Shown here piece after piece: positions 1 through 64,000 of a stretch of 64,000 nt of DNA. The translations under genes were made by a program, and so were the position numbers. A model generated the notes under the pieces. The model was not told the origin of the DNA. It searched no databases and worked only from the letters and a program-made list of their open reading frames with translations. How positions within the stretch are numbered: position 1 is the first letter of the stretch; every line of letters starts with the position of its first letter. Source of the DNA: Candidatus Spongiisociaceae bacterium (GTDB taxonomy: Bacteria > Actinomycetota > Acidimicrobiia > Spongiisociales > Spongiisociaceae); NCBI GenBank assembly GCA_965262915.1, contig OZ253564.1, positions 2,048,001 to 2,112,000 of the forward strand, in the 5' to 3' direction.

Positions 1-423
1 GTGGACCGCCTTGAGCGCCAGGGTGGCCGCGGCGCGGAGTTGCTCGGCGTTGATCGCGAACACGACCCGGTCGTCGCCCTCGCTGCTCTCCAGCATGAGG
101 ATCAGTCGGTCCCGGCTGTCGATCCTCATGGCGATGGACCGGACCGCGAATATGACATCGGTGGGACCGGACGGCGCGGGCAGATCCCCGGCACCGGATA
201 CCATGCCTTCGATCAGGTCTTCGTCCACCTTCCATCCGAGGTTCGATAGCAGCTCCAGGCCCTGCTCCCCGAGCGCCGCTGCCTGACCCTTCTCGCACTT
301 GAACCAGGTGGACCCACCGCCGCCTTCGATGAAGAGGTAGAACGTTCTTCGTCCCGGTTCGCCTATGGCGCCCACGAGGAAGCGGTCCACCATTCCGAAG
401 TCACGGTTCGAGCCCCCGTTCAT
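1..423 (-). CDS. DUF3090-family protein (runs off the window start)
   Basis: Not in the ORF track. ATG at 423 overlaps the upstream stop (ATGA). Translation MNGGSNRDFGMVDRFLVGAIGEPGRRTFYLFIEG...KCEKGQAAAL resembles DUF3090, which typically follows MSMEG_4193-type phosphatases in actinobacteria. Confidence 0.7.
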   Translation of the reverse strand, partial: MNGGSNRDFGMVDRFLVGAIGEPGRRTFYLFIEGGGGSTWFKCEKGQAAALGEQGLELLSNLGWKVDEDLIEGMVSGAGDLPAPSGPTDVIFAVRSIAMRIDSRDRLILMLESSEGDDRVVFAINAEQLRAAATLALKAVH

Positions 424-1022
424 CGGCGGGCGTCCGAGGCGTTGATGGACACCACCCACGGGGATCCGCCGTCCTCGAGACGGACGTCCGAGATCGAGGC
501 GGTGGAGATGCGGAAGCGCTGGAAAAGGTCGAGCGGTTGTCCGAGGAAGTGGGATAGGAGCAACTTGATCACGTCGCTGTGGCTTACCGCCACCACGGTG
601 CCCCCACGATGTTCCCCGGCGATACGCTGGGTGCATTCCACCGCCCTCGCCTGCGCCTCGACGAACGACTCGCCACCCGGGAACCGGAACCGCGAGGGTG
701 CCTGCTGGACGGTTTCCCACAGATCTGTGCGGCGAAGCGAATCGAGCGTTTCTCCGGTCCACGTCCCGAAGTCGATCTCGGTCAGTCCCGGTTCCGGGAT
801 GGGGCGGAGTTCGTGGGGCCGGCCCACGATACGGGCTGTCTCGATGGTCCGATCGATGGGGGAACTGTAGACGGCCGAGAGTTCGAGATCGGCGAGCGCC
901 GCGCCGGTGGCACGCGCCGCCTCCCTTCCGGCCTCATCGAGCGAAACGCCCGGGAGCCTCCCGGTGAGACGGGTTCCCGTCTCCGGGGTCGGGGCGTGGC
1001 GGACCAGGATTATGCGTGCCAT
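420..1022 (-). CDS. histidine phosphatase / phosphoglycerate mutase family (MSMEG_4193-like)
   Basis: N-terminal LVRHA motif, YSSPIDR, GGESF, VSHSDVI. Confidence 0.9.
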   Translation of the reverse strand: MARIILVRHAPTPETGTRLTGRLPGVSLDEAGREAARATGAALADLELSAVYSSPIDRTIETARIVGRPHELRPIPEPGLTEIDFGTWTGETLDSLRRTDLWETVQQAPSRFRFPGGESFVEAQARAVECTQRIAGEHRGGTVVAVSHSDVIKLLLSHFLGQPLDLFQRFRISTASISDVRLEDGGSPWVVSINASDARR

Positions 1023-1036
1023 TCGCGGCCCAGGCT

Positions 1037-1201
1037 AGTGGTCTGTCAGCAAAATGATTCGGCGTGCCCTGCTTGCCATCAACGTCCCTCGCTGCGTTCC
1101 GCCTCCTCGACGTACCGCGGCGGGTACGCCTTCGTCGGCGGGTCTTGCGAGGAACGCCGCTGCCGGCGCATGCCACACCACCATTTCACGGACAGACCAC
1201 T
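1037..1201. repeat. 165-bp MITE-like element family B, copy 1
   Basis: Terminal inverted repeats AGTGGTCTGTC...GACAGACCACT; homologous to 7893-8057 and 60983-61146; left end overlaps a CTAG. Confidence 0.85.
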
Positions 1202-1362
1202 GTGGGTCTGTCCGTGATGGGCCTCGCGGTGGCCCGCGGGACGAACACCGCCGCTGCGCGCCGCACCGGGATTCGCGACCAGACCGTACGATGATGTACC
1301 GGGACGGCACGGGATGACCCCCGGTTCCCCGCTACGCAGGGTCCCCGGTGCGGTCGCCGCCC

Positions 1363-2043
1363 TCACCCGTTGCCGGTCAACGGTTCGATGTTCTCGGCAA
1401 GATTGTTCCTGACCTTGTTCACGAGGGTCGATACTGCATGGCGGCTTATCCGATCGGCGGCAATCGGCGCCAGTACGGGCTCCACCAACTCGGGTGATCT
1501 GATGTCGCGGTCCAGCCACAGATCCCAGCCGTGCGGCTCGAGGATCACCGGCATCCTCGTATGGATCGAGGAGAGGGCCTCGTTGGCGTAGGTGGTTATG
1601 ATCGCGCAGCTCCGGATCCACTCGCCGCTGTCCGGGTCTCTCCACGATGCCCAGATGCCGGCGAACCCCATGGGACGGCGATCGGCCATGGTCACGTAGT
1701 AGGGACGCCGCCCGGTGGCTTTGGGGCCCCATTCGAAGAACCCGCTCGCAGGGATGATGCACCGCTTGCGACGGAGAGAGTCGCGGAAGGCCGGTCTGGT
1801 CGCCACCGTCTCCGCCCTGGCGTTGATGTTGAGCGGCCCCTTCCGGTCACGGGCCCAATGAGGGATCAATCCCCAACGGAACACCCCCAGCAGGCGGGCG
1901 CCACCATGTTCGGCGACCCCGTACACCTCTTCTGTCGGCGCCACGTTGTAGCTGCGATCCAGTGGGTCGGTCACGACACGATCCACGCCGAAGTAATCGG
2001 CCAGAGCCCCGGCATCGTCGTTGATCACATACCGCCCGCACAT
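1363..2043 (-). CDS. SOS response-associated peptidase (SRAP/YedK family)
   Basis: Starts MCGRY; YNVAPT, WGLIP, INARAET, GFFEW and HTRMPVIL motifs. Confidence 0.95.
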   Translation of the reverse strand: MCGRYVINDDAGALADYFGVDRVVTDPLDRSYNVAPTEEVYGVAEHGGARLLGVFRWGLIPHWARDRKGPLNINARAETVATRPAFRDSLRRKRCIIPASGFFEWGPKATGRRPYYVTMADRRPMGFAGIWASWRDPDSGEWIRSCAIITTYANEALSSIHTRMPVILEPHGWDLWLDRDIRSPELVEPVLAPIAADRISRHAVSTLVNKVRNNLAENIEPLTGNG

Positions 2044-2116
2044 GGTGGCGCCAGCGTACCGCCACATGGGGGAACCGGCGTCCGGTGCTCCGGGTTCGTC
2101 ACTAACCTGGGATCAT

Positions 2117-2494
2117 GGCGAGTTCGCCGGACGGCCGCGGTTGCCAGGCAATCGAGGAAAGTCCGGACTCCACAGGACAGGGAGCTGGGTAACACCCAGG
2201 CGGGGCGACCCGACGGAAAGTGCCACAGAAACCAGACCGCCGATGGCCGAGGAGGGTGCTGAGCACCCTCCTAACGGCACAGGCAAGGGTGAAACGGTGG
2301 TGTAAGAGACCACCAGCATCCCGGGAGACCGGGGTGGCTGGTAAACCCCTCCCGGAGCAAGGTCGAACAGAGGCGCCGGTGGTCCGCCGACCAAGCCTCG
2401 GGTGGACCGCACCGAGGTCTGACGGCAACGCAGGCCCCAGATGGATGGCCGTCACCCGTAGGGGTACAGAATCCGGCTTACAGGCGGACTCGCC
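2117..2494 (+). ncRNA. rnpB: RNase P RNA (bacterial type A)
   Basis: GAGGAAAGTCCGGACTCC, GGAAAGTGCCACAGAAAC, GGGTGAAACGGTGGTGTAAGAGACCACC, GGTAAACCC...GAGCAAG, ACAGAATCCGGCTTAC; P1 ends GGCGAGTTCGCC/GGCGGACTCGCC pair. Confidence 0.97.
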
Positions 2495-2512
2495 ACACCG
2501 GCCGGTCGGAGA

Positions 2513-2920
2513 TCAGGACGGTCCCGTGCTCGCACCCTCAGACCTCCGTCCGAGGGTTCCCCCGCCGTAGCCGATCGCTGCCGCCACCACTCCGAACACC
2601 ACCAGGGTCGGGACCCCGGCCGGGCTCCCGGATAGCAGGCTGAGCGACGCGAATACGGTGTAGGCACCGAGAGCGGCAAGGCTGCCGTGCAGCCCGGCCG
2701 CTCTCGGTCCGGCGAGCCGGCCCGCTACGTATCCGCCTACGAGCTCGCCTGCCAGCAGCGACAGGGACAGGACGAGCAATGTTGCGGTCCGGCCGGTTGC
2801 CAGACCTAGCCGGCCGCCCAGCCAGAGAAGCGCCGTTCCCAGGAATACGGCGACGACCATCAACAGCAGACCCGCGACCGCGCCCAAACCCACGGTCCCC
2901 CAACGGAATGGTGCCGGCAA
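2513..2920 (-). CDS. hypothetical membrane protein (about 4 TM)
   Basis: Hydrophobic ORF with GGYVAGRLAG motif; TTG start at 2920 preceded by AGAGGAG. Confidence 0.65.
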   Translation of the reverse strand: MPAPFRWGTVGLGAVAGLLLMVVAVFLGTALLWLGGRLGLATGRTATLLVLSLSLLAGELVGGYVAGRLAGPRAAGLHGSLAALGAYTVFASLSLLSGSPAGVPTLVVFGVVAAAIGYGGGTLGRRSEGASTGPS

Positions 2921-2939
2921 GGCGCTCCTCTCTCGATCT

Positions 2940-3042
2940 AGGAGGGTGGTGAGTAATCCAGCGGCGGGTTGTCGATTCGATGGCAAGATGCCACGTCGGC
3001 GAGTACCGGGCCTGGAGCAGTCGTCATTGTTCAGCCTCTCCG
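2940..3042 (+). repeat. ~103-bp MITE-like element family A, copy 1
   Basis: AGGAGGGTGGTGAG...TTCAGCCTCTCC ends; core TTCGATGGCAAGATGC shared with the 5891 and 21761 copies. Confidence 0.7.
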
Positions 3043-3108
3043 AGAGGTCTGTCCGTGAATTGCGCTGTGGCTTGCAGGCTACGGCATGTCGCCTCGCAGA
3101 CGGGCCGC
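3043..3108. repeat. internally deleted derivative of family B element
   Basis: AGAGGTCTGTCCGTGAA and GCAGACGGGCCGC resemble the two family B termini. Confidence 0.45.
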
Positions 3109-3202
3109 GAAGCGAAAAATAGGGTGATCGGGGATCATTCTGAAACTCGCCACGATCACGGTGGGTCTAAACGCGAGACACACACAACAAAGGGAGGTTG
3201 AG

Positions 3203-3838
3203 TTGACTGGTTCGCTGAACAGGTATCTGGCCGAGCTACTCGGCACGTTCGTGCTGGTAGCCCTGGGTTCCATGGCGATTCTCAATGCGGATGGGAGCGT
3301 GTTGATGATCGCCTTCGGGTTCGGTCTCGCCCTACTGGCTGCCATCTATATGTTTGGTGACCGCTCGGGAGCTCACTTTAACCCGGCGGTTACCCTGGCC
3401 ATGCTGCTCCGGGGGAGCATCTCCGGGTCGGACCTGGTCGGATACATTGTCGCCCAGGTGGCCGGCGCGGTTCTGGCCGCAGGGCTCGTGTTCTACGCGG
3501 CGGGCAACGCCGTAAGGGGTACCGTCACCGCGGTAGGCGGGATCGATCCCGTCCAGGCCTTCATAATCGAGGCCATCCTCACGGCTGTGTTCGTGATCGT
3601 GATCCTTCGTACCACGTCGGGTGAGGGGAGTGCGGTGGCGCCGGTTGCGATAGCCTTGGCGCTGCTGGTGGTCCATCTGGCCGCGGTACCGCTGACCGGT
3701 GCGTCTGTAAACCCGGCCCGGAGCCTTGGTCCCGCCATCATCGCCGCCGACTATGGCGACGTGTGGGTCTACATCCTGGGACCTGCGGTGGGAGCGGTCA
3801 TCGGCGTCTACGTGGACAAGTTCGTAAGCGAGTCGTAA
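3203..3838 (+). CDS. MIP family channel (aquaporin)
   Basis: Two NPA motifs (SGAHFNPAVT, GASVNPARSLGP); TTG start after GGGAGG. Confidence 0.93.
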   Translation: MTGSLNRYLAELLGTFVLVALGSMAILNADGSVLMIAFGFGLALLAAIYMFGDRSGAHFNPAVTLAMLLRGSISGSDLVGYIVAQVAGAVLAAGLVFYAAGNAVRGTVTAVGGIDPVQAFIIEAILTAVFVIVILRTTSGEGSAVAPVAIALALLVVHLAAVPLTGASVNPARSLGPAIIAADYGDVWVYILGPAVGAVIGVYVDKFVSES

Positions 3839-3860
3839 AGGCCTCACTCCTCGGGCCTTT
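3837..3860 (+). terminator. putative terminator hairpin after aquaporin
   Basis: AAAGGCC-N10-GGCCTTT immediately after the stop codon; short T tract. Confidence 0.45.
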
Positions 3861-4065
3861 GGGGTGCGGGGTCGGGCGGTGTCCCGGCCCCGTACCTGCG
3901 TTCCGGGGCGGGTTCGGATGGTCCGGCCGGCGACGCGGGCACCTGAGGTAGCGTTCGGCGGCGGGTTGTCAATCGGTAGGTGGCCGCGGGCGACCGGGCA
4001 GCCTCGATACTCACGATTCACCATCTGCTGCTCACCTGTCACCGGCTACTGGATACGGGCTACCG

Positions 4066-5118
4066 GTGACTGATAAGCTCCGGGCCGTGGCGGATTTCTC
4101 CTGGCCGATGATTCTCGGAACCCTCGCCGGCGGTTCCGACCTCACGCGCGACCAGGCGAGGAGCGCGATGCGAGAGGTGATGGCTGGGAACGCCACCCCC
4201 GCGCAGATCGCCGGCCTGATCGTGGCGCTCCGCATGAAGGGCGAGACCACCGAAGAGATGGTGGGACTGGTCGAGGGGATGCTGGAGGCGGCCGTCCGCG
4301 CCGATCTCGGGGACGCCGACCCGGTCGATATCGTCGGTACCGGCGGTGACCGCTCCGGCACCTTCAACATATCCACCACGGCGTCGCTCATTGCGGCCGG
4401 TGCGGGGATCCCGATCGCCAAGCACGGCAATCGTTCCATGTCATCGAAGTGCGGGTCGGCCGACGTGCTCGAAGCGCTGGGTGTGGTGATCGACCTACCG
4501 GTGCAACGGAACTGCCGGCTCTTCCGTGAGACGGGCTACGCGTTCTTCCTTGCGCCCGTCTACCACCCGGCGATGCGGTATGCCGGTCCGGTCAGGAAGG
4601 AGTTGGGTATCCCCACGGTGTTCAACTTCCTCGGTCCGTTGAGCAATCCGGCGCGGGTGCGACGCTACGCGCTGGGCGTAGCGGACGGGCGAATGGCGCA
4701 GCGCATGGTCCGCGTGCTCGATCTCCTGGGCGCGGAACGCGCCCTGGTTTTCCATGGCGAAGACGGGCTCGACGAACTGACCTTGAGTGGACCATCGGTG
4801 ATCTGGCGCCTGGAGGGAGGCAAGGTCACGAGGACGGAGTTCGTACCGGAGGACGTGGGGCTCCGCCGGAGACCGGTGGGCGATGTGCTGGGCGGTACGG
4901 TCGAGACCAACGCGGCCATAACACGCCGGGTGCTGGGCGGTGCTCCGGGACCCTATCGTGACATCGCCGTGTTGAACGCCGCCGCGGCGGTACTCGTCTC
5001 GGGGAGGGTCCGGAGCATGGAGGACGGGATTTCGGTGGCGGCCGACGCCATCGACAGCGGCGCGGCCGAGGCCGCGCTGGCAAGGGTGGCGGATCGCAGC
5101 CGGGAGTTGGCCTCCTAG
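4066..5118 (+). CDS. trpD: anthranilate phosphoribosyltransferase
   Basis: DIVGTGGD, FNIST, AKHGNRS, GSADVLEALG, FNFLGPLSNP, GLDE motifs. Confidence 0.97.
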   Translation: MTDKLRAVADFSWPMILGTLAGGSDLTRDQARSAMREVMAGNATPAQIAGLIVALRMKGETTEEMVGLVEGMLEAAVRADLGDADPVDIVGTGGDRSGTFNISTTASLIAAGAGIPIAKHGNRSMSSKCGSADVLEALGVVIDLPVQRNCRLFRETGYAFFLAPVYHPAMRYAGPVRKELGIPTVFNFLGPLSNPARVRRYALGVADGRMAQRMVRVLDLLGAERALVFHGEDGLDELTLSGPSVIWRLEGGKVTRTEFVPEDVGLRRRPVGDVLGGTVETNAAITRRVLGGAPGPYRDIAVLNAAAAVLVSGRVRSMEDGISVAADAIDSGAAEAALARVADRSRELAS

Positions 5119-5190
5119 GGGAGGGCCGTTCCGCTCAACTACCTCCGTTTCCCGGTGCCGCTAGCCCTGTTTCGTAGGTATCATGGGGCC

Positions 5191-5886
5191 ATGACAGCCC
5201 GCCGTCTCGCCGTTCTGGTCGCCTTGGCCATGGCCTGGGTACTCGGGGCGTGCGGCGGCGGAACCGGGGAACAGGTCGATGCGGCCGAGCCGGCCACCAC
5301 CACTGCACCGGCCACATCATCCGCTACGACCACGGTACCCCCAGCGACGGTCGCGGAGGAGTCACCTCCGGCATCCACTACCGCCACCGCCGTCCCGCAG
5401 GAACAACCGGACGAGGAGGTCGTGACCACCACCGCGCTGGAGTCGGTCTCGGTCACGGAACCCGCCGCCGTGCCGGAAGGCCCCCCTATCCCGGCCGTGA
5501 CGCTGGAACTGGACGACGGAACCGTCTTCGTCACCGCGGAGGCGACCCGGCCGGTGCTGTACGTTTTCTGGGCGGAGTGGTGACCGGCATGTCGACGGGA
5601 GTTGCCCGTCATCGACGCCTTGGCCCAGGAGTACGCGGGCAAGGTGGATGTGATCGCCATCGCCTGGGCCTCCACGCACGACAAGACGGCCGCTGCAGCC
5701 GGCGGTCTTCTCCCTTCCGGGGCTACCCGCTGGACGCTCGACGAGGACAACTCGGTGTTCGCCGCCTTCGCTGTGAACAGCCAGCCCGTGGCGATACTGG
5801 CGACGGCCGGGGTGGAAGTGAATCGGTGGTTCGGAAATATCGGCGAGGAGGAGCTCCGGCAGGGCCTCCAAGCCGTGACCGCTTGA
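5191..5886 (+). CDS. TlpA/thioredoxin-like lipoprotein with in-frame TGA (probable selenocysteine, UxxC)
   Basis: Lipobox LGAC and T/P/A-rich linker, then FWAEW-TGA(5581-5583)-PACRRELPVID continuing in the same frame to 5886; hairpin GACGGG-AGTTG-CCCGTC at 5594-5610. Confidence 0.8.
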
Positions 5887-5890
5887 TTCG

Positions 5891-5995
5891 AGGAGGGTAC
5901 TGAAAACGCCCCCGTTGGCCCGGTGTGGTCGATGGCAAGGTGCGACGTCAGCGGGGTGACGGGCCAACCCTTATCCCGTTCTTCTGCACTCTCCA
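5891..5995 (+). repeat. family A element, copy 2
   Basis: AGGAGGGTACTGA...TTCTGCACTCTCC ends; inner stem GTTGGCCC...GGGCCAAC around CGATGGCAAGGTGCGACGTCA. Confidence 0.75.
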
Positions 5996-6074
5996 GTGGC
6001 GAGCCGCGAGTTGTCTCTGCGTGCAACGGTGGCGTGATAGGCTGGCCACGGCGAGTTGTCCAGCAGGTGGAACG

Positions 6075-6680
6075 CTAGCTCCCGCCGCCGTCATCGGGCC
6101 CCCGGCGGAAGTCTCCGACTTGCCGGGAACCGATGCTCTCTCCCGACAGGATCCGCTCCAGTGCGCCGCTCAGCGTCAGTGCGTCGCTCTCGCCCAGCAG
6201 CTTCCCGACAATCCTGCCGTCCTTGATGAAGATGGTCTCCGGGACCCCGAATATCCCGAACTCGATGGCTGCCCGGGAGCCGGGGTCGGTCAGGTATTCG
6301 GTGGTGGCGCCTCTGCCCAGTTCGTCCAGGAAGGCGATGGCCCGGGACGGCTGGTCCTGGAAGGCGATTCCCAGGAAACGCACCGAGCGGTGATTGTACG
6401 CGTCGGCGGTCGAGATCAGGTCGGCGTGCTCGTTGCGGCACTGGAGGCACCACGATGCGAAGAAGTTGACCACCACCACCTCGTTACTGTCGCTCACCGA
6501 CCGCAGCGCCACCGTTCCGTTTCCCTCCAGGCGAGGGAGGGCCACGTCGGGAGCCCGGGCGCCGATCACCGGTGAGACGCCTCCGTCGGGATCGCCTCCG
6601 AACCGGGCGGCGAAGACCGCCACCGCCACGCCGACCACGACCAGTCCCGCGACCAGCAGACGCCTTCCGGAGGGGCTCAT
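6075..6680 (-). CDS. ccmG: cytochrome c biogenesis thiol-disulfide oxidoreductase (CcmG/DsbE-like)
   Basis: N-terminal TM, VVNFFASWCLQC, GVPET; last gene of the ccm operon. Confidence 0.85.
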   Translation of the reverse strand: MSPSGRRLLVAGLVVVGVAVAVFAARFGGDPDGGVSPVIGARAPDVALPRLEGNGTVALRSVSDSNEVVVVNFFASWCLQCRNEHADLISTADAYNHRSVRFLGIAFQDQPSRAIAFLDELGRGATTEYLTDPGSRAAIEFGIFGVPETIFIKDGRIVGKLLGESDALTLSGALERILSGESIGSRQVGDFRRGPDDGGGS

Positions 6681-6699
6681 CGGCGTACCCTCGGACGGC

Positions 6700-7479
6700 T
6701 CATCTGCCGGCTTCCACCGCGGCCCGGGCCTCCTCCACGGTCTGCTCGATGACCCGCCGGGTACCGTCGGGCAGGCCCTCCTCGTCCAGGAGGGGTTCCA
6801 GCTGCACCAGAGCGGCGGCTGCCTCTCCCCGGTCGAAGCGGACCAAGCCGAGGAAAAGGCGGGCTTCGAGATAGTCCGGTTCGATCTCCAGCGCCTCTAC
6901 CAGGTACGCCTCGGCGATGTCCTGCCCACCCGACAGGTGGCTCATCCAACCGACCCTGGCCATGGCGCGGGCACTGCGGGCGCTGTCGAGGGTGCCTCCC
7001 AGGGCGCCCAGATAGTGGGGAAGCGCCGAGGAGAAACTGCCCTCCTCGAAGTAACGGTCGGCCAGGCTGAGGCGCATGGCGGCGATCTGGGGAACGTCCG
7101 GGTTGGCGGCGATCACCGCTTCCATCTGGTCGTTGGTGACCTCCGACAGGTCCACCGGACCCCCCACGTCGCCGGTGACGAATCCGCCCTCGCGGGGACG
7201 GATGGCATAGAAGGCCGTGATCGCCACTCCCGCGAACACCCCGACCAGCAGCAGGGCTCCTACGAGGCGCCTCCGCACCGAGGCCGGCTGGGGTTGCCTC
7301 CGGAGCGGCTGTTCCGCCCCCGGCTCGAGGCGGTCGATCTCGTCCCGGTACCGGCGTATGAGCCGTTCGGCAGTCTCGGGATCGAGTTCACCGTCGGCCA
7401 GCTGCCGGCGCACGCCTTCGATGTCCTGCTCCGCCAGGACGCGCCGGGCTCCGGCGGGGGAGAGGGGGGTATCACTCAT
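6700..7479 (-). CDS. TPR-containing CcmI/CycH-like protein
   Basis: Central TM followed by TPR-like helices; lies between ccmH and ccmG. Confidence 0.7.
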   Translation of the reverse strand: MSDTPLSPAGARRVLAEQDIEGVRRQLADGELDPETAERLIRRYRDEIDRLEPGAEQPLRRQPQPASVRRRLVGALLLVGVFAGVAITAFYAIRPREGGFVTGDVGGPVDLSEVTNDQMEAVIAANPDVPQIAAMRLSLADRYFEEGSFSSALPHYLGALGGTLDSARSARAMARVGWMSHLSGGQDIAEAYLVEALEIEPDYLEARLFLGLVRFDRGEAAAALVQLEPLLDEEGLPDGTRRVIEQTVEEARAAVEAGR

Positions 7480-7870
7480 CGGATGGCTCTTGGGGCCTGA
7501 TCAGGCGGCGGGCGCCGAGGACGATACCGGCCAGTGCCACCCCCAGAGGTAGCAACCAGAGCAGCATCGTACTGCCCGAGAAGCGCGGATCGAGCCGGAT
7601 GCCCGCGAAGCGGTTTTCGAGGTAGTCGAGGATCTGCTCGTCGGTCCAGCCCTCCTCGACCTGCTCCTCCACGAAACCCAGGATGTCCCGGGCGTAGGGC
7701 GTCGGGGAGTCGACGATCGACTCTCCCTGGCATACCGGGCAGCGAATCCGGGTGCCCAGCGCCTCCACCCGGTCGCGGTCGGTCGGTTCCCCCACGGTCA
7801 GGCCCCAGATCACCACCCCCGCCAGCAGCAGGGTGGCCAGCGTCGCCGGGGTAGACCTGCGGTCAAGCAC
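7472..7870 (-). CDS. ccmH: cytochrome c biogenesis protein CcmH
   Basis: IRCPVCQGESI motif and C-terminal LLWLLP TM. Confidence 0.92.
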   Translation of the reverse strand: MLDRRSTPATLATLLLAGVVIWGLTVGEPTDRDRVEALGTRIRCPVCQGESIVDSPTPYARDILGFVEEQVEEGWTDEQILDYLENRFAGIRLDPRFSGSTMLLWLLPLGVALAGIVLGARRLIRPQEPSDE

Positions 7871-10052
7871 GACCGGCCACCTCGGGTACCTCCGTGGTCT
7901 GTCTGCAGAACAACTTGCCGTGCTCCGGCAGCCATCGACGCCCCTCGCTGCGTTCCGCCTCCTCTACATACCGCTGCAGGTACGCCTTCGTCGGCGGGCC
8001 TTGCGAGGAACGCCGCTGCCGGCGCGTACCACGCCGCCGTTTCACAGACGGATCACTGGTTCGCCGACCGATCGCCGTCAGCGAGAACCCGGCGCCGCAC
8101 GCGGTGATCAGCCCGCCGAACCAGACCATCCACTGGAGGGGGTAGACCCACACGTCGGCGTGGAGAGAGCGGTCGTCGATGCGGGTGAGTGACACGTAGA
8201 GGTCTCCCCGTGGGGTCGTGTACACAGCCGGGGTGATGACCGGCCCCGACGTGCTGCCGTAGTCGTTGAGCCTCGGAGCGAGGACGGTGACCGGCCGTCC
8301 GTCCCGGAATACCTCGATCCGGGCGCCCACCACCGTGCGGTTGGGCTCCACCCGGGAGAACGGGGCATCGTAAGCAAGCTCGTAACCGCCGAACGCGGTG
8401 CGTTCCCCGGGGCTCAGGTCTATCGAGCCGGTCGCCCCCAGGTTGGCGGAAACCGCGATTCCGACGGCCAGGATCGCCACTCCCGTGTGCGAGATCTGGC
8501 CCCCCCAGTAACCGGGATCGCGGAGGGCCAGGCGACCCGCGGCCGCAAACGCGCCCTCGCCGGTGGCCGCGCTCCGGCTGCGGGCCAGGGTCAGCAGGTG
8601 CCGGGCGATGGCGGAGACCACGAAAGTCGCCAGAAGGGCAACGATGATCACGTGACGGTTGCGGCTCACCACCAGCACGACGACGGCGGCGATCGCCAGG
8701 GCGATCCTGAGAGGGGTGCGGAGGCGCTGCCACAGCACCCGAGGGCGCGCCACCCGGAACGGGGTCACCGGGCCGATGCCCATGGTCAGGAGGAGACAGT
8801 ACGAAAGCGGTACGGCCCAACGATCGAAGAAAGGTCGGCCCACCCCGACAGTGGCGCCCCGGAAGGCTTCGATCCCCAACGGGAACAGCGTTCCGGAGAG
8901 CACCACGAAGGCGAACACCGCCAGTAGCAGGTTGTTGAGCAGGAAGGCACCCTCGCGGCTGGCGAGCGAGTCGAGCCGCGGAGCGCTTCCCACGAGATGG
9001 ATCCGGGCGGCGAAGCAGGCCAGCGCCCCGACCAGGATCAGGGCCAGGAACCCCAGGAGGGCTGGACCGATCGCGGACTGGGTGAAACTGTGAACCGAGG
9101 CGATCACACCCGAGCGGGTGAGGAAGGTCCCGAGGATGGTGGCCGCGAAGGTGCCGATCACCAGCACGTAGTTCCAGGACTGGAGCACCCCTCGGCGGGC
9201 CTGCACCACAGTGGAGTGGATGAACGCGGTGGCCAGCAGCCACGGGATGAACGAGGCGTTCTCCACCGGATCCCACGCCCAGTAACCGCCCCACCCCAGT
9301 ACCTCGTAACTCCACCAGGCGCCCAGGACGATCCCGACCGTGAGGAACCCCCAGGCGGTCAGGGTCCACCGGCGCGTCACTTCCAGCCAGGAAGCCCCGC
9401 GGCGGGCGGCGGCCAGCGACGCCATCCCGATCGCGAAGGGCACCGAGAAGCCGACGTACCCCGCGTAGAGCAGAGGTGGATGGACCGCCATGAGGATGTG
9501 GTTCTGCAGGAGGGGGTTGGCGCCCCGCCCGTCGACCGGTGCGTCCACCGGCGACCACGGAGCCCAGGCAGCGACGCTGCATCCGGCTTCGGCAGCCGAT
9601 GTACAGACGGCGAAGGGGTTGGCGACAGTGACCATGAGACCGAACCAGAAGGCGGCCAGCATCCCCAGGATCGACATCGTGCCGCCCGCCAGAGGGTGCC
9701 CTGTGCGGTACATGGCCCGGAACGCGGATGCGGTGAAGATGGCCAGCACCAGGCCCCACAGGACGATGGATCCCTCGAGCGCCGCCCATCCGGCTGCCAC
9801 CGTGAAGATGAGGGGGGTGCCCGTCCGGTGGTTGTTGGCGATATAGGCGATCGAGAAGTCATCCGTTACCAGTCCCAGTTCCAGCATCAGCATGGCGGCG
9901 ATCGCTCCGCCCAGGAGCCAGCGCACCGGCCCCCGTACCCGATCAGCCGTCACCGGTCCCCGGGCCAGGAGCGCAGGAAGCCCTCTCCAGGCAAGGACCG
10001 CTGCCGCGGCGAGAGCGGTCAGGGTTGCGCCGAGCCCGAGCCAGGCGATCAT
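7863..10052 (-). CDS. ccmF: heme lyase CcmF (C-terminus extended by an in-frame repeat insertion)
   Basis: WWSYEVLGWGGYWAWDPVENASFIPW (WWD domain), HPPLLY, SVHSF. Confidence 0.96.
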   Translation of the reverse strand: MIAWLGLGATLTALAAAAVLAWRGLPALLARGPVTADRVRGPVRWLLGGAIAAMLMLELGLVTDDFSIAYIANNHRTGTPLIFTVAAGWAALEGSIVLWGLVLAIFTASAFRAMYRTGHPLAGGTMSILGMLAAFWFGLMVTVANPFAVCTSAAEAGCSVAAWAPWSPVDAPVDGRGANPLLQNHILMAVHPPLLYAGYVGFSVPFAIGMASLAAARRGASWLEVTRRWTLTAWGFLTVGIVLGAWWSYEVLGWGGYWAWDPVENASFIPWLLATAFIHSTVVQARRGVLQSWNYVLVIGTFAATILGTFLTRSGVIASVHSFTQSAIGPALLGFLALILVGALACFAARIHLVGSAPRLDSLASREGAFLLNNLLLAVFAFVVLSGTLFPLGIEAFRGATVGVGRPFFDRWAVPLSYCLLLTMGIGPVTPFRVARPRVLWQRLRTPLRIALAIAAVVVLVVSRNRHVIIVALLATFVVSAIARHLLTLARSRSAATGEGAFAAAGRLALRDPGYWGGQISHTGVAILAVGIAVSANLGATGSIDLSPGERTAFGGYELAYDAPFSRVEPNRTVVGARIEVFRDGRPVTVLAPRLNDYGSTSGPVITPAVYTTPRGDLYVSLTRIDDRSLHADVWVYPLQWMVWFGGLITACGAGFSLTAIGRRTSDPSVKRRRGTRRQRRSSQGPPTKAYLQRYVEEAERSEGRRWLPEHGKLFCRQTTEVPEVAGRA
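7893..8057. repeat. family B element, copy 2 (inside the ccmF reading frame)
   Basis: 165 bp, homologous to 1037-1201; ends GTGGTCTGTC...GACGGATCACT. Confidence 0.85.
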
Positions 10053-10468
10053 GTTCCGCTCGAGGGAACCTCGTACGCCCCGTCGGTGTCGGGGGACCGG
10101 TACTGTTCGTCGTGGTTGATGATCAGGACGTCGGAGTGGAACCGGTCCCCTTTCCAGGCCCCCTCCACGACCACCCCTATCCCGTCCCGGAACAGTTGGG
10201 GCGGTGTCCCCTCATGGACGACGCTCACCGATGTGGCCCCGTCGCCCAGTACGAAGCGGATCCCGTTCGCCGTCTCCTCGATGCCATCGGTCTCCACCAG
10301 GCCGCCGAGGCGGAACCGTTCTCCGGGCGGGTAGTCGGCCCACTGCTCGACCGCTTCCGAGGGGGTGAGGTAGTAGACGAGGTTCTCGCTGAGGTTTCCC
10401 CAGACGAAGTATCCGATCACGACGGCCACCAGCGCGAGTGCCGGCAGTACGAAGCGTCGCCGGGTCAT
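10049..10468 (-). CDS. ccmE: heme chaperone CcmE
   Basis: YYLTPSE, RLGGLV, PQLFRDGIGVVVEG, HDEQY (HxxxY); ATGA overlap with ccmD. Confidence 0.93.
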   Translation of the reverse strand: MTRRRFVLPALALVAVVIGYFVWGNLSENLVYYLTPSEAVEQWADYPPGERFRLGGLVETDGIEETANGIRFVLGDGATSVSVVHEGTPPQLFRDGIGVVVEGAWKGDRFHSDVLIINHDEQYRSPDTDGAYEVPSSGT

Positions 10469-10584
10469 CTCCGCGGCGGAAGGGATCGACGCAGAGACCT
10501 GACGCGCAGCAACATCCACCCCATGTAAGCCGCGATTCCCCCGTAGCTCACCAGGTAGCCGAACACGACCCAGCCGCTATCCAT
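10465..10584 (-). CDS. ccmD: CcmD-like small membrane protein
   Basis: MDSGWVVFGYLVSYGGIAAYMGWMLLRVRSLRR: single TM plus basic tail, overlapping both ccmC and ccmE. Confidence 0.75.
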   Translation of the reverse strand: MDSGWVVFGYLVSYGGIAAYMGWMLLRVRSLRRSLPPRR

Positions 10585-11320
10585 CTGTATCCCCGAACCG
10601 GGGTGGCAGCACCGCACCGCCGACCGGGGCCGCCTGCCTCGACATCTCCGCGACCGTGACCTCGGCACGGGCCAGGCTCAGTCGGGCGACCAGCAGGAAG
10701 GCGAACAGGGCGGCGAAGGCCAGGATGGACACCCCCATGGGCCGGCTGAATGCCGCGTCCATGGGGGCATTGCCGGGATCGGGACGCAGGATGGTGGGTC
10801 CCTGGTGCAGGGTGCGGAACCACAGGACCGAGTAATGCACGATAGGTACCTGCACGAAGGCAACCACTCCGAGGACGGCGCATCGTCCCGCCCGTATCCG
10901 CGCGTCGGCGATCGACCGGCGCAGGGCCAGGTAACCGATGTAGAAGAAGAAGAGCACCGCGGTCGACATCATCCGGGCGTCGGTCCAGTCCCACCAGAGG
11001 CCCCACACCGCCCGGCCCCAGATCATCCCGGTGAGGATGGTCAGGCCGGTGAACAGCACGCCGATCTCTATGGCGGATGCCGAGATCAGATCGGCGGTGG
11101 GGGCGCGGCGGATCAGGTACCACACGGCGCCCAGCAGCCCGACGGCCAACGCCAGGTACGCCGTGATGGCCGAAGGAACGTGGACGAACAGCAACCTGGC
11201 CGCCTCGCCCTGGGTCTGTTCGGGAGGTGCGGTCAAGGACATGTAGAGGCCCACCCCGAGCAGTGCGATGGCCACGGCGCCCAGGACTCCGAGAAAGCGG
11301 GACGCAGGATAGGTGACCAT
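10577..11320 (-). CDS. ccmC: heme exporter/delivery protein CcmC
   Basis: FVHVPSA, WGRAVWGLWWDWTDARM (WWD), VHYSVLWFRTLHQ. Confidence 0.95.
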   Translation of the reverse strand: MVTYPASRFLGVLGAVAIALLGVGLYMSLTAPPEQTQGEAARLLFVHVPSAITAYLALAVGLLGAVWYLIRRAPTADLISASAIEIGVLFTGLTILTGMIWGRAVWGLWWDWTDARMMSTAVLFFFYIGYLALRRSIADARIRAGRCAVLGVVAFVQVPIVHYSVLWFRTLHQGPTILRPDPGNAPMDAAFSRPMGVSILAFAALFAFLLVARLSLARAEVTVAEMSRQAAPVGGAVLPPRFGDTDG

Positions 11321-11407
11321 CTAGCGGCAACCGACGAGGGGGGGTTCGCCCGGCGACTCTCGTCCTGCGGAATGTCTCGGGATAGGACGTCGCGCCATTT
11401 TCGATCC

Positions 11408-12088
11408 TCACCTAGTGGTGTCGTCCAGCGGGCCCGCCAGCAGTACGCCTGCGATAGCCAGGGCCAGGTCCATCGCGACGAGCAGGAGCAGCCACGAGAT
11501 ACTACTGCGCCGCGCGATGGCCGACTCCGTTCCCTGGGTGGTGGCCAGCAGCACCGGTACGGCCGGCGGCGCCGCCAGGAGGGGCGCCAGCGCGGTGCGC
11601 GTCCGCAGCCCCGTAACCAGGGTACCGACCAGCGTTCCGAGCAGGCCGAGCGCGGTCGTCCCCGCCACCGCCAGCAGGGCTAACCATCCCCATGCGGACG
11701 TTCCATCCGGCGCGTACAGCACGATCATCACGGGAGTCAGGATCAGGGTCACACCGAGGAGCAGCATGGCCGACGCCAGGCTCCTGCCCAAGAAGCCCGC
11801 GGCCGGATCGAGACCGCTCAGGGTGAGGAGGTCCCGTACCGGGCGGGGCTCGAACGAGCCGGACCGGAGGGTTACGGTCATCCCGAACAGGAGGACCACC
11901 AGCCATAGCATGCCGGGGCCGATGCGCCGGAGCAGGGCAGTCTCCGTTCCCGTGGCGAGCGGCGCCAGCAACAGCGCCAGCGCCGCGAAGGGAGTGGCCA
12001 TCCAGAACGTCTCGCCGCCCCGCATCTCCACCCGGAGTTCCTTGATGAACACCCATCCGACCTGGCTCCAGAAACCGGTCGGGGTCAT
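11408..12088 (-). CDS. ccmB: ABC permease CcmB
   Basis: KELRVEMR start, multi-TM, operon position. Confidence 0.9.
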   Translation of the reverse strand: MTPTGFWSQVGWVFIKELRVEMRGGETFWMATPFAALALLLAPLATGTETALLRRIGPGMLWLVVLLFGMTVTLRSGSFEPRPVRDLLTLSGLDPAAGFLGRSLASAMLLLGVTLILTPVMIVLYAPDGTSAWGWLALLAVAGTTALGLLGTLVGTLVTGLRTRTALAPLLAAPPAVPVLLATTQGTESAIARRSSISWLLLLVAMDLALAIAGVLLAGPLDDTTR

Positions 12089-12738
12089 GGCCGCCTCTCG
12101 CTCACTGTTCCGGCGGTGACCCTGAGGCGGCGCGTTACCAGGGAGGTGACCCGGCCCGGATCGTGGGAGACCAGCACTGCCGCCCCTCCCAGTCGGGCGA
12201 CCCGGTCGACGACCTCGTCCACCAACGGCGCGGTTGCCTCATCGAGACCGGCGTGGGGTTCGTCGAGCAGCAACAGCCGGGGCGTCCAGGTGAGCAGCCG
12301 GGCGAACTCGACCCGGCGCTGCATCCCGAGGCTGGTACGCGACGCCTTCCACCCGGCGAGATCGGCCAGGCCGACGGTGGCCAGCGGGTCGCCGGTGGCG
12401 GGGTCACCCCGCAACCGGGCCACCAACTCGATGTTCTCCCGTAGGGTCAGCTCGGGCCACAGCGCCGGGAAGTGCCCGATCAGGGCGATCTGCCGCCGGA
12501 CCGGCGCCAGTACCTCGGGACGGGCGTCCGTGGCGGCACCGAGAACGGTGCAACTGCCGGCTCCGGGTCGGTGCAGGGTGGCTGCCAGACGCAAGAGGGT
12601 GGTCTTACCGGCGCCGTTCGGTCCCGTGACGCCCAGGACGTCACCCGGTTCGATGATCAGGTCAACGCCGCGGAGGATCACCGATCCCGAGATGGAGAAC
12701 CCTACGTCGACGAATCGGACCAGCGGGGGAGTGACCAC
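12085..12738 (-). CDS. ccmA: ABC ATPase CcmA
   Basis: Walker A GPNGAGKTT, SLGMQRR signature, LLLDEP. Confidence 0.9.
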   Translation of the reverse strand: MVTPPLVRFVDVGFSISGSVILRGVDLIIEPGDVLGVTGPNGAGKTTLLRLAATLHRPGAGSCTVLGAATDARPEVLAPVRRQIALIGHFPALWPELTLRENIELVARLRGDPATGDPLATVGLADLAGWKASRTSLGMQRRVEFARLLTWTPRLLLLDEPHAGLDEATAPLVDEVVDRVARLGGAAVLVSHDPGRVTSLVTRRLRVTAGTVSERRP

Positions 12739-13208
12739 ACACCGAGTGTAGAGCGACCTTCCGCCGCAGGCTCAGTCCGGCGACAGAAGCTGCGCCTCGG
12801 GCATGTCGGCTCGGAACAGAGCCGAGCAATACCATCAGCTAGCGAAGAATCTCCGCCGCCCACCCCTCCATCGGCCCACCCCACACCACCGAGCCTGGGA
12901 TTGGAACGCGTTCGGTTCCACCTGCGACGGGCGGTCCGGTTCCGAGGTTCATGGTCCCTCGGGGGGTCGGATGACGTCCGGTTCGAGACCCGCGGCGGGT
13001 GCTGGCACTACCCGTAGTGCAACAAGGCAATGACAGCGCCAAACCCTTCGCGGGGCACATCTTGCCGCGCCGCATGCGTGCCTACCAGCGTACGTTCTCA
13101 GTCGATCCACCGTCGTAGGCCTGCCCGGGTTCATAGGATCACTCATGAGACGACGAGCGGACTTCATCGAACCTCGTCCCTCAAGAAACGACGAGGAGGG
13201 GGACAGCC

Positions 13209-14234
13209 GTGAGTGAAAGCTCGGGGGCCAGAGGTTCTGCCGGGGGGAACAGCGATCCGGTCGCACGCTACCTGGAGACGTTCGAGAGACTGCGCTCCCG
13301 CAAGCGCTGGTCGAACAACACGGCGACCTTTCGTTTCGTGGCGCTGGCCCTCGGCGCGGCCGGCGCCTCTGTCACCTACGACGACCTGGAATCGGCGGCG
13401 GCGGTGCTCAGGAAGCGAGTTGGCGTCACCAGCCCGCTCCGGTCCGAGATCCGCTACGTTGTGGCGGCGATGATCCTGCGGCGCGGGCAGGATCCCGCTT
13501 CTATCCAAGCTCGGGTTGGCGAGACGCTCGCGGAGTTCAAGGTGCACGGACTGGCGAGGCGGGGCGCCGGTCCGACGTTGGCTGCGCTATTGCTGGCGCT
13601 GCTCAGGGAAGGGCGTCCGGTCCCGACCGTGCAGATCGAACGGCTGGCCCGCATCTACAGGCGCTGGCGCGCCGACCACGGCTTGCTGACCAACGCGAGC
13701 GACCTGCCGGCTGCCGCGTTGCACGCCAGCCGGGACAGAGCCGTAGAGATACTGACCGCCGAGGTGGAACGCGCCTATGACCACCTGCGAGAGGCCGGTT
13801 TCCGGCGGGGCAACCCCTTGCAGCTCGTCTCACACCTACTGTCCGTGGACCCTCGCGGGGCGGATACGGGTGTTCAGCGATTCTCGAGCATCACAGACCA
13901 TTTCGATCGGACCGGCGAGAATGTCCGCGCCGGTCGGTACGACGAGATCGCCATGCTGGCCCTGACCCACGACAGGCCGGCCCGCGTGGTCAAGCGCACG
14001 CTGGAGTACCGCGATCGCCTACGGGACCACAGGCCCCGACCTGCGAAGGAGTTAGCGTTCTCCCTGGCTGTGGGGATCGAGTTGGCCGAGGATGCCGAGG
14101 ACGCGGGCAGGCGCAGCGCCGGCGATCTGGCCGCGTTGCAGTCGATCCGCGCCATCCTGGATGCGCAGCAGGCGGCAATTGTGGCCGCAGTCTCCGCGGG
14201 CGCTGTCGCAGGTGCCACGGCTGGCTCAAGTTAG
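13209..14234 (+). CDS. hypothetical protein, DUF4003-like
   Basis: 341-aa ORF after an AGGAGG-type RBS; GFRRGNPLQLVSHLL and C-terminal AQQAAIVAAVSA tail recall DUF4003. Confidence 0.55.
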   Translation: MSESSGARGSAGGNSDPVARYLETFERLRSRKRWSNNTATFRFVALALGAAGASVTYDDLESAAAVLRKRVGVTSPLRSEIRYVVAAMILRRGQDPASIQARVGETLAEFKVHGLARRGAGPTLAALLLALLREGRPVPTVQIERLARIYRRWRADHGLLTNASDLPAAALHASRDRAVEILTAEVERAYDHLREAGFRRGNPLQLVSHLLSVDPRGADTGVQRFSSITDHFDRTGENVRAGRYDEIAMLALTHDRPARVVKRTLEYRDRLRDHRPRPAKELAFSLAVGIELAEDAEDAGRRSAGDLAALQSIRAILDAQQAAIVAAVSAGAVAGATAGSS

Positions 14235-14362
14235 TTATCGGTTGTCGGTTGCAACTCTTAATGGTATTTCACTACAGATACAGGTTTGCTAACGAGGGCT
14301 AAGTACGGTTGCCGTCCCCTGACACCTGACACCTGACACCTGACACCTGACACCTGACACCT
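14235..14362 (+). repeat. heptamer-repeat element: AT-richer lead-in plus (CCTGACA)6
   Basis: Six tandem CCTGACA at 14318-14359; the preceding ~85 bp align with 37293-37381. Confidence 0.85.
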
Positions 14363-14560
14363 AGAACGTGCCGGTGTTTAGCACCGGCTGGGTGGCCCTG
14401 TCTCCGCACAGCACGACGAGCAGGTTGCTCACCATGGCCGCCTTACGTTCCTCGTCGAGTTCGACGACGCCGCGGTCGGCCAGGCTCTCAAGAGCTATCT
14501 GCACCATGGGGACGGCCCCCTCCACGGTCTGGCTGCGGGCGGCGTTGATGGCCCGGCCTT
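14361..14560 (-). pseudogene. C-terminal fragment of an SPFH/band-7 protein
   Basis: Minus frame reads [63 protein letters not shown]-stop; no N-terminal part before hisIE ends. Confidence 0.75.
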
Positions 14561-14594
14561 GGCCGGTGCCTCTGTCAGGGTCAGTGGTGGCGGG

Positions 14595-15236
14595 TCACCG
14601 GCGCCGGGAGGCCAATTCCTCGATCACTTCCGCGGCCTTGATGCGCCGCTCGGCCAGGAGGACCAGCAGGTGGTAGACGAGGTCCGCCGCCTCTTCGGCT
14701 ACCCGGGTGTTCCCGGCTCTCCCAGCCTGGTGGTTGAGGGCGGCGGTCACCAGCTCGGCGGCTTCCTCGATCGTCTTGCGGCCCGTGGCGGGCGCGCCTC
14801 CGGTGGCCAGGCGCCGGGTGTAGGAGCCCGATCGTGCCGATGACAGCCGTTCCGTGATGGTTTTCCAGAGGGGTTCCAGATCGGCGAAACCCTGGGGCGG
14901 CGTCAAGGGGTCCCCGGGGCTGATGAAGCAGGTGCGGGCCGACGTGTGGCAAGTGGGTCCGGCAGGCACTGCCTTCACCACCAGGGTATCGCGGTCGCAG
15001 TCCGCCGCTAGGCCGACCAAGGCGAGCGTGTTCTCGCTGGTCTCCCCTTTTTTCCATAATCGTCGCCGGGAGCGGGACCAGAAGTGGACCTGACCCGTGG
15101 CGCGGGTCAGGTCGAGGGCTTCCCGGTTCATCCAGGCCATCATCAGAACCTCGCCGGTCCGGTCATGCTGGACGATGGCGGGTACCAGGCCGTCGCTGTT
15201 CCAGGAGATGTTATGCGATACGTCGGGTTCACGCAT
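14595..15236 (-). CDS. hisIE: bifunctional phosphoribosyl-AMP cyclohydrolase / phosphoribosyl-ATP diphosphatase
   Basis: [26 protein letters not shown], then [12 protein letters not shown]. Confidence 0.96.
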
Positions 15237-15990
15237 GGCGTACCGGTATCCCGGCCCCTTCCATCACCTGCTTGATCTCACCGATCTCCACTTCCCGCCG
15301 GTGGAAAATCGAGGCGGCCAGCACGGCGGATGCTCCGGCCTCGACCGCTTCGACGAAGTGTTGGGCGCGGCCGGCGCCTCCCGATGCGATCACCGGAACA
15401 CTCACCGCGCCGGTTATCACGCGTAGCAGTTCCACGTCGAACCCGATGTTTGTTCCGTCCCGGTCCATCGATGTGAGCAGGATCTCCCCTGCGCCGCGGG
15501 CCACCCCCTCTACCGCCCATTCCACCGCGTCGATTCCGGTGTCGTGGCGTCCGCCGTTTATGAACATGTTCCACGATCCTCCGGGCATGGTCTTGGCGTC
15601 GATGGCCAGGACCACGCACTGCTTACCGAACGCGGCCGCGCAATCGTCGAGTAGGCCGGGCCGGCGTACCGCGGCGGTGTTGAGGGAGACCTTGTCGGCC
15701 CCGGCCCGGAGCACGGCCCGCATGTCGGCCGGTTCCCGAACCCCTCCCCCCACGGTGAGCGGCACGAAGACGTTCCGAGCCGTGCGTCGGACTACGTCGA
15801 GCAGAGCGGAACGCCCCTCGGGGGAGGCGGCGATGTCGAGGTAGACGATCTCATCCATCCCCTCTTGGGCGTAGCGGGTCGCCAGCTCGACAGGGTCGCC
15901 CTCGTCGGTGAGGTTGATGAAGTTGACCCCTTTGACCACCCGTCCGTGCTTGACGTCGAGGCAGGCGATGATCCTCGTTCGGAGGCTCAT
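15229..15990 (-). CDS. hisF: imidazole glycerol phosphate synthase cyclase subunit
   Basis: [43 protein letters not shown]. Confidence 0.97.
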
Positions 15991-16646
15991 GCCGACACTC
16001 CCGCAAATCTCTGCGCTCCGGAGAGCCCCGCGACCTCGGTGACGAAGTTGGACAGAAGCTGCAATCCGGCCTTGCCGCTCCGTTCCGGGTGGAACTGGAA
16101 GCCCACCCGGAGACCGCTGCGGACCGCTGCTACGAACGGGCGTGGATAGCGGGCATACGCGATCACGCTCGACGGGTCCTCGGGGACCGGCGCGTAGCTG
16201 TGGACGAAATAGAACGTGTCGGCCGGTGTGATACCTGCGAAGACCCGATCCCGGGATGCCCAGGCTCCCGGGACCTCGATATCGTTCCAGCCGATGTGGG
16301 GGAGGAGGGGCGCTCCGACCAGGCGTCTCACCACGCCCCGGTCCAGGCCCAGGCACGGCTCCCCGTCCTCGTCGCTGCGGCTGTAGAACAGTTGCAGGCC
16401 CACGCAGATCCCGAGGAGGGGCCCGTTCCATTTGCGGAGGGGTTCCACCAGACCCGCCTCGGTGAGCCGGGCCATCGCCGTGCCCGGAACCCCTACGCCG
16501 GGGAGCACGATCGCTTGGGTTCCCCGCAGGTCCTCGGGTCCGGTCACCATACGCACGCGGGCGCCGGTTATCTCGAGTCCCCGCGCTATGGACACCAGGT
16601 TGCCGGCGCCGTGGTCGATCACAGCCACCAGCGGCGCCGCGGTCAC
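15987..16646 (-). CDS. hisH: imidazole glycerol phosphate synthase glutaminase subunit
   Basis: [37 protein letters not shown]. Confidence 0.96.
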
Positions 16647-17245
16647 GAGCCCGCCTCCATGGCCGGTGTCCCCTTGGTCGAAGCCATCCCGCTCCGCCTC
16701 GGGTCGGGTGCGACCGCGACTCGCAACGCCCTCGCGAGAGCCTTGAACGCAGCCTCCGCGACATGGTGGTCGTTGCGGCCGGTGGCCGTGACGTGGAGGG
16801 TCACGCCCGATGTCCGGGCGAACGCTTCCAGGGCGTGCGAGAGGTTCTGGGTGGTGAGGTTGCCGATGTAGGGGGTGTCCAACTCGATCCGGGCGACGCA
16901 ATAGGGCCGTCCTCCCACGTCGACCGTTGCCTGCGCGATCGCCTCGTCCATCGGTATGCGGGCATCCCCAAAGCGGTGTATTCCGGTCCGGTCTCCCAGC
17001 GCGCCCGCCAGCGCCTCGCCCAGGCAGAGAGCCGTGTCCTCGACGGTGTGGTGATCGTCGACCTCCACATCGCCCTCCGTGATGATGGTGAGGTCGAAGA
17101 GGGCATGGTGGGCGAGCGAGGTCAGCAGGTGATCGAAGAAACCGATCCCTGTTCTCACGTCGGCCCGACCCTTCCCGTCGAGATCGATCTCGACCGACAC
17201 CCGGGTCTCCTTGGTGTGGCGGCGGCATGTGGCCTGGCGGGGCAT
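16643..17245 (-). CDS. hisB: imidazoleglycerol-phosphate dehydratase
   Basis: [29 protein letters not shown]. Confidence 0.97.
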
Positions 17246-18616
17246 TCAAGCCTCCTCGCTGTAGGGGTCTTCGTTTTCCATGCTCGTGGCGGGAGCATTC
17301 TCGAACCGCACCGAGGCGGCCATCCGGTGGGCGTCCAGACCCTCGGCTCCGGCAAGTTCCTCGATGACCGGCCGGATGGATTCCAGCCCGCGGCGGGTAA
17401 GGGTCTGGACCTGCCTCCACGAGCCGAAGTCCTCGACTCCGAGCGGTCCGTGCGATCGGGCCAGACCTCCGGTGGGCAGCACATGGTTGGCTCCCGTGGC
17501 GTAGTCTCCCGCCGACTCGGGTGACCACCTGCCCACGTATACGGAGCCTGCGTTCACCAACCGGTCCGCGTCCCTCCGGGCGTCGGCGGTCAGCACGGTC
17601 GCGTGTTCGGGGGCGTAGGCGTTGGCGAATCCCAGGGCATCGTCGAGGGACGCGGCCACGAGGGTCTCCCCGTGGGCAGCCAGCGCGGACCGAAGGATGT
17701 CCCGGCGGGAGAGGAGAGGGAGGAACCCGGCGATCTCGGTCTCGACCCTGGCCGCCAGGGTCGGGTCGGTGGTGACCAGCACCGCCGGGGAGTCGGGGCC
17801 GTGTTCCGCCTGGCAGAGGAGGTCGATCGCCACCAGCCGGGGATCTGCCGTGTGGTCGGCTACCACCAGCACCTCGCTGGGGCCAGCCGGCAAGTCGATG
17901 GCACAGGCGCCGTACACCTCCAACTTGGCAGCCGTCACCCACGCGTTGCCGGGGCCGACGATCTTGTCTACGTTCGGGATGGTCTCGGTTCCGTAGGCGA
18001 GAGCCGCCACAGCCTGGGCGCCACCCATGGCGTATAGCTCGTCCACGCCCAGCAACCCGGCCGCGGCGAGCAGGGTGGGATCGAGCCTGCCGTCCTCGTC
18101 GCAAGGGGATGCCACCGCGATCTCGGCCACACCCGCCGCCTGGGCGGGTACCACCGTCATCACCAGGCTGGAAGGGTAGGCGGCCTTGCCTCCGGGTACG
18201 TAGGCCCCCACCCGGCGGAGCGGGGCCCAGCGGCGGTCGATCCGCACTCCGGGCCGGGTCTCCTGGGAGCTGGCATCCGGCGTCTGGGCTTCGTGGTGGC
18301 GCCTCACGGCGTCGATCGCTTCCTCGAGAGCCCGGCGGACCGATCCGTCCGTGTCCTCCAGGGCGGCGGCGATCTCCCGGGCCTGAACCCCGGGATCGGC
18401 CCGTCCGCCGCCGTAGGCGGCGCTCGCCTCTGCCAGCGCCCGGTCGCCGCCCAGCTCGATCGACCGGCAGATGGCGGCTGCCCCCCGGCGTACCTCCCGA
18501 TCGGGAACCGCCGACCGGGTCGTCAGCTCGCGCCGGTCGCCGGCGTCGAGGTCGGCCAGGCGGCGGGCCCTCAGCAGGGTCGCAGGCGCATCGGAGGCCG
18601 GCGCAGCCAGTCTCAT
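17246..18616 (-). CDS. hisD: histidinol dehydrogenase
   Basis: GAYVPGG, GGAQAVAALAYGT, KIVGPGN, AGPSE, QAEH, APEH, GANHVLPT. Confidence 0.97.
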   Translation of the reverse strand: MRLAAPASDAPATLLRARRLADLDAGDRRELTTRSAVPDREVRRGAAAICRSIELGGDRALAEASAAYGGGRADPGVQAREIAAALEDTDGSVRRALEEAIDAVRRHHEAQTPDASSQETRPGVRIDRRWAPLRRVGAYVPGGKAAYPSSLVMTVVPAQAAGVAEIAVASPCDEDGRLDPTLLAAAGLLGVDELYAMGGAQAVAALAYGTETIPNVDKIVGPGNAWVTAAKLEVYGACAIDLPAGPSEVLVVADHTADPRLVAIDLLCQAEHGPDSPAVLVTTDPTLAARVETEIAGFLPLLSRRDILRSALAAHGETLVAASLDDALGFANAYAPEHATVLTADARRDADRLVNAGSVYVGRWSPESAGDYATGANHVLPTGGLARSHGPLGVEDFGSWRQVQTLTRRGLESIRPVIEELAGAEGLDAHRMAASVRFENAPATSMENEDPYSEEA

Positions 18617-19485
18617 GGCACCAGCTGTCCTATCGGAAGCACGAGGATGTCGCGGCCGCCGGCCGCCTTGAGCCGCGGGAGGATGTTCCACACCTCGTCC
18701 CTCTCCACCACCGAGTGGATGGCCACCATCCCGTCCTCCGCCAGAGGGATCACGGTGGGCGCCTCGAGGCCGGGGATCAGGTCGGTGATAGCGGGCAGGG
18801 ACTCCCGGGAAGCGTTGAGCAGCAGGTACCGCCTGCGCCGGCCTGCCAGGACCGACTCGACCGCGGTTATGACCGCATCGACCTCGGTACCGGTCTCCGG
18901 TCCGTCGGTCCCTCGCACCAGTACAGCCTGGCTGTTCAGGATGGGGAGCACCGGACGCAGGCCGTTGACCATCAGCGTGCTTCCGGTCGAGACCAGGTCG
19001 GCCACCGCGTCGGCCACCCCGAGTTTGGGGGCTACCTCCACCGATCCCCGCAGTCGAACCACCTCGACCGATACCCCATGCGCGGCGAAGAACCGCCCGG
19101 TGAGGTTGGGGTGGGAGGTGGCGATCCGCAGGCCCGCCAGGTCCTGGGGACACCCGTGGTCTCTTTCTCTGGGAACCGCAACGGTCAGCTGGCACTGGCC
19201 GAAACCGAGTGGCAGGACCGCACGGACGCTGTCGGCCGGCCGGCCTGATTCCTCGAGCAGGTCGAGTCCGGTGATACCAAGATTCGCCGCTCCGTCGGCC
19301 ACCAGTTCGACCACGTCCTCGGTGCGCACGAACAGGAGGTCGATATCGGCGTTGCGCACCTTCACCGACAGGGCTCTCTCGGTCTGCTCGAAGGCTAGGC
19401 CGGCCTCGCGGAGCAGCCTCAGGGTCGGTTCCCTCATGCGTCCCTTGTTGGGTACGGCCAGCCGCAAGGTCCCGTCACCCATCAC
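18613..19485 (-). CDS. hisG: ATP phosphoribosyltransferase (long form)
   Basis: LAVPNKGR, GITGLD, GSVEVAP, DLVSTGSTL, C-terminal regulatory domain. Confidence 0.96.
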   Translation of the reverse strand: MMGDGTLRLAVPNKGRMREPTLRLLREAGLAFEQTERALSVKVRNADIDLLFVRTEDVVELVADGAANLGITGLDLLEESGRPADSVRAVLPLGFGQCQLTVAVPRERDHGCPQDLAGLRIATSHPNLTGRFFAAHGVSVEVVRLRGSVEVAPKLGVADAVADLVSTGSTLMVNGLRPVLPILNSQAVLVRGTDGPETGTEVDAVITAVESVLAGRRRRYLLLNASRESLPAITDLIPGLEAPTVIPLAEDGMVAIHSVVERDEVWNILPRLKAAGGRDILVLPIGQLVP

Positions 19486-19784
19486 AGACCTCCCTCGATC
19501 CGGTCGAGCGCCAAGCGGTACCCACCCGTTCCGTGCAGCCGCCATTCGTTGACCCTTCCTATGGTGGTGGTCGATACACCGGTCCGATCCGATACCTGCC
19601 GGTAGGGCAGGCCGGATTCCAGTAAGGTCGCCACCGACCAACGGCTCGACAGTTCATCGATCTCGTTGCGCGTGCACAGGTCGCGCAGGAACAGCGCCAC
19701 CTCGTCCACCGTGTCCAGCGTCAGGATGGCGCGGCACAGCGCGTCGAACTCGTCGGTCCTCCATCGTTCCTGGCGGGTGGTCAT
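19482..19784 (-). CDS. TrpR-like (YerC/YecD, HisR-type) repressor
   Basis: FLRDLCT..E, RW.VA..L, YRQVSDRTGVSTTTIGRV; first gene of the his operon. Confidence 0.9.
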   Translation of the reverse strand: MTTRQERWRTDEFDALCRAILTLDTVDEVALFLRDLCTRNEIDELSSRWSVATLLESGLPYRQVSDRTGVSTTTIGRVNEWRLHGTGGYRLALDRIEGGL

Positions 19785-19841
19785 CGAGTTTCCTTCCGGA
19801 TTGCGTCAGGCTCGTTTCGTAGCCCGCCCCCTGTGTAAATC

Positions 19842-19861
19842 TGTATTAAGACACTAGCACA
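19842..19861. promoter_or_regulatory. candidate operator of the his operon repressor
   Basis: Imperfect palindrome TGTATTAA-GACA-CTAGCACA directly downstream of a minus-strand TAATAT (19862-19867) in an AT-rich patch. Confidence 0.6.
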
Positions 19862-19960
19862 ATATTACGTTCATACAGGATTCCGGCATACAGGATTCCG
19901 GACCGATCGCGTTCGGGAGCCCTGCCATCGCTTGCGGGCGACGAGTAGCCGGTTGCGCGG

Positions 19961-21427
19961 TTACGGGCGGGACCGGTTCGGATGATCGTGACCAGGATGG
20001 CGGACGATCTCCGAGAGGGGCGGGGCCTTCGTTCCCCACCCGGTGGCCTGCTCCCATGCGCTCGCCAACTCCAGAACGGCGCGATCGGCCTGATGGCGGC
20101 CCACGATCTGCAGGCCGACAGGAAGCCCGTCGGGCGTGAAGCCCGCAGGTACGGAGATCGCAGGGTGGGTCGTCACGGTGATATCGCTGCAGGCCCGCAT
20201 CCAATCGATGTAGGTCTCCAGATGCGCACCGGCGATCTCGGTGGGGAACTCGACCTCGATCGGGAAGGGCGGAACCTGGGTGACCGGGCAGGCCAGGAAG
20301 TCGAAACCTCCTTCTTCCGGTGACATGAACTCATGGACCTGCGCGAATAGCCGGGTGTGGCGGCGGCAGGCGTCCGCGTAGTCGGCGACCGTCATCGAGA
20401 GTCCTTTCTCGATGTTCCACACCACGGTCTCCTTCATCAGGTCGCGATGGTCGGCCAGTAGCGGACCGAATCTGAGCGCGAACTGCCATGCGCGCCGCGC
20501 CTGGAAGACATCGGGAGCGTCGGAGAGGTCCGGCCAGGCGGGGATCACATGGCAGCCGAGATCGGAGAGGAGGTCGGGAACGCCGGCCAGAGCAGCAATG
20601 ATGGCAGGATCGGTCGGCAAGCCGCCTGCATCGGGCGACCACGCCACCCGCATACCGATGAGATCCCGCTCCAGCGAACCCGCGAAGATGTCGGACGACT
20701 CCGCGATCGAGAGCGGGGCGCGCCGGTCCGGGCCGGCCAGTGCCCGGAGGTAGGTGGCGGCATCGGCCACCGTGCGGGCCATCGGACCCTCGACCGAGAG
20801 TGGAAACCAGGCATCCTGCGCGGTGGTCGATGGCACCCGGCCGGGGGAGGGTCGGAATCCCACCACGTTGCAGAACGCAGCCGGGTTCCGCAGAGAGCCG
20901 CCCAGGTCGGAACCGTCGCACAGGGGAAGCATACGGGCCGCCAGCGCGACCGCCGCCCCGCCGCTGCTCCCTCCGCAGGTCCTTCCGGGATCGTAGGGGT
21001 TGAGCGTCGTTCCGAAGACCGGGTTGAAGGTGTGGGATCCGGCCCCGAACTCGGGCGTGTTGGTCTTGCCGACGGTCACCGCTCCGGCGCGCCGCTGCCG
21101 TGCAACCATCAGAGAATCCGTATCCGGTACGAAGTCAGCGAAGATCGGGGATCCGAAGGTGGTGCGGACCCCCGCCGTCAGAGCCAGGTCCTTGTGGGCC
21201 ACCGGCAACCCGTGCAGAGGGCCGAGCGATTCGCCTCGGGCGTGCGCCTGGTCTGCCTCCGCCGCTTGCTCGAGTGCCGTCTCGGGTGTCAGGGTCACCA
21301 GCGCGTTGAGCACGGGGTTGACCGTGTCGATACGCGCCAGGTGCGCCTCGAGCAGCTCGCGGGCGCTGATCTCTCCCCTCGAGAGCATCGAGGCCATCTC
21401 CAGGGCCGATCGCGAGCAGATGTCCAT
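19961..21427 (-). CDS. amidase (amidase signature family)
   Basis: LHGLPVAHKD, GKTNTPEFG, GGSSGGAA, GSDLGGSLRNPA. Confidence 0.95.
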   Translation of the reverse strand: MDICSRSALEMASMLSRGEISARELLEAHLARIDTVNPVLNALVTLTPETALEQAAEADQAHARGESLGPLHGLPVAHKDLALTAGVRTTFGSPIFADFVPDTDSLMVARQRRAGAVTVGKTNTPEFGAGSHTFNPVFGTTLNPYDPGRTCGGSSGGAAVALAARMLPLCDGSDLGGSLRNPAAFCNVVGFRPSPGRVPSTTAQDAWFPLSVEGPMARTVADAATYLRALAGPDRRAPLSIAESSDIFAGSLERDLIGMRVAWSPDAGGLPTDPAIIAALAGVPDLLSDLGCHVIPAWPDLSDAPDVFQARRAWQFALRFGPLLADHRDLMKETVVWNIEKGLSMTVADYADACRRHTRLFAQVHEFMSPEEGGFDFLACPVTQVPPFPIEVEFPTEIAGAHLETYIDWMRACSDITVTTHPAISVPAGFTPDGLPVGLQIVGRHQADRAVLELASAWEQATGWGTKAPPLSEIVRHPGHDHPNRSRP

Positions 21428-21479
21428 CCCGCTATTTGACCACACCTGCGCGCTGGTCGGCGCCCCCCACCCGCGCGGA

Positions 21480-21688
21480 GCGTTTGAACCTGTCACGCGG
21501 CCGTTGCATACTGTTAGGTAGCCGTATACACCAGCGGTCCGTTTACGACGTCGAACGGACCGGGGCAGGGATCACATTGTCCGTACCGACCCTCCGAGGG
21601 CGGATGGACGGACGCGCCCGGAGCCGAGGAGGTGGCGGCGGGGGCGGGCCCGCGGCAGGGCTCCGGGCGGGCGTTTTTCGCGCTCTCG
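21480..21688 (+). repeat. promoter-plus-hairpin unit, copy A (candidate ncRNA or leader)
   Basis: TTGAAC-N17-CATACT (21484-21512) and hairpin 21535-21562; homologous to the reverse complement of 24047-24256. Confidence 0.75.
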
Positions 21689-21760
21689 TTATTGGGAACC
21701 GGTTGGGTCACGTGCTCGGCCGTTCCGGAGTGCCCGCGACGATTCCACACTCGGGACACC

Positions 21761-21862
21761 AGGAGGGTGCTGAGGATCCCCCGGTTGGCCCGACGTTCGA
21801 TGGCAAGATGCGAGGTCAACGGAGAGCGGCCCAACGTCTTGATCGTGTTTCGGCATCCTCCT
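21761..21862 (+). repeat. family A element, copy 3
   Basis: AGGAGGGTGCTGAG...TTCGGCATCCTCCT; right end overlaps the CTAG supplying the lipoprotein stop. Confidence 0.8.
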
Positions 21863-22460
21863 AGGAAATGGCCGCGTCTCCTTCGGTTCCCACTACTGTC
21901 CAGCCGTCCGGTCCTTCGGTGACGCGGTAGGTGAGCCAGATACCGCAAACACCGCCGCACCACAGGTTGGCGCCGACCGTCGCTCCTTCCCGATCGAACT
22001 CGACAGGCGCCAGCGTGAGGATGGCGCTTCCCGGGATGACCGGCTGGAGGACATCCTGTTCTATGAACTCGCTGCGGCTGCTGATGAAACTCACCGGCGA
22101 GAGGTCTTCGATGGCGGCTGCGATGGCGGATCTCTCTTCTCCTGTGAGTGGATCACCCGGTCGGCGGTTCGCCACGTAATCCCCGGCGGTGGCCTCGACA
22201 TGATCCACGACCAGCACCTCCGTGAATCGGTGATCCGGTCCGAACGTATTGTTGAAGTCGACGAGTTGTTGTGTCACAGCGGCGTAGATGGCGGCCGAGG
22301 CCGGAGCACGCTCGTCCTCGGTGAGCGGGTCGCTCCTGCAGGCAGGTATGAGCAGCAACCCGACGAGCAGGACGATTGCGGTGCCGAATGCCGCGGTAGT
22401 CCCGATCGGCTGCTGTCGGTCCGGAATCCGTGCATCATACGGTCCGGTGCTGGTTCTCAC
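21861..22460 (-). CDS. hypothetical lipoprotein
   Basis: Hydrophobic stretch ending LIPAC; WCGGVCG motif near the C-terminus; AGGAGG at the GTG start. Confidence 0.65.
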   Translation of the reverse strand: MRTSTGPYDARIPDRQQPIGTTAAFGTAIVLLVGLLLIPACRSDPLTEDERAPASAAIYAAVTQQLVDFNNTFGPDHRFTEVLVVDHVEATAGDYVANRRPGDPLTGEERSAIAAAIEDLSPVSFISSRSEFIEQDVLQPVIPGSAILTLAPVEFDREGATVGANLWCGGVCGIWLTYRVTEGPDGWTVVGTEGDAAIS

Positions 22461-22538
22461 CCTCCTGATCCGATCGTTACGAGTGTGGGTGTAGCGTGAA
22501 ACATAAATATGGGCTCAATAGCCAATATACTCATACAG

Positions 22539-22781
22539 ATGCGAACCACCATCGAAGTGAACGATGAGTTGTTCCGGAAAGCGAAACAGCTTGCGGCCGA
22601 AGAGGGCATCACCCTGCGCGAGATCGTCGAGTCGGGCATCCGTTCGGAGGTGGCGCGGCGTCACCGCGACACGTACCGGCTGCCCGACCGCTCGTTCGGA
22701 GGCCAGGGTGTTCAGGCCGGCATTGTTGAGGGCGACTGGGGATCCATCCGGGATACGATATATGCCGGACGCGGTGCATGA
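22539..22781 (+). CDS. vapB: type II antitoxin (VapB-like, RHH)
   Basis: MRTTIEVNDELFRKAKQLAA; ATGA overlap with the PIN gene. Confidence 0.85.
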   Translation: MRTTIEVNDELFRKAKQLAAEEGITLREIVESGIRSEVARRHRDTYRLPDRSFGGQGVQAGIVEGDWGSIRDTIYAGRGA

Positions 22782-23221
22782 TCGCGGTCGACACCAACGT
22801 ATTGGTATACGCTCATAGACGTGATTCGGCGTTTTATAGGAGAGCGGCCGAGGCGCTGCGCACGCTGGTGGAGGGCCGGGCGGCATGGGCCATCCCGTGG
22901 CCGAGCGTGCACGAGTTCCTGGCCATCGTCACCCACCCGCGTATCTATAACCCGCCCACACCGGTTGCCGATGCGACCGAACAGGTGAGGGTCTGGCTCG
23001 AAGCGCCTTCGGTTGTCCTGCTTCACGAGGCCGGCGACCATGGGCGGGTTCTGTCGGAGCTGTTGGTATCGACCAACACCACGGGACCCCGGATTCACGA
23101 TGCCCGGATAGCCGCGATCTGTATCTCGAACGGTGTTCGGGTCCTCTGGTCGGCTGATCGTGACTTCGGTAGGTTCCCGATCGAAGTGCACAACCCGGTG
23201 GTGGGAGTTCCCGGCAGCTAG
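22778..23221 (+). CDS. vapC: PIN-domain toxin VapC
   Basis: MIAVDTNVLVYAH, HEF, HDARIAA, SADRDF. Confidence 0.92.
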   Translation: MIAVDTNVLVYAHRRDSAFYRRAAEALRTLVEGRAAWAIPWPSVHEFLAIVTHPRIYNPPTPVADATEQVRVWLEAPSVVLLHEAGDHGRVLSELLVSTNTTGPRIHDARIAAICISNGVRVLWSADRDFGRFPIEVHNPVVGVPGS

Positions 23222-23308
23222 CTGTGGCCGGACGGCCGTTACAGTCTGCGGGGACGGCCGTGTTCTGCCCGCGGTCCCCCGGCTCACCGAGGATGAAGGC
23301 GAAACGCG

Positions 23309-24022
23309 ATGGAGATCTACCCGGCGATCGATGTCCTGGGGGGCAAGGTGGTACGCCTCCTTCGGGGCGACTACGGCGCCGCCACTACGTACGGCGACTC
23401 GGTCGAGGATCAGTTGGCCGCCTGGACGGACGCGGGGGCCCGCTGGGTGCACGTGATCGACCTCGACGGGGCACGCACCGGCACTCCCGATCCGGCCCTC
23501 TGGAACAAGGTGACCGGGAAGGACGTCTCGGTGCAGGTAGGTGGGGGGATACGAGCCGTCGAGGATGTGGAGGCAGCTCTCGAATGCGGGGTTACCCGGG
23601 TGATCATGGGCACCAGCGCGGTGTGGTCGCCCGGAATACTGGAGGAGGCGATCCGTCGCAGCGCGCCGGACCGTGTCGTGGCCGCCATCGACGTTCGCGA
23701 CGGTCGGGCCGGGGGAGCGGGTTGGCTGGACGAGGGGCGGAAGTTCGAGCAGGTGGTGGAAGGCGCGCTGGGGGCCGGAGCGGTGACGTTCCTGGTCACT
23801 TCCATACGTCGGGACGGCACCCTCGCCGGTCCGGACCTGGAACTGCTCGACCGGGTACGCTTGCTGGCGCCGGATGCCGAGATCATGGCCGCCGGCGGGA
23901 TAGCCCTCATGGACGACCTTCATAGCCTTGCTTCGGTCGGGATCGACGGGGCAGTGATCGGACGGGCCCTCTACGAGGGAACGATCGACTTGCGCGACGC
24001 GCTGTTGCAGATGCCCGGCTAA
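23309..24022 (+). CDS. hisA: ProFAR isomerase HisA (possibly PriA-like)
   Basis: IYPAIDVLGGKVVRL, HVIDLDGA, QVGGGIR, RDGTLAGPD, IGRALYEG. Confidence 0.93.
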   Translation: MEIYPAIDVLGGKVVRLLRGDYGAATTYGDSVEDQLAAWTDAGARWVHVIDLDGARTGTPDPALWNKVTGKDVSVQVGGGIRAVEDVEAALECGVTRVIMGTSAVWSPGILEEAIRRSAPDRVVAAIDVRDGRAGGAGWLDEGRKFEQVVEGALGAGAVTFLVTSIRRDGTLAGPDLELLDRVRLLAPDAEIMAAGGIALMDDLHSLASVGIDGAVIGRALYEGTIDLRDALLQMPG

Positions 24023-24046
24023 CCCCGCCCCCCATGCCGTCCGGAC

Positions 24047-24256
24047 CGAGAACGCGAAAGACGCCTGGACGGACCACGCCCGAGGGCCCGCCCCCGCCGC
24101 CCCCGCCGTCGACCTCGGAGCGCGTTCCTCCATTCCGCATGCGGGTCGCCTCCGAGCAATATGATCCCTGCCTCGGTCTGCTCGACGTCGGAAAGCAGAC
24201 CGGTGGTGTATACGGCTATCCAACAGTATACAACGGGGGTGTGACAAGGTCAACGC
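24047..24256 (-). repeat. promoter-plus-hairpin unit, copy B (candidate ncRNA or leader)
   Basis: Minus-strand TTGACC-N17-TATACT (24253-24225) and hairpin 24174-24202. Confidence 0.75.
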
Positions 24257-24337
24257 CCTCGTAGCCGGACCATTGATCGCTGAATCGGCGCTCTCTTGTT
24301 GACCGACGGGCCGCCGGTGTCTTGCTCGGGAGCCTTC

Positions 24338-25483
24338 CTACACCCAGTCGGAGGGCTTGGCGATCGTGTTGGTGATGAGGGTGTCGACGACTCGGTGCAT
24401 GGCTTCGGCCTCCGACGCTCCCGATTCCAGAGCTTGGTGGTACACGGCAAGCTGATGGTCCGCCGAGGTGCCACGTCGGCAGATGGTCCGGATGTGCTCC
24501 ACTTCTGCGAGGCATCCGAGGTCTTCGGCATCGGGTTTCACCAGCGCGATCAATTCCTCCACCAACTCCGGAAACGGAACCAGGACTCCCTTGCCGAAGT
24601 CGATCAAGCGGTCCTCCACCCCATAACGCTGGGCCCGCCAGAGGTTCTCGGACACCAGGAAGTTGGCGTAGGTGCGCCATCGCTGGTTCTCCATCCGGAG
24701 GCGCCACAGCATCCGCAGGATGCAGACGTACGTGGCCGCGATGGCGATGGTGTCCTCCATCCTCGTGGGCAGGTCGGTGACCCTCATCTCCAAGGTGGGG
24801 TACCGGGCCGACGGGCGGATGTCCCACCACACCTTGGAGGGATCCTCGATGATGCCGGCCGTCACCAGCACGTTCACGTGACGCTGGTACTCGGCCCATG
24901 AACTGAACTGCTCGGGCAACCCGGTGCGCGGCATGGCGCCGAACACTGACGGGCGGTAGCTCTTGAGACCGGTCTTGCTCCCCTCCCAGAACGGCGAGGA
25001 ACCCGACAGGGCCAGCAGGTGGGGCAGGAAGTATATGGCCTGGCCCATGAGGTCGATCCGCAGTTCCGGGTCCTCGATACCCACATGGACATGCAGTCCG
25101 GAGATGATCAGGTTGCGAATCACCCCTTGCAGGTCTTCGGCCAGTTCCTGGTAGCGTCGGGCCTCGGTGACCTGCTGTTCCTCCCATTGGGCGAACGGAT
25201 GGGTGGAGACCGCGATGGGGGCCAATCCGTAATCAGCGGCGGCCTCCGCCACCGCGATCCGGAGCAGGCCGATCTCGGCGCGCAGGTCCTGCATGTTCCG
25301 GCAGACCTCTGTGCCGATCTCGATCTGGGAACTGAAGAGTTCGGGGCTCACGATGCCGTGGTGGAGGGAGCTGACCTTCTCCATCAGCCCGCGGGGTTGG
25401 GTGCGGATCAGGGCGCCGGTGTCGCGCTCCACCAGCAGATATTCCTCCTCGACCCCGATCGTCCACGTGGGTTCATCGATCAT
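24338..25483 (-). CDS. carboxylate-amine ligase (YbdK / GCS2 family)
   Basis: TIGVEEEY, GLHVHVG, SSPFW, WWDIRPS, TLEMRVTD. Confidence 0.92.
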   Translation of the reverse strand: MIDEPTWTIGVEEEYLLVERDTGALIRTQPRGLMEKVSSLHHGIVSPELFSSQIEIGTEVCRNMQDLRAEIGLLRIAVAEAAADYGLAPIAVSTHPFAQWEEQQVTEARRYQELAEDLQGVIRNLIISGLHVHVGIEDPELRIDLMGQAIYFLPHLLALSGSSPFWEGSKTGLKSYRPSVFGAMPRTGLPEQFSSWAEYQRHVNVLVTAGIIEDPSKVWWDIRPSARYPTLEMRVTDLPTRMEDTIAIAATYVCILRMLWRLRMENQRWRTYANFLVSENLWRAQRYGVEDRLIDFGKGVLVPFPELVEELIALVKPDAEDLGCLAEVEHIRTICRRGTSADHQLAVYHQALESGASEAEAMHRVVDTLITNTIAKPSDWV

Positions 25484-26319
25484 GGACGCGTACGGTAGTC
25501 GTACGAGGTGACCTTCAGGTGAACCGCCCGTTGCCGCACCGCTTCGAACAGGACAATCCCCGCCGCGGTCGAGGCGTTGAGAGAGTCGGCGCTTCCGGTC
25601 ATGGGTATGCGGACCGCCTGGTAGCGCCCGTCGAGCCACCCCTCGCTAAGCCCGTACTGCTCGGAGCCCACCACCACCGCCACCATGCCCGCGTAATGGG
25701 CGTCCCAGTAGTCGATCCGGGCCGCCGGCGTGGTGACCACCGGACGGATGCCCTCGGCAGCGAGCCATCTCCTCACCTCGACCGCCGGGGCGACGCCCAG
25801 CGGAACGGTGAACAGCGAGCCGAGGGAAGCGCGGACCACGTTGGGGTTGTAGGGGTCGGTGGTGGGATCGGCCACCACTACGGCTGCCGCGCCCGCCGCG
25901 TCGGCGGTGCGCATCATTGTGCCGAGGTTGCCGGGCTTCTCGATCGCCTCGGCCACCAGCAGGAGCGCGTCTTGCGGTAGGTCGAGTTGCGAGAGGCGCG
26001 TGTCGAACTGGGGCGCCACCGCCAGCAAGCCCTCCGGCCGGTCCCGGTAGGCGACTTTGCGAAACGGAGTGGGGGCCAGGAAGTGGCATCGGGACCCGGC
26101 CGATGCGATCCGGTCCACCAGCGCCGGTTCGTTGGTTCCCAGGAACAGGTCTTCGCATACATAGAGCTCGTCGATCCGGGTTCCGGTGTCGGCCGCCCGC
26201 GACAACTCACGGAAACCCTCGATGAGGAACACCCCCTCGGCGTCCCGGTTCCTGCGGTTGCGCAAACGCACCAGGCGTTTGACCTTGGGGTTGGTGGGCG
26301 ACGTGACGATCCCGCTCAT
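25480..26319 (-). CDS. TrmH/SpoU family RNA methyltransferase
   Basis: EKPGNLG, GSEQYGL, IPMTGSADSLNAS. Confidence 0.93.
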   Translation of the reverse strand: MSGIVTSPTNPKVKRLVRLRNRRNRDAEGVFLIEGFRELSRAADTGTRIDELYVCEDLFLGTNEPALVDRIASAGSRCHFLAPTPFRKVAYRDRPEGLLAVAPQFDTRLSQLDLPQDALLLVAEAIEKPGNLGTMMRTADAAGAAAVVVADPTTDPYNPNVVRASLGSLFTVPLGVAPAVEVRRWLAAEGIRPVVTTPAARIDYWDAHYAGMVAVVVGSEQYGLSEGWLDGRYQAVRIPMTGSADSLNASTAAGIVLFEAVRQRAVHLKVTSYDYRTRP

Positions 26320-26343
26320 GGGTGGCTACCGTACCCGCCGGGC

Positions 26344-26952
26344 CTATCGCGGTGACCGATCCGGATCCCACCGGTTCCAGTGGATCACCTCGCTGCCGGG
26401 GTGCCACCCGCGCTTCAACGATCCGGAGCGGCGGTCCGGTGCGGCGTGACCTACCGTCACCACGCCGATCGGCGTGTACTCGTCGGGGATACCGAGCAGG
26501 TCCCTCAAGCCGGGGACGGCGTGGATGCCGAGGAAGCCCGCCGCCAGGCCTTCGTTCACCGCGGCCAGGAGCAGGTTCTGGAGCGCGGCGCCGGCGTCCA
26601 CCCACCAGTAGGGCACCGGCCACTCGATCTCGCGGCCGTCCACCAGCTTGTCTGCCTCCCGGTAGCGACGCCGGTAGGCGGCCTCCGAGGCGCACACGGC
26701 GATGTGGGCCGGGGCCCGGCTGATCCATGGATCGAACCCCGCCTCGACGTAGGAGGTCTCGCCGGCCAGCTCCGCGATGGCCTTGCGGTCGGTCTCCTCG
26801 GTGACCACGACGAATGCCTGACCCTGGGCGAAGCCGGCACTGGGCGTTCGCCGCCCGGCTTCTACGATCCGGACCAGTACCGTCCGGTCGACCGGTTCTC
26901 CGGTGTAGTTGCGCACCATCCTGCGCCGGGCCAGGGCATCGCTGAACTCCAT
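26344..26952 (-). CDS. nitroreductase family protein
   Basis: RRRMVRNY, PSAGFAQ, DAGAALQNLLLAAVNEGL. Confidence 0.9.
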   Translation of the reverse strand: MEFSDALARRRMVRNYTGEPVDRTVLVRIVEAGRRTPSAGFAQGQAFVVVTEETDRKAIAELAGETSYVEAGFDPWISRAPAHIAVCASEAAYRRRYREADKLVDGREIEWPVPYWWVDAGAALQNLLLAAVNEGLAAGFLGIHAVPGLRDLLGIPDEYTPIGVVTVGHAAPDRRSGSLKRGWHPGSEVIHWNRWDPDRSPR

Positions 26953-26980
26953 CGCGCCGACGGTAGCCGTTCCGGTCCGC

Positions 26981-28354
26981 TCAGGCTTCGCGTACCGCTC
27001 TGGCCAGCTTGTCGAGAGCCGCCCTGGCGTCGGCGAAGAGCATCAGGGTGGAGTCCATGTAGAACAGCGGGTTGTCGATCCCGGCGAAACCGGGGGAGAG
27101 GCTTCGCTTGATGACGATGGTGGTGGTAGCCCGGTCGACATCGAGAATCGGCATCCCGTAGAGGGGAGAGGAAGGATCCTCCCGGGCGGCGGGGTTCACG
27201 ACGTCGTTGGCGCCCACCACCAGTGCCACGTCCGTACGGGGGAAGTCGTCGTTGATCTCGTCGAGGTCGAGCAGCTGTTCGTAGGGTACGTCGGCTTCGG
27301 CGAGGAGCACGTTCATGTGGCCCGGCATCCTCCCGGCGACCGGGTGGATGGCGTAGCGCACCTCCACCCCTCGTTCCGCCAGCCGGTCGGCCAGCTCGCG
27401 CGCCCCGTACTGGGCTTGGGCCACCGCCAGCCCGTAGCCCGGAACCACGATGACCGAACGTGCGTAGGCGAGGGTCACGGCTGCGTCGTCGACGGTCGCC
27501 CTTCGCACCGGCAGGTCCCCGCCGGCCGTCCCCGGTTGCGCTTCGCCGTTCCCGCCGAAAGCCGCGAACAGGACGTTGCCGAGTGAGCGGTTCATGGCTC
27601 GCGACATGATGGCGGTGAGAACCAGGCCGGAGGCCCCCACCAGGGCGCCGGAGATGATCAGGGCGTCCGATCCGATCACGAAACCGGTGGAGGCCGCGGC
27701 GAGCCCGGACATCGAGTTCAGGAAGGCGACTATCACCGGCATGTCGGCGCCGCCGATGGGCAGGGTGCGGGTCACTCCCAGGAGTCCGGCCAGGCCGACC
27801 AGGACCCACAGAGCGGTGGGATTGCCGGATGCGATCATCCAGGTACTCACGCCGAGTACCGCGGCCGCCAGGACGGTGTCGAACACGATCTGCCCCGTGA
27901 ACAGCATGGGCCGCCCCGGGATCAGTCCTTGGAGCTTTCCGAATGCCACGAGGCTTCCTGTGAAGGTGGCGATGCCGACCACCGTGGACAGGGTGACCGT
28001 GATGGCGGTCTCCACGTCCGGGGCGGGATTGGCGAGGAACGCGGATACCGCCACCAGGCCGGAGGCAACTCCCCCGAACCCGTTGAACGCCGCCACCAGC
28101 TGCGGTATCCCGGTCATGGCGACCCTGCGGGCCAGGAAGGTTCCGGCCGCTCCCCCCACCAGCAGACCGGCGATGATCACCGTGTAGTCGACGATCTCGG
28201 AGTCGAGGAGGGTCAGCACCACCGCTACCAGCATGCCGACCGCGCCCATCAGGTTGCCCGACCGGGCGGTGACGGGTGAACTCAACCGCTTGAGTCCGAT
28301 TATGAACAGGCATGCCGCGACCAGGTAGAGGATCGACGACACCGCCTCGTTCAC
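26981..28354 (-). CDS. pntB: NAD(P) transhydrogenase beta subunit
   Basis: [47 protein letters not shown]. Confidence 0.97.
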
Positions 28355-28629
28355 CGGCGGTTCCTCCGGAACATCTCCAGCATCCGGTCGGTAACCAGGA
28401 ACCCGCCCACCACGTTGATGGTGGCGAAGGTCACCGCCAGGAAACCGAGCACCCAGGCCGCGGCGTCGCCCCGGCCGGCCACCAGCAGCGCGCCGACCAG
28501 GGTGATGCCGGAGATGGCATTCGACCCTGACATGAGCGGGGTGTGGAGTTGGGGGGGCACCTTGGTGATCACCTCGAAGCCCACGAAGGCGGCCAGCACG
28601 AACACGGTAATCCCGATCACCAGCGTCAT
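28351..28629 (-). CDS. pntAB: NAD(P) transhydrogenase alpha subunit part 2
   Basis: [27 protein letters not shown]. Confidence 0.95.
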
Positions 28630-29744
28630 GTGCTCGCCCCGAGTCGGGCAACGACCCTCGGGTGTACCACCTCACCGTCGTGGGTGATGGTCACGCCCAG
28701 CCTGATCTCATCGTCCGGTCCGGGGACCAGTGGGCCGGCCAGGTACCGAACCAGCTCGTAGGCGTTGCGGGCGAGCATTCTCGAGGCGTCGGCGGCAGGT
28801 CGTGAATCGAGACCGGTAGGTCCCACGATCGTGACTCCTCCGGCCTCGACCACCTGGTCGGGTACGGTCAGGACACAGTTTCCACCCTGGTGGGCTGCGC
28901 CGTCCACGATCACCGACCCGGGTCGCATCCGGGCGACCGCCTCGGCCGTGACCAGGGTGGGGGCAGGCTTCCCCGGGATGGCCGCGGCCGTGATCACCGC
29001 GTCGGCCCCGGCCACATGTTCTTCGAGGATCCGGCGCAGGCGGGTTTCCTCGTCCGCATCGAGTTGGCGGGCATAGCCCCCTTGGGTGGAGGCGTCCTGG
29101 GGTTCGAGGTCCAGGTCGATGAACGAGGCGCCCAGGCTCCGTACCTGCTCCGCGGCGCCGGCCCGCACGTCGTATCCCGTGACCACCGCTCCGAGGCGTC
29201 GGGCGGTGGCGATGGCCTGGAGGCCGGCCACCCCGCAGCCGAGCACCAGCACCGTGGCCGGTCGTATGGTTCCTGCCGCCGTCACCATCATCGGGAAGAT
29301 CCTCGTGAGCCGTGAGGCTGCTTCCAGAGCCATGCCGTATCCGGCCACCGTCGCCTGGGAGGAGAGGACATCCATCGACTGGGCCCGGGTGGTCCTCGGG
29401 AGGGTCTCGAAGGCCAGGGCGGTGACACCGGTTCGGGCCAGTACCTCCATACCCTCCGGATCGTCGAGGGGTCGCAGGAGACCGAGGAGCAGGGCGCCGG
29501 GTACCAAGCGGGATCGCTCGGCCGGACCGGGCGGTCCGACGGTAACCACCATCTCGGCTTCCCATGCGGAGTCGACCAGGTCGCAACCTGCGTCGCGGTA
29601 CGCATCGTCGGTGAATCCGGCAGCCGACCCAGCGCCCGCTTCGATCGAGACGCGGTGGCCGTGCGAGATGTAGCGCCTCGCCATGTCGGGAGTTATGGCG
29701 ACCCGTCGCTCCGGACCCCACTGGCGGGGGGCTCCGATATCCAT
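28626..29744 (-). CDS. pntAA: NAD(P) transhydrogenase alpha subunit part 1
   Basis: [38 protein letters not shown]. Confidence 0.95.
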
Positions 29745-29791
29745 AGCGGCAACCCCTTCCCTATCGATCCGCTAGACAAAGTCGGCCCGGG

Positions 29792-30851
29792 TCAGGCTTC
29801 CGCCACCGCACGCGCGATCCGGTCTCCCAACCGGTCGGTGGTGGCGCCCATGTCCGGCCCGCCCATCGAGTTCATCGTAGGCACCACCGCGGCCGCCGCG
29901 CTCTCCACGATCGAGGCCGCTTCGTGTTCTCCTAGATGCGACAGGCACATGGCCACCGACAGGACCGCTGCCACGGGATTGGCCCATCCGCGGCCCACGA
30001 TGTCGGGAGCGGATCCGTGGACCGGTTCGAAGAGCGACGGGTAGTCCCGTTCCGGGTTGAGGTTCCCGCTGGCGGCCAGGCCCATGCCACCCTGGACGGC
30101 GGCGCCCAGGTCCGTGATGATGTCGCCGAAGAGGTTGTCGGTGACCACCACGTCGAAGCGCTCCGGAGAGGTGACCAGGTACAGGCACATCGCGTCGACG
30201 TGCACATAGTCGACGGCCACATCCGGGTAGAGGTCGGCCAGTTCGTACACCGTCCGTTGCCACAGGTCTCCTGCGTAGGCGAGCACGTTGGTCTTGTGGC
30301 AGAGGGTCAGGTGCCGGCGCCGGGCCAGCGACTGCTCGAAGGCGAACCGGGCGATCCGTTCCACACCGAAACGCGTGTTGAGCGATTCCTGGACGGCAAC
30401 CTCGGCCGGGGTGCCCTTCCGCAATACGCCTCCCACGTCGCAATACGGTCCTTCTGTGTTCTCGCGCGCGATCAGCATGTCGCACCGCTCGGGAGTGAGG
30501 CCGCTAACCGGAGTGGGCACTCCGGGAAGGAGCTTCACTGGACGAAGATTAACGTACAGGTCGAAGTTGAATCGCAGGCGCAGCAGAAGACCCCGCTCGA
30601 GCACGCCGGGAGGAACGTCGGGCCGGCCCACCGCTCCGACCAGGATGGCGTCGTGGGTGGCCAGTTCCGCCTCCACCGAGTCGGGAAGCACCTCCCCGGT
30701 GGCCAGGTATCGGGTTCCGCCCAGGTCGTAATGGTTGGTGTCCACCGAGAAGCCGCACCGGTCGGCGGCCGCCGCCAGGACCTTGAGGCCCTGTTCGGTG
30801 ACCTCGGGGCCGATCCCGTCTCCGCCGATCACCGCGATCCGGTGGCGCCGC

Positions 30852-30859
<8 letters not shown>
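29792..30859 (-). CDS. leuB: 3-isopropylmalate dehydrogenase
   Basis: [34 protein letters not shown]; follows leuA. Confidence 0.93.
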
Positions 30860-32375
<1,516 letters not shown>

Positions 32376-32430
32376 GGGGTGGCTCCGGTTGCGGTGGTGG
32401 GTGTGTTCTGTGCCGGTGAGAGGCGGGGAT

Positions 32431-32550
32431 GCCTCCACAGCCCTACGCGAGGCCGTGGAGGCCCGCTAGCACCAGTAGCACCCGGAGGCGAACCGGATCG
32501 CGGTAAAGGCGGTCGGGACCGCGTACGACGGGCTCCGTTCGGGGATCCAT
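32431..32550 (-). promoter_or_regulatory. putative leuA leader peptide plus hairpin (LEU-element-like)
   Basis: 35-aa ORF 32550-32443 starting in a TGATG overlap with ilvC and ending LRVLLVLAGLHGLA with two CTA codons; stop lies inside hairpin 32431-32462. Confidence 0.6.
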
Positions 32551-33554
32551 CAGTCGGGCACCTTGGGGGTCAGGAAGGGCATCAGCCCCCGCAGCCGGGC
32601 GCCCACCTGTTCGACCTCGTGACTGCGGTCGGCGGCCCGACGATCTAAAAGGTTGGGAGCCCCTGCGCGCGCCTCGGCCATCCATTGCCGGGCGAACTTC
32701 CCGGAGCGGATGTCCTCCAGGACCTCTCTCATGACCCGCCGGGTCTCGTCGGTCACGATGCGAGGCCCGGTGCTGTAGTCACCCCACTCGGCGGTGTCCG
32801 ACACCGAGTAGCGCATCCACGACAACCCTCCCTCGTAGAGCAGGTCGACAATCAGCTTCAACTCGTGGAGGGTCTCGAAGTAGGCGGACTCGGGCTGGTA
32901 GCCGGCCTCGACCAGCGTTTCGTAGGAGGCCTTGATGAGTGCCGACATCCCGCCGCACAGGATCACCTGTTCACCGAAGAGATCGGTCTCGGTCTCCTCC
33001 TCGAACGTCGTCTCGAGCACGCCGGCCCTCGTACCACCGATCCCCCAGGCGTAGGAGAGACCGAGCCGGCGGGCATCCCCGGTGGCGTCCTGGTGCACGG
33101 CCAGCAGGCACGGCACGCCGGACCCTTCGATGTAGGTGCGGCGTACCAGGTGTCCCGGTCCCTTGGGCGCCACCATCAGCACGTCGAGGCCCGGGTCGGG
33201 GGTGATCTCGCCGAAGTGGATGTTGAAGCCGTGGGCGAACATCAGGGCGTCTCCGTCGTCGAGTTGCGGGGCGATTTCCGCCGCGTAGAGATCGGCGGCG
33301 TGCTGATCCGGAACCAGGACCATTACGACGTTCGCCCACTCCGACACCTCGGCCACCGTACCGACGGCCAAGCCCTCGCCCTGCGCCTCGACCCGGCGTC
33401 GCGATGTGGGGCGCAGTCCCACCATCACGTCCACACCCGACTCGCGCAGGTTGAGAGCGTGGGCGTGGCCCTGGCTGCCGTAGCCGATCACCGCCACCCT
33501 TCGTCCTGATACGACGGTGGGGTCGGCGTCGTCGTCGTAGTAAATGGAAGCCAT
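32550..33554 (-). CDS. ilvC: ketol-acid reductoisomerase
   Basis: [38 protein letters not shown]. Confidence 0.97.
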
Positions 33555-33612
33555 GCCTACATCTCCGGGGTCGTCGGCCGGGTACGGTCAGGGCCGGCGG
33601 TAGCGCCGGGCA

Positions 33613-34116
33613 TCACCCCACCGCCTTGAGCCTGCGGGCCTTGGGCTCGCGGCCCATCGCTATCCGGCCCGACTTGACCAGATCCATCAGTCCGAACGGA
33701 CGGATCAACGCGAGGAAGTCGTTCAACTTCATGGGTTTGCCCGTAACCAGCAGGGTCATCGAACCGATCCCCACGTCCACCACCGTGGCGTTGAATATCG
33801 CGGACAGTTCCAGCACCTCGCTCCGCCGGCCCGCGGCCGCCTTGACCCTCACCAGCATGATCTCCCGCTCGATGGAGGAGGCGGGATCCAGCTCGCTGAT
33901 CTTCACTACGTTGACCAGCTTGTGGAGTTGTTTCTTGACCTGCTCCAGTTGCGGCGCATTGACGACGATGGTCATCTTCGAAAGGCCGGGATCGGTGGTG
34001 GGACCCACCGCCAGCGAGTGGATGTTGAAAGCCCGCCTGGCCAGCAGCGAGGACACCCGCGCCAGTACCCCCGGCTTGTCCTCGACGAGGACGCTGAGTA
34101 CGTGCTGTTGTTTCAC
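33613..34116 (-). CDS. ilvN: acetolactate synthase small subunit
   Basis: LSVLVEDKPGVLARV, RRAFNIHSLAVG, KQLHKLVNV. Confidence 0.96.
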   Translation of the reverse strand: MKQQHVLSVLVEDKPGVLARVSSLLARRAFNIHSLAVGPTTDPGLSKMTIVVNAPQLEQVKKQLHKLVNVVKISELDPASSIEREIMLVRVKAAAGRRSEVLELSAIFNATVVDVGIGSMTLLVTGKPMKLNDFLALIRPFGLMDLVKSGRIAMGREPKARRLKAVG

Positions 34117-35813
34117 AGGTCCTCCGGTCCGGTGAGCACGATGTCGTTGGACCCTCCGGCGGGGACCATGGGAAACACCATCTCGTCGCGGTCCAGGACG
34201 AACTCGGCCACCACGGATCGGTCCTCTATCTCGAGCATACGCGTCACCACTTCATCGACTTCTTCGGTCCGGGTGGCGCGGAGCCCCACGCATCCCGTAG
34301 CCTCGGCGAGCTTGACGTAGTCCGGCAGGTGCCGGCCCAGGTCGGACGACGAGAAGCGCTCCCCGTAGAAGAGCCGCTGCCACTGGCGGACCATACCGTG
34401 GGCCGCGTTGTTGAACACGGCCACCTTGATCGGGATGTTCTCCACCGACGCGGTGATCAACTCCTGGAAGGTCATCTGGAAGCAACCGTCTCCGTCGACG
34501 GCGATGACCTGCCGGTCGGGGCGGCCCGCCTTGGCGCCGATGGCAGCCGGCACCGCAAACCCCATGGTTCCCAGGCCTCCCGAGTTAATCCACCGCCGCG
34601 GTTGCTCGAAGCTCCAGTATTGCGAGGCCCACATCTGGTGCTGGCCCACTCCCGACACCACGATGGCATCCGGATCCGCCAGGTCACGCAGGCGGGTGAT
34701 CACGTACTGGGGCTTGAGGGGTCCGTCAGGTTCCTGTTCGAAACGCAGCGGGTGCTTCTGCTGCCAGTCCCTTATGGTCTTCCACCACTTCTCGAGTTCC
34801 GGGGTGGGGTTGTCGCCCCAGCTCTGGCACAGCGCCTCCAGGATGCGCCGTGCATCGCCGACGATCGGCACTTCCGGCACTCTGACCTTCCCTATCTCGG
34901 CCGGATCGATGTCGGCGTGGATGACCTTGGCGAAGGGGGCGAAGGCGTCCGGGTCCCCGGTGACCCGATCGTCGAACCGTACGCCGATGGCCACCAGCAC
35001 GTCGGCCTTCTGGACGGCGGTGGTAGCGGCGTAGAGACCGTGCATTCCGGGCATCCCGAGCGTGTTCGGGTGGCTGTCCGAGATGGCCCCCCTACCCATC
35101 AGGGTGGTGATGACCGGCATGTTGGTCATCTCGGTGAACGATGTGAGCGCCTCCGATGCGCCCGCCTTGATGATCCCTCCGCCCACGTAGAGGACCGGCC
35201 TCTCGGCGCTTTCGATGAGCCGGACGGCCTCAGCGATGCGGCGTGGGTGCGGGTCGACCGTGGGCCGGTAGCCCCGCATCGAGATCGGTCCGGGATCGCG
35301 CCACGTGAAGCGGGCGGTGAGCACGTCCTTGGGCAGGTCGATCAGAACCGGGCCGGGCCGTCCCGTTCCCGCCAGGTGGAAAGCCTCGGCGACCACCTGG
35401 GCGATCTCCTCGGGCCTGGTGACGAAGTAGTTGTGCTTGGTGGCCGGCATGGTGATACCGGTGGTGTAGGCCTCCTGGAATGCGTCGTTACCGACCGCGT
35501 GGGTGGGGACCTGTCCGGTGATCGCGACGATCGGTACCGAGTCCATGAGAGCATCGGCCAGCGGGGTGACCAGGTTGGTAGCGCCCGGCCCCGAGGTGGC
35601 GATGGCTACCCCCACCTTGCCGGTGGCCCACGCGTACCCCTCCGCCATGTGTCCGGCGCCCTGCTCGTGGCGGGCGAGGATGTGGCGGAATCCGGCGTCG
35701 AGCATCGGGTCGTAGGCGGGGAGGATGGCACCACCGGGAATGCCGAAGGCGACATCCACTTCCTGCTGTTCGAGTGACTTGATCAGTGCCTGTGCACCGG
35801 TGATGGCGCTCAT
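34113..35813 (-). CDS. ilvB: acetolactate synthase large subunit
   Basis: FGIPGGAILP, RHEQGA, TSGPGATN, GVGQHQMW, GDGCFQM. Confidence 0.96.
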   Translation of the reverse strand: MSAITGAQALIKSLEQQEVDVAFGIPGGAILPAYDPMLDAGFRHILARHEQGAGHMAEGYAWATGKVGVAIATSGPGATNLVTPLADALMDSVPIVAITGQVPTHAVGNDAFQEAYTTGITMPATKHNYFVTRPEEIAQVVAEAFHLAGTGRPGPVLIDLPKDVLTARFTWRDPGPISMRGYRPTVDPHPRRIAEAVRLIESAERPVLYVGGGIIKAGASEALTSFTEMTNMPVITTLMGRGAISDSHPNTLGMPGMHGLYAATTAVQKADVLVAIGVRFDDRVTGDPDAFAPFAKVIHADIDPAEIGKVRVPEVPIVGDARRILEALCQSWGDNPTPELEKWWKTIRDWQQKHPLRFEQEPDGPLKPQYVITRLRDLADPDAIVVSGVGQHQMWASQYWSFEQPRRWINSGGLGTMGFAVPAAIGAKAGRPDRQVIAVDGDGCFQMTFQELITASVENIPIKVAVFNNAAHGMVRQWQRLFYGERFSSSDLGRHLPDYVKLAEATGCVGLRATRTEEVDEVVTRMLEIEDRSVVAEFVLDRDEMVFPMVPAGGSNDIVLTGPEDL

Positions 35814-35870
35814 GTGCATTTCCTTACGTGCGGGTTGTCGGTGGTGGGAGGGTGTTCCTAGGAGTCCTAG

Positions 35871-35896
35871 ACAAAAGCCCCCCGGTTCGGAGGGCT
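35871..35896 (-). terminator. ilvB attenuator terminator
   Basis: Minus strand AGCCCTCCG-AAC-CGGGGGGCT followed by TTTGT. Confidence 0.8.
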
Positions 35897-35927
35897 GGAA
35901 GCGCACGCGCCGCGTAGCGACGGTGCG

Positions 35928-35963
35928 CTACGTAAGTACCAGGACAGTGCCGCCAAGGATCAT
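35928..35963 (-). CDS. ilvB operon leader peptide MILGGTVLVLT
   Basis: 11-codon ORF rich in Ile/Leu/Val (ATC CTT GTC CTG GTA CTT) just upstream of the terminator; CATACT upstream. Confidence 0.75.
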   Translation of the reverse strand: MILGGTVLVLT

Positions 35964-36048
35964 GGGAGCCCGCAGTATGGAACATGTGGGCCTCGATGTC
36001 AACATTTTGATGATCCGGTGATCGCGATCCTGACGGGTCGCGCTTACG

Positions 36049-37281
36049 ATGGTGGGGATGCGCAGCCGAAGGACGGATGAACTGGCGCAGGTCGTGGCCG
36101 TCGCCAGGCAGGTTCTGGTCGATCTCGAACCGGAAGAGAGACCGGGGAGCCTCACGAAGGTCGCCGCCCAGACCGGACGGAATCTGGTGCCTCCCTTGGA
36201 GAGCCTGCTGCTCGGCGAGATCGAGGATAACGAATGGTTCCGGGAGCAGTTGGCCGAGCGGTTCGAGGGTTCCGTCGAGGCGGACGACCCGCACGAGCGG
36301 GCGGCTGCTCTCTTCCTCTACCGCCCGGAGGGGTGGGAAGGCCACCTGGAGGAGATAAGCAGCCGCTCGGAGAAGTCCAGGCAGTCCGGCCGTATGGACC
36401 GGATGGAGCGGCGAATCAAGAAACTGGAGTCGCAACTCGATGACTGGCGGGACCGTACCAAGCGATTCCGGAAGGAGGCCAAGGAAGCCGCCGCGAAAGC
36501 CGACCAGAGAGTGGCGGCGGCCCGGGCCGAGATGCGTAAGAACCGGTATCCAGATCGCCTCGAGGCGCTCTCCCGAGAGATCCGACGGCTGAAGCAGGAA
36601 CTGGGCGCGGTGGAGAGCGAGCGGGACGAGGCGCGCCGGCGCCTGTCGGACACTCGCAGGGAGTTGGAGAAGGAACGGCGCGTCCGCCGGCCCACCGCGC
36701 CTGCGCTCACCCCGAGCGCCTGGGCCGATCTGGATCCCGTCGGGGCGGCGCTCCTCCTCGACGATGTGGCGGCCGCTCTCTCGCCGACGTCCACCTTCAC
36801 CGATCCGGTGGCCGCTCCGACGGAGGGTCGTCTCGGTCTCCCCAGGGGGACGGCGCCCGACGATCGTTCGGCCATCGAGTGGTTGCTCACGCTGGACAGA
36901 CCCTTCGCGCTGCTGGTGGACGGGTACAACCTGGCGTTCCATGTTGATCCGGCCCGCTTCAACTCCGCGGAGATCAGGCGCCGACTGGAGAACGATCTGG
37001 TTCGCTTGAGGGGCCTGGCCAGAGGCAGGCCAAGGGTGACGGTGGTGTACGACTCGGCCCAGTCCGGAGACACGACTTCCGATTGGCTGGCAGGAGGGGT
37101 AGAGATCCGGTTCACCAATTCTGGGCACAGCGCCGACGACGAGCTCGTGGAGCTTGCCGCCGATCTGGGTGCGTCGGCCGTGGTGGTGTCGAGCGACCGG
37201 ACGGTTCGGGAGCGGGCACAGGAGTCGGGATCGCTCGGGTTGTGGAGTGAGGCCCTGGCCGGGTGGATTCTCAAGAGCTGA
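36049..37281 (+). CDS. coiled-coil plus NYN (YacP-like) domain protein
   Basis: LLVDGYN, VVYD, SADDEL, VVSSDR motifs after a long charged coiled coil. Confidence 0.85.
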   Translation: MVGMRSRRTDELAQVVAVARQVLVDLEPEERPGSLTKVAAQTGRNLVPPLESLLLGEIEDNEWFREQLAERFEGSVEADDPHERAAALFLYRPEGWEGHLEEISSRSEKSRQSGRMDRMERRIKKLESQLDDWRDRTKRFRKEAKEAAAKADQRVAAARAEMRKNRYPDRLEALSREIRRLKQELGAVESERDEARRRLSDTRRELEKERRVRRPTAPALTPSAWADLDPVGAALLLDDVAAALSPTSTFTDPVAAPTEGRLGLPRGTAPDDRSAIEWLLTLDRPFALLVDGYNLAFHVDPARFNSAEIRRRLENDLVRLRGLARGRPRVTVVYDSAQSGDTTSDWLAGGVEIRFTNSGHSADDELVELAADLGASAVVVSSDRTVRERAQESGSLGLWSEALAGWILKS

Positions 37282-37292
37282 GTTCCTTGTTC

Positions 37293-37397
37293 GTATTCGT
37301 TGTCCGTTGCGAATCCCAAAGGATTCAACTTCAGAGCTAGGTTGGCTAGCGGGGGCTTGATGTGGTAGTCGTTCCTGACACCCGAAACAGGTGCTAG
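37293..37397 (+). repeat. left part of a heptamer-repeat element split by IS1380
   Basis: Lead-in homologous to 14235-14324, then CCTGACACCCGAAACAGGTGCTAG as at 45266-45289. Confidence 0.7.
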
Positions 37398-37627
37398 CCC
37401 CAATTCTTCACGTGTTGGGGGGTTAGGGGGGTGAGCTGGTTGGGGGTGGGTTAGCCGGCTTGGTTTTTGGGGGGTTGGCGGGTTCTGGGGGTGTTGGGGT
37501 GGGTATACGGGGGCGGTTTGAGGGTTTGAGGGGGTGGGGTTAGGTGTTAGGGGCGTGGTGGGTTCAGGGTGGGGGTGAACCGCCCCGGGTTTCCCGGAGA
37601 CTCTATTGGTTGGGAGATAATGGAGTC

Positions 37628-40019
<2,392 letters not shown>

Positions 40020-40381
40020 CAATATCTGTCCATTCGCTACACGAACCGGCTCACCGAAGCCGGCATCGAACCATCAGTCGGCTCGGTCGGCGACTCGTAC
40101 GACAACGCCCTCGCCGAATCCGTCATCGGCCTGTACAAGACAGAACTCATCCACAAACGCGCTCCGTGGAAGGACCTCGACCAAGTCGAGTACGCCACCC
40201 TCGAATACGTCGACTGGTTCAACCACCGGCGGCTTCTCGAACCCATCGGAGACATCCCACCAGCAGAAAAGGAGGCCAACTACCATCAACAACAGGAACG
40301 AGTCCAGCTAGCTGGACTCAAGTAAAACACTCTCCGGGAAACCCGGTACGGTTCAGGGGTGGTGTGTGGGGTGGGGGTTGT

Positions 40382-41833
40382 TCAGATGGTGTGGATGTGT
40401 TGGTGGGTGGTCGCGATGAGGGTGGCGGTGGGCCAGGTGGGCGGTATTCGGAGGGTGGTTTGTCGGCTGTGGCGTGCGATGACGCCTGGTATGTGCCATA
40501 GGTTCGGGCGCAGTGTTTTGGGTTTGGCTCGGGTGAGGGGGTGGTGTTTGGGTAGGGAGAGTTTCTGGAACCAGCGGACCAGGGTGTCGGCGAGGGCGAC
40601 TATGTGGAGCCAGAGCCGGTTAGGGGCGTATCTGGCGAATGGGAAGCGGTTGCCGCCGTGGTCTTTGACGCGGGCGATGTGGGTTTCGACTCGGGCGTGG
40701 GCGCGCATGTCGCGGTCGGATTCGGGAGCGGCTGCTTTGCTGTCGGTCCAGTGTCCCCAGTATCGGTAGTCCTCGGAGCCGAACAGGGATCGTTTCGCGC
40801 CGGGGTGGCGGGGTTCGCGTCTGATGACGAGTCGGAGGTCGTCGGGCCAGTTGTAGGCTTTGACGTGGTCGGTGAGTTCGATCACATGGGCACGAACCGG
40901 ATCAGGTTCTGCGTCTTCGGTCCCGTTGTCGGAGCGGACAGCGTCGGGTCCCTCCTCCGGGTTGTCGACCCCTGCGGTGTTCGGGTTGTTGTGTTGGGCT
41001 GGTCTGGGTTGGGGAAGGGCAGGCTCCCAGCGTGGGTCGTCTACGGGGATGTGGCTGAGGGCTTCGGCGATCCCGTCGGAGCGTTTAGCGACGAAACTGA
41101 ACCCGATGTTACGTTTGTGGCATTCGGTAGCGAACGCGGGTCCCGCCGCGGAATCGGCCCGGACCCGGATCCGATAGGCCACCCGCTCGGGGTCGTCACC
41201 CGGCGAATGCCCCACCCGCATCCGGGCGGGCAGCGCCCTGATAGCCGCGTCCAGCACCTCGACCAGGTCAGAAACCTGATTAGGCGCGGCGTTGCCTCGC
41301 CGCAGCCGAACAGCGAGCGGCTCCCCCGTCCAGTCCGCGAAGCAATACATCGGATGGAACCCGTACTTGTAGTTATAGGTCGGCGCGGCGCCCGCCTTGT
41401 TCTCCGAATGCAGCTCATGAACCGACGAATCAATATCCAGCACCACCGTCTCCCCTGCCGGGTAATCAGCCCACACCCGCTCCCGGACCCTGGCCATCCC
41501 GTCGGCCAGCCTCTCCACCAACCCCCCATCCGCTCCGGTGAGGGTCCGGTACAGAGTCGAGTCCGACGCCACCTCACCGAACAATCGGCGCTGGGAACGC
41601 AACGTCTCGATGTCAGTGCAAGCCTCCCCACCCCCGGCCAACACGAGCATCAAATGAACCAGCACCCGGCCCCGATCATGAACCACCCCCGAAGCACCGA
41701 ACGCTTCCGACAAAACCTCGCCCACCCGCAGACGATCCGCGAACCGGCCCAACAACCACAACCCCACATGACCGACCTGGCTGCCACCACCCACCTCGAC
41801 CCTCAACGCCAAACTGCTGTTAGCCTTCACCAT
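40382..41833 (-). CDS. IS1380-family transposase
   Basis: VASDSTLYR, VLDIDSS, YGFHP, LRRGNA, VRADSA, RAHARVETHI. Confidence 0.9.
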   Translation of the reverse strand: MVKANSSLALRVEVGGGSQVGHVGLWLLGRFADRLRVGEVLSEAFGASGVVHDRGRVLVHLMLVLAGGGEACTDIETLRSQRRLFGEVASDSTLYRTLTGADGGLVERLADGMARVRERVWADYPAGETVVLDIDSSVHELHSENKAGAAPTYNYKYGFHPMYCFADWTGEPLAVRLRRGNAAPNQVSDLVEVLDAAIRALPARMRVGHSPGDDPERVAYRIRVRADSAAGPAFATECHKRNIGFSFVAKRSDGIAEALSHIPVDDPRWEPALPQPRPAQHNNPNTAGVDNPEEGPDAVRSDNGTEDAEPDPVRAHVIELTDHVKAYNWPDDLRLVIRREPRHPGAKRSLFGSEDYRYWGHWTDSKAAAPESDRDMRAHARVETHIARVKDHGGNRFPFARYAPNRLWLHIVALADTLVRWFQKLSLPKHHPLTRAKPKTLRPNLWHIPGVIARHSRQTTLRIPPTWPTATLIATTHQHIHTI

Positions 41834-41952
41834 ACGGGTGCCCTCCTGACTGCGACCATGGACGTTTACTTCACCGCCCATAATCGCAGGTCAGAAGGGC
41901 ATTCCCGTGTCAAACCACCCACCCCCACCACCAACCCCATGAAGAATTGGGG

Positions 41953-42058
41953 CTAGGTGCTAGGTGCCAGTACTTGATGATCGTCAACAGCACCTGACAC
42001 CTGACACCTGACACCTGACACCTGACACCTGACACCTGGCACCTGGCTCCCGACACCT
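41953..42058 (+). repeat. right part of the heptamer-repeat element (AGGTGCT units, core, CCTGACA run)
   Basis: 41955-41994 is identical over 40 bp to 45295-45334; followed by tandem CCTGACA/CCTGGCA. Confidence 0.88.
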
Positions 42059-42064
42059 AACCCT

Positions 42065-42286
42065 TCACCCCCGGAAGTGTCGCCCCAGGAGGTTGACGAC
42101 GATGGTGAGCACCACGCTGAGCACCACCATTGACGTTATGGGTATGAACACCGCCGACCGCTCACCGACCCGGCGGATATCGCCCGGCAGGTTGCCGAAC
42201 CAGGAGAGCAGCCCGAAGCGGGTCGCCAGTCCGGCCACGATGGCGATGAGACCCCCGAATATCAGAAGATCGCCCATCATTCGCAT
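42065..42286 (-). CDS. DUF2905-family small membrane protein
   Basis: WFGNLPGDIR, FIPITSM motifs. Confidence 0.85.
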   Translation of the reverse strand: MRMMGDLLIFGGLIAIVAGLATRFGLLSWFGNLPGDIRRVGERSAVFIPITSMVVLSVVLTIVVNLLGRHFRG

Positions 42287-42343
42287 GGCCCTCCCTACAC
42301 TACCCGGGCGGGTTCCGGACGATCGCCCACCGGGGAGACCCGG

Positions 42344-42523
42344 GTGACGTTCTACATCGAGGTGGACGACATCGGGGGCTACCTCGATCGGGCCGTGGCC
42401 GCCGGTGCTGGGGTCGTCATGCCGGTTATGGTCATTCCCGGCGCCGTGACCATGGCGTTGTTCTCGGACCCGGCCGGCGCGGTGGTCGGTCTCGTGGCCG
42501 ACGAGACACCGCCGGCGGAGTAG
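42344..42523 (+). pseudogene. C-terminal half of a VOC/glyoxalase family protein
   Basis: VTFYIEVDDI...AVAAGAGVVMP...MALFSDPAGAVVGL-stop; no room for the N-terminal half. Confidence 0.7.
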
Positions 42524-42535
42524 TGCACCACCGGG

Positions 42536-43390
42536 TCAGGCGGCGCAGACGACCTCGAAGTACTCGGTGATCTCCCGGAACGTCACCACGCCCAGGGCGC
42601 GGTTCGTCTCGTTGATGAGCACCAGGTAGCGATGGCCTAGCTTGGCCATGATGCCCAGCGCATCGCTGATCGGCGTGCCGGGGGCTGCCGCGGCGATCTG
42701 CTCGGTCATCCAGTCGCCCACGCGCTCGTCGACCAGATCCTCCACCCGGCAGGCTACCTTCAAGAACACGTCGTGCTCGGTCAACTCGCCGATCACCACG
42801 CCCCGGTCGTTGACGACCGAGACCAGCCCGGTCTGGGCAGAGATCATGGCCTCGACGGCGGCGGCCAGGGAGTCGCCGGGCTTCACCAGCAGCGGCTCGT
42901 GGGCGGGCAGGCCGGTGAGGTCCACGAAGTGCAGGTTGTGCTCCGGGGACAGTTCGGGGCCCAACTCGCTCTGGGACTCCAGGAACGCCGCCGCCATCCG
43001 GATGAGGTCGTAGTGGTTGATGCTGCCGAGCAGGTCGCCGTCGGCGTCGGTCACGGGCAGGTTGCGGAACCGGCGGGCGTTCATCAGGCGCAGCGCGTCG
43101 CTGGCCGAGGCGTCGTGGCCGATCACTATCGGGTCGGCCGTCATGAAGTCGTCTACCGGCGAGTCCCACACGTCGGGAGACCGCACCACGTGGTTGGTGA
43201 CGTCGCGCTCGGTGAGGATCCCGGCGAGCCTGGCGCCTTCGGTGACCACTGCGCACCCCGTGTGCTGGGCGGCCATGGCCGCGACGACGCTGCGAACCTT
43301 GCGGCCGCTGCGGACCACGACGTGCGACGACAGCCTCATGCGCGATAGCGGTACGCTCTCGAAATGCTGCACGATGTTGGAACTCGTCAC
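42536..43390 (-). CDS. CBS domain protein (two CBS pairs)
   Basis: GILTERD, FRNLPV, GELTEHD, HRYLVL; internal duplication. Confidence 0.85.
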   Translation of the reverse strand: MTSSNIVQHFESVPLSRMRLSSHVVVRSGRKVRSVVAAMAAQHTGCAVVTEGARLAGILTERDVTNHVVRSPDVWDSPVDDFMTADPIVIGHDASASDALRLMNARRFRNLPVTDADGDLLGSINHYDLIRMAAAFLESQSELGPELSPEHNLHFVDLTGLPAHEPLLVKPGDSLAAAVEAMISAQTGLVSVVNDRGVVIGELTEHDVFLKVACRVEDLVDERVGDWMTEQIAAAAPGTPISDALGIMAKLGHRYLVLINETNRALGVVTFREITEYFEVVCAA

Positions 43391-43448
43391 GGTCCTCCTA
43401 TATTCCGCAGGTCTCTCCGTAGCTCTCCCGAGGAGGGGAGCGGATCGC

Positions 43449-45131
43449 TCAGGCGTCGGTCACGCACCCTGTACTCGCCGACGACACGGTGCGGATGTAC
43501 TTGGCGAGAGTGCCGCGGGTGGCCTTGAGCGCAGGGGCCGTCCAAGCCTTGCGCCGCCCGGCCAGATCCGCATCCGTGATGTCGATGGTGACCGTCCGGG
43601 CAACCGCGTCGATCGAGATCCGATCGCCGTTCTCCACCAGTGCGATCGGACCGCCCTCCTGCGCCTCGGGGCTCACATGCCCCATGATGAAACCGTGCGA
43701 GCCGCCCGAGAACCGGCCATCGGTGATCAGGGCCACGTCTTGGCCCAGTCCGGCGCCCATGATCGCCGATGTCGGGGTCAGCATCTCGGGCATTCCCGGA
43801 CCCCCCTTGGGTCCCTCGTAGCGGATGATGATCACCGAACCCGGTCCGATCTTGTCCCGCTCCAACGCCGCCAGCATCTCCTCCTCGCTGTCGTAGGGCA
43901 GAGCCGTGCCGGTGAACGACAGGCCTTCCTTACCGGTGATCTTGGCCACCGCGCCGTCGGGCGCCAGGTTGCCCCGCAGGATCTGGAGATGGCCGGTGTC
44001 CTTGACAGGGGCATCCCAGGGGACGACCACCTGCTGGCCGTCCGCCAGCCCGGGTAGATCGGCCAGGTTCTCGGCCATGGTGCGCCCGGTGACGGTGAGA
44101 CAGTCGCCGTCGATGGCCCCCCGGTCGAGCAGCATCCGCAGCACCGCGGGGGTGCCGCCGACCGCGTGCAGATCCGCCATGACGTAGCGTCCGGACGGTT
44201 TGAGGTTCCCCAGGTAGGGTGTTCGGTCGCTGACCGCCTGGAAGTCCTCGATCTCCAGTTCCACCCCGACGGCGTGGGCCATGGCCAGCAGGTGCAGGAC
44301 CGCGTTGGTGGATCCCCCGAGAACCATCGTGATCGTCATGGAGTTCTCGAACGCTGCCCTGGTCATGATGTCGCGCGGCCGGACATCCCCTTCCATGAGC
44401 CTCCGGATGGCCGCCCCCGCCGCCAGGCACTCGGCGGTCTTGCCTTCGTCGACGGCCGGGGTGGAGGAGCTGTAGGGGAGCGACATGCCCAGCGCCTCTA
44501 TGGCTACGGCCATGGTGTTGGCCGTGTACATACCCCCGCACGCGCCCGCTCCGGGACAGGCGTTGCGGACGATGTCGAGGCGGTCCTCCTCGTCCATCCG
44601 TCCGGCGATGCGCTCCCCGTACGACTGGAAGGCGGAGACGATGTCGATGGGGTTGCCGTACCGGTCCGTCCCCGGCTGGATGGTGCCCCCGTAGATCATC
44701 AGCGAGGGCCTGTTGAGCCGGGCCATGGCCATGACCGCGCCAGGCATGTTCTTGTCGCATCCGGGGATCGAGATGTTGGCGTCGTACCACTGCGCGCTCA
44801 TGACGGTCTCGATCGAGTCAGCGATCAGGTCCCGCGACTGGAGCGAGAACGACATGCCTTCGGTGCCCATCGACATGCCGTCGGACACCCCTATCGTGTT
44901 GAAGCGCATACCCACCAGCCCGGCCCGGCCGACCCCTTCCTTCACCAGGGCCGCCAACTGATCGAGATGCATGTTGCAGCTGTTCCCCTCGTACCACATG
45001 GAGGCGATCCCCACCTGGGCCTTGGACATGTCGCCGGGTGTGAGGCCGGTGGCGTACAGCATCGCCTGGGATCCGCCCTGTGACCGCTCCTGGGTTATGC
45101 GTCTGCTGATGAGATTGATGGGTTGCGACAT
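43449..45131 (-). CDS. ilvD: dihydroxy-acid dehydratase
   Basis: [53 protein letters not shown]. Confidence 0.96.
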
Positions 45132-45246
45132 GGGGCACATGATAGGTGGCTGGCGGATGGTGGTCCGTCGTCCGTTGTAACTCCTTCGGGTACCTATCTG
45201 CCGAGTTGGGTCTTCATCGCAAATAGTCCAGGTGTGGTAGCTGTTA

Positions 45247-45378
45247 CCGGCACCTGACTCCTGACTCCTGACACCGAAACAGGTGCTAGGTGCGAGGTGC
45301 TAGGTGCCAGTACTTGATGATCGTCAACAGCACCCCGGCACCCGGCACCTGGCACCTGACGCCTGACACCTGACACCT
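45247..45378 (+). repeat. heptamer-repeat element, most complete copy (IS110 target)
   Basis: CCTGACT/CCTGACA run, GAAACAGGTGCTAGGTGCGAGGTGCTAGGTGCCAG, core, then CCCGGCA/CCTGGCA/CCTGACA run; continues as GACACCTGAC after 46861. Confidence 0.88.
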
Positions 45379-45399
45379 AATGGGGGTCCACCACTTCTG

Positions 45400-45590
45400 C
45401 CGGTTTGTCTGGGAGGGTGGTGGTTGAGCTGGCCGGCCGGTGAGTACTGGTGGCACCCGGAAGGCTGATTCCTAGTGTCAGATCGTACCCCGGCCGGTTC
45501 GTGAGGGCCGCTTGTAGCGCTCATGGGGTGGCGTGCCACAGAGCACTGATCCATTAGGTCGCCGCCAGGCGTTCTCTACAGCTCGGCAAG
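45400..45590 (+). ncRNA. putative IS110 bridge RNA (boundaries approximate)
   Basis: Target loop with TGGCACC (45451-45457) and GTGTCAG (45475-45481); donor loop with TGGGGTG (45524-45530) and CCATTAG (45551-45557); each pair flanks an inner hairpin. Confidence 0.75.
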
Positions 45591-45617
45591 GATCGATCCC
45601 CGTTGAAGGAGGAAGGG

Positions 45618-46839
45618 ATGATATTTGTGGGTAACGACTGGGCTGAGGGCCACCATGATGTGTATCTGCTGGACGAGGGTGGGACCCGGCTGGGGTTCGC
45701 CCGTCTCCCGGAAGGCCTGGCGGGTGTGGCCCGGTTCCACCAGATGGTCGCCGAGCACGCATCGGATGCGGCTGAGGTAGTGGTAGGCATCGAGACCGAT
45801 CGTGGTCTGTGGGTGGGTGCGCTGGTCGCGGCGGGCTATGTGGTGTATGCGATCAACCCTAGGGCTGTGTCCCGCTACCGGGACCGTCACAGCCTGGGCG
45901 GAGCTAAATCAGACCGCGGTGATGCCAAGGTGTTAGCTGATCTGGTACGCACCGACCGTCACAACCACCGTCCCGTGGCCGGTGACAGCCCCGAATCGGA
46001 AGGTATCAAGATCGTGGCCAGAACCCATCAGAACCTGATCTGGGCTCGGACTCGTCACACCAACCAGGTCCGCAACGCTCTGCGCGAGTACTATCCCGCA
46101 GCGCTGGAAACGTTCGCTGACCTGGCCCATTCCGACGCTGTGGCCGTACTGGGTCGGGCACCCACCCCCAGCATGGGCGCTCGCCTGACGTTGCCCCAGA
46201 TCCGAGCTGCGCTCAAAAGGGGCGGACGGCGACGCAACCTCGATCCGGTCGCCCGCCGTATCCAAGCGGGCCTCCGAGCTGCTCACCTCGCCGCACCGGG
46301 GCCGGTTGAGGACGCCTTCGGAGCGACTGTCGGGGCACTGGTGAGCATCATTGGGGAGGCCAACCGCCAGATCAGCCAACTCGAAGCAACCCTCCAGACC
46401 CGTTTTGAGCAGCACCCGGACGCCGTCATCTACCACTCCCAGCCAGGACTCGGTACTGTGCTCGGCGCCCGGGCGCTCGGTGAGTTCGGGGACGACCCCC
46501 ACCGTTACACCAGCGCCAAGTCTCGCAGGAACTACGCCGGAACGTCGCCCATCACCGTGGCGTCGGGCCGCAAACGTGCTGTCCTGGCCCGCCACGTCCG
46601 AAAAGCGGCGTCTCTACGACGCCTTGGACCAATGGGCGTTCTGTTCCCTAACCCCAAGCCCAGGAGCCCGAGCCTTCTACGACCAGAAACGAGCAGCCGG
46701 CGACCTCCACCACCAAGCACTCCGAGCCCTAGCCAACCGACTCGTCGGCATCCTCCACGGCTGCCTCAAACACCAAACCCCCCACAACGAACACACCGCC
46801 TGGGCACACCGAACCACCATCGACCGAGCCGCAGCTTGA
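45618..46839 (+). pseudogene. IS110 recombinase/transposase with a frameshift near 46600
   Basis: MIFVGNDWAE, GIET, KSDRGDA, PGLGTVLGARALGEFGDD, YAGTSP; the C-terminus (RRLYDALDQWAF...ALRALANRL) is in another frame after CGAAAAG. Confidence 0.88.
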
Positions 46840-46934
46840 CATTTACGCGCCTGGGGTGTCTGACACCTGACCACTGGCTACGCTGGCGGCATGCCCGACT
46901 TGACCGGTCCCCGCCCGCCCCCGGGTCGCGGGCG

Positions 46935-47693
46935 ATGTTGATCGTCAGTGACGTGCATGCCGCGTTTGCCGAACTGGCTGCGGTCGCCGCTTCGGGGGAG
47001 CCCCTCCTAGTGCTGGGGGATCTGCTGAACTTCGTCGACTACCGGACGGGCACCGGGATCGCCGCCGATGTATACGGCCACGAGCACGCCCTCGCGTTCA
47101 TACGGAACCGCAAGACCGGCGATTGGGAAGCCAACCGCCGCCTGTGGCGACGGACGATCGCCGGCCGCGCGGACGAACTGGCGGCCCGGACGCAGGAACG
47201 GGTGTTGCAACAGTATGCCGCGGCGCGGGAGGCGCTGGACGGCGCCGATGCCTACGTGACCTTCGGCAACGTCGACTGGCCGGACGAACTGGAGTCCGGG
47301 CTTTCGGGAGCGGCCCGCTTCGTCGACGGTGAGGTGATCGAGATCGAGGGTCATCGGGTGGGTTTCGCGGGAGGGGGTGTCCCCACACCTGCTGGGGCGC
47401 GCGGCGAGGTCCCGCACGAGGTGATGGCTGCCAAGCTGGAGGCGCTCGGTGAGGTGGACATACTCTGCACCCACGTCCCGCCCTCCGTTGCGCCCCTCCA
47501 CCGGGATGTCATAACGGGCGTCCTGGAACGTTCCTCCCCGGTGGTCCTGGACTACCTGCTCACCTACCGGCCGAGGTACCACTACTTTGGAGACATCCAT
47601 CAGCCCCAGGCCCACTCCTGGAGGGTGGGTGCGACGGTGTGCCGCAACGTGGGCTACTTCCGGGCCACGGCGCGGGCGGTGAGGCATTGCTGA
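46935..47693 (+). CDS. metallophosphoesterase
   Basis: MLIVSDVH, LGDL, GNVD, CTHVPP, GDIHQP. Confidence 0.88.
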   Translation: MLIVSDVHAAFAELAAVAASGEPLLVLGDLLNFVDYRTGTGIAADVYGHEHALAFIRNRKTGDWEANRRLWRRTIAGRADELAARTQERVLQQYAAAREALDGADAYVTFGNVDWPDELESGLSGAARFVDGEVIEIEGHRVGFAGGGVPTPAGARGEVPHEVMAAKLEALGEVDILCTHVPPSVAPLHRDVITGVLERSSPVVLDYLLTYRPRYHYFGDIHQPQAHSWRVGATVCRNVGYFRATARAVRHC

Positions 47694-47743
47694 GGCGCCG
47701 CCGGATGTGAACGGCTGTCACACGTTGCCGCCACGATAGACCC

Positions 47744-50665
47744 ATGGCATTTCCGGGACCTGATGAACTGGGCCGCGGGGTGGTCGTGTCGCCCGGCGCC
47801 CCGTCGCCCTTCGACGCTGCGCGGGTCACGGTGGATGCCGCCCTCCTCGCGGACGAGGAGCGCTTGGAAGAGACCGTCGAGCGCCTGCACCGGGCCTGGG
47901 TCGCCAGGGAGCGGGTGGTCGTGGAGTTGGATGTCGACCAGGGGGAACTGCGCCGGCCGGTAAGCGACCAATCCCCGCCCTGGCGCCTGGGCCCCGCCTT
48001 CACCTTCCTGCGGGAGCGGCTCCACTTCCTGGTGTGGGCCAACAACTGGGACCTGCGGAGCGGCCTCCCGGTCTGGTGGTGGGCCCGCAAGGCCGCCGCC
48101 TTGGGGGCGGATGTCGGCGGCGAGGCCGATGTCGTTCTGCCCGACGGGACCGCGGTCTGGGTGGACGGCGGGCCCCGCGCCCCGTTCGGTCTCCCGGTGG
48201 TCCACGCCGAGTCGGTGGAGTCGGGCCGCCTGGCGCCGGCTCGAGCCACGGTTCCGGCCGGCGAGGAACTGGCCCCGGATCAGATGGCCGCGGTAGGGCA
48301 CGGAGGGGGCCCGGCCCGGATCATCGCTCCGGCCGGATCGGGCAAGACCCGAACCCTAAACGCCCGCCTGGCCCACCTGGTCGACCGGCGGGGAATCGAG
48401 CCCTGGCTGGTCACCGCGGTGGCCTACAACAACCGCGCTGCGGCCGAGATGCGAACCCGCCTCGGAAGAACGGATCTCCATATCCGCACCATCCATTCCC
48501 TCGGCTGGCGGATACTCCGCGATGTGCGGCCCGGCGCCGAACTCCTCGACGACCGGCGGGTGCGGGCACGCCTGGGCAGGCTGATCCCGAGGAGGCCGAG
48601 GCTCAACACCGACATCATCGGTCCCTACATCGAGGCGTTGGCGGACGTACGCATCGCCCTGCGCCCCCCGGTGGAGGTCGAGGAGGACCGGGACGATGTC
48701 CCCGACCTCGCCCGGGTCCTCACTGACTATCGCTCCGGTCTTGCCGAGCGCGACGAAGCCGACCACGACGAGCAGGTGTACGGCGCCATCGAGTTGCTCC
48801 TGGCCGATCCGGACCTCCGGCACACGTGGCAGCGGCGCTGCCGGCACCTGCTGGTGGACGAGTTCCAGGACCTGACCCCGGCCTACGTGCTCCTCCTACG
48901 ACTGCTGGCTTCCCCCGGCCTGGCGGTGTTCGGGGTGGGGGACGACGACCAGACCATCTACGGGTATGCCGGGGCGGATCCAGGCTTCCTCCTGGACTTC
49001 GACCAGTTCTTTCCCGGCGCCGCCGTCCACGCTCTCGAGGTCAACTACCGGTCCCCGAGCGAGGTGGTGGAGGCGGCCACCTCGCTCCTGGACAACAGCC
49101 GGCGACGGATACCGAAGACCATCCGTGCGGTTGGCGGACCCGACCCCGAAAGCCTCCGGATCGCTCGGTTACCCGGGTCGGCCATCACGTCGGAGGGGGT
49201 GGGGACGATCACCGCTTGGCTGTCGGAGGGGGTTTCGCCCGACGCGGTGGCAGTTCTGGCCCGGGTCAATTCGGCCTTGCTTCCGGTACTTGCCGGACTC
49301 GACGCCGCCGGGGTTCCCGTGAGCTCGCGCATATCGCCCGGCCTCCTGGACCGGACGGTGATGCGGGCCACCATGGCTTGGATACGCCTCGGTCTGAACC
49401 CCGGGGAGATGTGGCGGCAGGACCTGCTCGAGGCCGCCCGCCGCCCTTCCCGAAGGATCAACCGCCTCTCGGCCGAACTGGTGCCCCGCGAATGGCCGGT
49501 CACGCTGGATGGCCTGGCCGGCTTGGGCCGGGGTCTCGAGAGGCGTCATGCCGAGGCCTGGTCCGGTTGGATGGACGATGTCCACCGGGTGGTGGAGGCG
49601 GCGAGTACCGGCGACTCCGGCGCCGTGCTGGACCAACTCATCGATGTGGTCGGGCTAGGTGGGGCAGCCGACCTACTCGATCGCGGGCGAACCCGAGTCG
49701 ACCGGGCCGCCCACTCCGACGACCTGGTCGCCTTACGCCGGGCCGCGGCCATCTACCCGGACGTGGAGGACTTCGAAGATCGGCTTCGCACCCTCCTCGA
49801 CCGCCACACGCGGCGACCCGGTCCGGCGGGGGCCGGAGTCACCCTGTCGACCGTCCACCGGGTGAAGGGCATGGAGTGGGACCGCGTGGTGGTGTTCGGG
49901 GTGGACGACGGGCTGATGCCCCATGCCCTCTCCGAGGACATCGAAGAGGAGCGGCGCGTGCTGCACGTGGCGATAACCCGGGGCCGCCACCGGGTGCTGG
50001 TAGTAGCCGACGCCGACCGGCCGTCCCCTTTTCTCGCCGAGATGGCGGGCGAGAAGGTCCGGGTCCCGCGGTTGCCGGTGCCTGCGGTCGAGGAGGTTGC
50101 CGATCCGGCCGCCGGGCCGGTGGATGAGGACCTGCTGGAGAGGCTCAAGTCGTGGAGGCTGGAGACGGCAATGGAACGGGGGGTCCCCGCATATGTGGTG
50201 TTCTGGGACCGTACCCTCAAAGAGATCGCGGCGGCCCGACCCCGGACCGAGTGGGAGTTGTCTGATCTGTACGGCGTCGGCCCCACCAAGTTGAAGGAGT
50301 ACGGTGAGGGCCTCCTCGAGCTGGTGAGGGCCACTCCCGGCGCTGTTACCGACGTGCACGATGGGGCTTCCACTGCCCTCGGTCGTGTGGCGCCACCCGC
50401 GGAGGTCGGCGCCCCGGCCGCGCTGCCTGAGCGGCCGGTGGATGAGGACTTGTTGGAGAGACTCACGGTCTGGCGACTGGAGCGGGCTCAGAAGTCCGGT
50501 AGTCCCCCCTACATCGTCTTTCGCAACCGCACTCTCGAGGAGATCGCGGCCCACCAACCGCGTACCGAAGCCGAGTTGCTGGATCTCTACGGTGTCGGCC
50601 CGGCCAAGTTGGACGAGTACGGTGAGGAAGTCCTCGAGCTGGTCCGGGACCATACCGCTTCCTGA
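47744..50665 (+). CDS. UvrD/REP-family helicase with two C-terminal HRDC domains
   Basis: APAGSGKT, LVDEFQD, VGDDDQTIY, NYRS, STVHRVKGMEW, EERRVLHVAITR; two LxxWR..A...PxYxVF...TL..IAA..P units. Confidence 0.92.
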   Translation: MAFPGPDELGRGVVVSPGAPSPFDAARVTVDAALLADEERLEETVERLHRAWVARERVVVELDVDQGELRRPVSDQSPPWRLGPAFTFLRERLHFLVWANNWDLRSGLPVWWWARKAAALGADVGGEADVVLPDGTAVWVDGGPRAPFGLPVVHAESVESGRLAPARATVPAGEELAPDQMAAVGHGGGPARIIAPAGSGKTRTLNARLAHLVDRRGIEPWLVTAVAYNNRAAAEMRTRLGRTDLHIRTIHSLGWRILRDVRPGAELLDDRRVRARLGRLIPRRPRLNTDIIGPYIEALADVRIALRPPVEVEEDRDDVPDLARVLTDYRSGLAERDEADHDEQVYGAIELLLADPDLRHTWQRRCRHLLVDEFQDLTPAYVLLLRLLASPGLAVFGVGDDDQTIYGYAGADPGFLLDFDQFFPGAAVHALEVNYRSPSEVVEAATSLLDNSRRRIPKTIRAVGGPDPESLRIARLPGSAITSEGVGTITAWLSEGVSPDAVAVLARVNSALLPVLAGLDAAGVPVSSRISPGLLDRTVMRATMAWIRLGLNPGEMWRQDLLEAARRPSRRINRLSAELVPREWPVTLDGLAGLGRGLERRHAEAWSGWMDDVHRVVEAASTGDSGAVLDQLIDVVGLGGAADLLDRGRTRVDRAAHSDDLVALRRAAAIYPDVEDFEDRLRTLLDRHTRRPGPAGAGVTLSTVHRVKGMEWDRVVVFGVDDGLMPHALSEDIEEERRVLHVAITRGRHRVLVVADADRPSPFLAEMAGEKVRVPRLPVPAVEEVADPAAGPVDEDLLERLKSWRLETAMERGVPAYVVFWDRTLKEIAAARPRTEWELSDLYGVGPTKLKEYGEGLLELVRATPGAVTDVHDGASTALGRVAPPAEVGAPAALPERPVDEDLLERLTVWRLERAQKSGSPPYIVFRNRTLEEIAAHQPRTEAELLDLYGVGPAKLDEYGEEVLELVRDHTAS

Positions 50666-50841
50666 TCACTGCCGGTGTGGCGCTCCTAGGAGGGCCGGTG
50701 TGACGGCCGGGGTGGGCTCGAGGCGCATCCGGTGGTGGGCGTATGGAATCGCCGCTCGGCCGGCGGGGGATGGTGCGCCCTATTGCGGACAGGCCACTAG
50801 CCTGGGAGTGCAGGGGCCGCGACGAAACCGGGGGCAGCAGG

Positions 50842-51297
50842 GTGGCCGAGGCCACGATCCAGACCATCGAGATCGATGCTCCGCCACAGGAGTGTTTCGA
50901 GGTGGCGGCCGACTTGGCGTCCTATCCGGAGTGGGCTGTCGAGGTGCGGCGGGTCGAGATCCACGAGCGGGACATCGACGGGAGACCGGCCCGGGTCACC
51001 CTCACGATCGACGCCATGATCAGACAGGTCTCCACCACGTTCCGCTACGTCTACGATCCCCCGCGCTCCATGTCCTGGAGCGCGGAACCCGGTCCCGACA
51101 TCGAGGAACTCGAGGGGTCCTACGAGTTCAGCCCGGCCGGTGAGGGGACCTCGGTCGTCTACGCGCTGCGGGTCGTCCCTGCCTTCGACATCCCCGGCTT
51201 CCTCCGCCGCCAAGCCGAGAAACAGCTGGTGGGTACCGCGCTGCGGGGTCTCCGCAGGCGCGTCGAGGCGCAGGCCCGACCGGCGGTGGCCTCCTAG
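50842..51297 (+). CDS. SRPBCC/START (cyclase/dehydrase) family protein
   Basis: IEIDAPP..CFEVAADL.SYPEW, LEGSYEF, PGFLRRQAE. Confidence 0.85.
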   Translation: MAEATIQTIEIDAPPQECFEVAADLASYPEWAVEVRRVEIHERDIDGRPARVTLTIDAMIRQVSTTFRYVYDPPRSMSWSAEPGPDIEELEGSYEFSPAGEGTSVVYALRVVPAFDIPGFLRRQAEKQLVGTALRGLRRRVEAQARPAVAS

Positions 51298-52332
51298 ATG
51301 AGTAGTTCCAAGGGGTGCGGGGTGTAAATCCACTGCTTAGGGGTTGGGGGTGTCCAGAATCCGGGGTACGAATCTTCCCCGATCCGAAAGGACCTGGAAT
51401 GGGCCCGGACCTAGACACCCTTGCCACTGCATTGTACGTGACCACAGATGATCTGTTGATCTAGTATCCCGGGTGGGCACCGGAGCGTCCCGTGGTCGGG
51501 ATCGCTCCGAAGCTGTCGGATGCCGAGTTGGTCACCCTGGCGGTGATACAGGCTCTGTTGGGTTACACATCCGAGGCCCGTTTCCTGCGGTACGCCGACA
51601 CGCATCTACAGACCCTGGTTCCCCTACCTGCCCACCCGAGCGGCCTACAACAAGCGGCTGCGCCGCAGTAGCCTGATGATGCAACACATCATCAACTACC
51701 TCAGCCGGGTCTGTGCATCGTTCCACGACGATCTGTGGCTGGTCGACTCAACCCCGGTCGAGTGCGGCCGCAGCCGCGAGACCACCCGCCGCTCAGAGTT
51801 GGCGGGATGGGCAGAATACGGCTACTGCGCGTCGCATTCCCGCCACTTTTGGGGGTTGCGTCTCCACCTTTTGGCTACCGCATCGGGTCTGCCGATCCTG
51901 TGGGCGCTTGCTCCGGCCAAAGAAGACGAACGCGACATCGCCCTGGAGATGTTGGCCCGCAGCGGCCTCGCCCGCCCCGGCCAGACCATCATCGCGGACA
52001 AGGGCTATCGGCGGGCCAGCTTCCACAAAACCCTCAACGGGGCCGGTATCACCCTTATCCGTCCCGCGACCAAAACCGAGAAACCGCGACCCGGGCGGCG
52101 GTTCCTCCGCCCGTTCCGCCAGATCATCGAGTCGATCAACAACACCCTCAAAACCCAGCTTGATCTCGAACGGCACGGCGGACGTACCAAAGCCGGTGTG
52201 ATAGCACGTATCCTGCAACGTCTCCTAGCACTCACCGCCACGATCTGGCACAACCAAACCACCAACCAGCCAGGACCAGCCCGCTCCCTCATCGCCTACG
52301 ACCACTAACCACCCCTTGGAACTAACCGTCTA
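51295..52332 (+). mobile_element. IS982-family element (actinobacterial type)
   Basis: IRs TAGATGAGTAGTTCCAAGGGG / CCCCTTGGAACTAACCGTCTA with CTAG at both junctions. Confidence 0.85.
51399..52308 (+). pseudogene. IS982-family transposase, inactivated
   Basis: MGPDLDTLATALYV.. hits TAG at 51462-51464 and a frameshift near 51607; later VDSTPV, GYCASH, ADKGY, IES, RSLIAYDH. Confidence 0.87.
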
Positions 52333-52382
52333 GGAGGAGTCGCAGTCCGGAATCCGGCCCGGCCCGGCCCGGCCCGCCAATG

Positions 52383-52455
52383 TCCCCACCCATCTCCGGC
52401 AATCCCGTTCCGGCGCCGGGGGCGCCGGAACGGGATTGCCGGAGATGGGTGGGGA
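52383..52455. repeat. perfect 35-bp inverted repeat with a 3-nt loop
   Basis: TCCCCACCCATCTCCGGCAATCCCGTTCCGGCGCC-GGG-reverse complement; nested in outer IR GAGTCGCAG/CTGCGACTC (52337-52470). Confidence 0.9.
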
Positions 52456-52523
52456 GGAGGGCTGCGACTCAGCCCTATCCACCGGTGTCCGGCCGGGCCT
52501 TCCTCCGTCCCCGGGGGTCCGGT

Positions 52524-52970
52524 TCAGGCGGACTCGATCTCGATGGTTCTCGGCAGCACATCGGGATGCTTCTCCAGGACGACCTCGAGGATCCCGTCCG
52601 AGAGCCTCGCCTCGACCTTGTCGGGGTCGAAGTGCTCGGCCACCCGGATGGAGCGGGAGAACACCCCATCGGCCAGTTCCTGGATCCGGTACGAGGCGCC
52701 TTCGGGGATGACCGGCGAGCGGGTGCCCTTGACGGTCAGCAGGTTGTCGTCGAGCGTCACTTCGAGATCCTCGAGCCGGAATCCGGCGAGTTCGTAGCGG
52801 ACGGCCAGAGCGGTGTCCGATTCGATGACATCGATCCGCGGTAGCCACGCCTGGGCGCCGAACCGGCTGTCGCGGAGCCCGAGGCGGTAGGCCGCCGGGC
52901 GCGGGAACGTCTGGAAGCTGGCTTCCACCTCGTGAGCGAGCTTGAAGGGTCTGGTACGTATTAGGTGCAT
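52524..52970 (-). CDS. Hsp20/alpha-crystallin small heat shock protein
   Basis: PRIDVIE, ELAGF, LTVKG, GVFSRSI, ARLSDGILEV. Confidence 0.9.
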   Translation of the reverse strand: MHLIRTRPFKLAHEVEASFQTFPRPAAYRLGLRDSRFGAQAWLPRIDVIESDTALAVRYELAGFRLEDLEVTLDDNLLTVKGTRSPVIPEGASYRIQELADGVFSRSIRVAEHFDPDKVEARLSDGILEVVLEKHPDVLPRTIEIESA

Positions 52971-53038
52971 TCTTCTTGCCTTTCCTGGATTGGCCAGCGC
53001 GATGGCTCTGTGGCATCCCCTGGCAGTGGTTCATATAA

Positions 53039-53059
53039 TCTAAGGCACTCGGACTCATG
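53039..53059 (-). promoter_or_regulatory. possible degenerate HspR (HAIR-like) site upstream of hsp20
   Basis: Minus strand CATGAGT-N7-CCTTAGA versus consensus CTTGAGT-N7-ACTCAAG; only one half matches well. Confidence 0.3.
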
Positions 53060-53143
53060 TTTATTCCAGTTTCCTGTCGCGTAGTACGGTTCTCTCCGTG
53101 GCCCGGTTGTATCTGGTGGACATGACGGTGACAATGGTCGGCG

Positions 53144-54085
53144 ATGGCAGGCAGCGAGGATCTGACCCTCGGTATCGACCTGGGCGGCACCAAGATGGCC
53201 CTCGCCCATGTGGACTCGGCGGGCCGGATCCTCGATTTGTGGTCGATGCCCCGCCCGGCGACGGCCGAGGCCATGGACATCATGCCAGTGGAGGCGGCGC
53301 GGTCCATGTTGATCCCTCGGGTGAAGGCCATCGGTATCGGCGCGGCCGGGTTGGTGAGGGCCGACGAGGGAGTGCTGGTCTGGGGACCCAACGTCGAGGG
53401 CCATGAGGTACGGTTCAGCGAGATCTTCGAGGCGGAGTTGGGCCTGCCCACGGTGGTGGACAACGACGCCAACCTGGCCGGTCTGGCGGAGGTCCGGATC
53501 GGGTCGGCCCGCGGGTACCGGCACGTGTGCATGATCACGTTGGGAACCGGGATAGGAGGCTGCTGGGTGATAGGTGGCGAGCTGTATAGGGGACGTGCCT
53601 TCGCCGGTGAGATAGGTCACATGGCGGTGGACGTGGGCGGGCCGCGTTGCACCTGCGGCCGGCGAGGCTGCTGGGAGACGTTCGCCTCCGGTCGCCGGCT
53701 CGACGAGATGGCGCGTGACCTGGTGGCCAGGAGGCCGCACGGGCTCGTAGCCAAGATCTCCGATGGCGTCACCCCGACCGGCCGGCATCTCACCCAAGCC
53801 GCTCTGGAGGGTGATCCTGACGCGGTGGACTCGTTGACGGAGATGGCTTGGTGGCTCGGGTTGGGTATCGCCGGACTCGTGGCTGCTTTCGATCCCGAGG
53901 TGGTGGTGATCGGCGGGGGTGTGTCCCGGGCCGGGGACCTGTTCCTGAACGCGGCGCGGCAGGCCTTCGAGGAAGCGCTCGAGGGCGCCGATCATCGGGA
54001 ACCCACCCCGATAGTGGGCGCCGCCCTCGGCGAGGATGCCGGAGTGATAGGCGCCGGTCTGTACGCAAGGGAGTGTTTCCTATGA
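53144..54085 (+). CDS. ROK family sugar kinase (glucokinase-like)
   Basis: GIDLGGTK, DNDAN, TLGTGIGG, GEIGH, CTCGRRGCWE. Confidence 0.92.
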   Translation: MAGSEDLTLGIDLGGTKMALAHVDSAGRILDLWSMPRPATAEAMDIMPVEAARSMLIPRVKAIGIGAAGLVRADEGVLVWGPNVEGHEVRFSEIFEAELGLPTVVDNDANLAGLAEVRIGSARGYRHVCMITLGTGIGGCWVIGGELYRGRAFAGEIGHMAVDVGGPRCTCGRRGCWETFASGRRLDEMARDLVARRPHGLVAKISDGVTPTGRHLTQAALEGDPDAVDSLTEMAWWLGLGIAGLVAAFDPEVVVIGGGVSRAGDLFLNAARQAFEEALEGADHREPTPIVGAALGEDAGVIGAGLYARECFL

Positions 54086-54489
54086 CCAAGGAGTGGCTGG
54101 AGAGAGCACTGTCCGACGACGTTGTTCGCGAGCGGGTTCGGGAGCTTGCGATGCTCGTTCCCAATCTGGCCAAGCTGCTGGGCCGCCTGGCCAGGGATCC
54201 CCGCGTGCCGCTTCGGGCCAAGGTGATAGCCGGCGCGGCGGCTGCCTACGCCTTCTCACCGATCGATCTGGTTCCCGACTTCATCCCCGTTCTCGGACGG
54301 ACCGATGACATCGTGGTGCTGGCCCTCGCTCTGGACCATCTCGTCGAGGAGGCCGGAATGTCGGTGGTCAGGGAACATTGGGACGGACCCGACGAGGTGC
54401 TCTCTTTCATGGTCGATCTGGTCGGAATGTTGGCCGGCCTGGTTCCCCGACCGGTCCGGGTGGCGATCAACAGCTACCTCCGGAGGTAA
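54082..54489 (+). CDS. YkvA/DUF1232 family protein
   Basis: DPRVP, YAFSPIDLVPDFIPVLGRTDD. Confidence 0.9.
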   Translation: MTKEWLERALSDDVVRERVRELAMLVPNLAKLLGRLARDPRVPLRAKVIAGAAAAYAFSPIDLVPDFIPVLGRTDDIVVLALALDHLVEEAGMSVVREHWDGPDEVLSFMVDLVGMLAGLVPRPVRVAINSYLRR

Positions 54490-54647
54490 GCGCCGAGATG
54501 GATGTCCGGGCCGTTACCCTTCCACCGCCCTGATCGTCTCGTGGTAGCCGGCAACGTGGCCGGCTCAGGCGAGCGCATGGGCCGCCGCATCCACACGTCG
54601 CAGGCCCTGTACAGTTCCCGGATTGTCCACCAACCGGGGACTTCTGC

Positions 54648-56286
54648 GTGAAGTACGACCTCGAGACTTTCCGAGGCGACGTGTTCGGCGGCCTGACATC
54701 GGCGGTGGTGGGGCTGCCCTTGGCACTGGCCTTCGGCGTGGTGTCCGGCCTCGGGGCGCTGGCCGGTATGTACGGGGCGATCGCGGTGGGGTTGTTCGCA
54801 GCGGTCTTCGGCGGGACGCGGTCCCAGATATCGGGTCCTACCGGCCCGATGGCGGTGGCGATGGCGGTCATCGTCACCACCTACGCGGAGACCTTGGCCG
54901 AGGCGTTCACGATCGTCATGATGGCGGGTTTGATACAGATACTCCTGGGCGTCATTCGAACCGGTCGTTTCATCGCCTACACGCCTTACTCGGTCATATC
55001 CGGGTTCATGTCCGGCATCGGCGTGATCATCATCCTGTTGCAGACCCTGCCCTTCATGGGTGCGCCTCTCGCCCCGGGCGGGCCGCTCGGAGCGGTACGC
55101 GCCTGGCCGGAGGCGGTGAGCAACTTCGATCTCAGCGCGTTCGCCATCGCCGCTGTCACCCTCGTGGTAGGCGTGACGTGGCCGAAGCGCCATCGCAGGC
55201 GCCTACCGCCCACGCTGGCGGCGCTCATAGCCGGGACGCTGCTGGGCGTGCTCTGGCTGACCGGTACACCGGTCATCGGCGATGTGCCGACCGGCCTTCC
55301 CGACGTGATGTGGCCGGTTCTCTCTCTCGACCTTCTGGTGCGCTCCTTGCAGCCGGCCATGACCCTGGCGCTCCTCGGCTCGATCGACAGCCTCCTCACC
55401 TCTTTGATCGCCGATTCGATGACCCGCACCCGTCACAATCCCGACCGGGAACTGGTGGGCCAAGGGATCGGCAACATAGTCGCGGGCATTGTGGGTGGTC
55501 TGCCCGGCGCCGGGGCACCCTGGGTACGGTGGTTAACCTGCGCGCCGGACCCCGGTCTCGGGGGCGTTGCGCGCCGCGATCCTGCTGGGCCTGGTTCTGG
55601 GTCTCGGCCGCTACGTCAAGGCGATACCCCATGCGGTCCTGGCCGGAATCCTGATGAAGGTGGGTTGGGATATCATCGACTGGCGGTTCCTCACCCCGCA
55701 TCCACCGCGTGCGGCGGGAGCACCTGCTGGTGATGGCGGTCACTCTCGGCCTCACGGTGTTCCTCGATCTAGTCACAGCGGTGGGTCATAGGCCTGATCG
55801 TGGCGGGGATGGTCGCCGCAAGGCAGTTCGAGCGCCTGGAGCTGGACAGCGTGATCTCGGTGCCGCTGCTGGACCATGTGGAGGCATTTCTGCAGAGTGT
55901 CGAGGCGGACGACTTCTCGGCCCGCGTCGGTCTCGTAGCCCTCAGGGGGCTTTCACGGTTGCCTCCTCCAGCAAGATGATCACCACGATCAGGGTGAACA
56001 GTCACAGCGGTGGGTCATAGGCCTGATCCGGGATCACGAGGTGGTCATACTGGACTTCTCAGAGACTGCGTTCATGGACGACAGCGCGGCGTTGGTCGTG
56101 GAGCAGATGATTGATTCCGCCATCGAGGAGGACACCGAGTGCATAGTCATGGGTCTCGGGGGTCAGCCGGCCGACGTGCTCCGCGCTTTGGACGTGCTAC
56201 GGCGTGTTCCCGACGGCCGGATCGCCGTGACCATGGACGACGCGAGGGAGATGGCCCGGCGGATACTCGATGGACGGACCCGGTGA
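54648..56286 (+). pseudogene. SulP/SLC26 anion permease with STAS domain, multiply frameshifted
   Basis: GDVFGGLTSAVVGLPLALAFG, ISGPTGPM, ELVGQG; continues in shifting frames (IPHAVLAGIL, VILDFSETAFMDDS). Confidence 0.87.
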
Positions 56287-56523
56287 TCTCGTGAGTGGAG
56301 ATCCGGGAGGTGGCGCACGCCGACCCGGATCTTTCCAACCTGACACTTCCGCGCCGGCCCGAGGCTTCGCGGACCTGCCTGGACTGAGCGGGGCTCCACC
56401 TCGATCCACCGGGCGCGACAGTGTACGGTAGGGAAGTTGCTCCCCTGATCGGATGAAACTCTTTCCGCGCTCGCCTCTCTCCCGTCGACCGGCTGCGTGC
56501 CCGCCTCTCCGGCACGGTCCCGC

Positions 56524-57738
56524 GTGACGGGTCGCGACACCAACCCGCTGCGGTCGTTCCGCGAACCCAACGTGCGCATCTACTTCGCGGGGCTGGTCGT
56601 CTCGGGGGCCGGCATGTGGGCGCAGGCGACCGCGGTGGTGCTGCTGGTTCGCGCGCTCGGCGGCGGGGGACTCGAGTTGGGGATCGCCACAGCATGCCAG
56701 TTCCTGCCGCTGTTGTTGCTGGGTCTGTATGCGGGCGCGCTGGCCGACCGGTTGGACCGGCGCCGCCTGACCATCGTCATCCAGGCGCTGATGGCTGTCG
56801 AGGTGACCGTGTTGGGATTGGTGGACCTGGCCGATGCCGAGACGCTTCTGATCGTCTACCTGCTGACGCTGATCTCGGGAACCCTGATGGCGTTCAGCAA
56901 CCCGGCCCGCAGGACCCTCCTGACCGAGCTGGTGCCCGCCGACCAGCTGGCCAACGTGGTGTCGCTCGGCACGTCGGTGATCACGGGATCCCGCATCGCG
57001 GGACCCGCCATCGCCGCCCTGCTGGCCACCAGATTCGGGACCGGTTGGGTGTTCATAGCCACAGGAGTGTCCTACCTGGCCTTCCTGTTCGCCGTGGTCC
57101 GGATCGATACGGGTCGCTTCTATCGGCTCCAGCCGGGGCCTCCGTCCGAGACCCCGATCCGCGACGGTCTACGGGCGGTCTGGGGCCAGCCCTCGGTACG
57201 GGTTGTTCTCGTCCTCTTCGGCATCGTCTCGACTTTTGCCTTCAACTACCTGGTGGGACTCCCGCTACTCGTTGCGGACCGGTTCATGGAGGACGAGGCG
57301 GTGTTCGGGTGGATTCTCTCGGCGATGAGCGTCGGCAACGTGGCAGGGGCTCTCCTGACCGCCCGCCTGACCGATGTCTCCCTCTCGTGGACTTTCGGTT
57401 CTGCCGCCGCGATCGCGCTCTTCCAGGGGGCTCTGGCGCTGGCGCCGGGTACCGCGGCGGCTTTCGTGTTCGCGGTGCCCCTGGGCATGGCCGCGGCCGT
57501 ATTCGTCAACGCCTCCACCGTCGTGATCCAGCAGCGGACCGACCCCCGCATGCGCAGCCGCGTGCTGGCCCTGGCCACCGTGCTGTTCCTCGGCTCGCGA
57601 CCGTTGGGTGGGCCGATCACCGGCATCATCGGGGACACCGCCGGGGCGGTGTGGGCCAACCTCTACGGAGCCGTGATCACCGCTGTGGCACTCGTGGTAG
57701 CCCTGGCGGTTTCCCGAACCGTGCTCGCTCGTCGCTGA
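56524..57738 (+). CDS. MFS transporter
   Basis: About 12 TMs, GALADRLDRRR motif A, MRSRV; start uncertain (56497 or 56524). Confidence 0.9.
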   Translation: MTGRDTNPLRSFREPNVRIYFAGLVVSGAGMWAQATAVVLLVRALGGGGLELGIATACQFLPLLLLGLYAGALADRLDRRRLTIVIQALMAVEVTVLGLVDLADAETLLIVYLLTLISGTLMAFSNPARRTLLTELVPADQLANVVSLGTSVITGSRIAGPAIAALLATRFGTGWVFIATGVSYLAFLFAVVRIDTGRFYRLQPGPPSETPIRDGLRAVWGQPSVRVVLVLFGIVSTFAFNYLVGLPLLVADRFMEDEAVFGWILSAMSVGNVAGALLTARLTDVSLSWTFGSAAAIALFQGALALAPGTAAAFVFAVPLGMAAAVFVNASTVVIQQRTDPRMRSRVLALATVLFLGSRPLGGPITGIIGDTAGAVWANLYGAVITAVALVVALAVSRTVLARR

Positions 57739-57784
57739 GGGAGGACCGGTAACGATTGTGGGGGCAGGACGGTCGAAGAACAGC

Positions 57785-58714
57785 GTGAGGTACGCACTTC
57801 TGTTTCCGGGGCAGGGAAGCCAGCAGGTCGGGATGGGCGCCGATCTGTTCGACAGCCAAACGGATCTCCTGGCCGGGGTGTCCGACCGGATCCTCGGGTG
57901 GTCGTTGAGAGAGGTGTGCACGGAGGGTCCTCAGGAGTTGCTGACCGCCACCGACCGGGCCCAGCCCGCCCTGTACGCACTCGCATTCGCCCTGTGGTCG
58001 GAGTTGGCCGCCCGCCTGCGCCGCCCGCCTGTCGCGGCGGCCGGGCATTCCCTCGGCGAGTACACGGCGCTCGCCGCGGCGGGTGTGTTCTCCTTCGAGG
58101 AGGGTCTGAGGTTGGTGGATTCCAGGGCCCGGGCAATGGCGGACGCGGTGAGGATGGAAGAGTCCGGGATGGCCGCGGTGCTGGGGGCCACCGAGGAGCA
58201 GGCCGAGGAGGTGGCCTCCGCCCGCCGCGCAGCTGGGGGACGCCTGTGGGTGGCCAACATCAACGCACCCGGCCAGATCGTCCTGGCGGGGGCTCTCGCG
58301 GACGTCGACTGGTTGGTGGCCGGTGCACGGCGACTCGGTCTCCGGCGTGCCGTGAAGCTCGATGTGGCGGGTGCTTTCCATTCCCCGCTGATGGCCCCGG
58401 CGGTACCTCGGATAGAGGCGGCGCTGGAGGGGGTCGAGCCGAATATGGCGCGCTTCCCGGTGTGGGCCAATGTGACCGGAACTCCGGTGGCCCCCGGAGA
58501 GGTACGCGGTCTCCTCGCCCGCCAAGTGGTGGCGCCGGTACGATTCGCCGCCTCGCTTCGGTCGATGGTCGAGGCAGGTGTCGAGGTGTTCGTCCATGTC
58601 GGGCCGGGCGATGTGACGGCCGGACTGGCCCGGCGGGCGGTGCGGGGATGCCGGGTCATGGTGGTTTCGTCCATAGCCCAAGCCGAGAAAGCCGCCGGGT
58701 TGCTCGAGTTGTAG
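57785..58714 (+). CDS. fabD: malonyl-CoA:ACP transacylase
   Basis: FPGQGSQ, AQPAL, GHSLGEY, GAFHS. Confidence 0.96.
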   Translation: MRYALLFPGQGSQQVGMGADLFDSQTDLLAGVSDRILGWSLREVCTEGPQELLTATDRAQPALYALAFALWSELAARLRRPPVAAAGHSLGEYTALAAAGVFSFEEGLRLVDSRARAMADAVRMEESGMAAVLGATEEQAEEVASARRAAGGRLWVANINAPGQIVLAGALADVDWLVAGARRLGLRRAVKLDVAGAFHSPLMAPAVPRIEAALEGVEPNMARFPVWANVTGTPVAPGEVRGLLARQVVAPVRFAASLRSMVEAGVEVFVHVGPGDVTAGLARRAVRGCRVMVVSSIAQAEKAAGLLEL

Positions 58715-58785
58715 GCCTTGGGCCATCCTCCAATACAATGAGGGGTGGGCAGGCAACCGAGGAAGTAGGAGGAGAGGCAGGAGCC

Positions 58786-59865
58786 GTGGCACGTTACGCC
58801 GAGATCACCGGCTGGGGCAAAGCCCTGCCACCCACGGTGCTTACCAACGCCGACCTTGAGTTGATCGTCGACACCAGCGACAACTGGATCACCACGCGCA
58901 GCGGGATCAAGGAGCGCCGCATCTCCCACGTGGCGGCGTCCGACATGGCGGAACTGGCCGCCCGGCGCGCGGTGGCGGCCGCGGGGATCGATATCGATTC
59001 GGTGGACCTGATCGTCAACGCCACCTGTACCCCCGAATCGATCATTCCCGCCTCCGCTTCCTATGTCCAGGCCAAGCTCGGGGCGGTCAACGCCGGCGCC
59101 ATGGACCTGAATGCGAACTGCTCCGGGTTCGTATACGGGTACGTCACCGTGGATGCGTTGGTCAGATCGGGAGCAGCCGACACCGTCGTGCTGGTCGGGG
59201 TGGAACGTCTCAGTTGGGTGATGGACTATACGGACCGCGGTACCTGCATCCTGTTCGGCGACGGAGCCGGCGCGGTGGTGATGCAGGCGACCGATCTGGA
59301 GACGGGAGTTCTCGGGTCCGTGTTGGGGGTGGATGGGACGATGGCCGACATCCTTTGCGTCCCGAACGACGGGACGGTCCGGCCCGGATCGGCGGGTCCC
59401 GAAACCAGGATCGTGATGGAGGGATCGGACGTATTCCGGCGCGCGGTCACCGCCATGGCCGACGCCTCCGAGTCTGTGGTGCGCCAGGCCGGATGGGAAG
59501 TCGACGACATCGATCTCCTGGTGCCCCACCAGGCCAACCAGCGGATCATCGACGCCACCGCCCGACGCCTCAAGCTGGACCCGTCCAGAGTGTTCCTCAA
59601 CATCCACGCATACGGCAACACGAGCGCCGCCACCATCCCCATCGCCCTGACCGAAGCCATCGAGACCGGCCGGGTGCCGCCTCGCGCCAACCTGCTATTC
59701 GCAGCCTTCGGTGGGGGGCTCACGTGGGCGGCGGCGGCGGTCAGGTTCGGCGAGCGGGTGGAGCCCGTGAGCGAGGCGGAGGGGGAGCTGCCCGCGACCG
59801 ACCAGTCGGTGTGGGACCTGCTCCAGCCCAACTTCGACTACTTCGGGAGGATGGGGCTTACATGA
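58786..59865 (+). CDS. fabH: 3-oxoacyl-ACP synthase III
   Basis: ANCSGF, LFGDGAG, PHQAN, YGNTS, FGGGLTW. Confidence 0.96.
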
Positions 59866-60596
59866 GCCGGGTGGTCCTGGTCACCGGCGGTTCCCGAGGG
59901 ATCGGTCGGGCTGTTTCGCTGAACCTCGCGGCCCGGGGACACACGGTGGCGGTCAACTACGCGGCAAGGCAGGACGCGGCCGCTGAAGTAGTGGAGGAGA
60001 TTCTCGCCGGCGGCGGGGAGGCGGGCGCTTTCAAGGCGGATGTCAGCCGATCCGAAGACGTGGCGAGCCTGTTTGCGAGGGTCGCCGAGACCTTCGGCAG
60101 GCCGGAGATACTGATCAACAACGCAGGGACTACCGCGGACGGTCTTCTGGCCCGGCTCGACGAGGCGGCTTGGGACCGGATCATGAACATAAACCTCAAG
60201 TCCGTCTACCTGTGCAGCAAGGCCGCGCTTCGGGGGATGCTGCGGGCCCGGTGGGGGAGGATCGTGTCGCTCGGCTCGGTGGCCGGGGTGTCCGGCAACG
60301 CCGGCCAGACCAACTACGCGGCCTCCAAGGCCGGTGTCATCGCCTTCTCCAAGTCCCTCTCCAAAGAGGTCGGCTCCCGGGGTATTACCGTGAATGTCGT
60401 AGCTCCCGGGTTCATCGAGACCGATCTCACCTCAAGGTTGGGGACAGGCATCGTCGAGCGGGTACGCTCAAGCACGAGCCTCGGCCGGCTCGGTCGGCCC
60501 GGAGAGGTTGCGTCGGCCGTCGGGTACCTGGCATCGGACGAAGCGTCATTCATAACGGGGCAGGTTCTGGTGGTCGACGGTGGACTCGCCCTGTGA
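59862..60596 (+). CDS. fabG: 3-oxoacyl-ACP reductase
   Basis: [30 protein letters not shown]. Confidence 0.96.
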
Positions 60597-60638
60597 GTCG
60601 AGACCTTTGAACTAAAGCACACCAAGGGAGAAAGCAAG

Positions 60639-60881
60639 ATGGATCGCTCGGAAGTCCAGTCCAAGATGCGGGAGCTGCTTGTGGAGGAACTCGGCCTCGA
60701 TGCCTCCAAGATCAACGACGGGGCACGGTTCGAAGAAGACCTGGAGGTGGATTCTCTGGGTGTCGTGGAGCTACTGATGGCGCTCGAGGACGAGTTCGGG
60801 GTGAGGATTCCCGACGAGGAAGCCGAGAACATCACCGCGGTCGGCGAAGCGGTCGACTTGGTGCTCGCCAAGCTCTCCTAG
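60639..60881 (+). CDS. acpP: acyl carrier protein
   Basis: DLEVDSLGVVELLMALEDEF. Confidence 0.95.
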   Translation: MDRSEVQSKMRELLVEELGLDASKINDGARFEEDLEVDSLGVVELLMALEDEFGVRIPDEEAENITAVGEAVDLVLAKLS

Positions 60882-60982
60882 GAGGGTGGTCTAAAACGGT
60901 GGGGAGCAACGGCCCGTCTTCCTCTGAACAGGCATTATGTCATCGGTCGACGGCCCGTGAAGGGGTTTCACACCATCCTCCT
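60880..60982 (-). repeat. family A element, copy 4 (diverged, reverse orientation)
   Basis: AGGAGGGTGGT...ACCATCCTCCT with CTAG at both ends; minus-strand core CGATGACATAATGCCTGTTCAG resembles CGATGGCAAGATGC. Confidence 0.7.
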
Positions 60983-61146
60983 AGTGGTCTGGCTGTGAAA
61001 AGGCTGCGTGGTATGCGTCGGCAGCGGCGTTCCTCGCAAGGCCCGCCGACGAAGGCGTACCGGCAGCGTACGTCGAGGAGGCGGAACACAGCGAGGGGCG
61101 TCGATGGCTGCCAGAGCACGCCAAGTTGTTTTGCAGACAGACCACT
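60983..61146. repeat. family B element, copy 3 (reverse orientation, 164 bp)
   Basis: Reverse complement aligns end to end with 1037-1201. Confidence 0.85.
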
Positions 61147-61172
61147 GGCCGGATTCGTCTCGGGAACAATCG

Positions 61173-62429
61173 ATGCGTGAAAAGGCGCGCCGGGTGGTGG
61201 TCACCGGAATGGGGGCTCTCACCCCCTTGGGCCACACGGTCGGCGAAGCATGGAAAGCCGCCGTGGCGGGGGTCTCCGGGATAGGACCCATCACCCAGTT
61301 CGATCCTTCCGGTGTGGAGACGTCCTTCGCCGGGGAGGTCAGGGGGTGGGATCCGGAATCGGTGATCATCAGGCGGGAGGCCCGGCGCCTCGACCGCTCC
61401 GCCCAGCTCTTCATCGGGGCTGCCCAGCAGGCGATGGACGACGCCGGTATGGACTTTGTCGGCGATGCCGAGGATGCGGACCGGGCCGGGGTGGTGGTCG
61501 GCTCCGGTCTGGGCGGGATGCTGTCGTTCGACAACCAGATCAAGGTGATGATGAGCCGGGGCGCACGCCGGATCAGTCCCCTCGCCGTCACCATGATCAT
61601 TCCCAACGAGGCCGCAGGGGTGGCGTCGATCCGGTTCAACATGCGGGGGCCGGTGACCTGCGTGGTGACGGCCTGCGCCGCATCGGCCAACGCCATCGGG
61701 GACGCGGCCGAGATCATCCGTCGCGGAGCAGCCGATGTCATGCTGGCGGGCGGCGCCGAGGCGACGATCTGCGAGTTCGGAATCGGATCGTTCAACAAGA
61801 GCCGGGCGCTCAGCACCCGGAACGACGATCCCGCCCGGGCCTCCCGGCCCTTCGACCGGGACCGGGACGGGTTCGTGATGTCGGAGGGAGGCGCTTGCCT
61901 GATTCTCGAGGACCGGGAGCGAGCCGTGGCGCGGGGTGCTCGGGTCTACGGCGAGGTGATCGGATACGGCATGACGTCGGATGCCTTCCACGTCACCCTG
62001 CCGAAGCCCGGCGGCCGGGGCGCGGCCAGAGCGATGGAGGCGGCCCTCGATGACGCCGGCCTCCGACCGGAGCAGGTCGACTACATAAACGCCCACGGCA
62101 CCTCGACCAAGGCCAACGACGTCACCGAAACGCTGGCGATCAAGCTGGCGCTGGGTGACAGAGCGGCCCGGGCGGTCCCGATCTCGTCCACCAAGTCGAT
62201 GAGCGGGCATCTGATGGGGGGTGCGGGGGCCATCGAATCGATCTTCTGCCTCCAGACGATCAACTCGGGCTTGATACTCCCGACGATCAACTACACCACG
62301 CCGGACCCCGAGTGCGATCTCGACTACGTGCCCAACGAGGCACGCGAGGCGCAGGTCGAATACGCCATGACCAACTCGTTCGGCTTCGGGGGGCACAACG
62401 TCTCGCTGATTTTCGGACCCGGGTCGTAG
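61173..62429 (+). CDS. fabF: 3-oxoacyl-ACP synthase II
   Basis: RRVVVTGMG, TACAAS, NAHGTST, KSMSGHLMG, NSFGFGGHN. Confidence 0.96.
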   Translation: MREKARRVVVTGMGALTPLGHTVGEAWKAAVAGVSGIGPITQFDPSGVETSFAGEVRGWDPESVIIRREARRLDRSAQLFIGAAQQAMDDAGMDFVGDAEDADRAGVVVGSGLGGMLSFDNQIKVMMSRGARRISPLAVTMIIPNEAAGVASIRFNMRGPVTCVVTACAASANAIGDAAEIIRRGAADVMLAGGAEATICEFGIGSFNKSRALSTRNDDPARASRPFDRDRDGFVMSEGGACLILEDRERAVARGARVYGEVIGYGMTSDAFHVTLPKPGGRGAARAMEAALDDAGLRPEQVDYINAHGTSTKANDVTETLAIKLALGDRAARAVPISSTKSMSGHLMGGAGAIESIFCLQTINSGLILPTINYTTPDPECDLDYVPNEAREAQVEYAMTNSFGFGGHNVSLIFGPGS

Positions 62430-62475
62430 CCGGCGGTTGCCGGCAGCCGCTTGTTGGTGTGGCGATGCGGCTGGG

Positions 62476-62727
62476 TCAGGAGTCGTCGTCGTGTTCGGGA
62501 GCAGGGCTGCGGGTGGTGCCGACGGTGAGCAGGAGTCCGAGGACCGTGACGAGCGCCGCCAGGCCCAGAAGGATTCCCAGGACGAGGGGGATCCTTCCCA
62601 GCAGGGCGCCGACGCCGAGGGTGACCATGCCGAGTATCAGGGTGGCCGTTCCCCCCAGGACCAGCCCGACCAATCCGAAGTCGGCCAGGGAACCCGAATC
62701 CGGCGCCTTCGATCTCCCGAGGTTCAT
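62476..62727 (-). CDS. small hypothetical membrane protein
   Basis: Two hydrophobic segments; ATGA overlap with the upstream gene. Confidence 0.55.
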   Translation of the reverse strand: MNLGRSKAPDSGSLADFGLVGLVLGGTATLILGMVTLGVGALLGRIPLVLGILLGLAALVTVLGLLLTVGTTRSPAPEHDDDS

Positions 62728-63014
62728 TCCTCGCCGGCGGTCTCGTCGTGGCCGGAGGAGAACCTGCCTTCCGCTCCGCTCTCCGCACCGGCCTCCCACT
62801 CCCGCCACTCGTGCAGGGAGCGGTCGGCCAGCACGACGACGATTCCCACGCCGGCGGCCGCAACCAGCCCCGAGACCAGGCCGACCGCCACGTTGGAGAA
62901 CAGTGTGCAGGTGCTACCGGCACACCCCACCCGAGCGACCGTCCATCCGATGAAGCCACCCGCGAAGCCGGCCGCCAGTACCGGTATCAGGAAGCTGTAG
63001 CGAGGACGGAGCAT
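62724..63014 (-). CDS. small hypothetical membrane protein
   Basis: Two TMs joined by a CAGSTC loop; operon-like spacing. Confidence 0.6.
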   Translation of the reverse strand: MLRPRYSFLIPVLAAGFAGGFIGWTVARVGCAGSTCTLFSNVAVGLVSGLVAAAGVGIVVVLADRSLHEWREWEAGAESGAEGRFSSGHDETAGEE

Positions 63015-63015
63015 T

Positions 63016-63777
63016 TCAGTCGGACCTTTTCAGAGGGCGACCGCGCCTGTCGTAGCTGGCCGATTCCATGACGCCTGGAGGTGTGACCTCGGGAAGGATC
63101 GACACCGGGCTCGCCTGGCGCGGGATGGGAGGCCGGACGGCCAGGCGGGCGTCCGAGGACCATGCCAGGAGGGTGAGGGCCGAAGCGACGGCGAGTACTG
63201 CGGCGGCGGCGGCGAGCCGGAGGCCCACGACCGAGACGATGCCCAACGGTAGGAGCACCACCCGGACCGCCCAGAGGGCACCCGGGAGTGCCCGGGCGTA
63301 GGCCCATCCCCCCAGGAGTCCGAATGCGGCCATCACCCATCCTGCTGCCGTAACGTCCGGTATCCCCAGACCGCCCACAACCGCCGGTAGCCAGACGAGT
63401 CCGATGGCCAGTGAGGTGGCCCTGGCGGGAACCCGATCCGGCTTGACCTGCCGGAACCATCCGTCCAGCAGCCGGGTCCAGGCCATGGCCACCCCGATCA
63501 GATGGGTTACGAACGCCGCCACCCACAGCGGGTCGGTCGGTAGCAGTATCGCCGGTACAGCCCAGCCGGAGCCGATCACCGTGATCGAATTGCGCACCCA
63601 TCGCCCGGGCTGCAGGAGCATCGCCACCACATTCACCGCAGTCGCCAGGAGCAGGCCGACTGCCAGCAGCGCGGCGCCTTGCGTTCCCCAAGGCGACGAT
63701 CCGAACAGAAGCCGGCCGGTCCAGAGAAGGCTGCCGACGAGGATGAGGGCTGCCGAGGCGGGAACCATGTGTGGCAT
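63016..63777 (-). CDS. hypothetical integral membrane protein
   Basis: Multi-TM ORF with C-terminal YDRRGRPL; start uncertain. Confidence 0.65.
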   Translation of the reverse strand: MPHMVPASAALILVGSLLWTGRLLFGSSPWGTQGAALLAVGLLLATAVNVVAMLLQPGRWVRNSITVIGSGWAVPAILLPTDPLWVAAFVTHLIGVAMAWTRLLDGWFRQVKPDRVPARATSLAIGLVWLPAVVGGLGIPDVTAAGWVMAAFGLLGGWAYARALPGALWAVRVVLLPLGIVSVVGLRLAAAAAVLAVASALTLLAWSSDARLAVRPPIPRQASPVSILPEVTPPGVMESASYDRRGRPLKRSD

Positions 63778-63824
63778 CCCCCCATTGTGGCGCGAAGGCC
63801 GCGTCGTGAGAAGCCGGCGGTACG

Positions 63825-64000
63825 ATGGTGAAGGTGTTTGGTAGTGGCGAGGCCCCGTGGCCGGGGGAGGCGGTGTTCTGTTCCGACTGCGGGACGCGCC
63901 TGCGGCGCACCCGGCTGTACGGCCGCGAGCGAGGATCGTGTCCTGACTGCGGCCGGGTCGACTTCCGGTCTCCGTCCCTTGCCGTGGCGGTCCTGCTGCG
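63825..64000 (+). CDS. NUDIX hydrolase with N-terminal zinc ribbon (partial, runs off the window)
   Basis: FCSDCG...CPDCGRVDFRSPSLAVAVLL; the NUDIX box itself is outside the window. Confidence 0.65.
   Translation, partial: MVKVFGSGEAPWPGEAVFCSDCGTRLRRTRLYGRERGSCPDCGRVDFRSPSLAVAVLL

Follow-up and report, generated by a model that had tools for sequence, protein, structure and literature searches.

The ssr9/MITEPpu9 system of Pseudomonas putida is presented as a hitchhiker on a transposase that is supplied in trans (PMC12288879, PMC8450116). In the description given there, it shares with the locus described below a small-RNA gene with its own promoter, which lies between IS-like ends and occurs alone, in multiple copies or in tandem, whereas its ends are those of IS110 and its RNA is complementary to an IS antisense RNA (PMC12288879). 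The element analysed here, whose likeness to ssr9 is one of description, has terminal inverted repeats, no linked transposase that could be found, a palindromic loop and a GGN tract. QMITE1 of Coxiella burnetii is also similar, being a 300-400-bp MITE in which a sigma-70 promoter yields small RNAs (PMC5896051, PMC10969869); however, it belongs to another phylum, and the cited passages report neither RNA motifs that outlast the ends nor a covarying palindromic loop. The IS630-related MITEs RUP and Correia/NEMIS have terminal inverted repeats, a non-coding interior and a TA-type target (PMC2229807, PMC2170065), and IS630 prefers the TA in CTAG (PMC2170065). In contrast, the present element is twice their size and GC-rich, with an internal promoter that reads into a conserved cargo and a degenerate C-Y-R-G target. 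The kissing loops of the HIV-1 DIS and the oskar 3' UTR rely on a GC-rich six-nucleotide palindrome in the apical loop of a stable stem (PMC7357161), which is likewise found here, but the present unit is bacterial, its loop has 10-11 nt with pyrimidines on the 5' side, and its dimerisation is predicted. On the strand opposite to the G tract the sequence is C-rich, a likeness to the 6C RNA of high-GC Gram-positive bacteria (PMC6486639). A 6C-like RNA on the reverse strand was nevertheless disfavoured, since there was no Rfam match and both the promoter and a wobble pair indicate the G-rich strand; as a speculation, 6C RNA might bind to it as a partner without being related.

To our knowledge, oligomerisation has been described for few natural RNAs of bacteria, and the small RNAs known to be encoded by MITEs amount to a handful of cases without a mechanism. 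Here, we describe two units, A and B, and probably a third, C, in a 64,000-nucleotide stretch of DNA (the window), which resemble copies of a bacterial small-RNA gene that has not been described before and that relatives carry within a miniature transposon. Such a family, with two orthogonal palindromes as its natural loop variants, would offer a small and inexpensive system for tests, and would show how the spread of a transposable element can end in a new RNA gene being left behind. The case also shows that RNA families of lineages missed by genome collections can be uncovered through spurious protein-database ORFs.

Results

The sequence-only reading of this DNA had reported an inverted paralogous pair of about 210 bp, and BLASTN confirmed it: copies A (21484-21688, +) and B (24253-24047, -) align over 209 columns with 77.5% identity (E 1.6e-38). 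A two-copy nhmmer profile of A and B found no further copies in the window. The -35 and -10 boxes that had been proposed for both copies were found again by direct reading (Table 1); the promoter scan called that of B and not that of A, and the pattern TTGA-N18/19-YATA(C/A)T occurs three times on both strands of the window, two of the occurrences being A and B. A possible operator, seen as an inverted repeat across the -10 box (in B, TGTATAC/GTATACA), was discarded, being absent from most homologues.

Table 1. Positions in the window of the features of copies A, B and C and of their surroundings
Feature	Position	Strand	Basis
Probable copy C, much diverged core	12845-13046	-	E 3.4e-4, 15.1 bits, imputed family profile without A and B
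Copy A sigma-70/SigA-type promoter (-35 TTGAAC 21484-21489, 17-nt spacer, -10 CATACT 21507-21512; predicted start ~21518-21520)	21484-21512	+	Sequence, family-invariant bases
Copy A hairpin P1 (9-bp stem, 10-nt loop, CGACGTCG at 21546-21553)	21535-21562	+	Sequence, folding
Conserved single-stranded motif GGCAGGGATCA	21564-21574	+	97% of determined bases equal the family consensus
Copy A GGN tract (fixed GG pairs, variable spacers)	21628-21648	+	Family conservation
Conserved 3' motif with T run, end of core module	21670-21690	+	9 mismatches in 259 determined bases
Copy A degenerate right arm (ends GGGACAC, then CAG)	21691-21759	+	Alignment to family arms
Second, unrelated inverted-repeat element, ~98 bp, flanked by CCAG and CTAG	21763-21860	.	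Adjoins the right end of A
Lipoprotein-like ORF between A and B	21861-22460	-	Pfam, Atlas
vapB	22509-22781	+	Pfam, Atlas
vapC	22778-23221	+	Pfam, Atlas
hisA-family gene	23309-24022	+	Pfam, Atlas
Copy B, whole (core only, neither arm detectable)	24043-24262	-	Flank shuffle tests
Copy B GGN tract	24087-24107	-	
Copy B hairpin P1 (9-bp stem, two compensatory swaps, CGACGTCG at 24190-24183)	24174-24202	-	
Copy B promoter (-35 TTGACC 24253-24248, 17-nt spacer, -10 TATACT 24230-24225; predicted start ~24217-24219)	24225-24253	-	Sequence, promoter scan

Units A and B face the lipoprotein and hisA genes and, as had been stated, point inward, but they could not be upheld as antisense to the lipoprotein and vapBC-hisA genes: conservation stops 170 nt (lipoprotein) and 25 nt (hisA) before the stop codons, so there is no antisense overlap without read-through. 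The Atlas neighbours are mostly of Actinomycetota, which places the host loosely. The genes vapB, vapC and hisA are the only plus-strand genes within a run of minus-strand genes from 14361 to 35819, and hisA is absent from its place in the his operon, between hisH and hisF.

Protein searches revealed 38 unnamed spurious ORFs that span homologous DNA, none of them with a Pfam domain, while a reverse-strand protein search gave one homologue only. The matches were chosen by their similarity to A, and their DNA was back-inferred from amino acids, so most third positions are undetermined. Reading frames shift freely (22 different patterns among 37 homologue rows) and the promoter and the G's of the G tract are near-constant, which indicates that the unit is non-coding. 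In the inferred DNA, A and B correspond to the core within a larger element of ~395 bp that terminates in inverted repeats; when the consensus left arm was compared with the reverse complement of the right arm, one of 1000 shuffles was as good. Among the rows with at least 45 nt of unaligned flank, 13 of 19 left boundaries fall at profile columns 0-21 and five at 104-124, and 18 of 26 right boundaries fall at columns 404-443 and five at 325-332. These two clusters on each side define two nested sets, the element and the core. The 13 armed left ends belong to eight flank groups, and comparing the homologue flanks with the window revealed no synteny at the A, B or C loci.

The element ends begin with GTGTCC, and both flanks fit C-Y-R-G; after the right end, the first base is T in 12 and C in five rows, and the third is G in 20 of 21, such that target duplications of 2 bp and 4 bp are not separable from right-end bases. 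A check for direct repeats at the ends was compatible in P0019, while P0010, P0013 and P0016 differ at one position. IS481-like ends, which read TGT...ACA, are also compatible. The inverted ends, the dispersed copies with sharp ends and unrelated flanks, and the lack of coding capacity are those of a MITE, which we tentatively assign as IS630-like. No transposase with the family ends was found in the window or in plasmid and phage records. The earlier caution that such copies might prove to be the ends of a known IS was partly borne out, in that most homologues lie inside a terminal-inverted-repeat element, but no end of a known IS was matched. Within the family, all 64 determined bases of the -35 TTGA and all 75 of A2 and T6 of the -10 box are unchanged, with position 5 varying (A, C, G); the core blocks are conserved above the arms even in armed copies, and armless copies retain the core. 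Since conservation within the MITE is focused on RNA-like features, namely the promoter, P1, the motif GGCAGGGATCA behind it, the GG pairs and the 3' motif, mobility adds to the small-RNA reading rather than replacing it.

In the window, only A has an arm, the right one, and its similarity to the relatives extends as far as 21759. This arm matches the family right arm at 44 of 69 positions (none of 300 shuffles as good) and also aligns with the reverse complement of the left arm (1 of 300), whereas 24 to 80 of 300 shuffles were as good as or better than the flanks of B. No arm is detectable in B or C. Copy C, probably a third core copy, scored 15.1 bits compared with 8.2 bits for the best of 31 control 64-kb sequences, and was not matched by the non-imputed profile. 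C still has the GACGTC hexamer (12978-12973) and a G-rich tract within the same boundaries; its promoter and stem are decayed, and no promoter was called.

The 9-bp P1 stems with two compensatory swaps and the shared loop 8-mer CGACGTCG were present as had been read. When four random substitutions were simulated, all nine Watson-Crick pairs were kept in 0.24% of cases, or 2.2% with G-U allowed. The palindromic 8-mer has three sites in the window, and of the 23 perfect 8-bp stems with 8-12-nt loops four contain a palindromic hexamer, three of these four rows being A and B. Across the family, the loop hexamer changes from GGTACC to GACGTC in the inferred DNA and the palindrome is kept. The pair that closes the 2-nt gap is G-C in 24, A-T in four, G-T in one and A-C in one of the 30 determined rows, and this inner hexamer pair is thus intact in 29 of 30; the central pair is intact in 10 of 10 (T-A in eight, C-G in two). 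The loop of P0039 has one more A-T pair, and its stem has one determined U-G wobble, which pairs on the promoter strand only. On a tree built without P0011, P0035 and copy C, the GACGTC copies fall into a single clade (bootstrap 99), apart from which a second loop change arose (bootstrap 82). The full switch is one event, with a chance of 1.7% in simulation, or of about 1 in 16 for an unconstrained loop. The computed self-duplexes are -13.0 and -12.3 kcal/mol, and the mixed duplex is -0.7 kcal/mol. As in the DIS, a six-nucleotide palindrome in an apical loop was found to be kept through compensatory change, and its retention through the switch, including in a pair too tight for a single strand, favours kissing dimers. 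The kissing dimers suggested earlier thus gained from the survival of the palindrome among homologues and lost from two exceptions, P0021 with its A-C and P0031 without the outer 8-mer pair; that the P1 loop mediates RNA dimerisation is plausible, though somewhat short of an even chance. In the P1 stem, five of 14 changed cells lose a pair, and the ninth pair is mismatched in 30 rows. P0002 has two copies head to tail and both loop kinds side by side, with the first copy's loop lying outside the covered sequence.

The motif GGCAGGGATCA is the best conserved block of the family, and both it and the G tract are present in A and B as the sequence-only reading had stated. The G's of the tract have two mismatches in 484, compared with 6.8-10.4% in other G columns, in an alignment in which gaps can slide within G runs; where the tract is not read as poly-Gly, the mismatches are 1/64 and 1/89 compared with 13/222 and 25/314. 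The tract is possibly a two-tier G-quadruplex or a pairing or binding site, and the shuffles of the quadruplex score gave mixed support (0 of 150 as good for A, 9 of 150 for B). The GC stem that had been drawn around the tract fell away, as its register differs between A and B. A large structured fold was not supported either: whole-unit folding did not significantly exceed shuffles for A or B on either strand (z -1.80 and +0.62; reverse strands -1.59 and +0.57), and no clean covariation was found across the family in the candidate 3' helices P3, P4 and P5. The terminator-like stem is broken in 16 of 39 changed cells, and P3 in four of 19, none doubly changed. The 3' motif of copy A is probably the RNA 3' end.

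A covariance-model search with Rfam 15 gave no gathering-score match in units A and B (within or close to the units the best E-values are 1.6-9.9, with scores well under the gathering scores), in agreement with the earlier statement that no known family was recognised, and ARAGORN found no tRNA or tmRNA. Scanning a genome collection for GTATACACC-N24/42-GGCAGGGATC yielded 19 loci in scattered taxa, each attributed to chance (lowest nhmmer E 0.23); CGTAAGCAC, the main-clade sequence, cannot match this pattern, and the scan is thus silent on the main-clade range. BLASTN and TBLASTN against plasmid and phage records gave weak short matches or none. The IS110 gene of the window starts at 45603, and the family profiles had no significant match in its region (best E 3.1). 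An IS110/IS1111 bridge or seek RNA was not supported, as the unit is not beside the IS110 recombinase gene and no shared ends were matched there. The attC/attI-like GTTRRRY and REP-like GTAG readings made by eye were rejected, being in the wrong order and not conserved. No description of the element was found among the papers that literature searches listed, and supplementary RNA or MITE catalogues, such as those of large MITE surveys, may include it.

Discussion

The core would be a self-contained non-coding RNA gene of ~170 nt; in relatives it forms the interior of a ~395-bp non-autonomous element with ends most like those of IS630. A transposase from elsewhere in the genome would move the element, and after fixation the arms would be lost or decay and the core be retained. 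The housekeeping promoter would drive a short RNA that ends at the T-run motif, and its P1 palindrome would pair with the same loop of a second molecule in a kissing dimer, which perhaps matures into an extended duplex. The dimer might display two GGN tracts and act in trans as a decoy for a G-rich-RNA-binding protein or a C-rich RNA. From the sequences compared, we are moderately confident that the element carries an RNA cargo, and a MITE-borne, promoter-driven ncRNA under selection has slightly better than an even chance. The small RNA proposed earlier was strengthened by the promoter invariants, loop palindrome and wobble among the 38 homologues, but only one hairpin is common to the copies. 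The decoy step is doubtful, and no partner for it was identified. It is unlikely that the whole represents a new ncRNA class, with a loop-coded self-dimer and a GGN quadruplex bivalent decoy, spread, selfishly or as a beneficial gene, between IS630-like ends and then domesticated, in which GGTACC would, by the modelled duplexes, pair with its own kind and not with GACGTC.

Another explanation, which we regard as not likely, is that the core is the promoter and 5' leader of an IS630-like transposase mRNA, whose hairpins control transposase expression; the MITE would have arisen by internal deletion, with the leader fused to the final transposase codons, and A, B and C would be relics. The core end coincides with the right arm start (columns 325-333), and ISPpu9 carries a strong promoter of its own and a leader that is long and structured (PMC8450116, PMC12288879). 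The right arm in one frame ends R-I-P-E-S-G-H-stop (P0027). Presumably, this resembles IS630 transposase ends that run into the inverted repeat. However, none of the 38 homologues, nor A, B or C, continues from the core into a transposase piece (Pfam; NCBIfam on 13), and a leader that has lost its gene would be expected to decay as the arms do, but the core outlasts them. A neutral MITE interior, recently spread and with stem and loop palindromes perfected by replication template switching, is improbable. It would suit a host lineage rich in small repeats and IS remnants, the unremarkable whole-unit folding and the closeness of many homologues to each other, but not the strong position-specific conservation (promoter A2/T6, and GG pairs compared with spacers), the boundaries of armless copies at the promoter start and the 3' motif, or the wobble intermediates, which are disfavoured under template switching. 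Were the leader or the neutral explanation true, this would be a new but unexceptional MITE from an actinobacterial lineage that is poorly sampled.

It is very improbable that the unit works as DNA, with an R-loop or G-quadruplex formed upon transcription and a cruciform hairpin promoting recombination or mobility, e.g., an A-B inversion. In its favour, the G tract follows a promoter and is in the non-template strand, the plus-strand genes noted above are enclosed by A and B in inverted orientation, and hisA is missing from its operon; against this, the determined T-G stem pair is valid on the promoter strand only, the possible quadruplexes are two-tier only, 77% identity between A and B is low for recombination, and no inversion was observed. 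Orphaned 5' ends of a protein family, as had also been suggested, or a Gly7/Pro7 leader peptide are barely credible despite an in-frame ATG before seven GGN codons in both A and B, given the shifting frames, coding scores of -0.12 (A) and -0.24 (B) where neighbouring genes score +0.06 to +0.23, the failure of all 11 candidates to provide a homologue for the 86-residue A ORF, and a tract that reads poly-Gly, EEVAVGGGP or RRWRLG in relatives with no conserved start or stop.

The second inverted-repeat element, next to copy A, has a relative in the window at 5891-5968 and also flanks the homologues P0007, P0020, P0021, P0030 and P0035.

Inverted copies and their relatives

BLASTN recovered the two inverted paralogous units proposed by the sequence-only reading, A and B, as a 209-column alignment with 77.5% identity (E 1.6e-38). 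Our own inspection of the sequence agreed with that reading on the promoter boxes, the 17-nt spacers, the 9-bp stems of the P1 hairpin downstream of the promoter, their two compensatory swaps and the 8-mer in the loop. The swaps are improbable by chance, because all Watson-Crick pairs were retained in 0.24% of simulated four-substitution sets (A versus B). Beyond P1 the proposed structure was weaker: folded whole, neither unit did better than shuffled sequences (A, z -1.80; B, z +0.62), and the register of folding in the 3' half differs between the two. The units belong to no known Rfam family, as had been supposed; neither Rfam nor ARAGORN returned a match for them. A two-sequence profile of A and B found no further copies in the window. 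Both units do face the lipoprotein and vapBC-hisA genes, but the supposed antisense overlap was not found, since the conserved part ends before these genes. A TGTCA common to the promoter spacers of A, B and the third copy, C, is compatible with nearly all homologues and may be a regulator site.

A genome-collection scan with a pattern derived from A and B, which misses the main homologue clade, gave 19 loci, all chance matches, and no relatives were found in plasmid and phage records. Because gene callers were expected to leave spurious ORFs over such DNA, A was translated in the reading frame set by its -35 box and used as a protein query. There were 12 matches (E 8e-11 to 7e-4); a profile made from them picked out 33 of the 8000 candidates scored, of which 25 had not been matched before, and a reverse-strand search added one homologue. 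These ORFs were all unnamed, and none had a credible Pfam domain. They resemble A block by block with the frame shifting between blocks (22 frame patterns in 37 rows), and therefore the common entity is DNA, not protein. The alternative that the units are orphaned 5' ends of a protein family was thus abandoned: besides these shifts, the Gly-rich ORFs score as non-coding (-0.12 in A and -0.24 in B, against +0.06 to +0.23 for real neighbouring genes), and no homologue of the A ORF was found. Each homologous protein was aligned to one nucleotide profile, bases that the amino acid does not determine were kept out of all counts, and every family-level statement rests on DNA deduced indirectly from protein.

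A nested mobile element

The family alignment consists of two nested units, an outer one of ~395 bp and an inner core. Where the left flank was long and unaligned (19 rows), the left end fell at profile columns 0-21 in 13 and at 104-124 in five; where the right flank was long (26 rows), the right end fell at columns 404-443 in 18 and at 325-332 in five. The outer arms repeat each other in inverted orientation (matched as well by 1 of 1000 shuffles), start with GTGTCC and adjoin C-Y-R-G; armed left ends occur in eight flank groups, and one homologue (P0002) has two copies head to tail. On these sequence features the outer unit is a MITE. The sequence-only reading had listed ends of a known IS among the outcomes that would count against it; most homologues do lie within a MITE, but an identified IS did not emerge. 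In one frame, the right-arm end looks like what we take to be the end of an IS630 transposase. The C-Y-R-G target resembles the preference of IS630 for TA in CTAG, as given in the accessible part of PMC2170065. The assignment to the IS630 family is tentative because no partner transposase was found in the window or in plasmid and phage records and the flanks fit a target duplication of 2 bp as well as one of 4 bp.

The inner unit begins just upstream of the -35 box, ends at the T-run motif and coincides exactly with the A/B homology. A retains its right arm (0 of 300 shuffles as good), and a second small element, found beside five homologues too, breaks the end of this arm; no arm similarity was found in the left flank of A or in either flank of B. 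C, a probable third core that has diverged much, scored 15.1 bits with a profile from which A and B had been left out, whereas none of 31 control sequences exceeded 8.2 bits; it was not detected with a non-imputed profile. It has the same boundaries as A and B and retains GACGTC. The putative RNA gene may have been captured by IS ends or may have belonged to the IS from the outset. In a weakly supported tree, the armless copies sit on long branches in several parts, which suits a loss of arms.

Conservation of the core

In the homologues, all 64 determined bases of the -35 TTGA were unchanged, as were all 75 at A2 and T6 of the -10 box, whereas position 5 of the -10 box was A, C or G; this is the pattern expected of a working housekeeping promoter. 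Conservation was 97% in the motif after P1, 94% in the downstream G tract (a GGN repeat) and 92% in P1, versus 85-88% in the arms and middle. Within the G tract, 2 of 484 G's had changed, against 18 of 91 spacer bases and a change rate of 6.8-10.4% for G columns elsewhere, although gap sliding in G runs possibly inflates this conservation; G changes were likewise few in rows where the tract is read as something other than poly-Gly. In the window, only A and B contain seven successive GG pairs with a 3-nt period. The predicted folds of both include a two-tier quadruplex, which is significant in A (0 of 150 shuffles) and marginal in B (9 of 150).

The loop hexamer is GGTACC in most homologues, on which three frames agree, and GACGTC in A and B. 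The pair closing two nucleotides was G-C in 24, A-T in four, G-T in one and A-C in one of 30 determined rows, and the central pair was T-A in eight and C-G in two of ten. Because a hairpin loop requires at least three bases, a single RNA strand cannot form these inner pairs; their maintenance therefore points to pairing between molecules. The sequence-only reading had proposed kissing dimers, and the palindrome was indeed kept through the change between GGTACC and GACGTC, but there is only one full switch: the GACGTC copies group in a single clade (bootstrap 99), and another clade (82) holds a second loop change, whose fourth base the amino acids do not fix. The loop evidence thus amounts to one full switch (1.7% by chance) and one partial. 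Self-pairing energies of the two palindromes were -13.0 and -12.3 kcal/mol, and that of mixed pairing was -0.7. Comparable inner-loop pairing between molecules is described for the HIV-1 DIS and oskar loops in the accessible part of PMC7357161. Of the changed P1 cells, 5 of 14 break a pair, the ninth pair is mismatched in the main clade, and no clean covariation was found in the 3' helices of the homologue alignment.

Proposed function and alternatives

What the alignment shows is a mobile element whose conserved interior (promoter, hairpin with a self-complementary loop, two motifs and GGN tract) outlasts its ends, and real but indirect evidence suggests that the core is a new RNA family. An RNA of ~170 nt would be made from the core, dimerise loop to loop and act in trans as a decoy via its G tract, while armed copies would be moved by a transposase supplied in trans. 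The main rival, which takes the core for the leader of a transposase gene since deleted, is unlikely. Neutral spread is less probable still, and a DNA-level role is improbable; in one homologue (P0039), a determined U-G in the stem pairs on the promoter strand only. A peptide can practically be dismissed given the non-coding scores of both Gly-rich ORFs. The proposed RNA-bearing element is like MITEPpu9/ssr9 and QMITE1, MITEs carrying small RNAs according to the accessible parts of PMC12288879 and PMC5896051, but is a member of neither, nor of any Rfam family. Unlike IS110/IS1111 bridge RNAs, in the window it neither adjoins an IS110 recombinase nor shares its ends. No description of it was found among the papers that the literature searches listed.

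Other features of the window

The only genes called on the + strand between 14361 and 35819 are vapB, vapC and hisA, a pattern that an inversion or an insertion of the A-B interval could give. The remaining features are collected in the table.

Positions of the core copies and other features
Feature	Position	Strand	Remarks
A	21484-21688	+	
B	24253-24047	-	
C	13046-12845	-	E 3.4e-4
Right arm of A	21691-21759		
Spacer TGTCA	21490-21496, 24247-24241, 13035-13030		A, B, C
Neighbours of A and B			Pfam: amidase (divergent from A), lipoprotein-like ORF, vapB, vapC, hisA-family gene, GCS2-family ligase (upstream of B)
Lipoprotein-like ORF	21861-22460	-	No Pfam family; Atlas clusters at 0.95-0.96 unnamed, mostly Actinomycetota; stop codon within CTAG adjoining second small element
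hisA-family gene	between A and B (21861-24022)	+	3.5 kb from his operon
his operon	14595-19784	-	trpR-like gene, hisG, D, B, H, F, IE; hisH and hisF have no hisA between them
~98-bp inverted-repeat element	21763-21860		Relative at 5891-5968
RNase P RNA gene	2119-2496		23-nt palindrome (2250-2272) of the ~98-bp element's terminal sequence; resembles a minimal footprint of that element
~165-bp repeat	1033-1202, 7894-8058, 60983-61150		84-91% identical; inverted ends GTGGTCTGTC...; looks like another MITE
CCTGACA/CCTGGCA heptamer arrays	14318-14370, 41949-42059, 45289-45379		5' leader common to two sites; also beside homologues P0004 and P0015
IS remnant cluster	37906-41833		IS3 with ALIL pseudoknot, IS30, IS3, IS1380
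Ms_AS-4 (Rfam)	46439-46520	-	E 1.2e-11; antisense, inside IS110 transposase gene, which suggests that the family models an IS110 segment; transposase similarity lost near residue 340, probably a frameshift
UvrD-like helicase end	50115-50643		Tandem duplicated HRDC domains, 74% DNA identity
IS982 fragment, then palindrome	51676-52455		Near-perfect 73-bp palindrome at 52383-52455

Follow-up and report, generated by a model that had tools for sequence, protein, structure and literature searches.

Why does an insertion sequence sit inside a run of short tandem heptamers, and was it aimed there by its own RNA? The question is raised by a 64,000-nucleotide stretch (here, the window) of contig OZ253564.1 from a Candidatus Spongiisociaceae bacterium. 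We conclude that positions 45379 to 46861 are very probably an IS110-group copy that uses the published bridge RNA mechanism, with its target loop matched to CCTGRCA heptamers. The original prediction placed the element at a CT core within a CCTGACA/CCTGGCA run and gave it the target-loop, donor-loop, and junction-promoter architecture of IS110/IS621 elements; these features are present in the sequence, and all of those named were located where they had been placed (Table 1). The noncoding left end, put at about 240 bp, measures 239 bp, compared with a right end of only ~20 bp past the stop codon. The left end scores z = -3.1 and is conserved in 76 loci. No Rfam 15 family matched across positions 45379 to 45617 at an E value of ≤1; the sole real Rfam match, Ms_AS-4, is antisense and lies inside the transposase gene, and the microRNA matches over the heptamer region, with scores far under the thresholds, were dismissed as chance. 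Left of the insertion, the host sequence consists of CCTGACT units (2.9 copies; 45253 to 45272), inverted AGGTGCT units (45281 to 45307), a 22-bp spacer, and a (CACCTGR)n run (45346 to 45378), which was scored by TRF and ends in the core CT.

Table 1. Positions of the element, its predicted RNA, and the adjoining host repeats in the window
Feature	Position	Strand	Evidence or remark
Host heptamer-repeat region left of insertion	45253..45378	+	sequence, TRF
Core CT	45377-78 and 46860-61	+	both element borders
IS110-group insertion sequence	45379..46861	+	1,483 bp including one CT core copy
Noncoding left end, 239 bp	45379..45617	+	encodes predicted bridge RNA
Target-binding loop (predicted)	45432..45497	+	stem covariation, guide-flank covariation
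Target-loop outer stem	45432-45447 with 45485-45497	+	CCGGCCGG..GUAC / GUAC..CCGGCCGG
Left target guide	45448-45458	+	matched part UGGCACC, 45451-45457
Inner hairpin GGAA/UUCC	45459-72 (arms 45459-62, 45469-72)	+	
Right target guide GUGUCAG	45475-45481	+	
Donor-binding loop (predicted)	45522..45557	+	complementarity to right and left ends
Left donor guide CAUGGGGUGGC	45522-32	+	UGGGGUG at 45524-45530
Invariant donor hairpin GUGC/GCAC	45533-46 (arms 45533-36, 45543-46)	+	
Right donor guide CCAUUAG	45551-45557	+	
IS110-family transposase gene	45618..46839	+	one extra base within 46600-46606 breaks the frame
Right end	46836..46861	+	TTGACA 46836-41, 17-base spacer, terminal T 46859, core CT 46860-61
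Right target flank GACACCTGACC(A)	46862..46873	+	continues interrupted heptamer run

The transposase gene identifies the family. Its N-terminal frame starts at 45618 and its C-terminal frame ends with the TGA at 46837 to 46839; the window copy has no full-length transposase because of the extra base near 46600 to 46606. An intact homologue in the same genome (L003) matches the Pfam domains PF01548 (2.3e-33) and PF02371 (7.7e-09) and the NCBIfam model NF033542, "IS110 family RNA-guided transposase" (181.7 bits; cutoff, 140), and the transposase distantly matches that of IS621 (8wt6; E = 1.3e-7). These matches give the recombinase a DEDD (RuvC-like) domain at the N terminus and a Tnp domain at the C terminus; the window copy carries this gene in a +1 frameshifted form. 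Full-length copies number 11 in the genome (86 to 100% identity), alongside fragments; the transposase is intact in six and frameshifted in five. Since the window copy keeps both ends and loops while its transposase is broken, any movement of it would depend on the transposase of the six intact copies.

The same extra-base allele, GTCCGAAAAGCGG, occurs in five of the 11 copies, including the diverged L011 (86%), and it is the sole lesion in L001 and L002, as would be expected if the site were a programmed +1 recoding signal from which the carriers still make transposase. We regard this as highly improbable: none of the 80 loci in relatives carries the allele, L004, L005, and L011 have additional frame breaks, the A4 run offers little length for slippage, and gene conversion among the copies explains the sharing. 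No precedent for +1 recoding in the IS110 family is known to us.

The target loop ties the element to its site. By direct reading, GUGUCAG is, as had been predicted, the exact reverse complement of the core plus the right flank (CT+GACAC). The corresponding claim for the left side, that TGGCACC matches the repeat left of the core, stands in part: an exact copy lies three units upstream (45350 to 45356), whereas the seven bases adjoining the insertion, including the first core base, read TGACACC and differ from the guide UGGCACC by one G versus A, which would be an rG:dT wobble. The left target guide would thus present the sense of the left half of the target through the first core base, and the right target guide would be complementary to the core CT and five further bases. 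Together, they would specify ..TG(G/A)CAC|CT|GACAC.., one register of the CCTGRCA tandem heptamers, the register at which the element sits. In the minimum-energy fold of the single sequence, the left and right target 7-mers form pairs with one another, a consequence of the period of 7 in the target. The 7-mers had been expected to lie in internal loops; the single-sequence fold departs from this expectation, and in the family consensus, the target-guide columns form an internal loop between covarying stems.

Matches between noncore guide positions and flanks were counted over 71 loci, 66 of them nonredundant, and compared with 2000 shuffles. In the nonredundant loci, 602 of 726 positions matched, compared with 267±14 in the shuffles (maximum, 335). 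Left-guide positions -8 to -2 matched at frequencies of 0.65 to 0.98 and the right-guide 7-mer at 0.67 to 1.0. The left guide tracks only six bases and the first core base; the base aligned to the second core base (T), which is C in the window copy, matched at 0.41, the same as in the shuffles. The tested structure of 22 pairs was paired in 98.5% of cells, with compensatory changes at 10 pairs; none of 500 shuffles reached the observed values, and slid controls were 27 to 52% paired. All 10 of these pairs belong to the 18 pairs in the two target-loop helices, 7 to the 14 pairs of the helix formed by columns 10 to 25 and 75 to 90 and 3 to the 4 pairs of the inner hairpin.

The donor loop, described beforehand as TGGGGTG and CCATTAG around a GTGC/GCAC hairpin, was read at those places. 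It would match the right end of the element itself through UGGGGUG and the core with the left end through CCAUUAG, which is CT+AATGG in exact reverse complement. Across the family, donor loops match element ends in 36 distinct combinations, and one covarying donor-loop column matched at 0.89, compared with 0.49 in shuffles. The inner hairpin is invariant and therefore carries no covariation information, and an outer stem for the donor loop was neither returned by RNAalifold nor derivable by eye. The four donor-loop pairs that RNAalifold did propose (columns 125 to 128 with 161 to 166) overlap the donor guides and were excluded from the tested structure. In L004, L010, and L011, the right donor guide is CUGCUAG, which mismatches the copy's own left end at three of seven positions, and L009 carries half of this variant donor loop. 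As a possible other donor in the genome for the variant, the best candidate was a single 15-mer with one mismatch, about 0.4 of which is expected by chance by our own estimate; this was rejected. The UGCUAG common to the variant donor loop and the right target guide of L005 was likewise discounted, three of its six bases being fixed anyway.

The -35-like TTGACA overlaps the transposase stop codon. Joining of the ends would bring it, across 17 bases, to the T-C-T at 46859 to 46861 followed by the A-A-T at 45379 to 45381, and the TTGACA-N17-TCTAAT arrangement that had been proposed is thus confirmed as a sequence. TTGAC is kept in the relatives, where the spacer is 17 to 18 bases by our own count. 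A circular intermediate would accordingly be predicted to form a TTGACA-N17-TCTAAT promoter.

The remaining copies show that guide and target change together. CT flanks both sides of 10 of the 11 full-length copies (the right junction of L011 is irregular). The expectation that all copies lie in CCTGACA/CCTGGCA runs holds for seven, which occupy the same CT of CCTGRCA runs, as do the fragments L013/L017 and L016; the other four (L008 to L011) sit in another multicopy IS110-family element. In all seven heptamer-site copies, the right guide matches its own right flank at seven of seven positions, and the guides GUGUCAG, GUGCCAG, and GUGCUAG follow CT|GACAC, CT|GGCAC, and CT|AGCAC, respectively, so that single-base guide changes mirror the heptamer variant right of the core, the covariation that had been sought. 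L004 adds an extra covarying C at left-guide position -8. Five guide versions, each matching its own flanks, were found. Copies with the same loops at unrelated targets would have spoken against a guide; the opposite was seen, the four copies with different loops being at different, matching targets. These observations support the original prediction of a natural guide aimed at a short tandem repeat. Inside this one genome, the lineage has branched into at least five target-loop versions, of which three are aimed at heptamer variants and two at another multicopy IS110-family element. In a congener (G007), two truncated left ends (L128 and L131) adjoin heptamer-like sequence.

Among the four copies outside the heptamer runs, L008 to L010 lie ~60 bp upstream of the transposase start of the second IS110-family element and L011 lies at or beside its right terminus. 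Their location parallels the targeting of mobile elements by IS4321/IS5075, members of the IS1111 group (RNA in the right end) whose targets are the terminal repeats of transposons of the Tn21 type. Among actinobacterial members of the IS110 family, IS900, IS901, and IS902 of mycobacteria have a strict short target. To our knowledge, none of the IS4321/IS5075 or IS900 group elements uses tandem heptamers.

An association with heptamers could also arise if no guide directed it, either because segmental duplication, or homologous recombination between runs, carried the copies along with their flanks or because the element creates or expands the runs. Heptamer runs are prone to recombination, a 22-bp motif left of the runs is common to L001 and L007, and the +1 allele and the donor-loop variant are shared by otherwise diverged copies, which therefore exchange sequence. 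However, all seven sites differ in sequence beyond the runs, base changes in the right guide follow those in the flank one for one, and the loop-flank rule also holds at nonrepeat targets in ~60 loci of other genomes. Furthermore, the element is missing from 59 perfect CCTGRCA arrays with three or more units, from ~300 candidate sites, and from 318 arrays of period 7, and in the empty allele the run continues without a break. Spread of this kind is already largely refuted, and we consider it very improbable. The genome counts of the target are 199 TGGCACCTGGCAC, 69 TGACACCTGACAC, 19 TGGCACCTGACAC, and 12 TGACACCTGGCAC sites.

The empty allele was found in public sequencing runs. Contigs in runs X1 and X6, from two studies, join position 45376 to 46860, skipping exactly 1,483 bases; the assembly itself lacks the rejoined site, even with up to eight mismatches allowed. 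In two runs, this allele amounts to about one-third of the flank depth, contig depths being only rough. RNA-library runs X19 and X20 yielded 16 and 5 contigs, respectively, which are unstranded and mostly 90 to 99% alike, and therefore come from other copies; they speak neither for nor against transcription. Those over the left end are short and derive from diverged copies, at a depth of at most 9. The circle-junction joint did not appear among the contigs listed, and contigs drop rare forms. From the sequence, we infer that the bridge RNA is made from the left end and that recombination in this organism is RNA guided.

Guided insertion in the past could nevertheless have left the window copy an inert relic, now immobile, with its RNA unmade or unused. 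Its transposase is frameshifted, the integrated copy is without the junction promoter, the contigs examined held no RNA or circle evidence, and the opening of the abstract of PMC13626964 describes bridge RNA as "weakly ...". Yet both ends and loops are intact, the donor loop is canonical, six intact transposase genes are at hand, and the empty-site allele coexists at the rough depth given above. In addition, L002, which is 98% identical to the window copy and has the same frameshift, occupies a different site, which implies movement of a frameshifted copy in trans or, alternatively, conversion that spread the allele. We judge an inert relic to be rather unlikely.

Taking the window copy as a guided IS110-group element, we compared it with IS621 of Escherichia coli (Durrant et al. 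2024, PMC11208160; structures 8wt6 to 8wt9). Both have a DEDD and Tnp-domain recombinase, a long left end and a short right end, a CT core, a left-end RNA (predicted here) with sense left and antisense right target guides and a donor loop matching the joined ends, and a promoter across the right-end/left-end joint (here predicted from sequence). According to PMC11208160, the IS621 guide encodes ATCGGGCCTAC and the element mostly inserts at ATCAGGCCTAC, so that guide and commonest natural target differ by the same single G-for-A wobble as in the window copy. The two differ in that their transposases are only distantly related, a tandem heptamer takes the place of the REP palindrome as target, and the target guides here are mutually complementary as a result of the period-7 target. 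In the same paper, the right target guide of IS621 has 4 nt (7 nt here), longer right guides occur in other orthologues, and the IS621 left guide pairs with both core bases, whereas here it would pair with the first only.

According to PMC12288879 and bioRxiv 10.64898/2026.03.19.712850, all copies of the IS110-family elements ISPpu9 and ISPpu10 of Pseudomonas putida lie in one multicopy intergenic host repeat; these repeats, in a different phylum, are REP-type palindromes or conserved intergenic sequence and not short tandem arrays. Our literature searches returned no paper tying IS110 elements or bridge RNAs to heptamer or tandem-repeat targets, although Supplementary Data 2 of PMC11208160 may contain such targets. 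The claim that the target class differs from REP elements fits these searches, the target tables of Durrant et al. aside. In two related preprints, "tandem repeat" denotes tandem copies of the cargo or of the element. The bridge RNA mechanism itself is already published; new here are the class of target, the diversification inside a single genome, and the capacity of the two target guides to pair mutually as a consequence of a period-7 target.

With 11 copies and five guide versions, the genome represents a natural experiment in bridge RNA reprogramming, and it extends the family's known range of natural targets, so far made up of REP elements, integron sites, transposon ends, and ribosome-binding regions, to short tandem repeats. 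It also provides a natural case for gauging the cost of self-complementarity between target guides and suggests that microsatellite-like arrays may serve as multicopy landing pads in engineering. A bolder proposal, which we put forward as a distinctly improbable one, is that the element and the host heptamer microsatellites form a coupled system, with properties beyond those that single-copy or REP targets provide. Each run would then give many in-register landing sites that outlast insertion, and single-base guide changes would let sublineages divide the GACAC, GGCAC, and AGCAC variants among them. The target guides would zip into a 6-bp helix, a closed state opened by the recombinase or the target; guides would be re-aimed at a rival IS110-family element; and donor-loop variants mismatched to their own ends might be nonmobile regulators or decoys.

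For the sponge-associated Acidimicrobiia, the locus connects the unusually expanded CCTGRCA arrays with a mobile element living in them. The heptamer pattern has 190 matches in the source genome, compared with 0 to 7 in 30 relatives, and period-7 arrays, of many unit types, cover 10.7 kb of the 5.055-Mb genome. Of the 59 perfect arrays, 41 lie within a six-frame ORF of at least 150 amino acids. As that mask covers 90% of the genome and most frames of the arrays contain no stop, the count says nothing about whether the arrays are intergenic genome-wide; the only ones observed between long ORFs are the three in the window. Array orientation showed a weak trend with respect to the replichore.

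The IS110-group insertion sequence in the window (copy L001) has CT borders at 45377-78 and 46860-61 and interrupts a CACCTGR heptamer run, in agreement with the original observation of an element at a CT core within the host's tandem CCTGACA/CCTGGCA (CCTGRCA) repeats. The proposed target loop, donor loop, and parts of a TTGACA-N17-TCT/AAT junction promoter were all found in the sequence. The left guide TGGCACC matches its flank with one G opposite T, as the flank adjoining the element reads TGACACC; the exact TGGCACC is located three repeat units upstream of the insertion and not directly to its left. In IS621, which targets REP elements, the guide has a G at a position that is usually A in the target (PMC11208160). 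The upstream gene (43449-45140, minus strand) is a dihydroxy-acid dehydratase-like ORF, judged by reading its translation, and the downstream gene (46893-47690), with a weak Metallophos match (PF00149, 23 bits), is on the plus strand, so that the insertion lies between divergent genes. Due to a frameshift, the transposase start, right end, and downstream gene are joined in a 696-codon artefact ORF (45603-47693, plus strand).

Features of the element, its guide classes, and related sites (unprefixed positions, window; C1, host assembly contig)
Feature	Position	Sequence or remark
Non-coding left end		239 bp, ahead of transposase start 45618
Transposase gene	start 45618	frame break near 46600, other frame to TGA 46837-39
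Right end		about 20 bp after transposase stop
Target-loop outer stem		CCGGCCGG..GUAC / GUAC..CCGGCCGG
Target guides	45451-57, 45475-81	UGGCACC, GUGUCAG; GGAA/UUCC hairpin between
Donor guides	45524-30, 45551-57	UGGGGUG, CCAUUAG; GUGC/GCAC hairpin between
Putative junction promoter	46836-41 (TTGACA)	17 bases, then terminal TCT that would meet initial AAT
Class L001-L004		right guide GUGUCAG; flank ..GACAC-CT-GACAC
Class L005		right guide GUGCUAG; flank CT-AGCAC
Class L006, L007		right guide GUGCCAG; flank CT-GGCAC
Class L008-L010		right guide UGAUAG, left guide AGGCUCCU; flank AAGGCTC-CT-ATCA
Class L011		right guide AACAUAG, left guide AUGCUCCU; flank GGATGCTC-CT-ATGG
Variant donor-loop copies L004, L010, L011, L009 (half)	C1:721143(-), 288643(-), 291468(-), 3639885(-)	
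Compound motif sites	45281-45378, 41952-42058; C1:744066, 2089971, 2093311, 739313(-), 131689(-)	

The host assembly (one contig of 5.055 Mb, 64.4% G+C) contains 11 full-length copies (L001 to L011; 86 to 100% identity) plus fragments. Once all copies are oriented, five loop/flank classes are seen, each with guides matched to its own flanks, which bears out the proposed guide-target covariation; C at left-guide position -8 occurs in L004 alone, as does C at that position of the flank. Every copy in the first three classes (L001 to L007) interrupts a CCTGRCA-type run at an identical CT, the runs being between about two units (L002) and eight or more (L006) long; since the sequence outside the runs is different at every site, these insertions are separate. 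Fragments L013/L017 and L016 likewise adjoin heptamer sequence. Location in CCTGACA/CCTGGCA runs was thus seen for 7 of the 11 full-length copies and not for L008 to L011, which reside in a second, more abundant IS110-family element (e.g., C1:541925-543412; about 1125 to 2613 of locus L104). The flanks of these four copies are part of that element and recur at about 30 places in the host genome. Its transposase is a 421-codon ORF with PF01548, PF02371, and NF033542. In an uninterrupted copy, the L008-type site is found in the non-coding left end, about 60 bp upstream of this ORF, and the L008 to L010 insertions are located about 60 bp ahead of the start codon. L011 is at or beside the right terminus of the second element, the exact ends of which could not be fixed.

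When a single genome per species was scanned, 242 places encoding a relative were identified, and the best 80 were kept. Among these 80, the closest relatives are from sponge-associated Acidimicrobiia MAGs and the more distant ones from Rhodococcus, Mycobacterium, Nocardia, and other Actinomycetota. The left end was locatable in 76 of 91 loci, and guides were compared in 71 loci with both flanks and ungapped guides (5 skipped; 66 non-redundant). At positions -8 to -2, the left guide matched the left flank in 0.65 to 0.98 of loci, compared to 0.25 to 0.61 in shuffles, except at -2 (the conserved first core base), where the match was 0.98 in loci and shuffles alike; at -1, opposite the core T, the match in the 66 non-redundant loci (0.41) was at shuffle level. 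Seven bases of the right guide matched the flank at 0.67 to 1.0. Overall, 602 of 726 non-core guide positions were matched, versus 267±14 (maximum, 335) over 2000 shuffles. In the consensus fold of 62 distinct aligned sequences, an outer helix of 14 pairs and an inner hairpin of 4 pairs enclose an internal loop that contains the target guides. Pairing was present in 98.5% of cells across the 22 tested pairs, 10 of which had compensatory changes; these values were equalled by none of 500 shuffles, and sliding the partner by 1 to 3 columns left 27 to 52% paired. The donor-loop hairpin is invariant and so uninformative either way as to covariation, and the outer donor-loop stem was not found in the consensus of the 62 left ends. 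Donor guides fit the element ends in 36 distinct combinations, and the sole variable donor column (G/A) showed 0.89 agreement versus 0.49 in shuffles.

The same two-loop logic and CT core have already been described by Durrant et al. (2024; PMC11208160), who also report a native promoter spanning the right-end/left-end joint, right guides in other orthologues longer than that of IS621, and natural guide-target covariation across the family. Because its features agree with that system, the element belongs to an already known kind. Overall, the original observation is confirmed and its bridge-RNA interpretation supported; from these sequence comparisons, we infer that the mechanism would be the established bridge-RNA one.

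In a heptamer run, the left half of the target equals the core-plus-right half shifted by seven bases, and therefore the left (sense) and right (antisense) guides are mutually complementary. UGGCAC:GUGUCA pairing is present in single-sequence folds, and when the target loops are folded in isolation, those of the heptamer classes reach -18.7 to -20.5 kcal/mol, compared to about -10.7 for L008 and L011. The predicted internal-loop position of the target 7-mers is hence seen in the family consensus, where they are open, and not in single-sequence folds, where they pair with each other. This pairing is a consequence of the period-7 target and not evidence against the loop, because matched-guide insertions exist at seven sites.

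The host genome has 102 exact tandem heptamer arrays with three or more units (41 of them CCTGGCA and 16 CCTGACA), the longest perfect arrays having 22 units, and TRF identified 318 period-7 arrays (10.7 kb, 0.2% of the genome). The candidate target 13-mers TGGCACCTGGCAC, TGACACCTGACAC, TGGCACCTGACAC, and TGACACCTGGCAC are present 199, 69, 19, and 12 times, respectively. CCTGRCA arrays are strongly expanded in the host: the three-unit pattern has 190 hits, versus 0 to 7 in 30 relatives; seven of these are same-genus genomes, three of which have 4, 4, and 7 occurrences, and the remaining 23 relatives have none. G007, a congener that has arrays, contains two truncated left ends (L128 and L131), each at the end of a contig and next to heptamer-like sequence. 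Among 69 loci with both flanks, only L001 to L007 have a period-7 target. A target is described as normally destroyed by insertion (10.64898/2026.08.14.744561), whereas a tandem heptamer run leaves intact in-register targets on both sides; such retention is specific to the tandem-run target class. We found no publication tying IS110 elements or bridge RNAs to heptamer or other short tandem-repeat targets, the 2024 supplementary target tables being outside the scope of the search. A compound motif, found five times in the genome, consists of (AGGTGCY)n inverted heptamers, a conserved 22-bp spacer (AGTACTTGATGATCGTCAACAG), and forward (CACCYGR)n. Such an arrangement could form a long hairpin, and the studied element is inserted in two of the five. 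Sister genomes carry copies whose left guide is CCACCCUCC and whose right guide is GGGCUAG (L026, L030, L039, L040, L042, L111, L116, L121, L126, L129, and L133); these copies sit in a repeated ...CCCCTTTGTGCGGGGTTTTCTCAGGACCCTC-CT-AGCCC... sequence containing a small G/C-rich hairpin, which is a REP-like target class of the same element lineage.

The intact L003 homologue of the window transposase matches Pfam PF01548 (DEDD_Tnp_IS110) and PF02371 and scores 181.7 bits (cutoff, 140) on NCBIfam NF033542 ("IS110 family RNA-guided transposase"); the transposase is distantly related to the solved IS621 transposase (8wt6, E = 1.3e-7). The gene is uninterrupted (about 406 codons) in six of the 11 copies (L003 and L006 to L010) and broken in L001, L002, L004, L005, and L011. 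At the same place (window 46600-46606), these five, including the diverged L011, share the +1 allele GTCCGAAAAGCGG (versus GTCCGYAACCGG), and they differ elsewhere by up to 14%; the allele is absent from the loci of the best 80 of 242 relatives. The frame in L005, shifted farther upstream, is restored by the +1 allele. L002 is at another site, shares 98% identity and the frameshift with the window copy, and can be explained either by movement of a defective copy in trans or by spread of the allele through conversion. A variant donor loop, GAGGGGGUGG...CUGCUAG and not CAUGGGGUGG...CCAUUAG, is present in L004, L010, and L011, which represent three guide classes, and its first half only in L009. 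As the ends of L004, L010, and L011 are unchanged, their right donor guide is mismatched at 3 of 7 positions; the variant was seen in none of the 80 best-matching relatives, and no donor matching it was found in the host genome beyond chance. The right ends of L011 and fragment L015 (C1:4804822) read ...GGG(G)ATGCTCCT, not ...GGGGTGTCT, and at the L011 right junction (C1:290119-290128) the eight bases ATGCTCCT, rather than CT alone, are on both element sides. Together, the common donor-loop variant, the odd L011 and L015 ends, and the +1 allele point to frequent exchange of sequence between the copies.

Mobility of the element is supported by contigs of two public sequencing runs from different studies, in which 45376 is joined straight to 46860 and precisely 1,483 bases are missing, at depths of 28 (run X1; flanks, 64 to 120) and 6.3 (run X6; flanks, 12 to 34). 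The rejoined 64-mer occurs nowhere in the assembly with up to 8 mismatches allowed, so the joined contigs represent the empty allele and not another array.

Rfam RF02464 (Ms_AS-4, an actinobacterial sRNA) matched at window 46439-46520 on the minus strand (84.8 bits; gathering threshold, 50; E = 4.8e-13). Since this match is antisense and inside the transposase gene, the Rfam family seems to lie over a conserved segment of IS110-family transposase genes.
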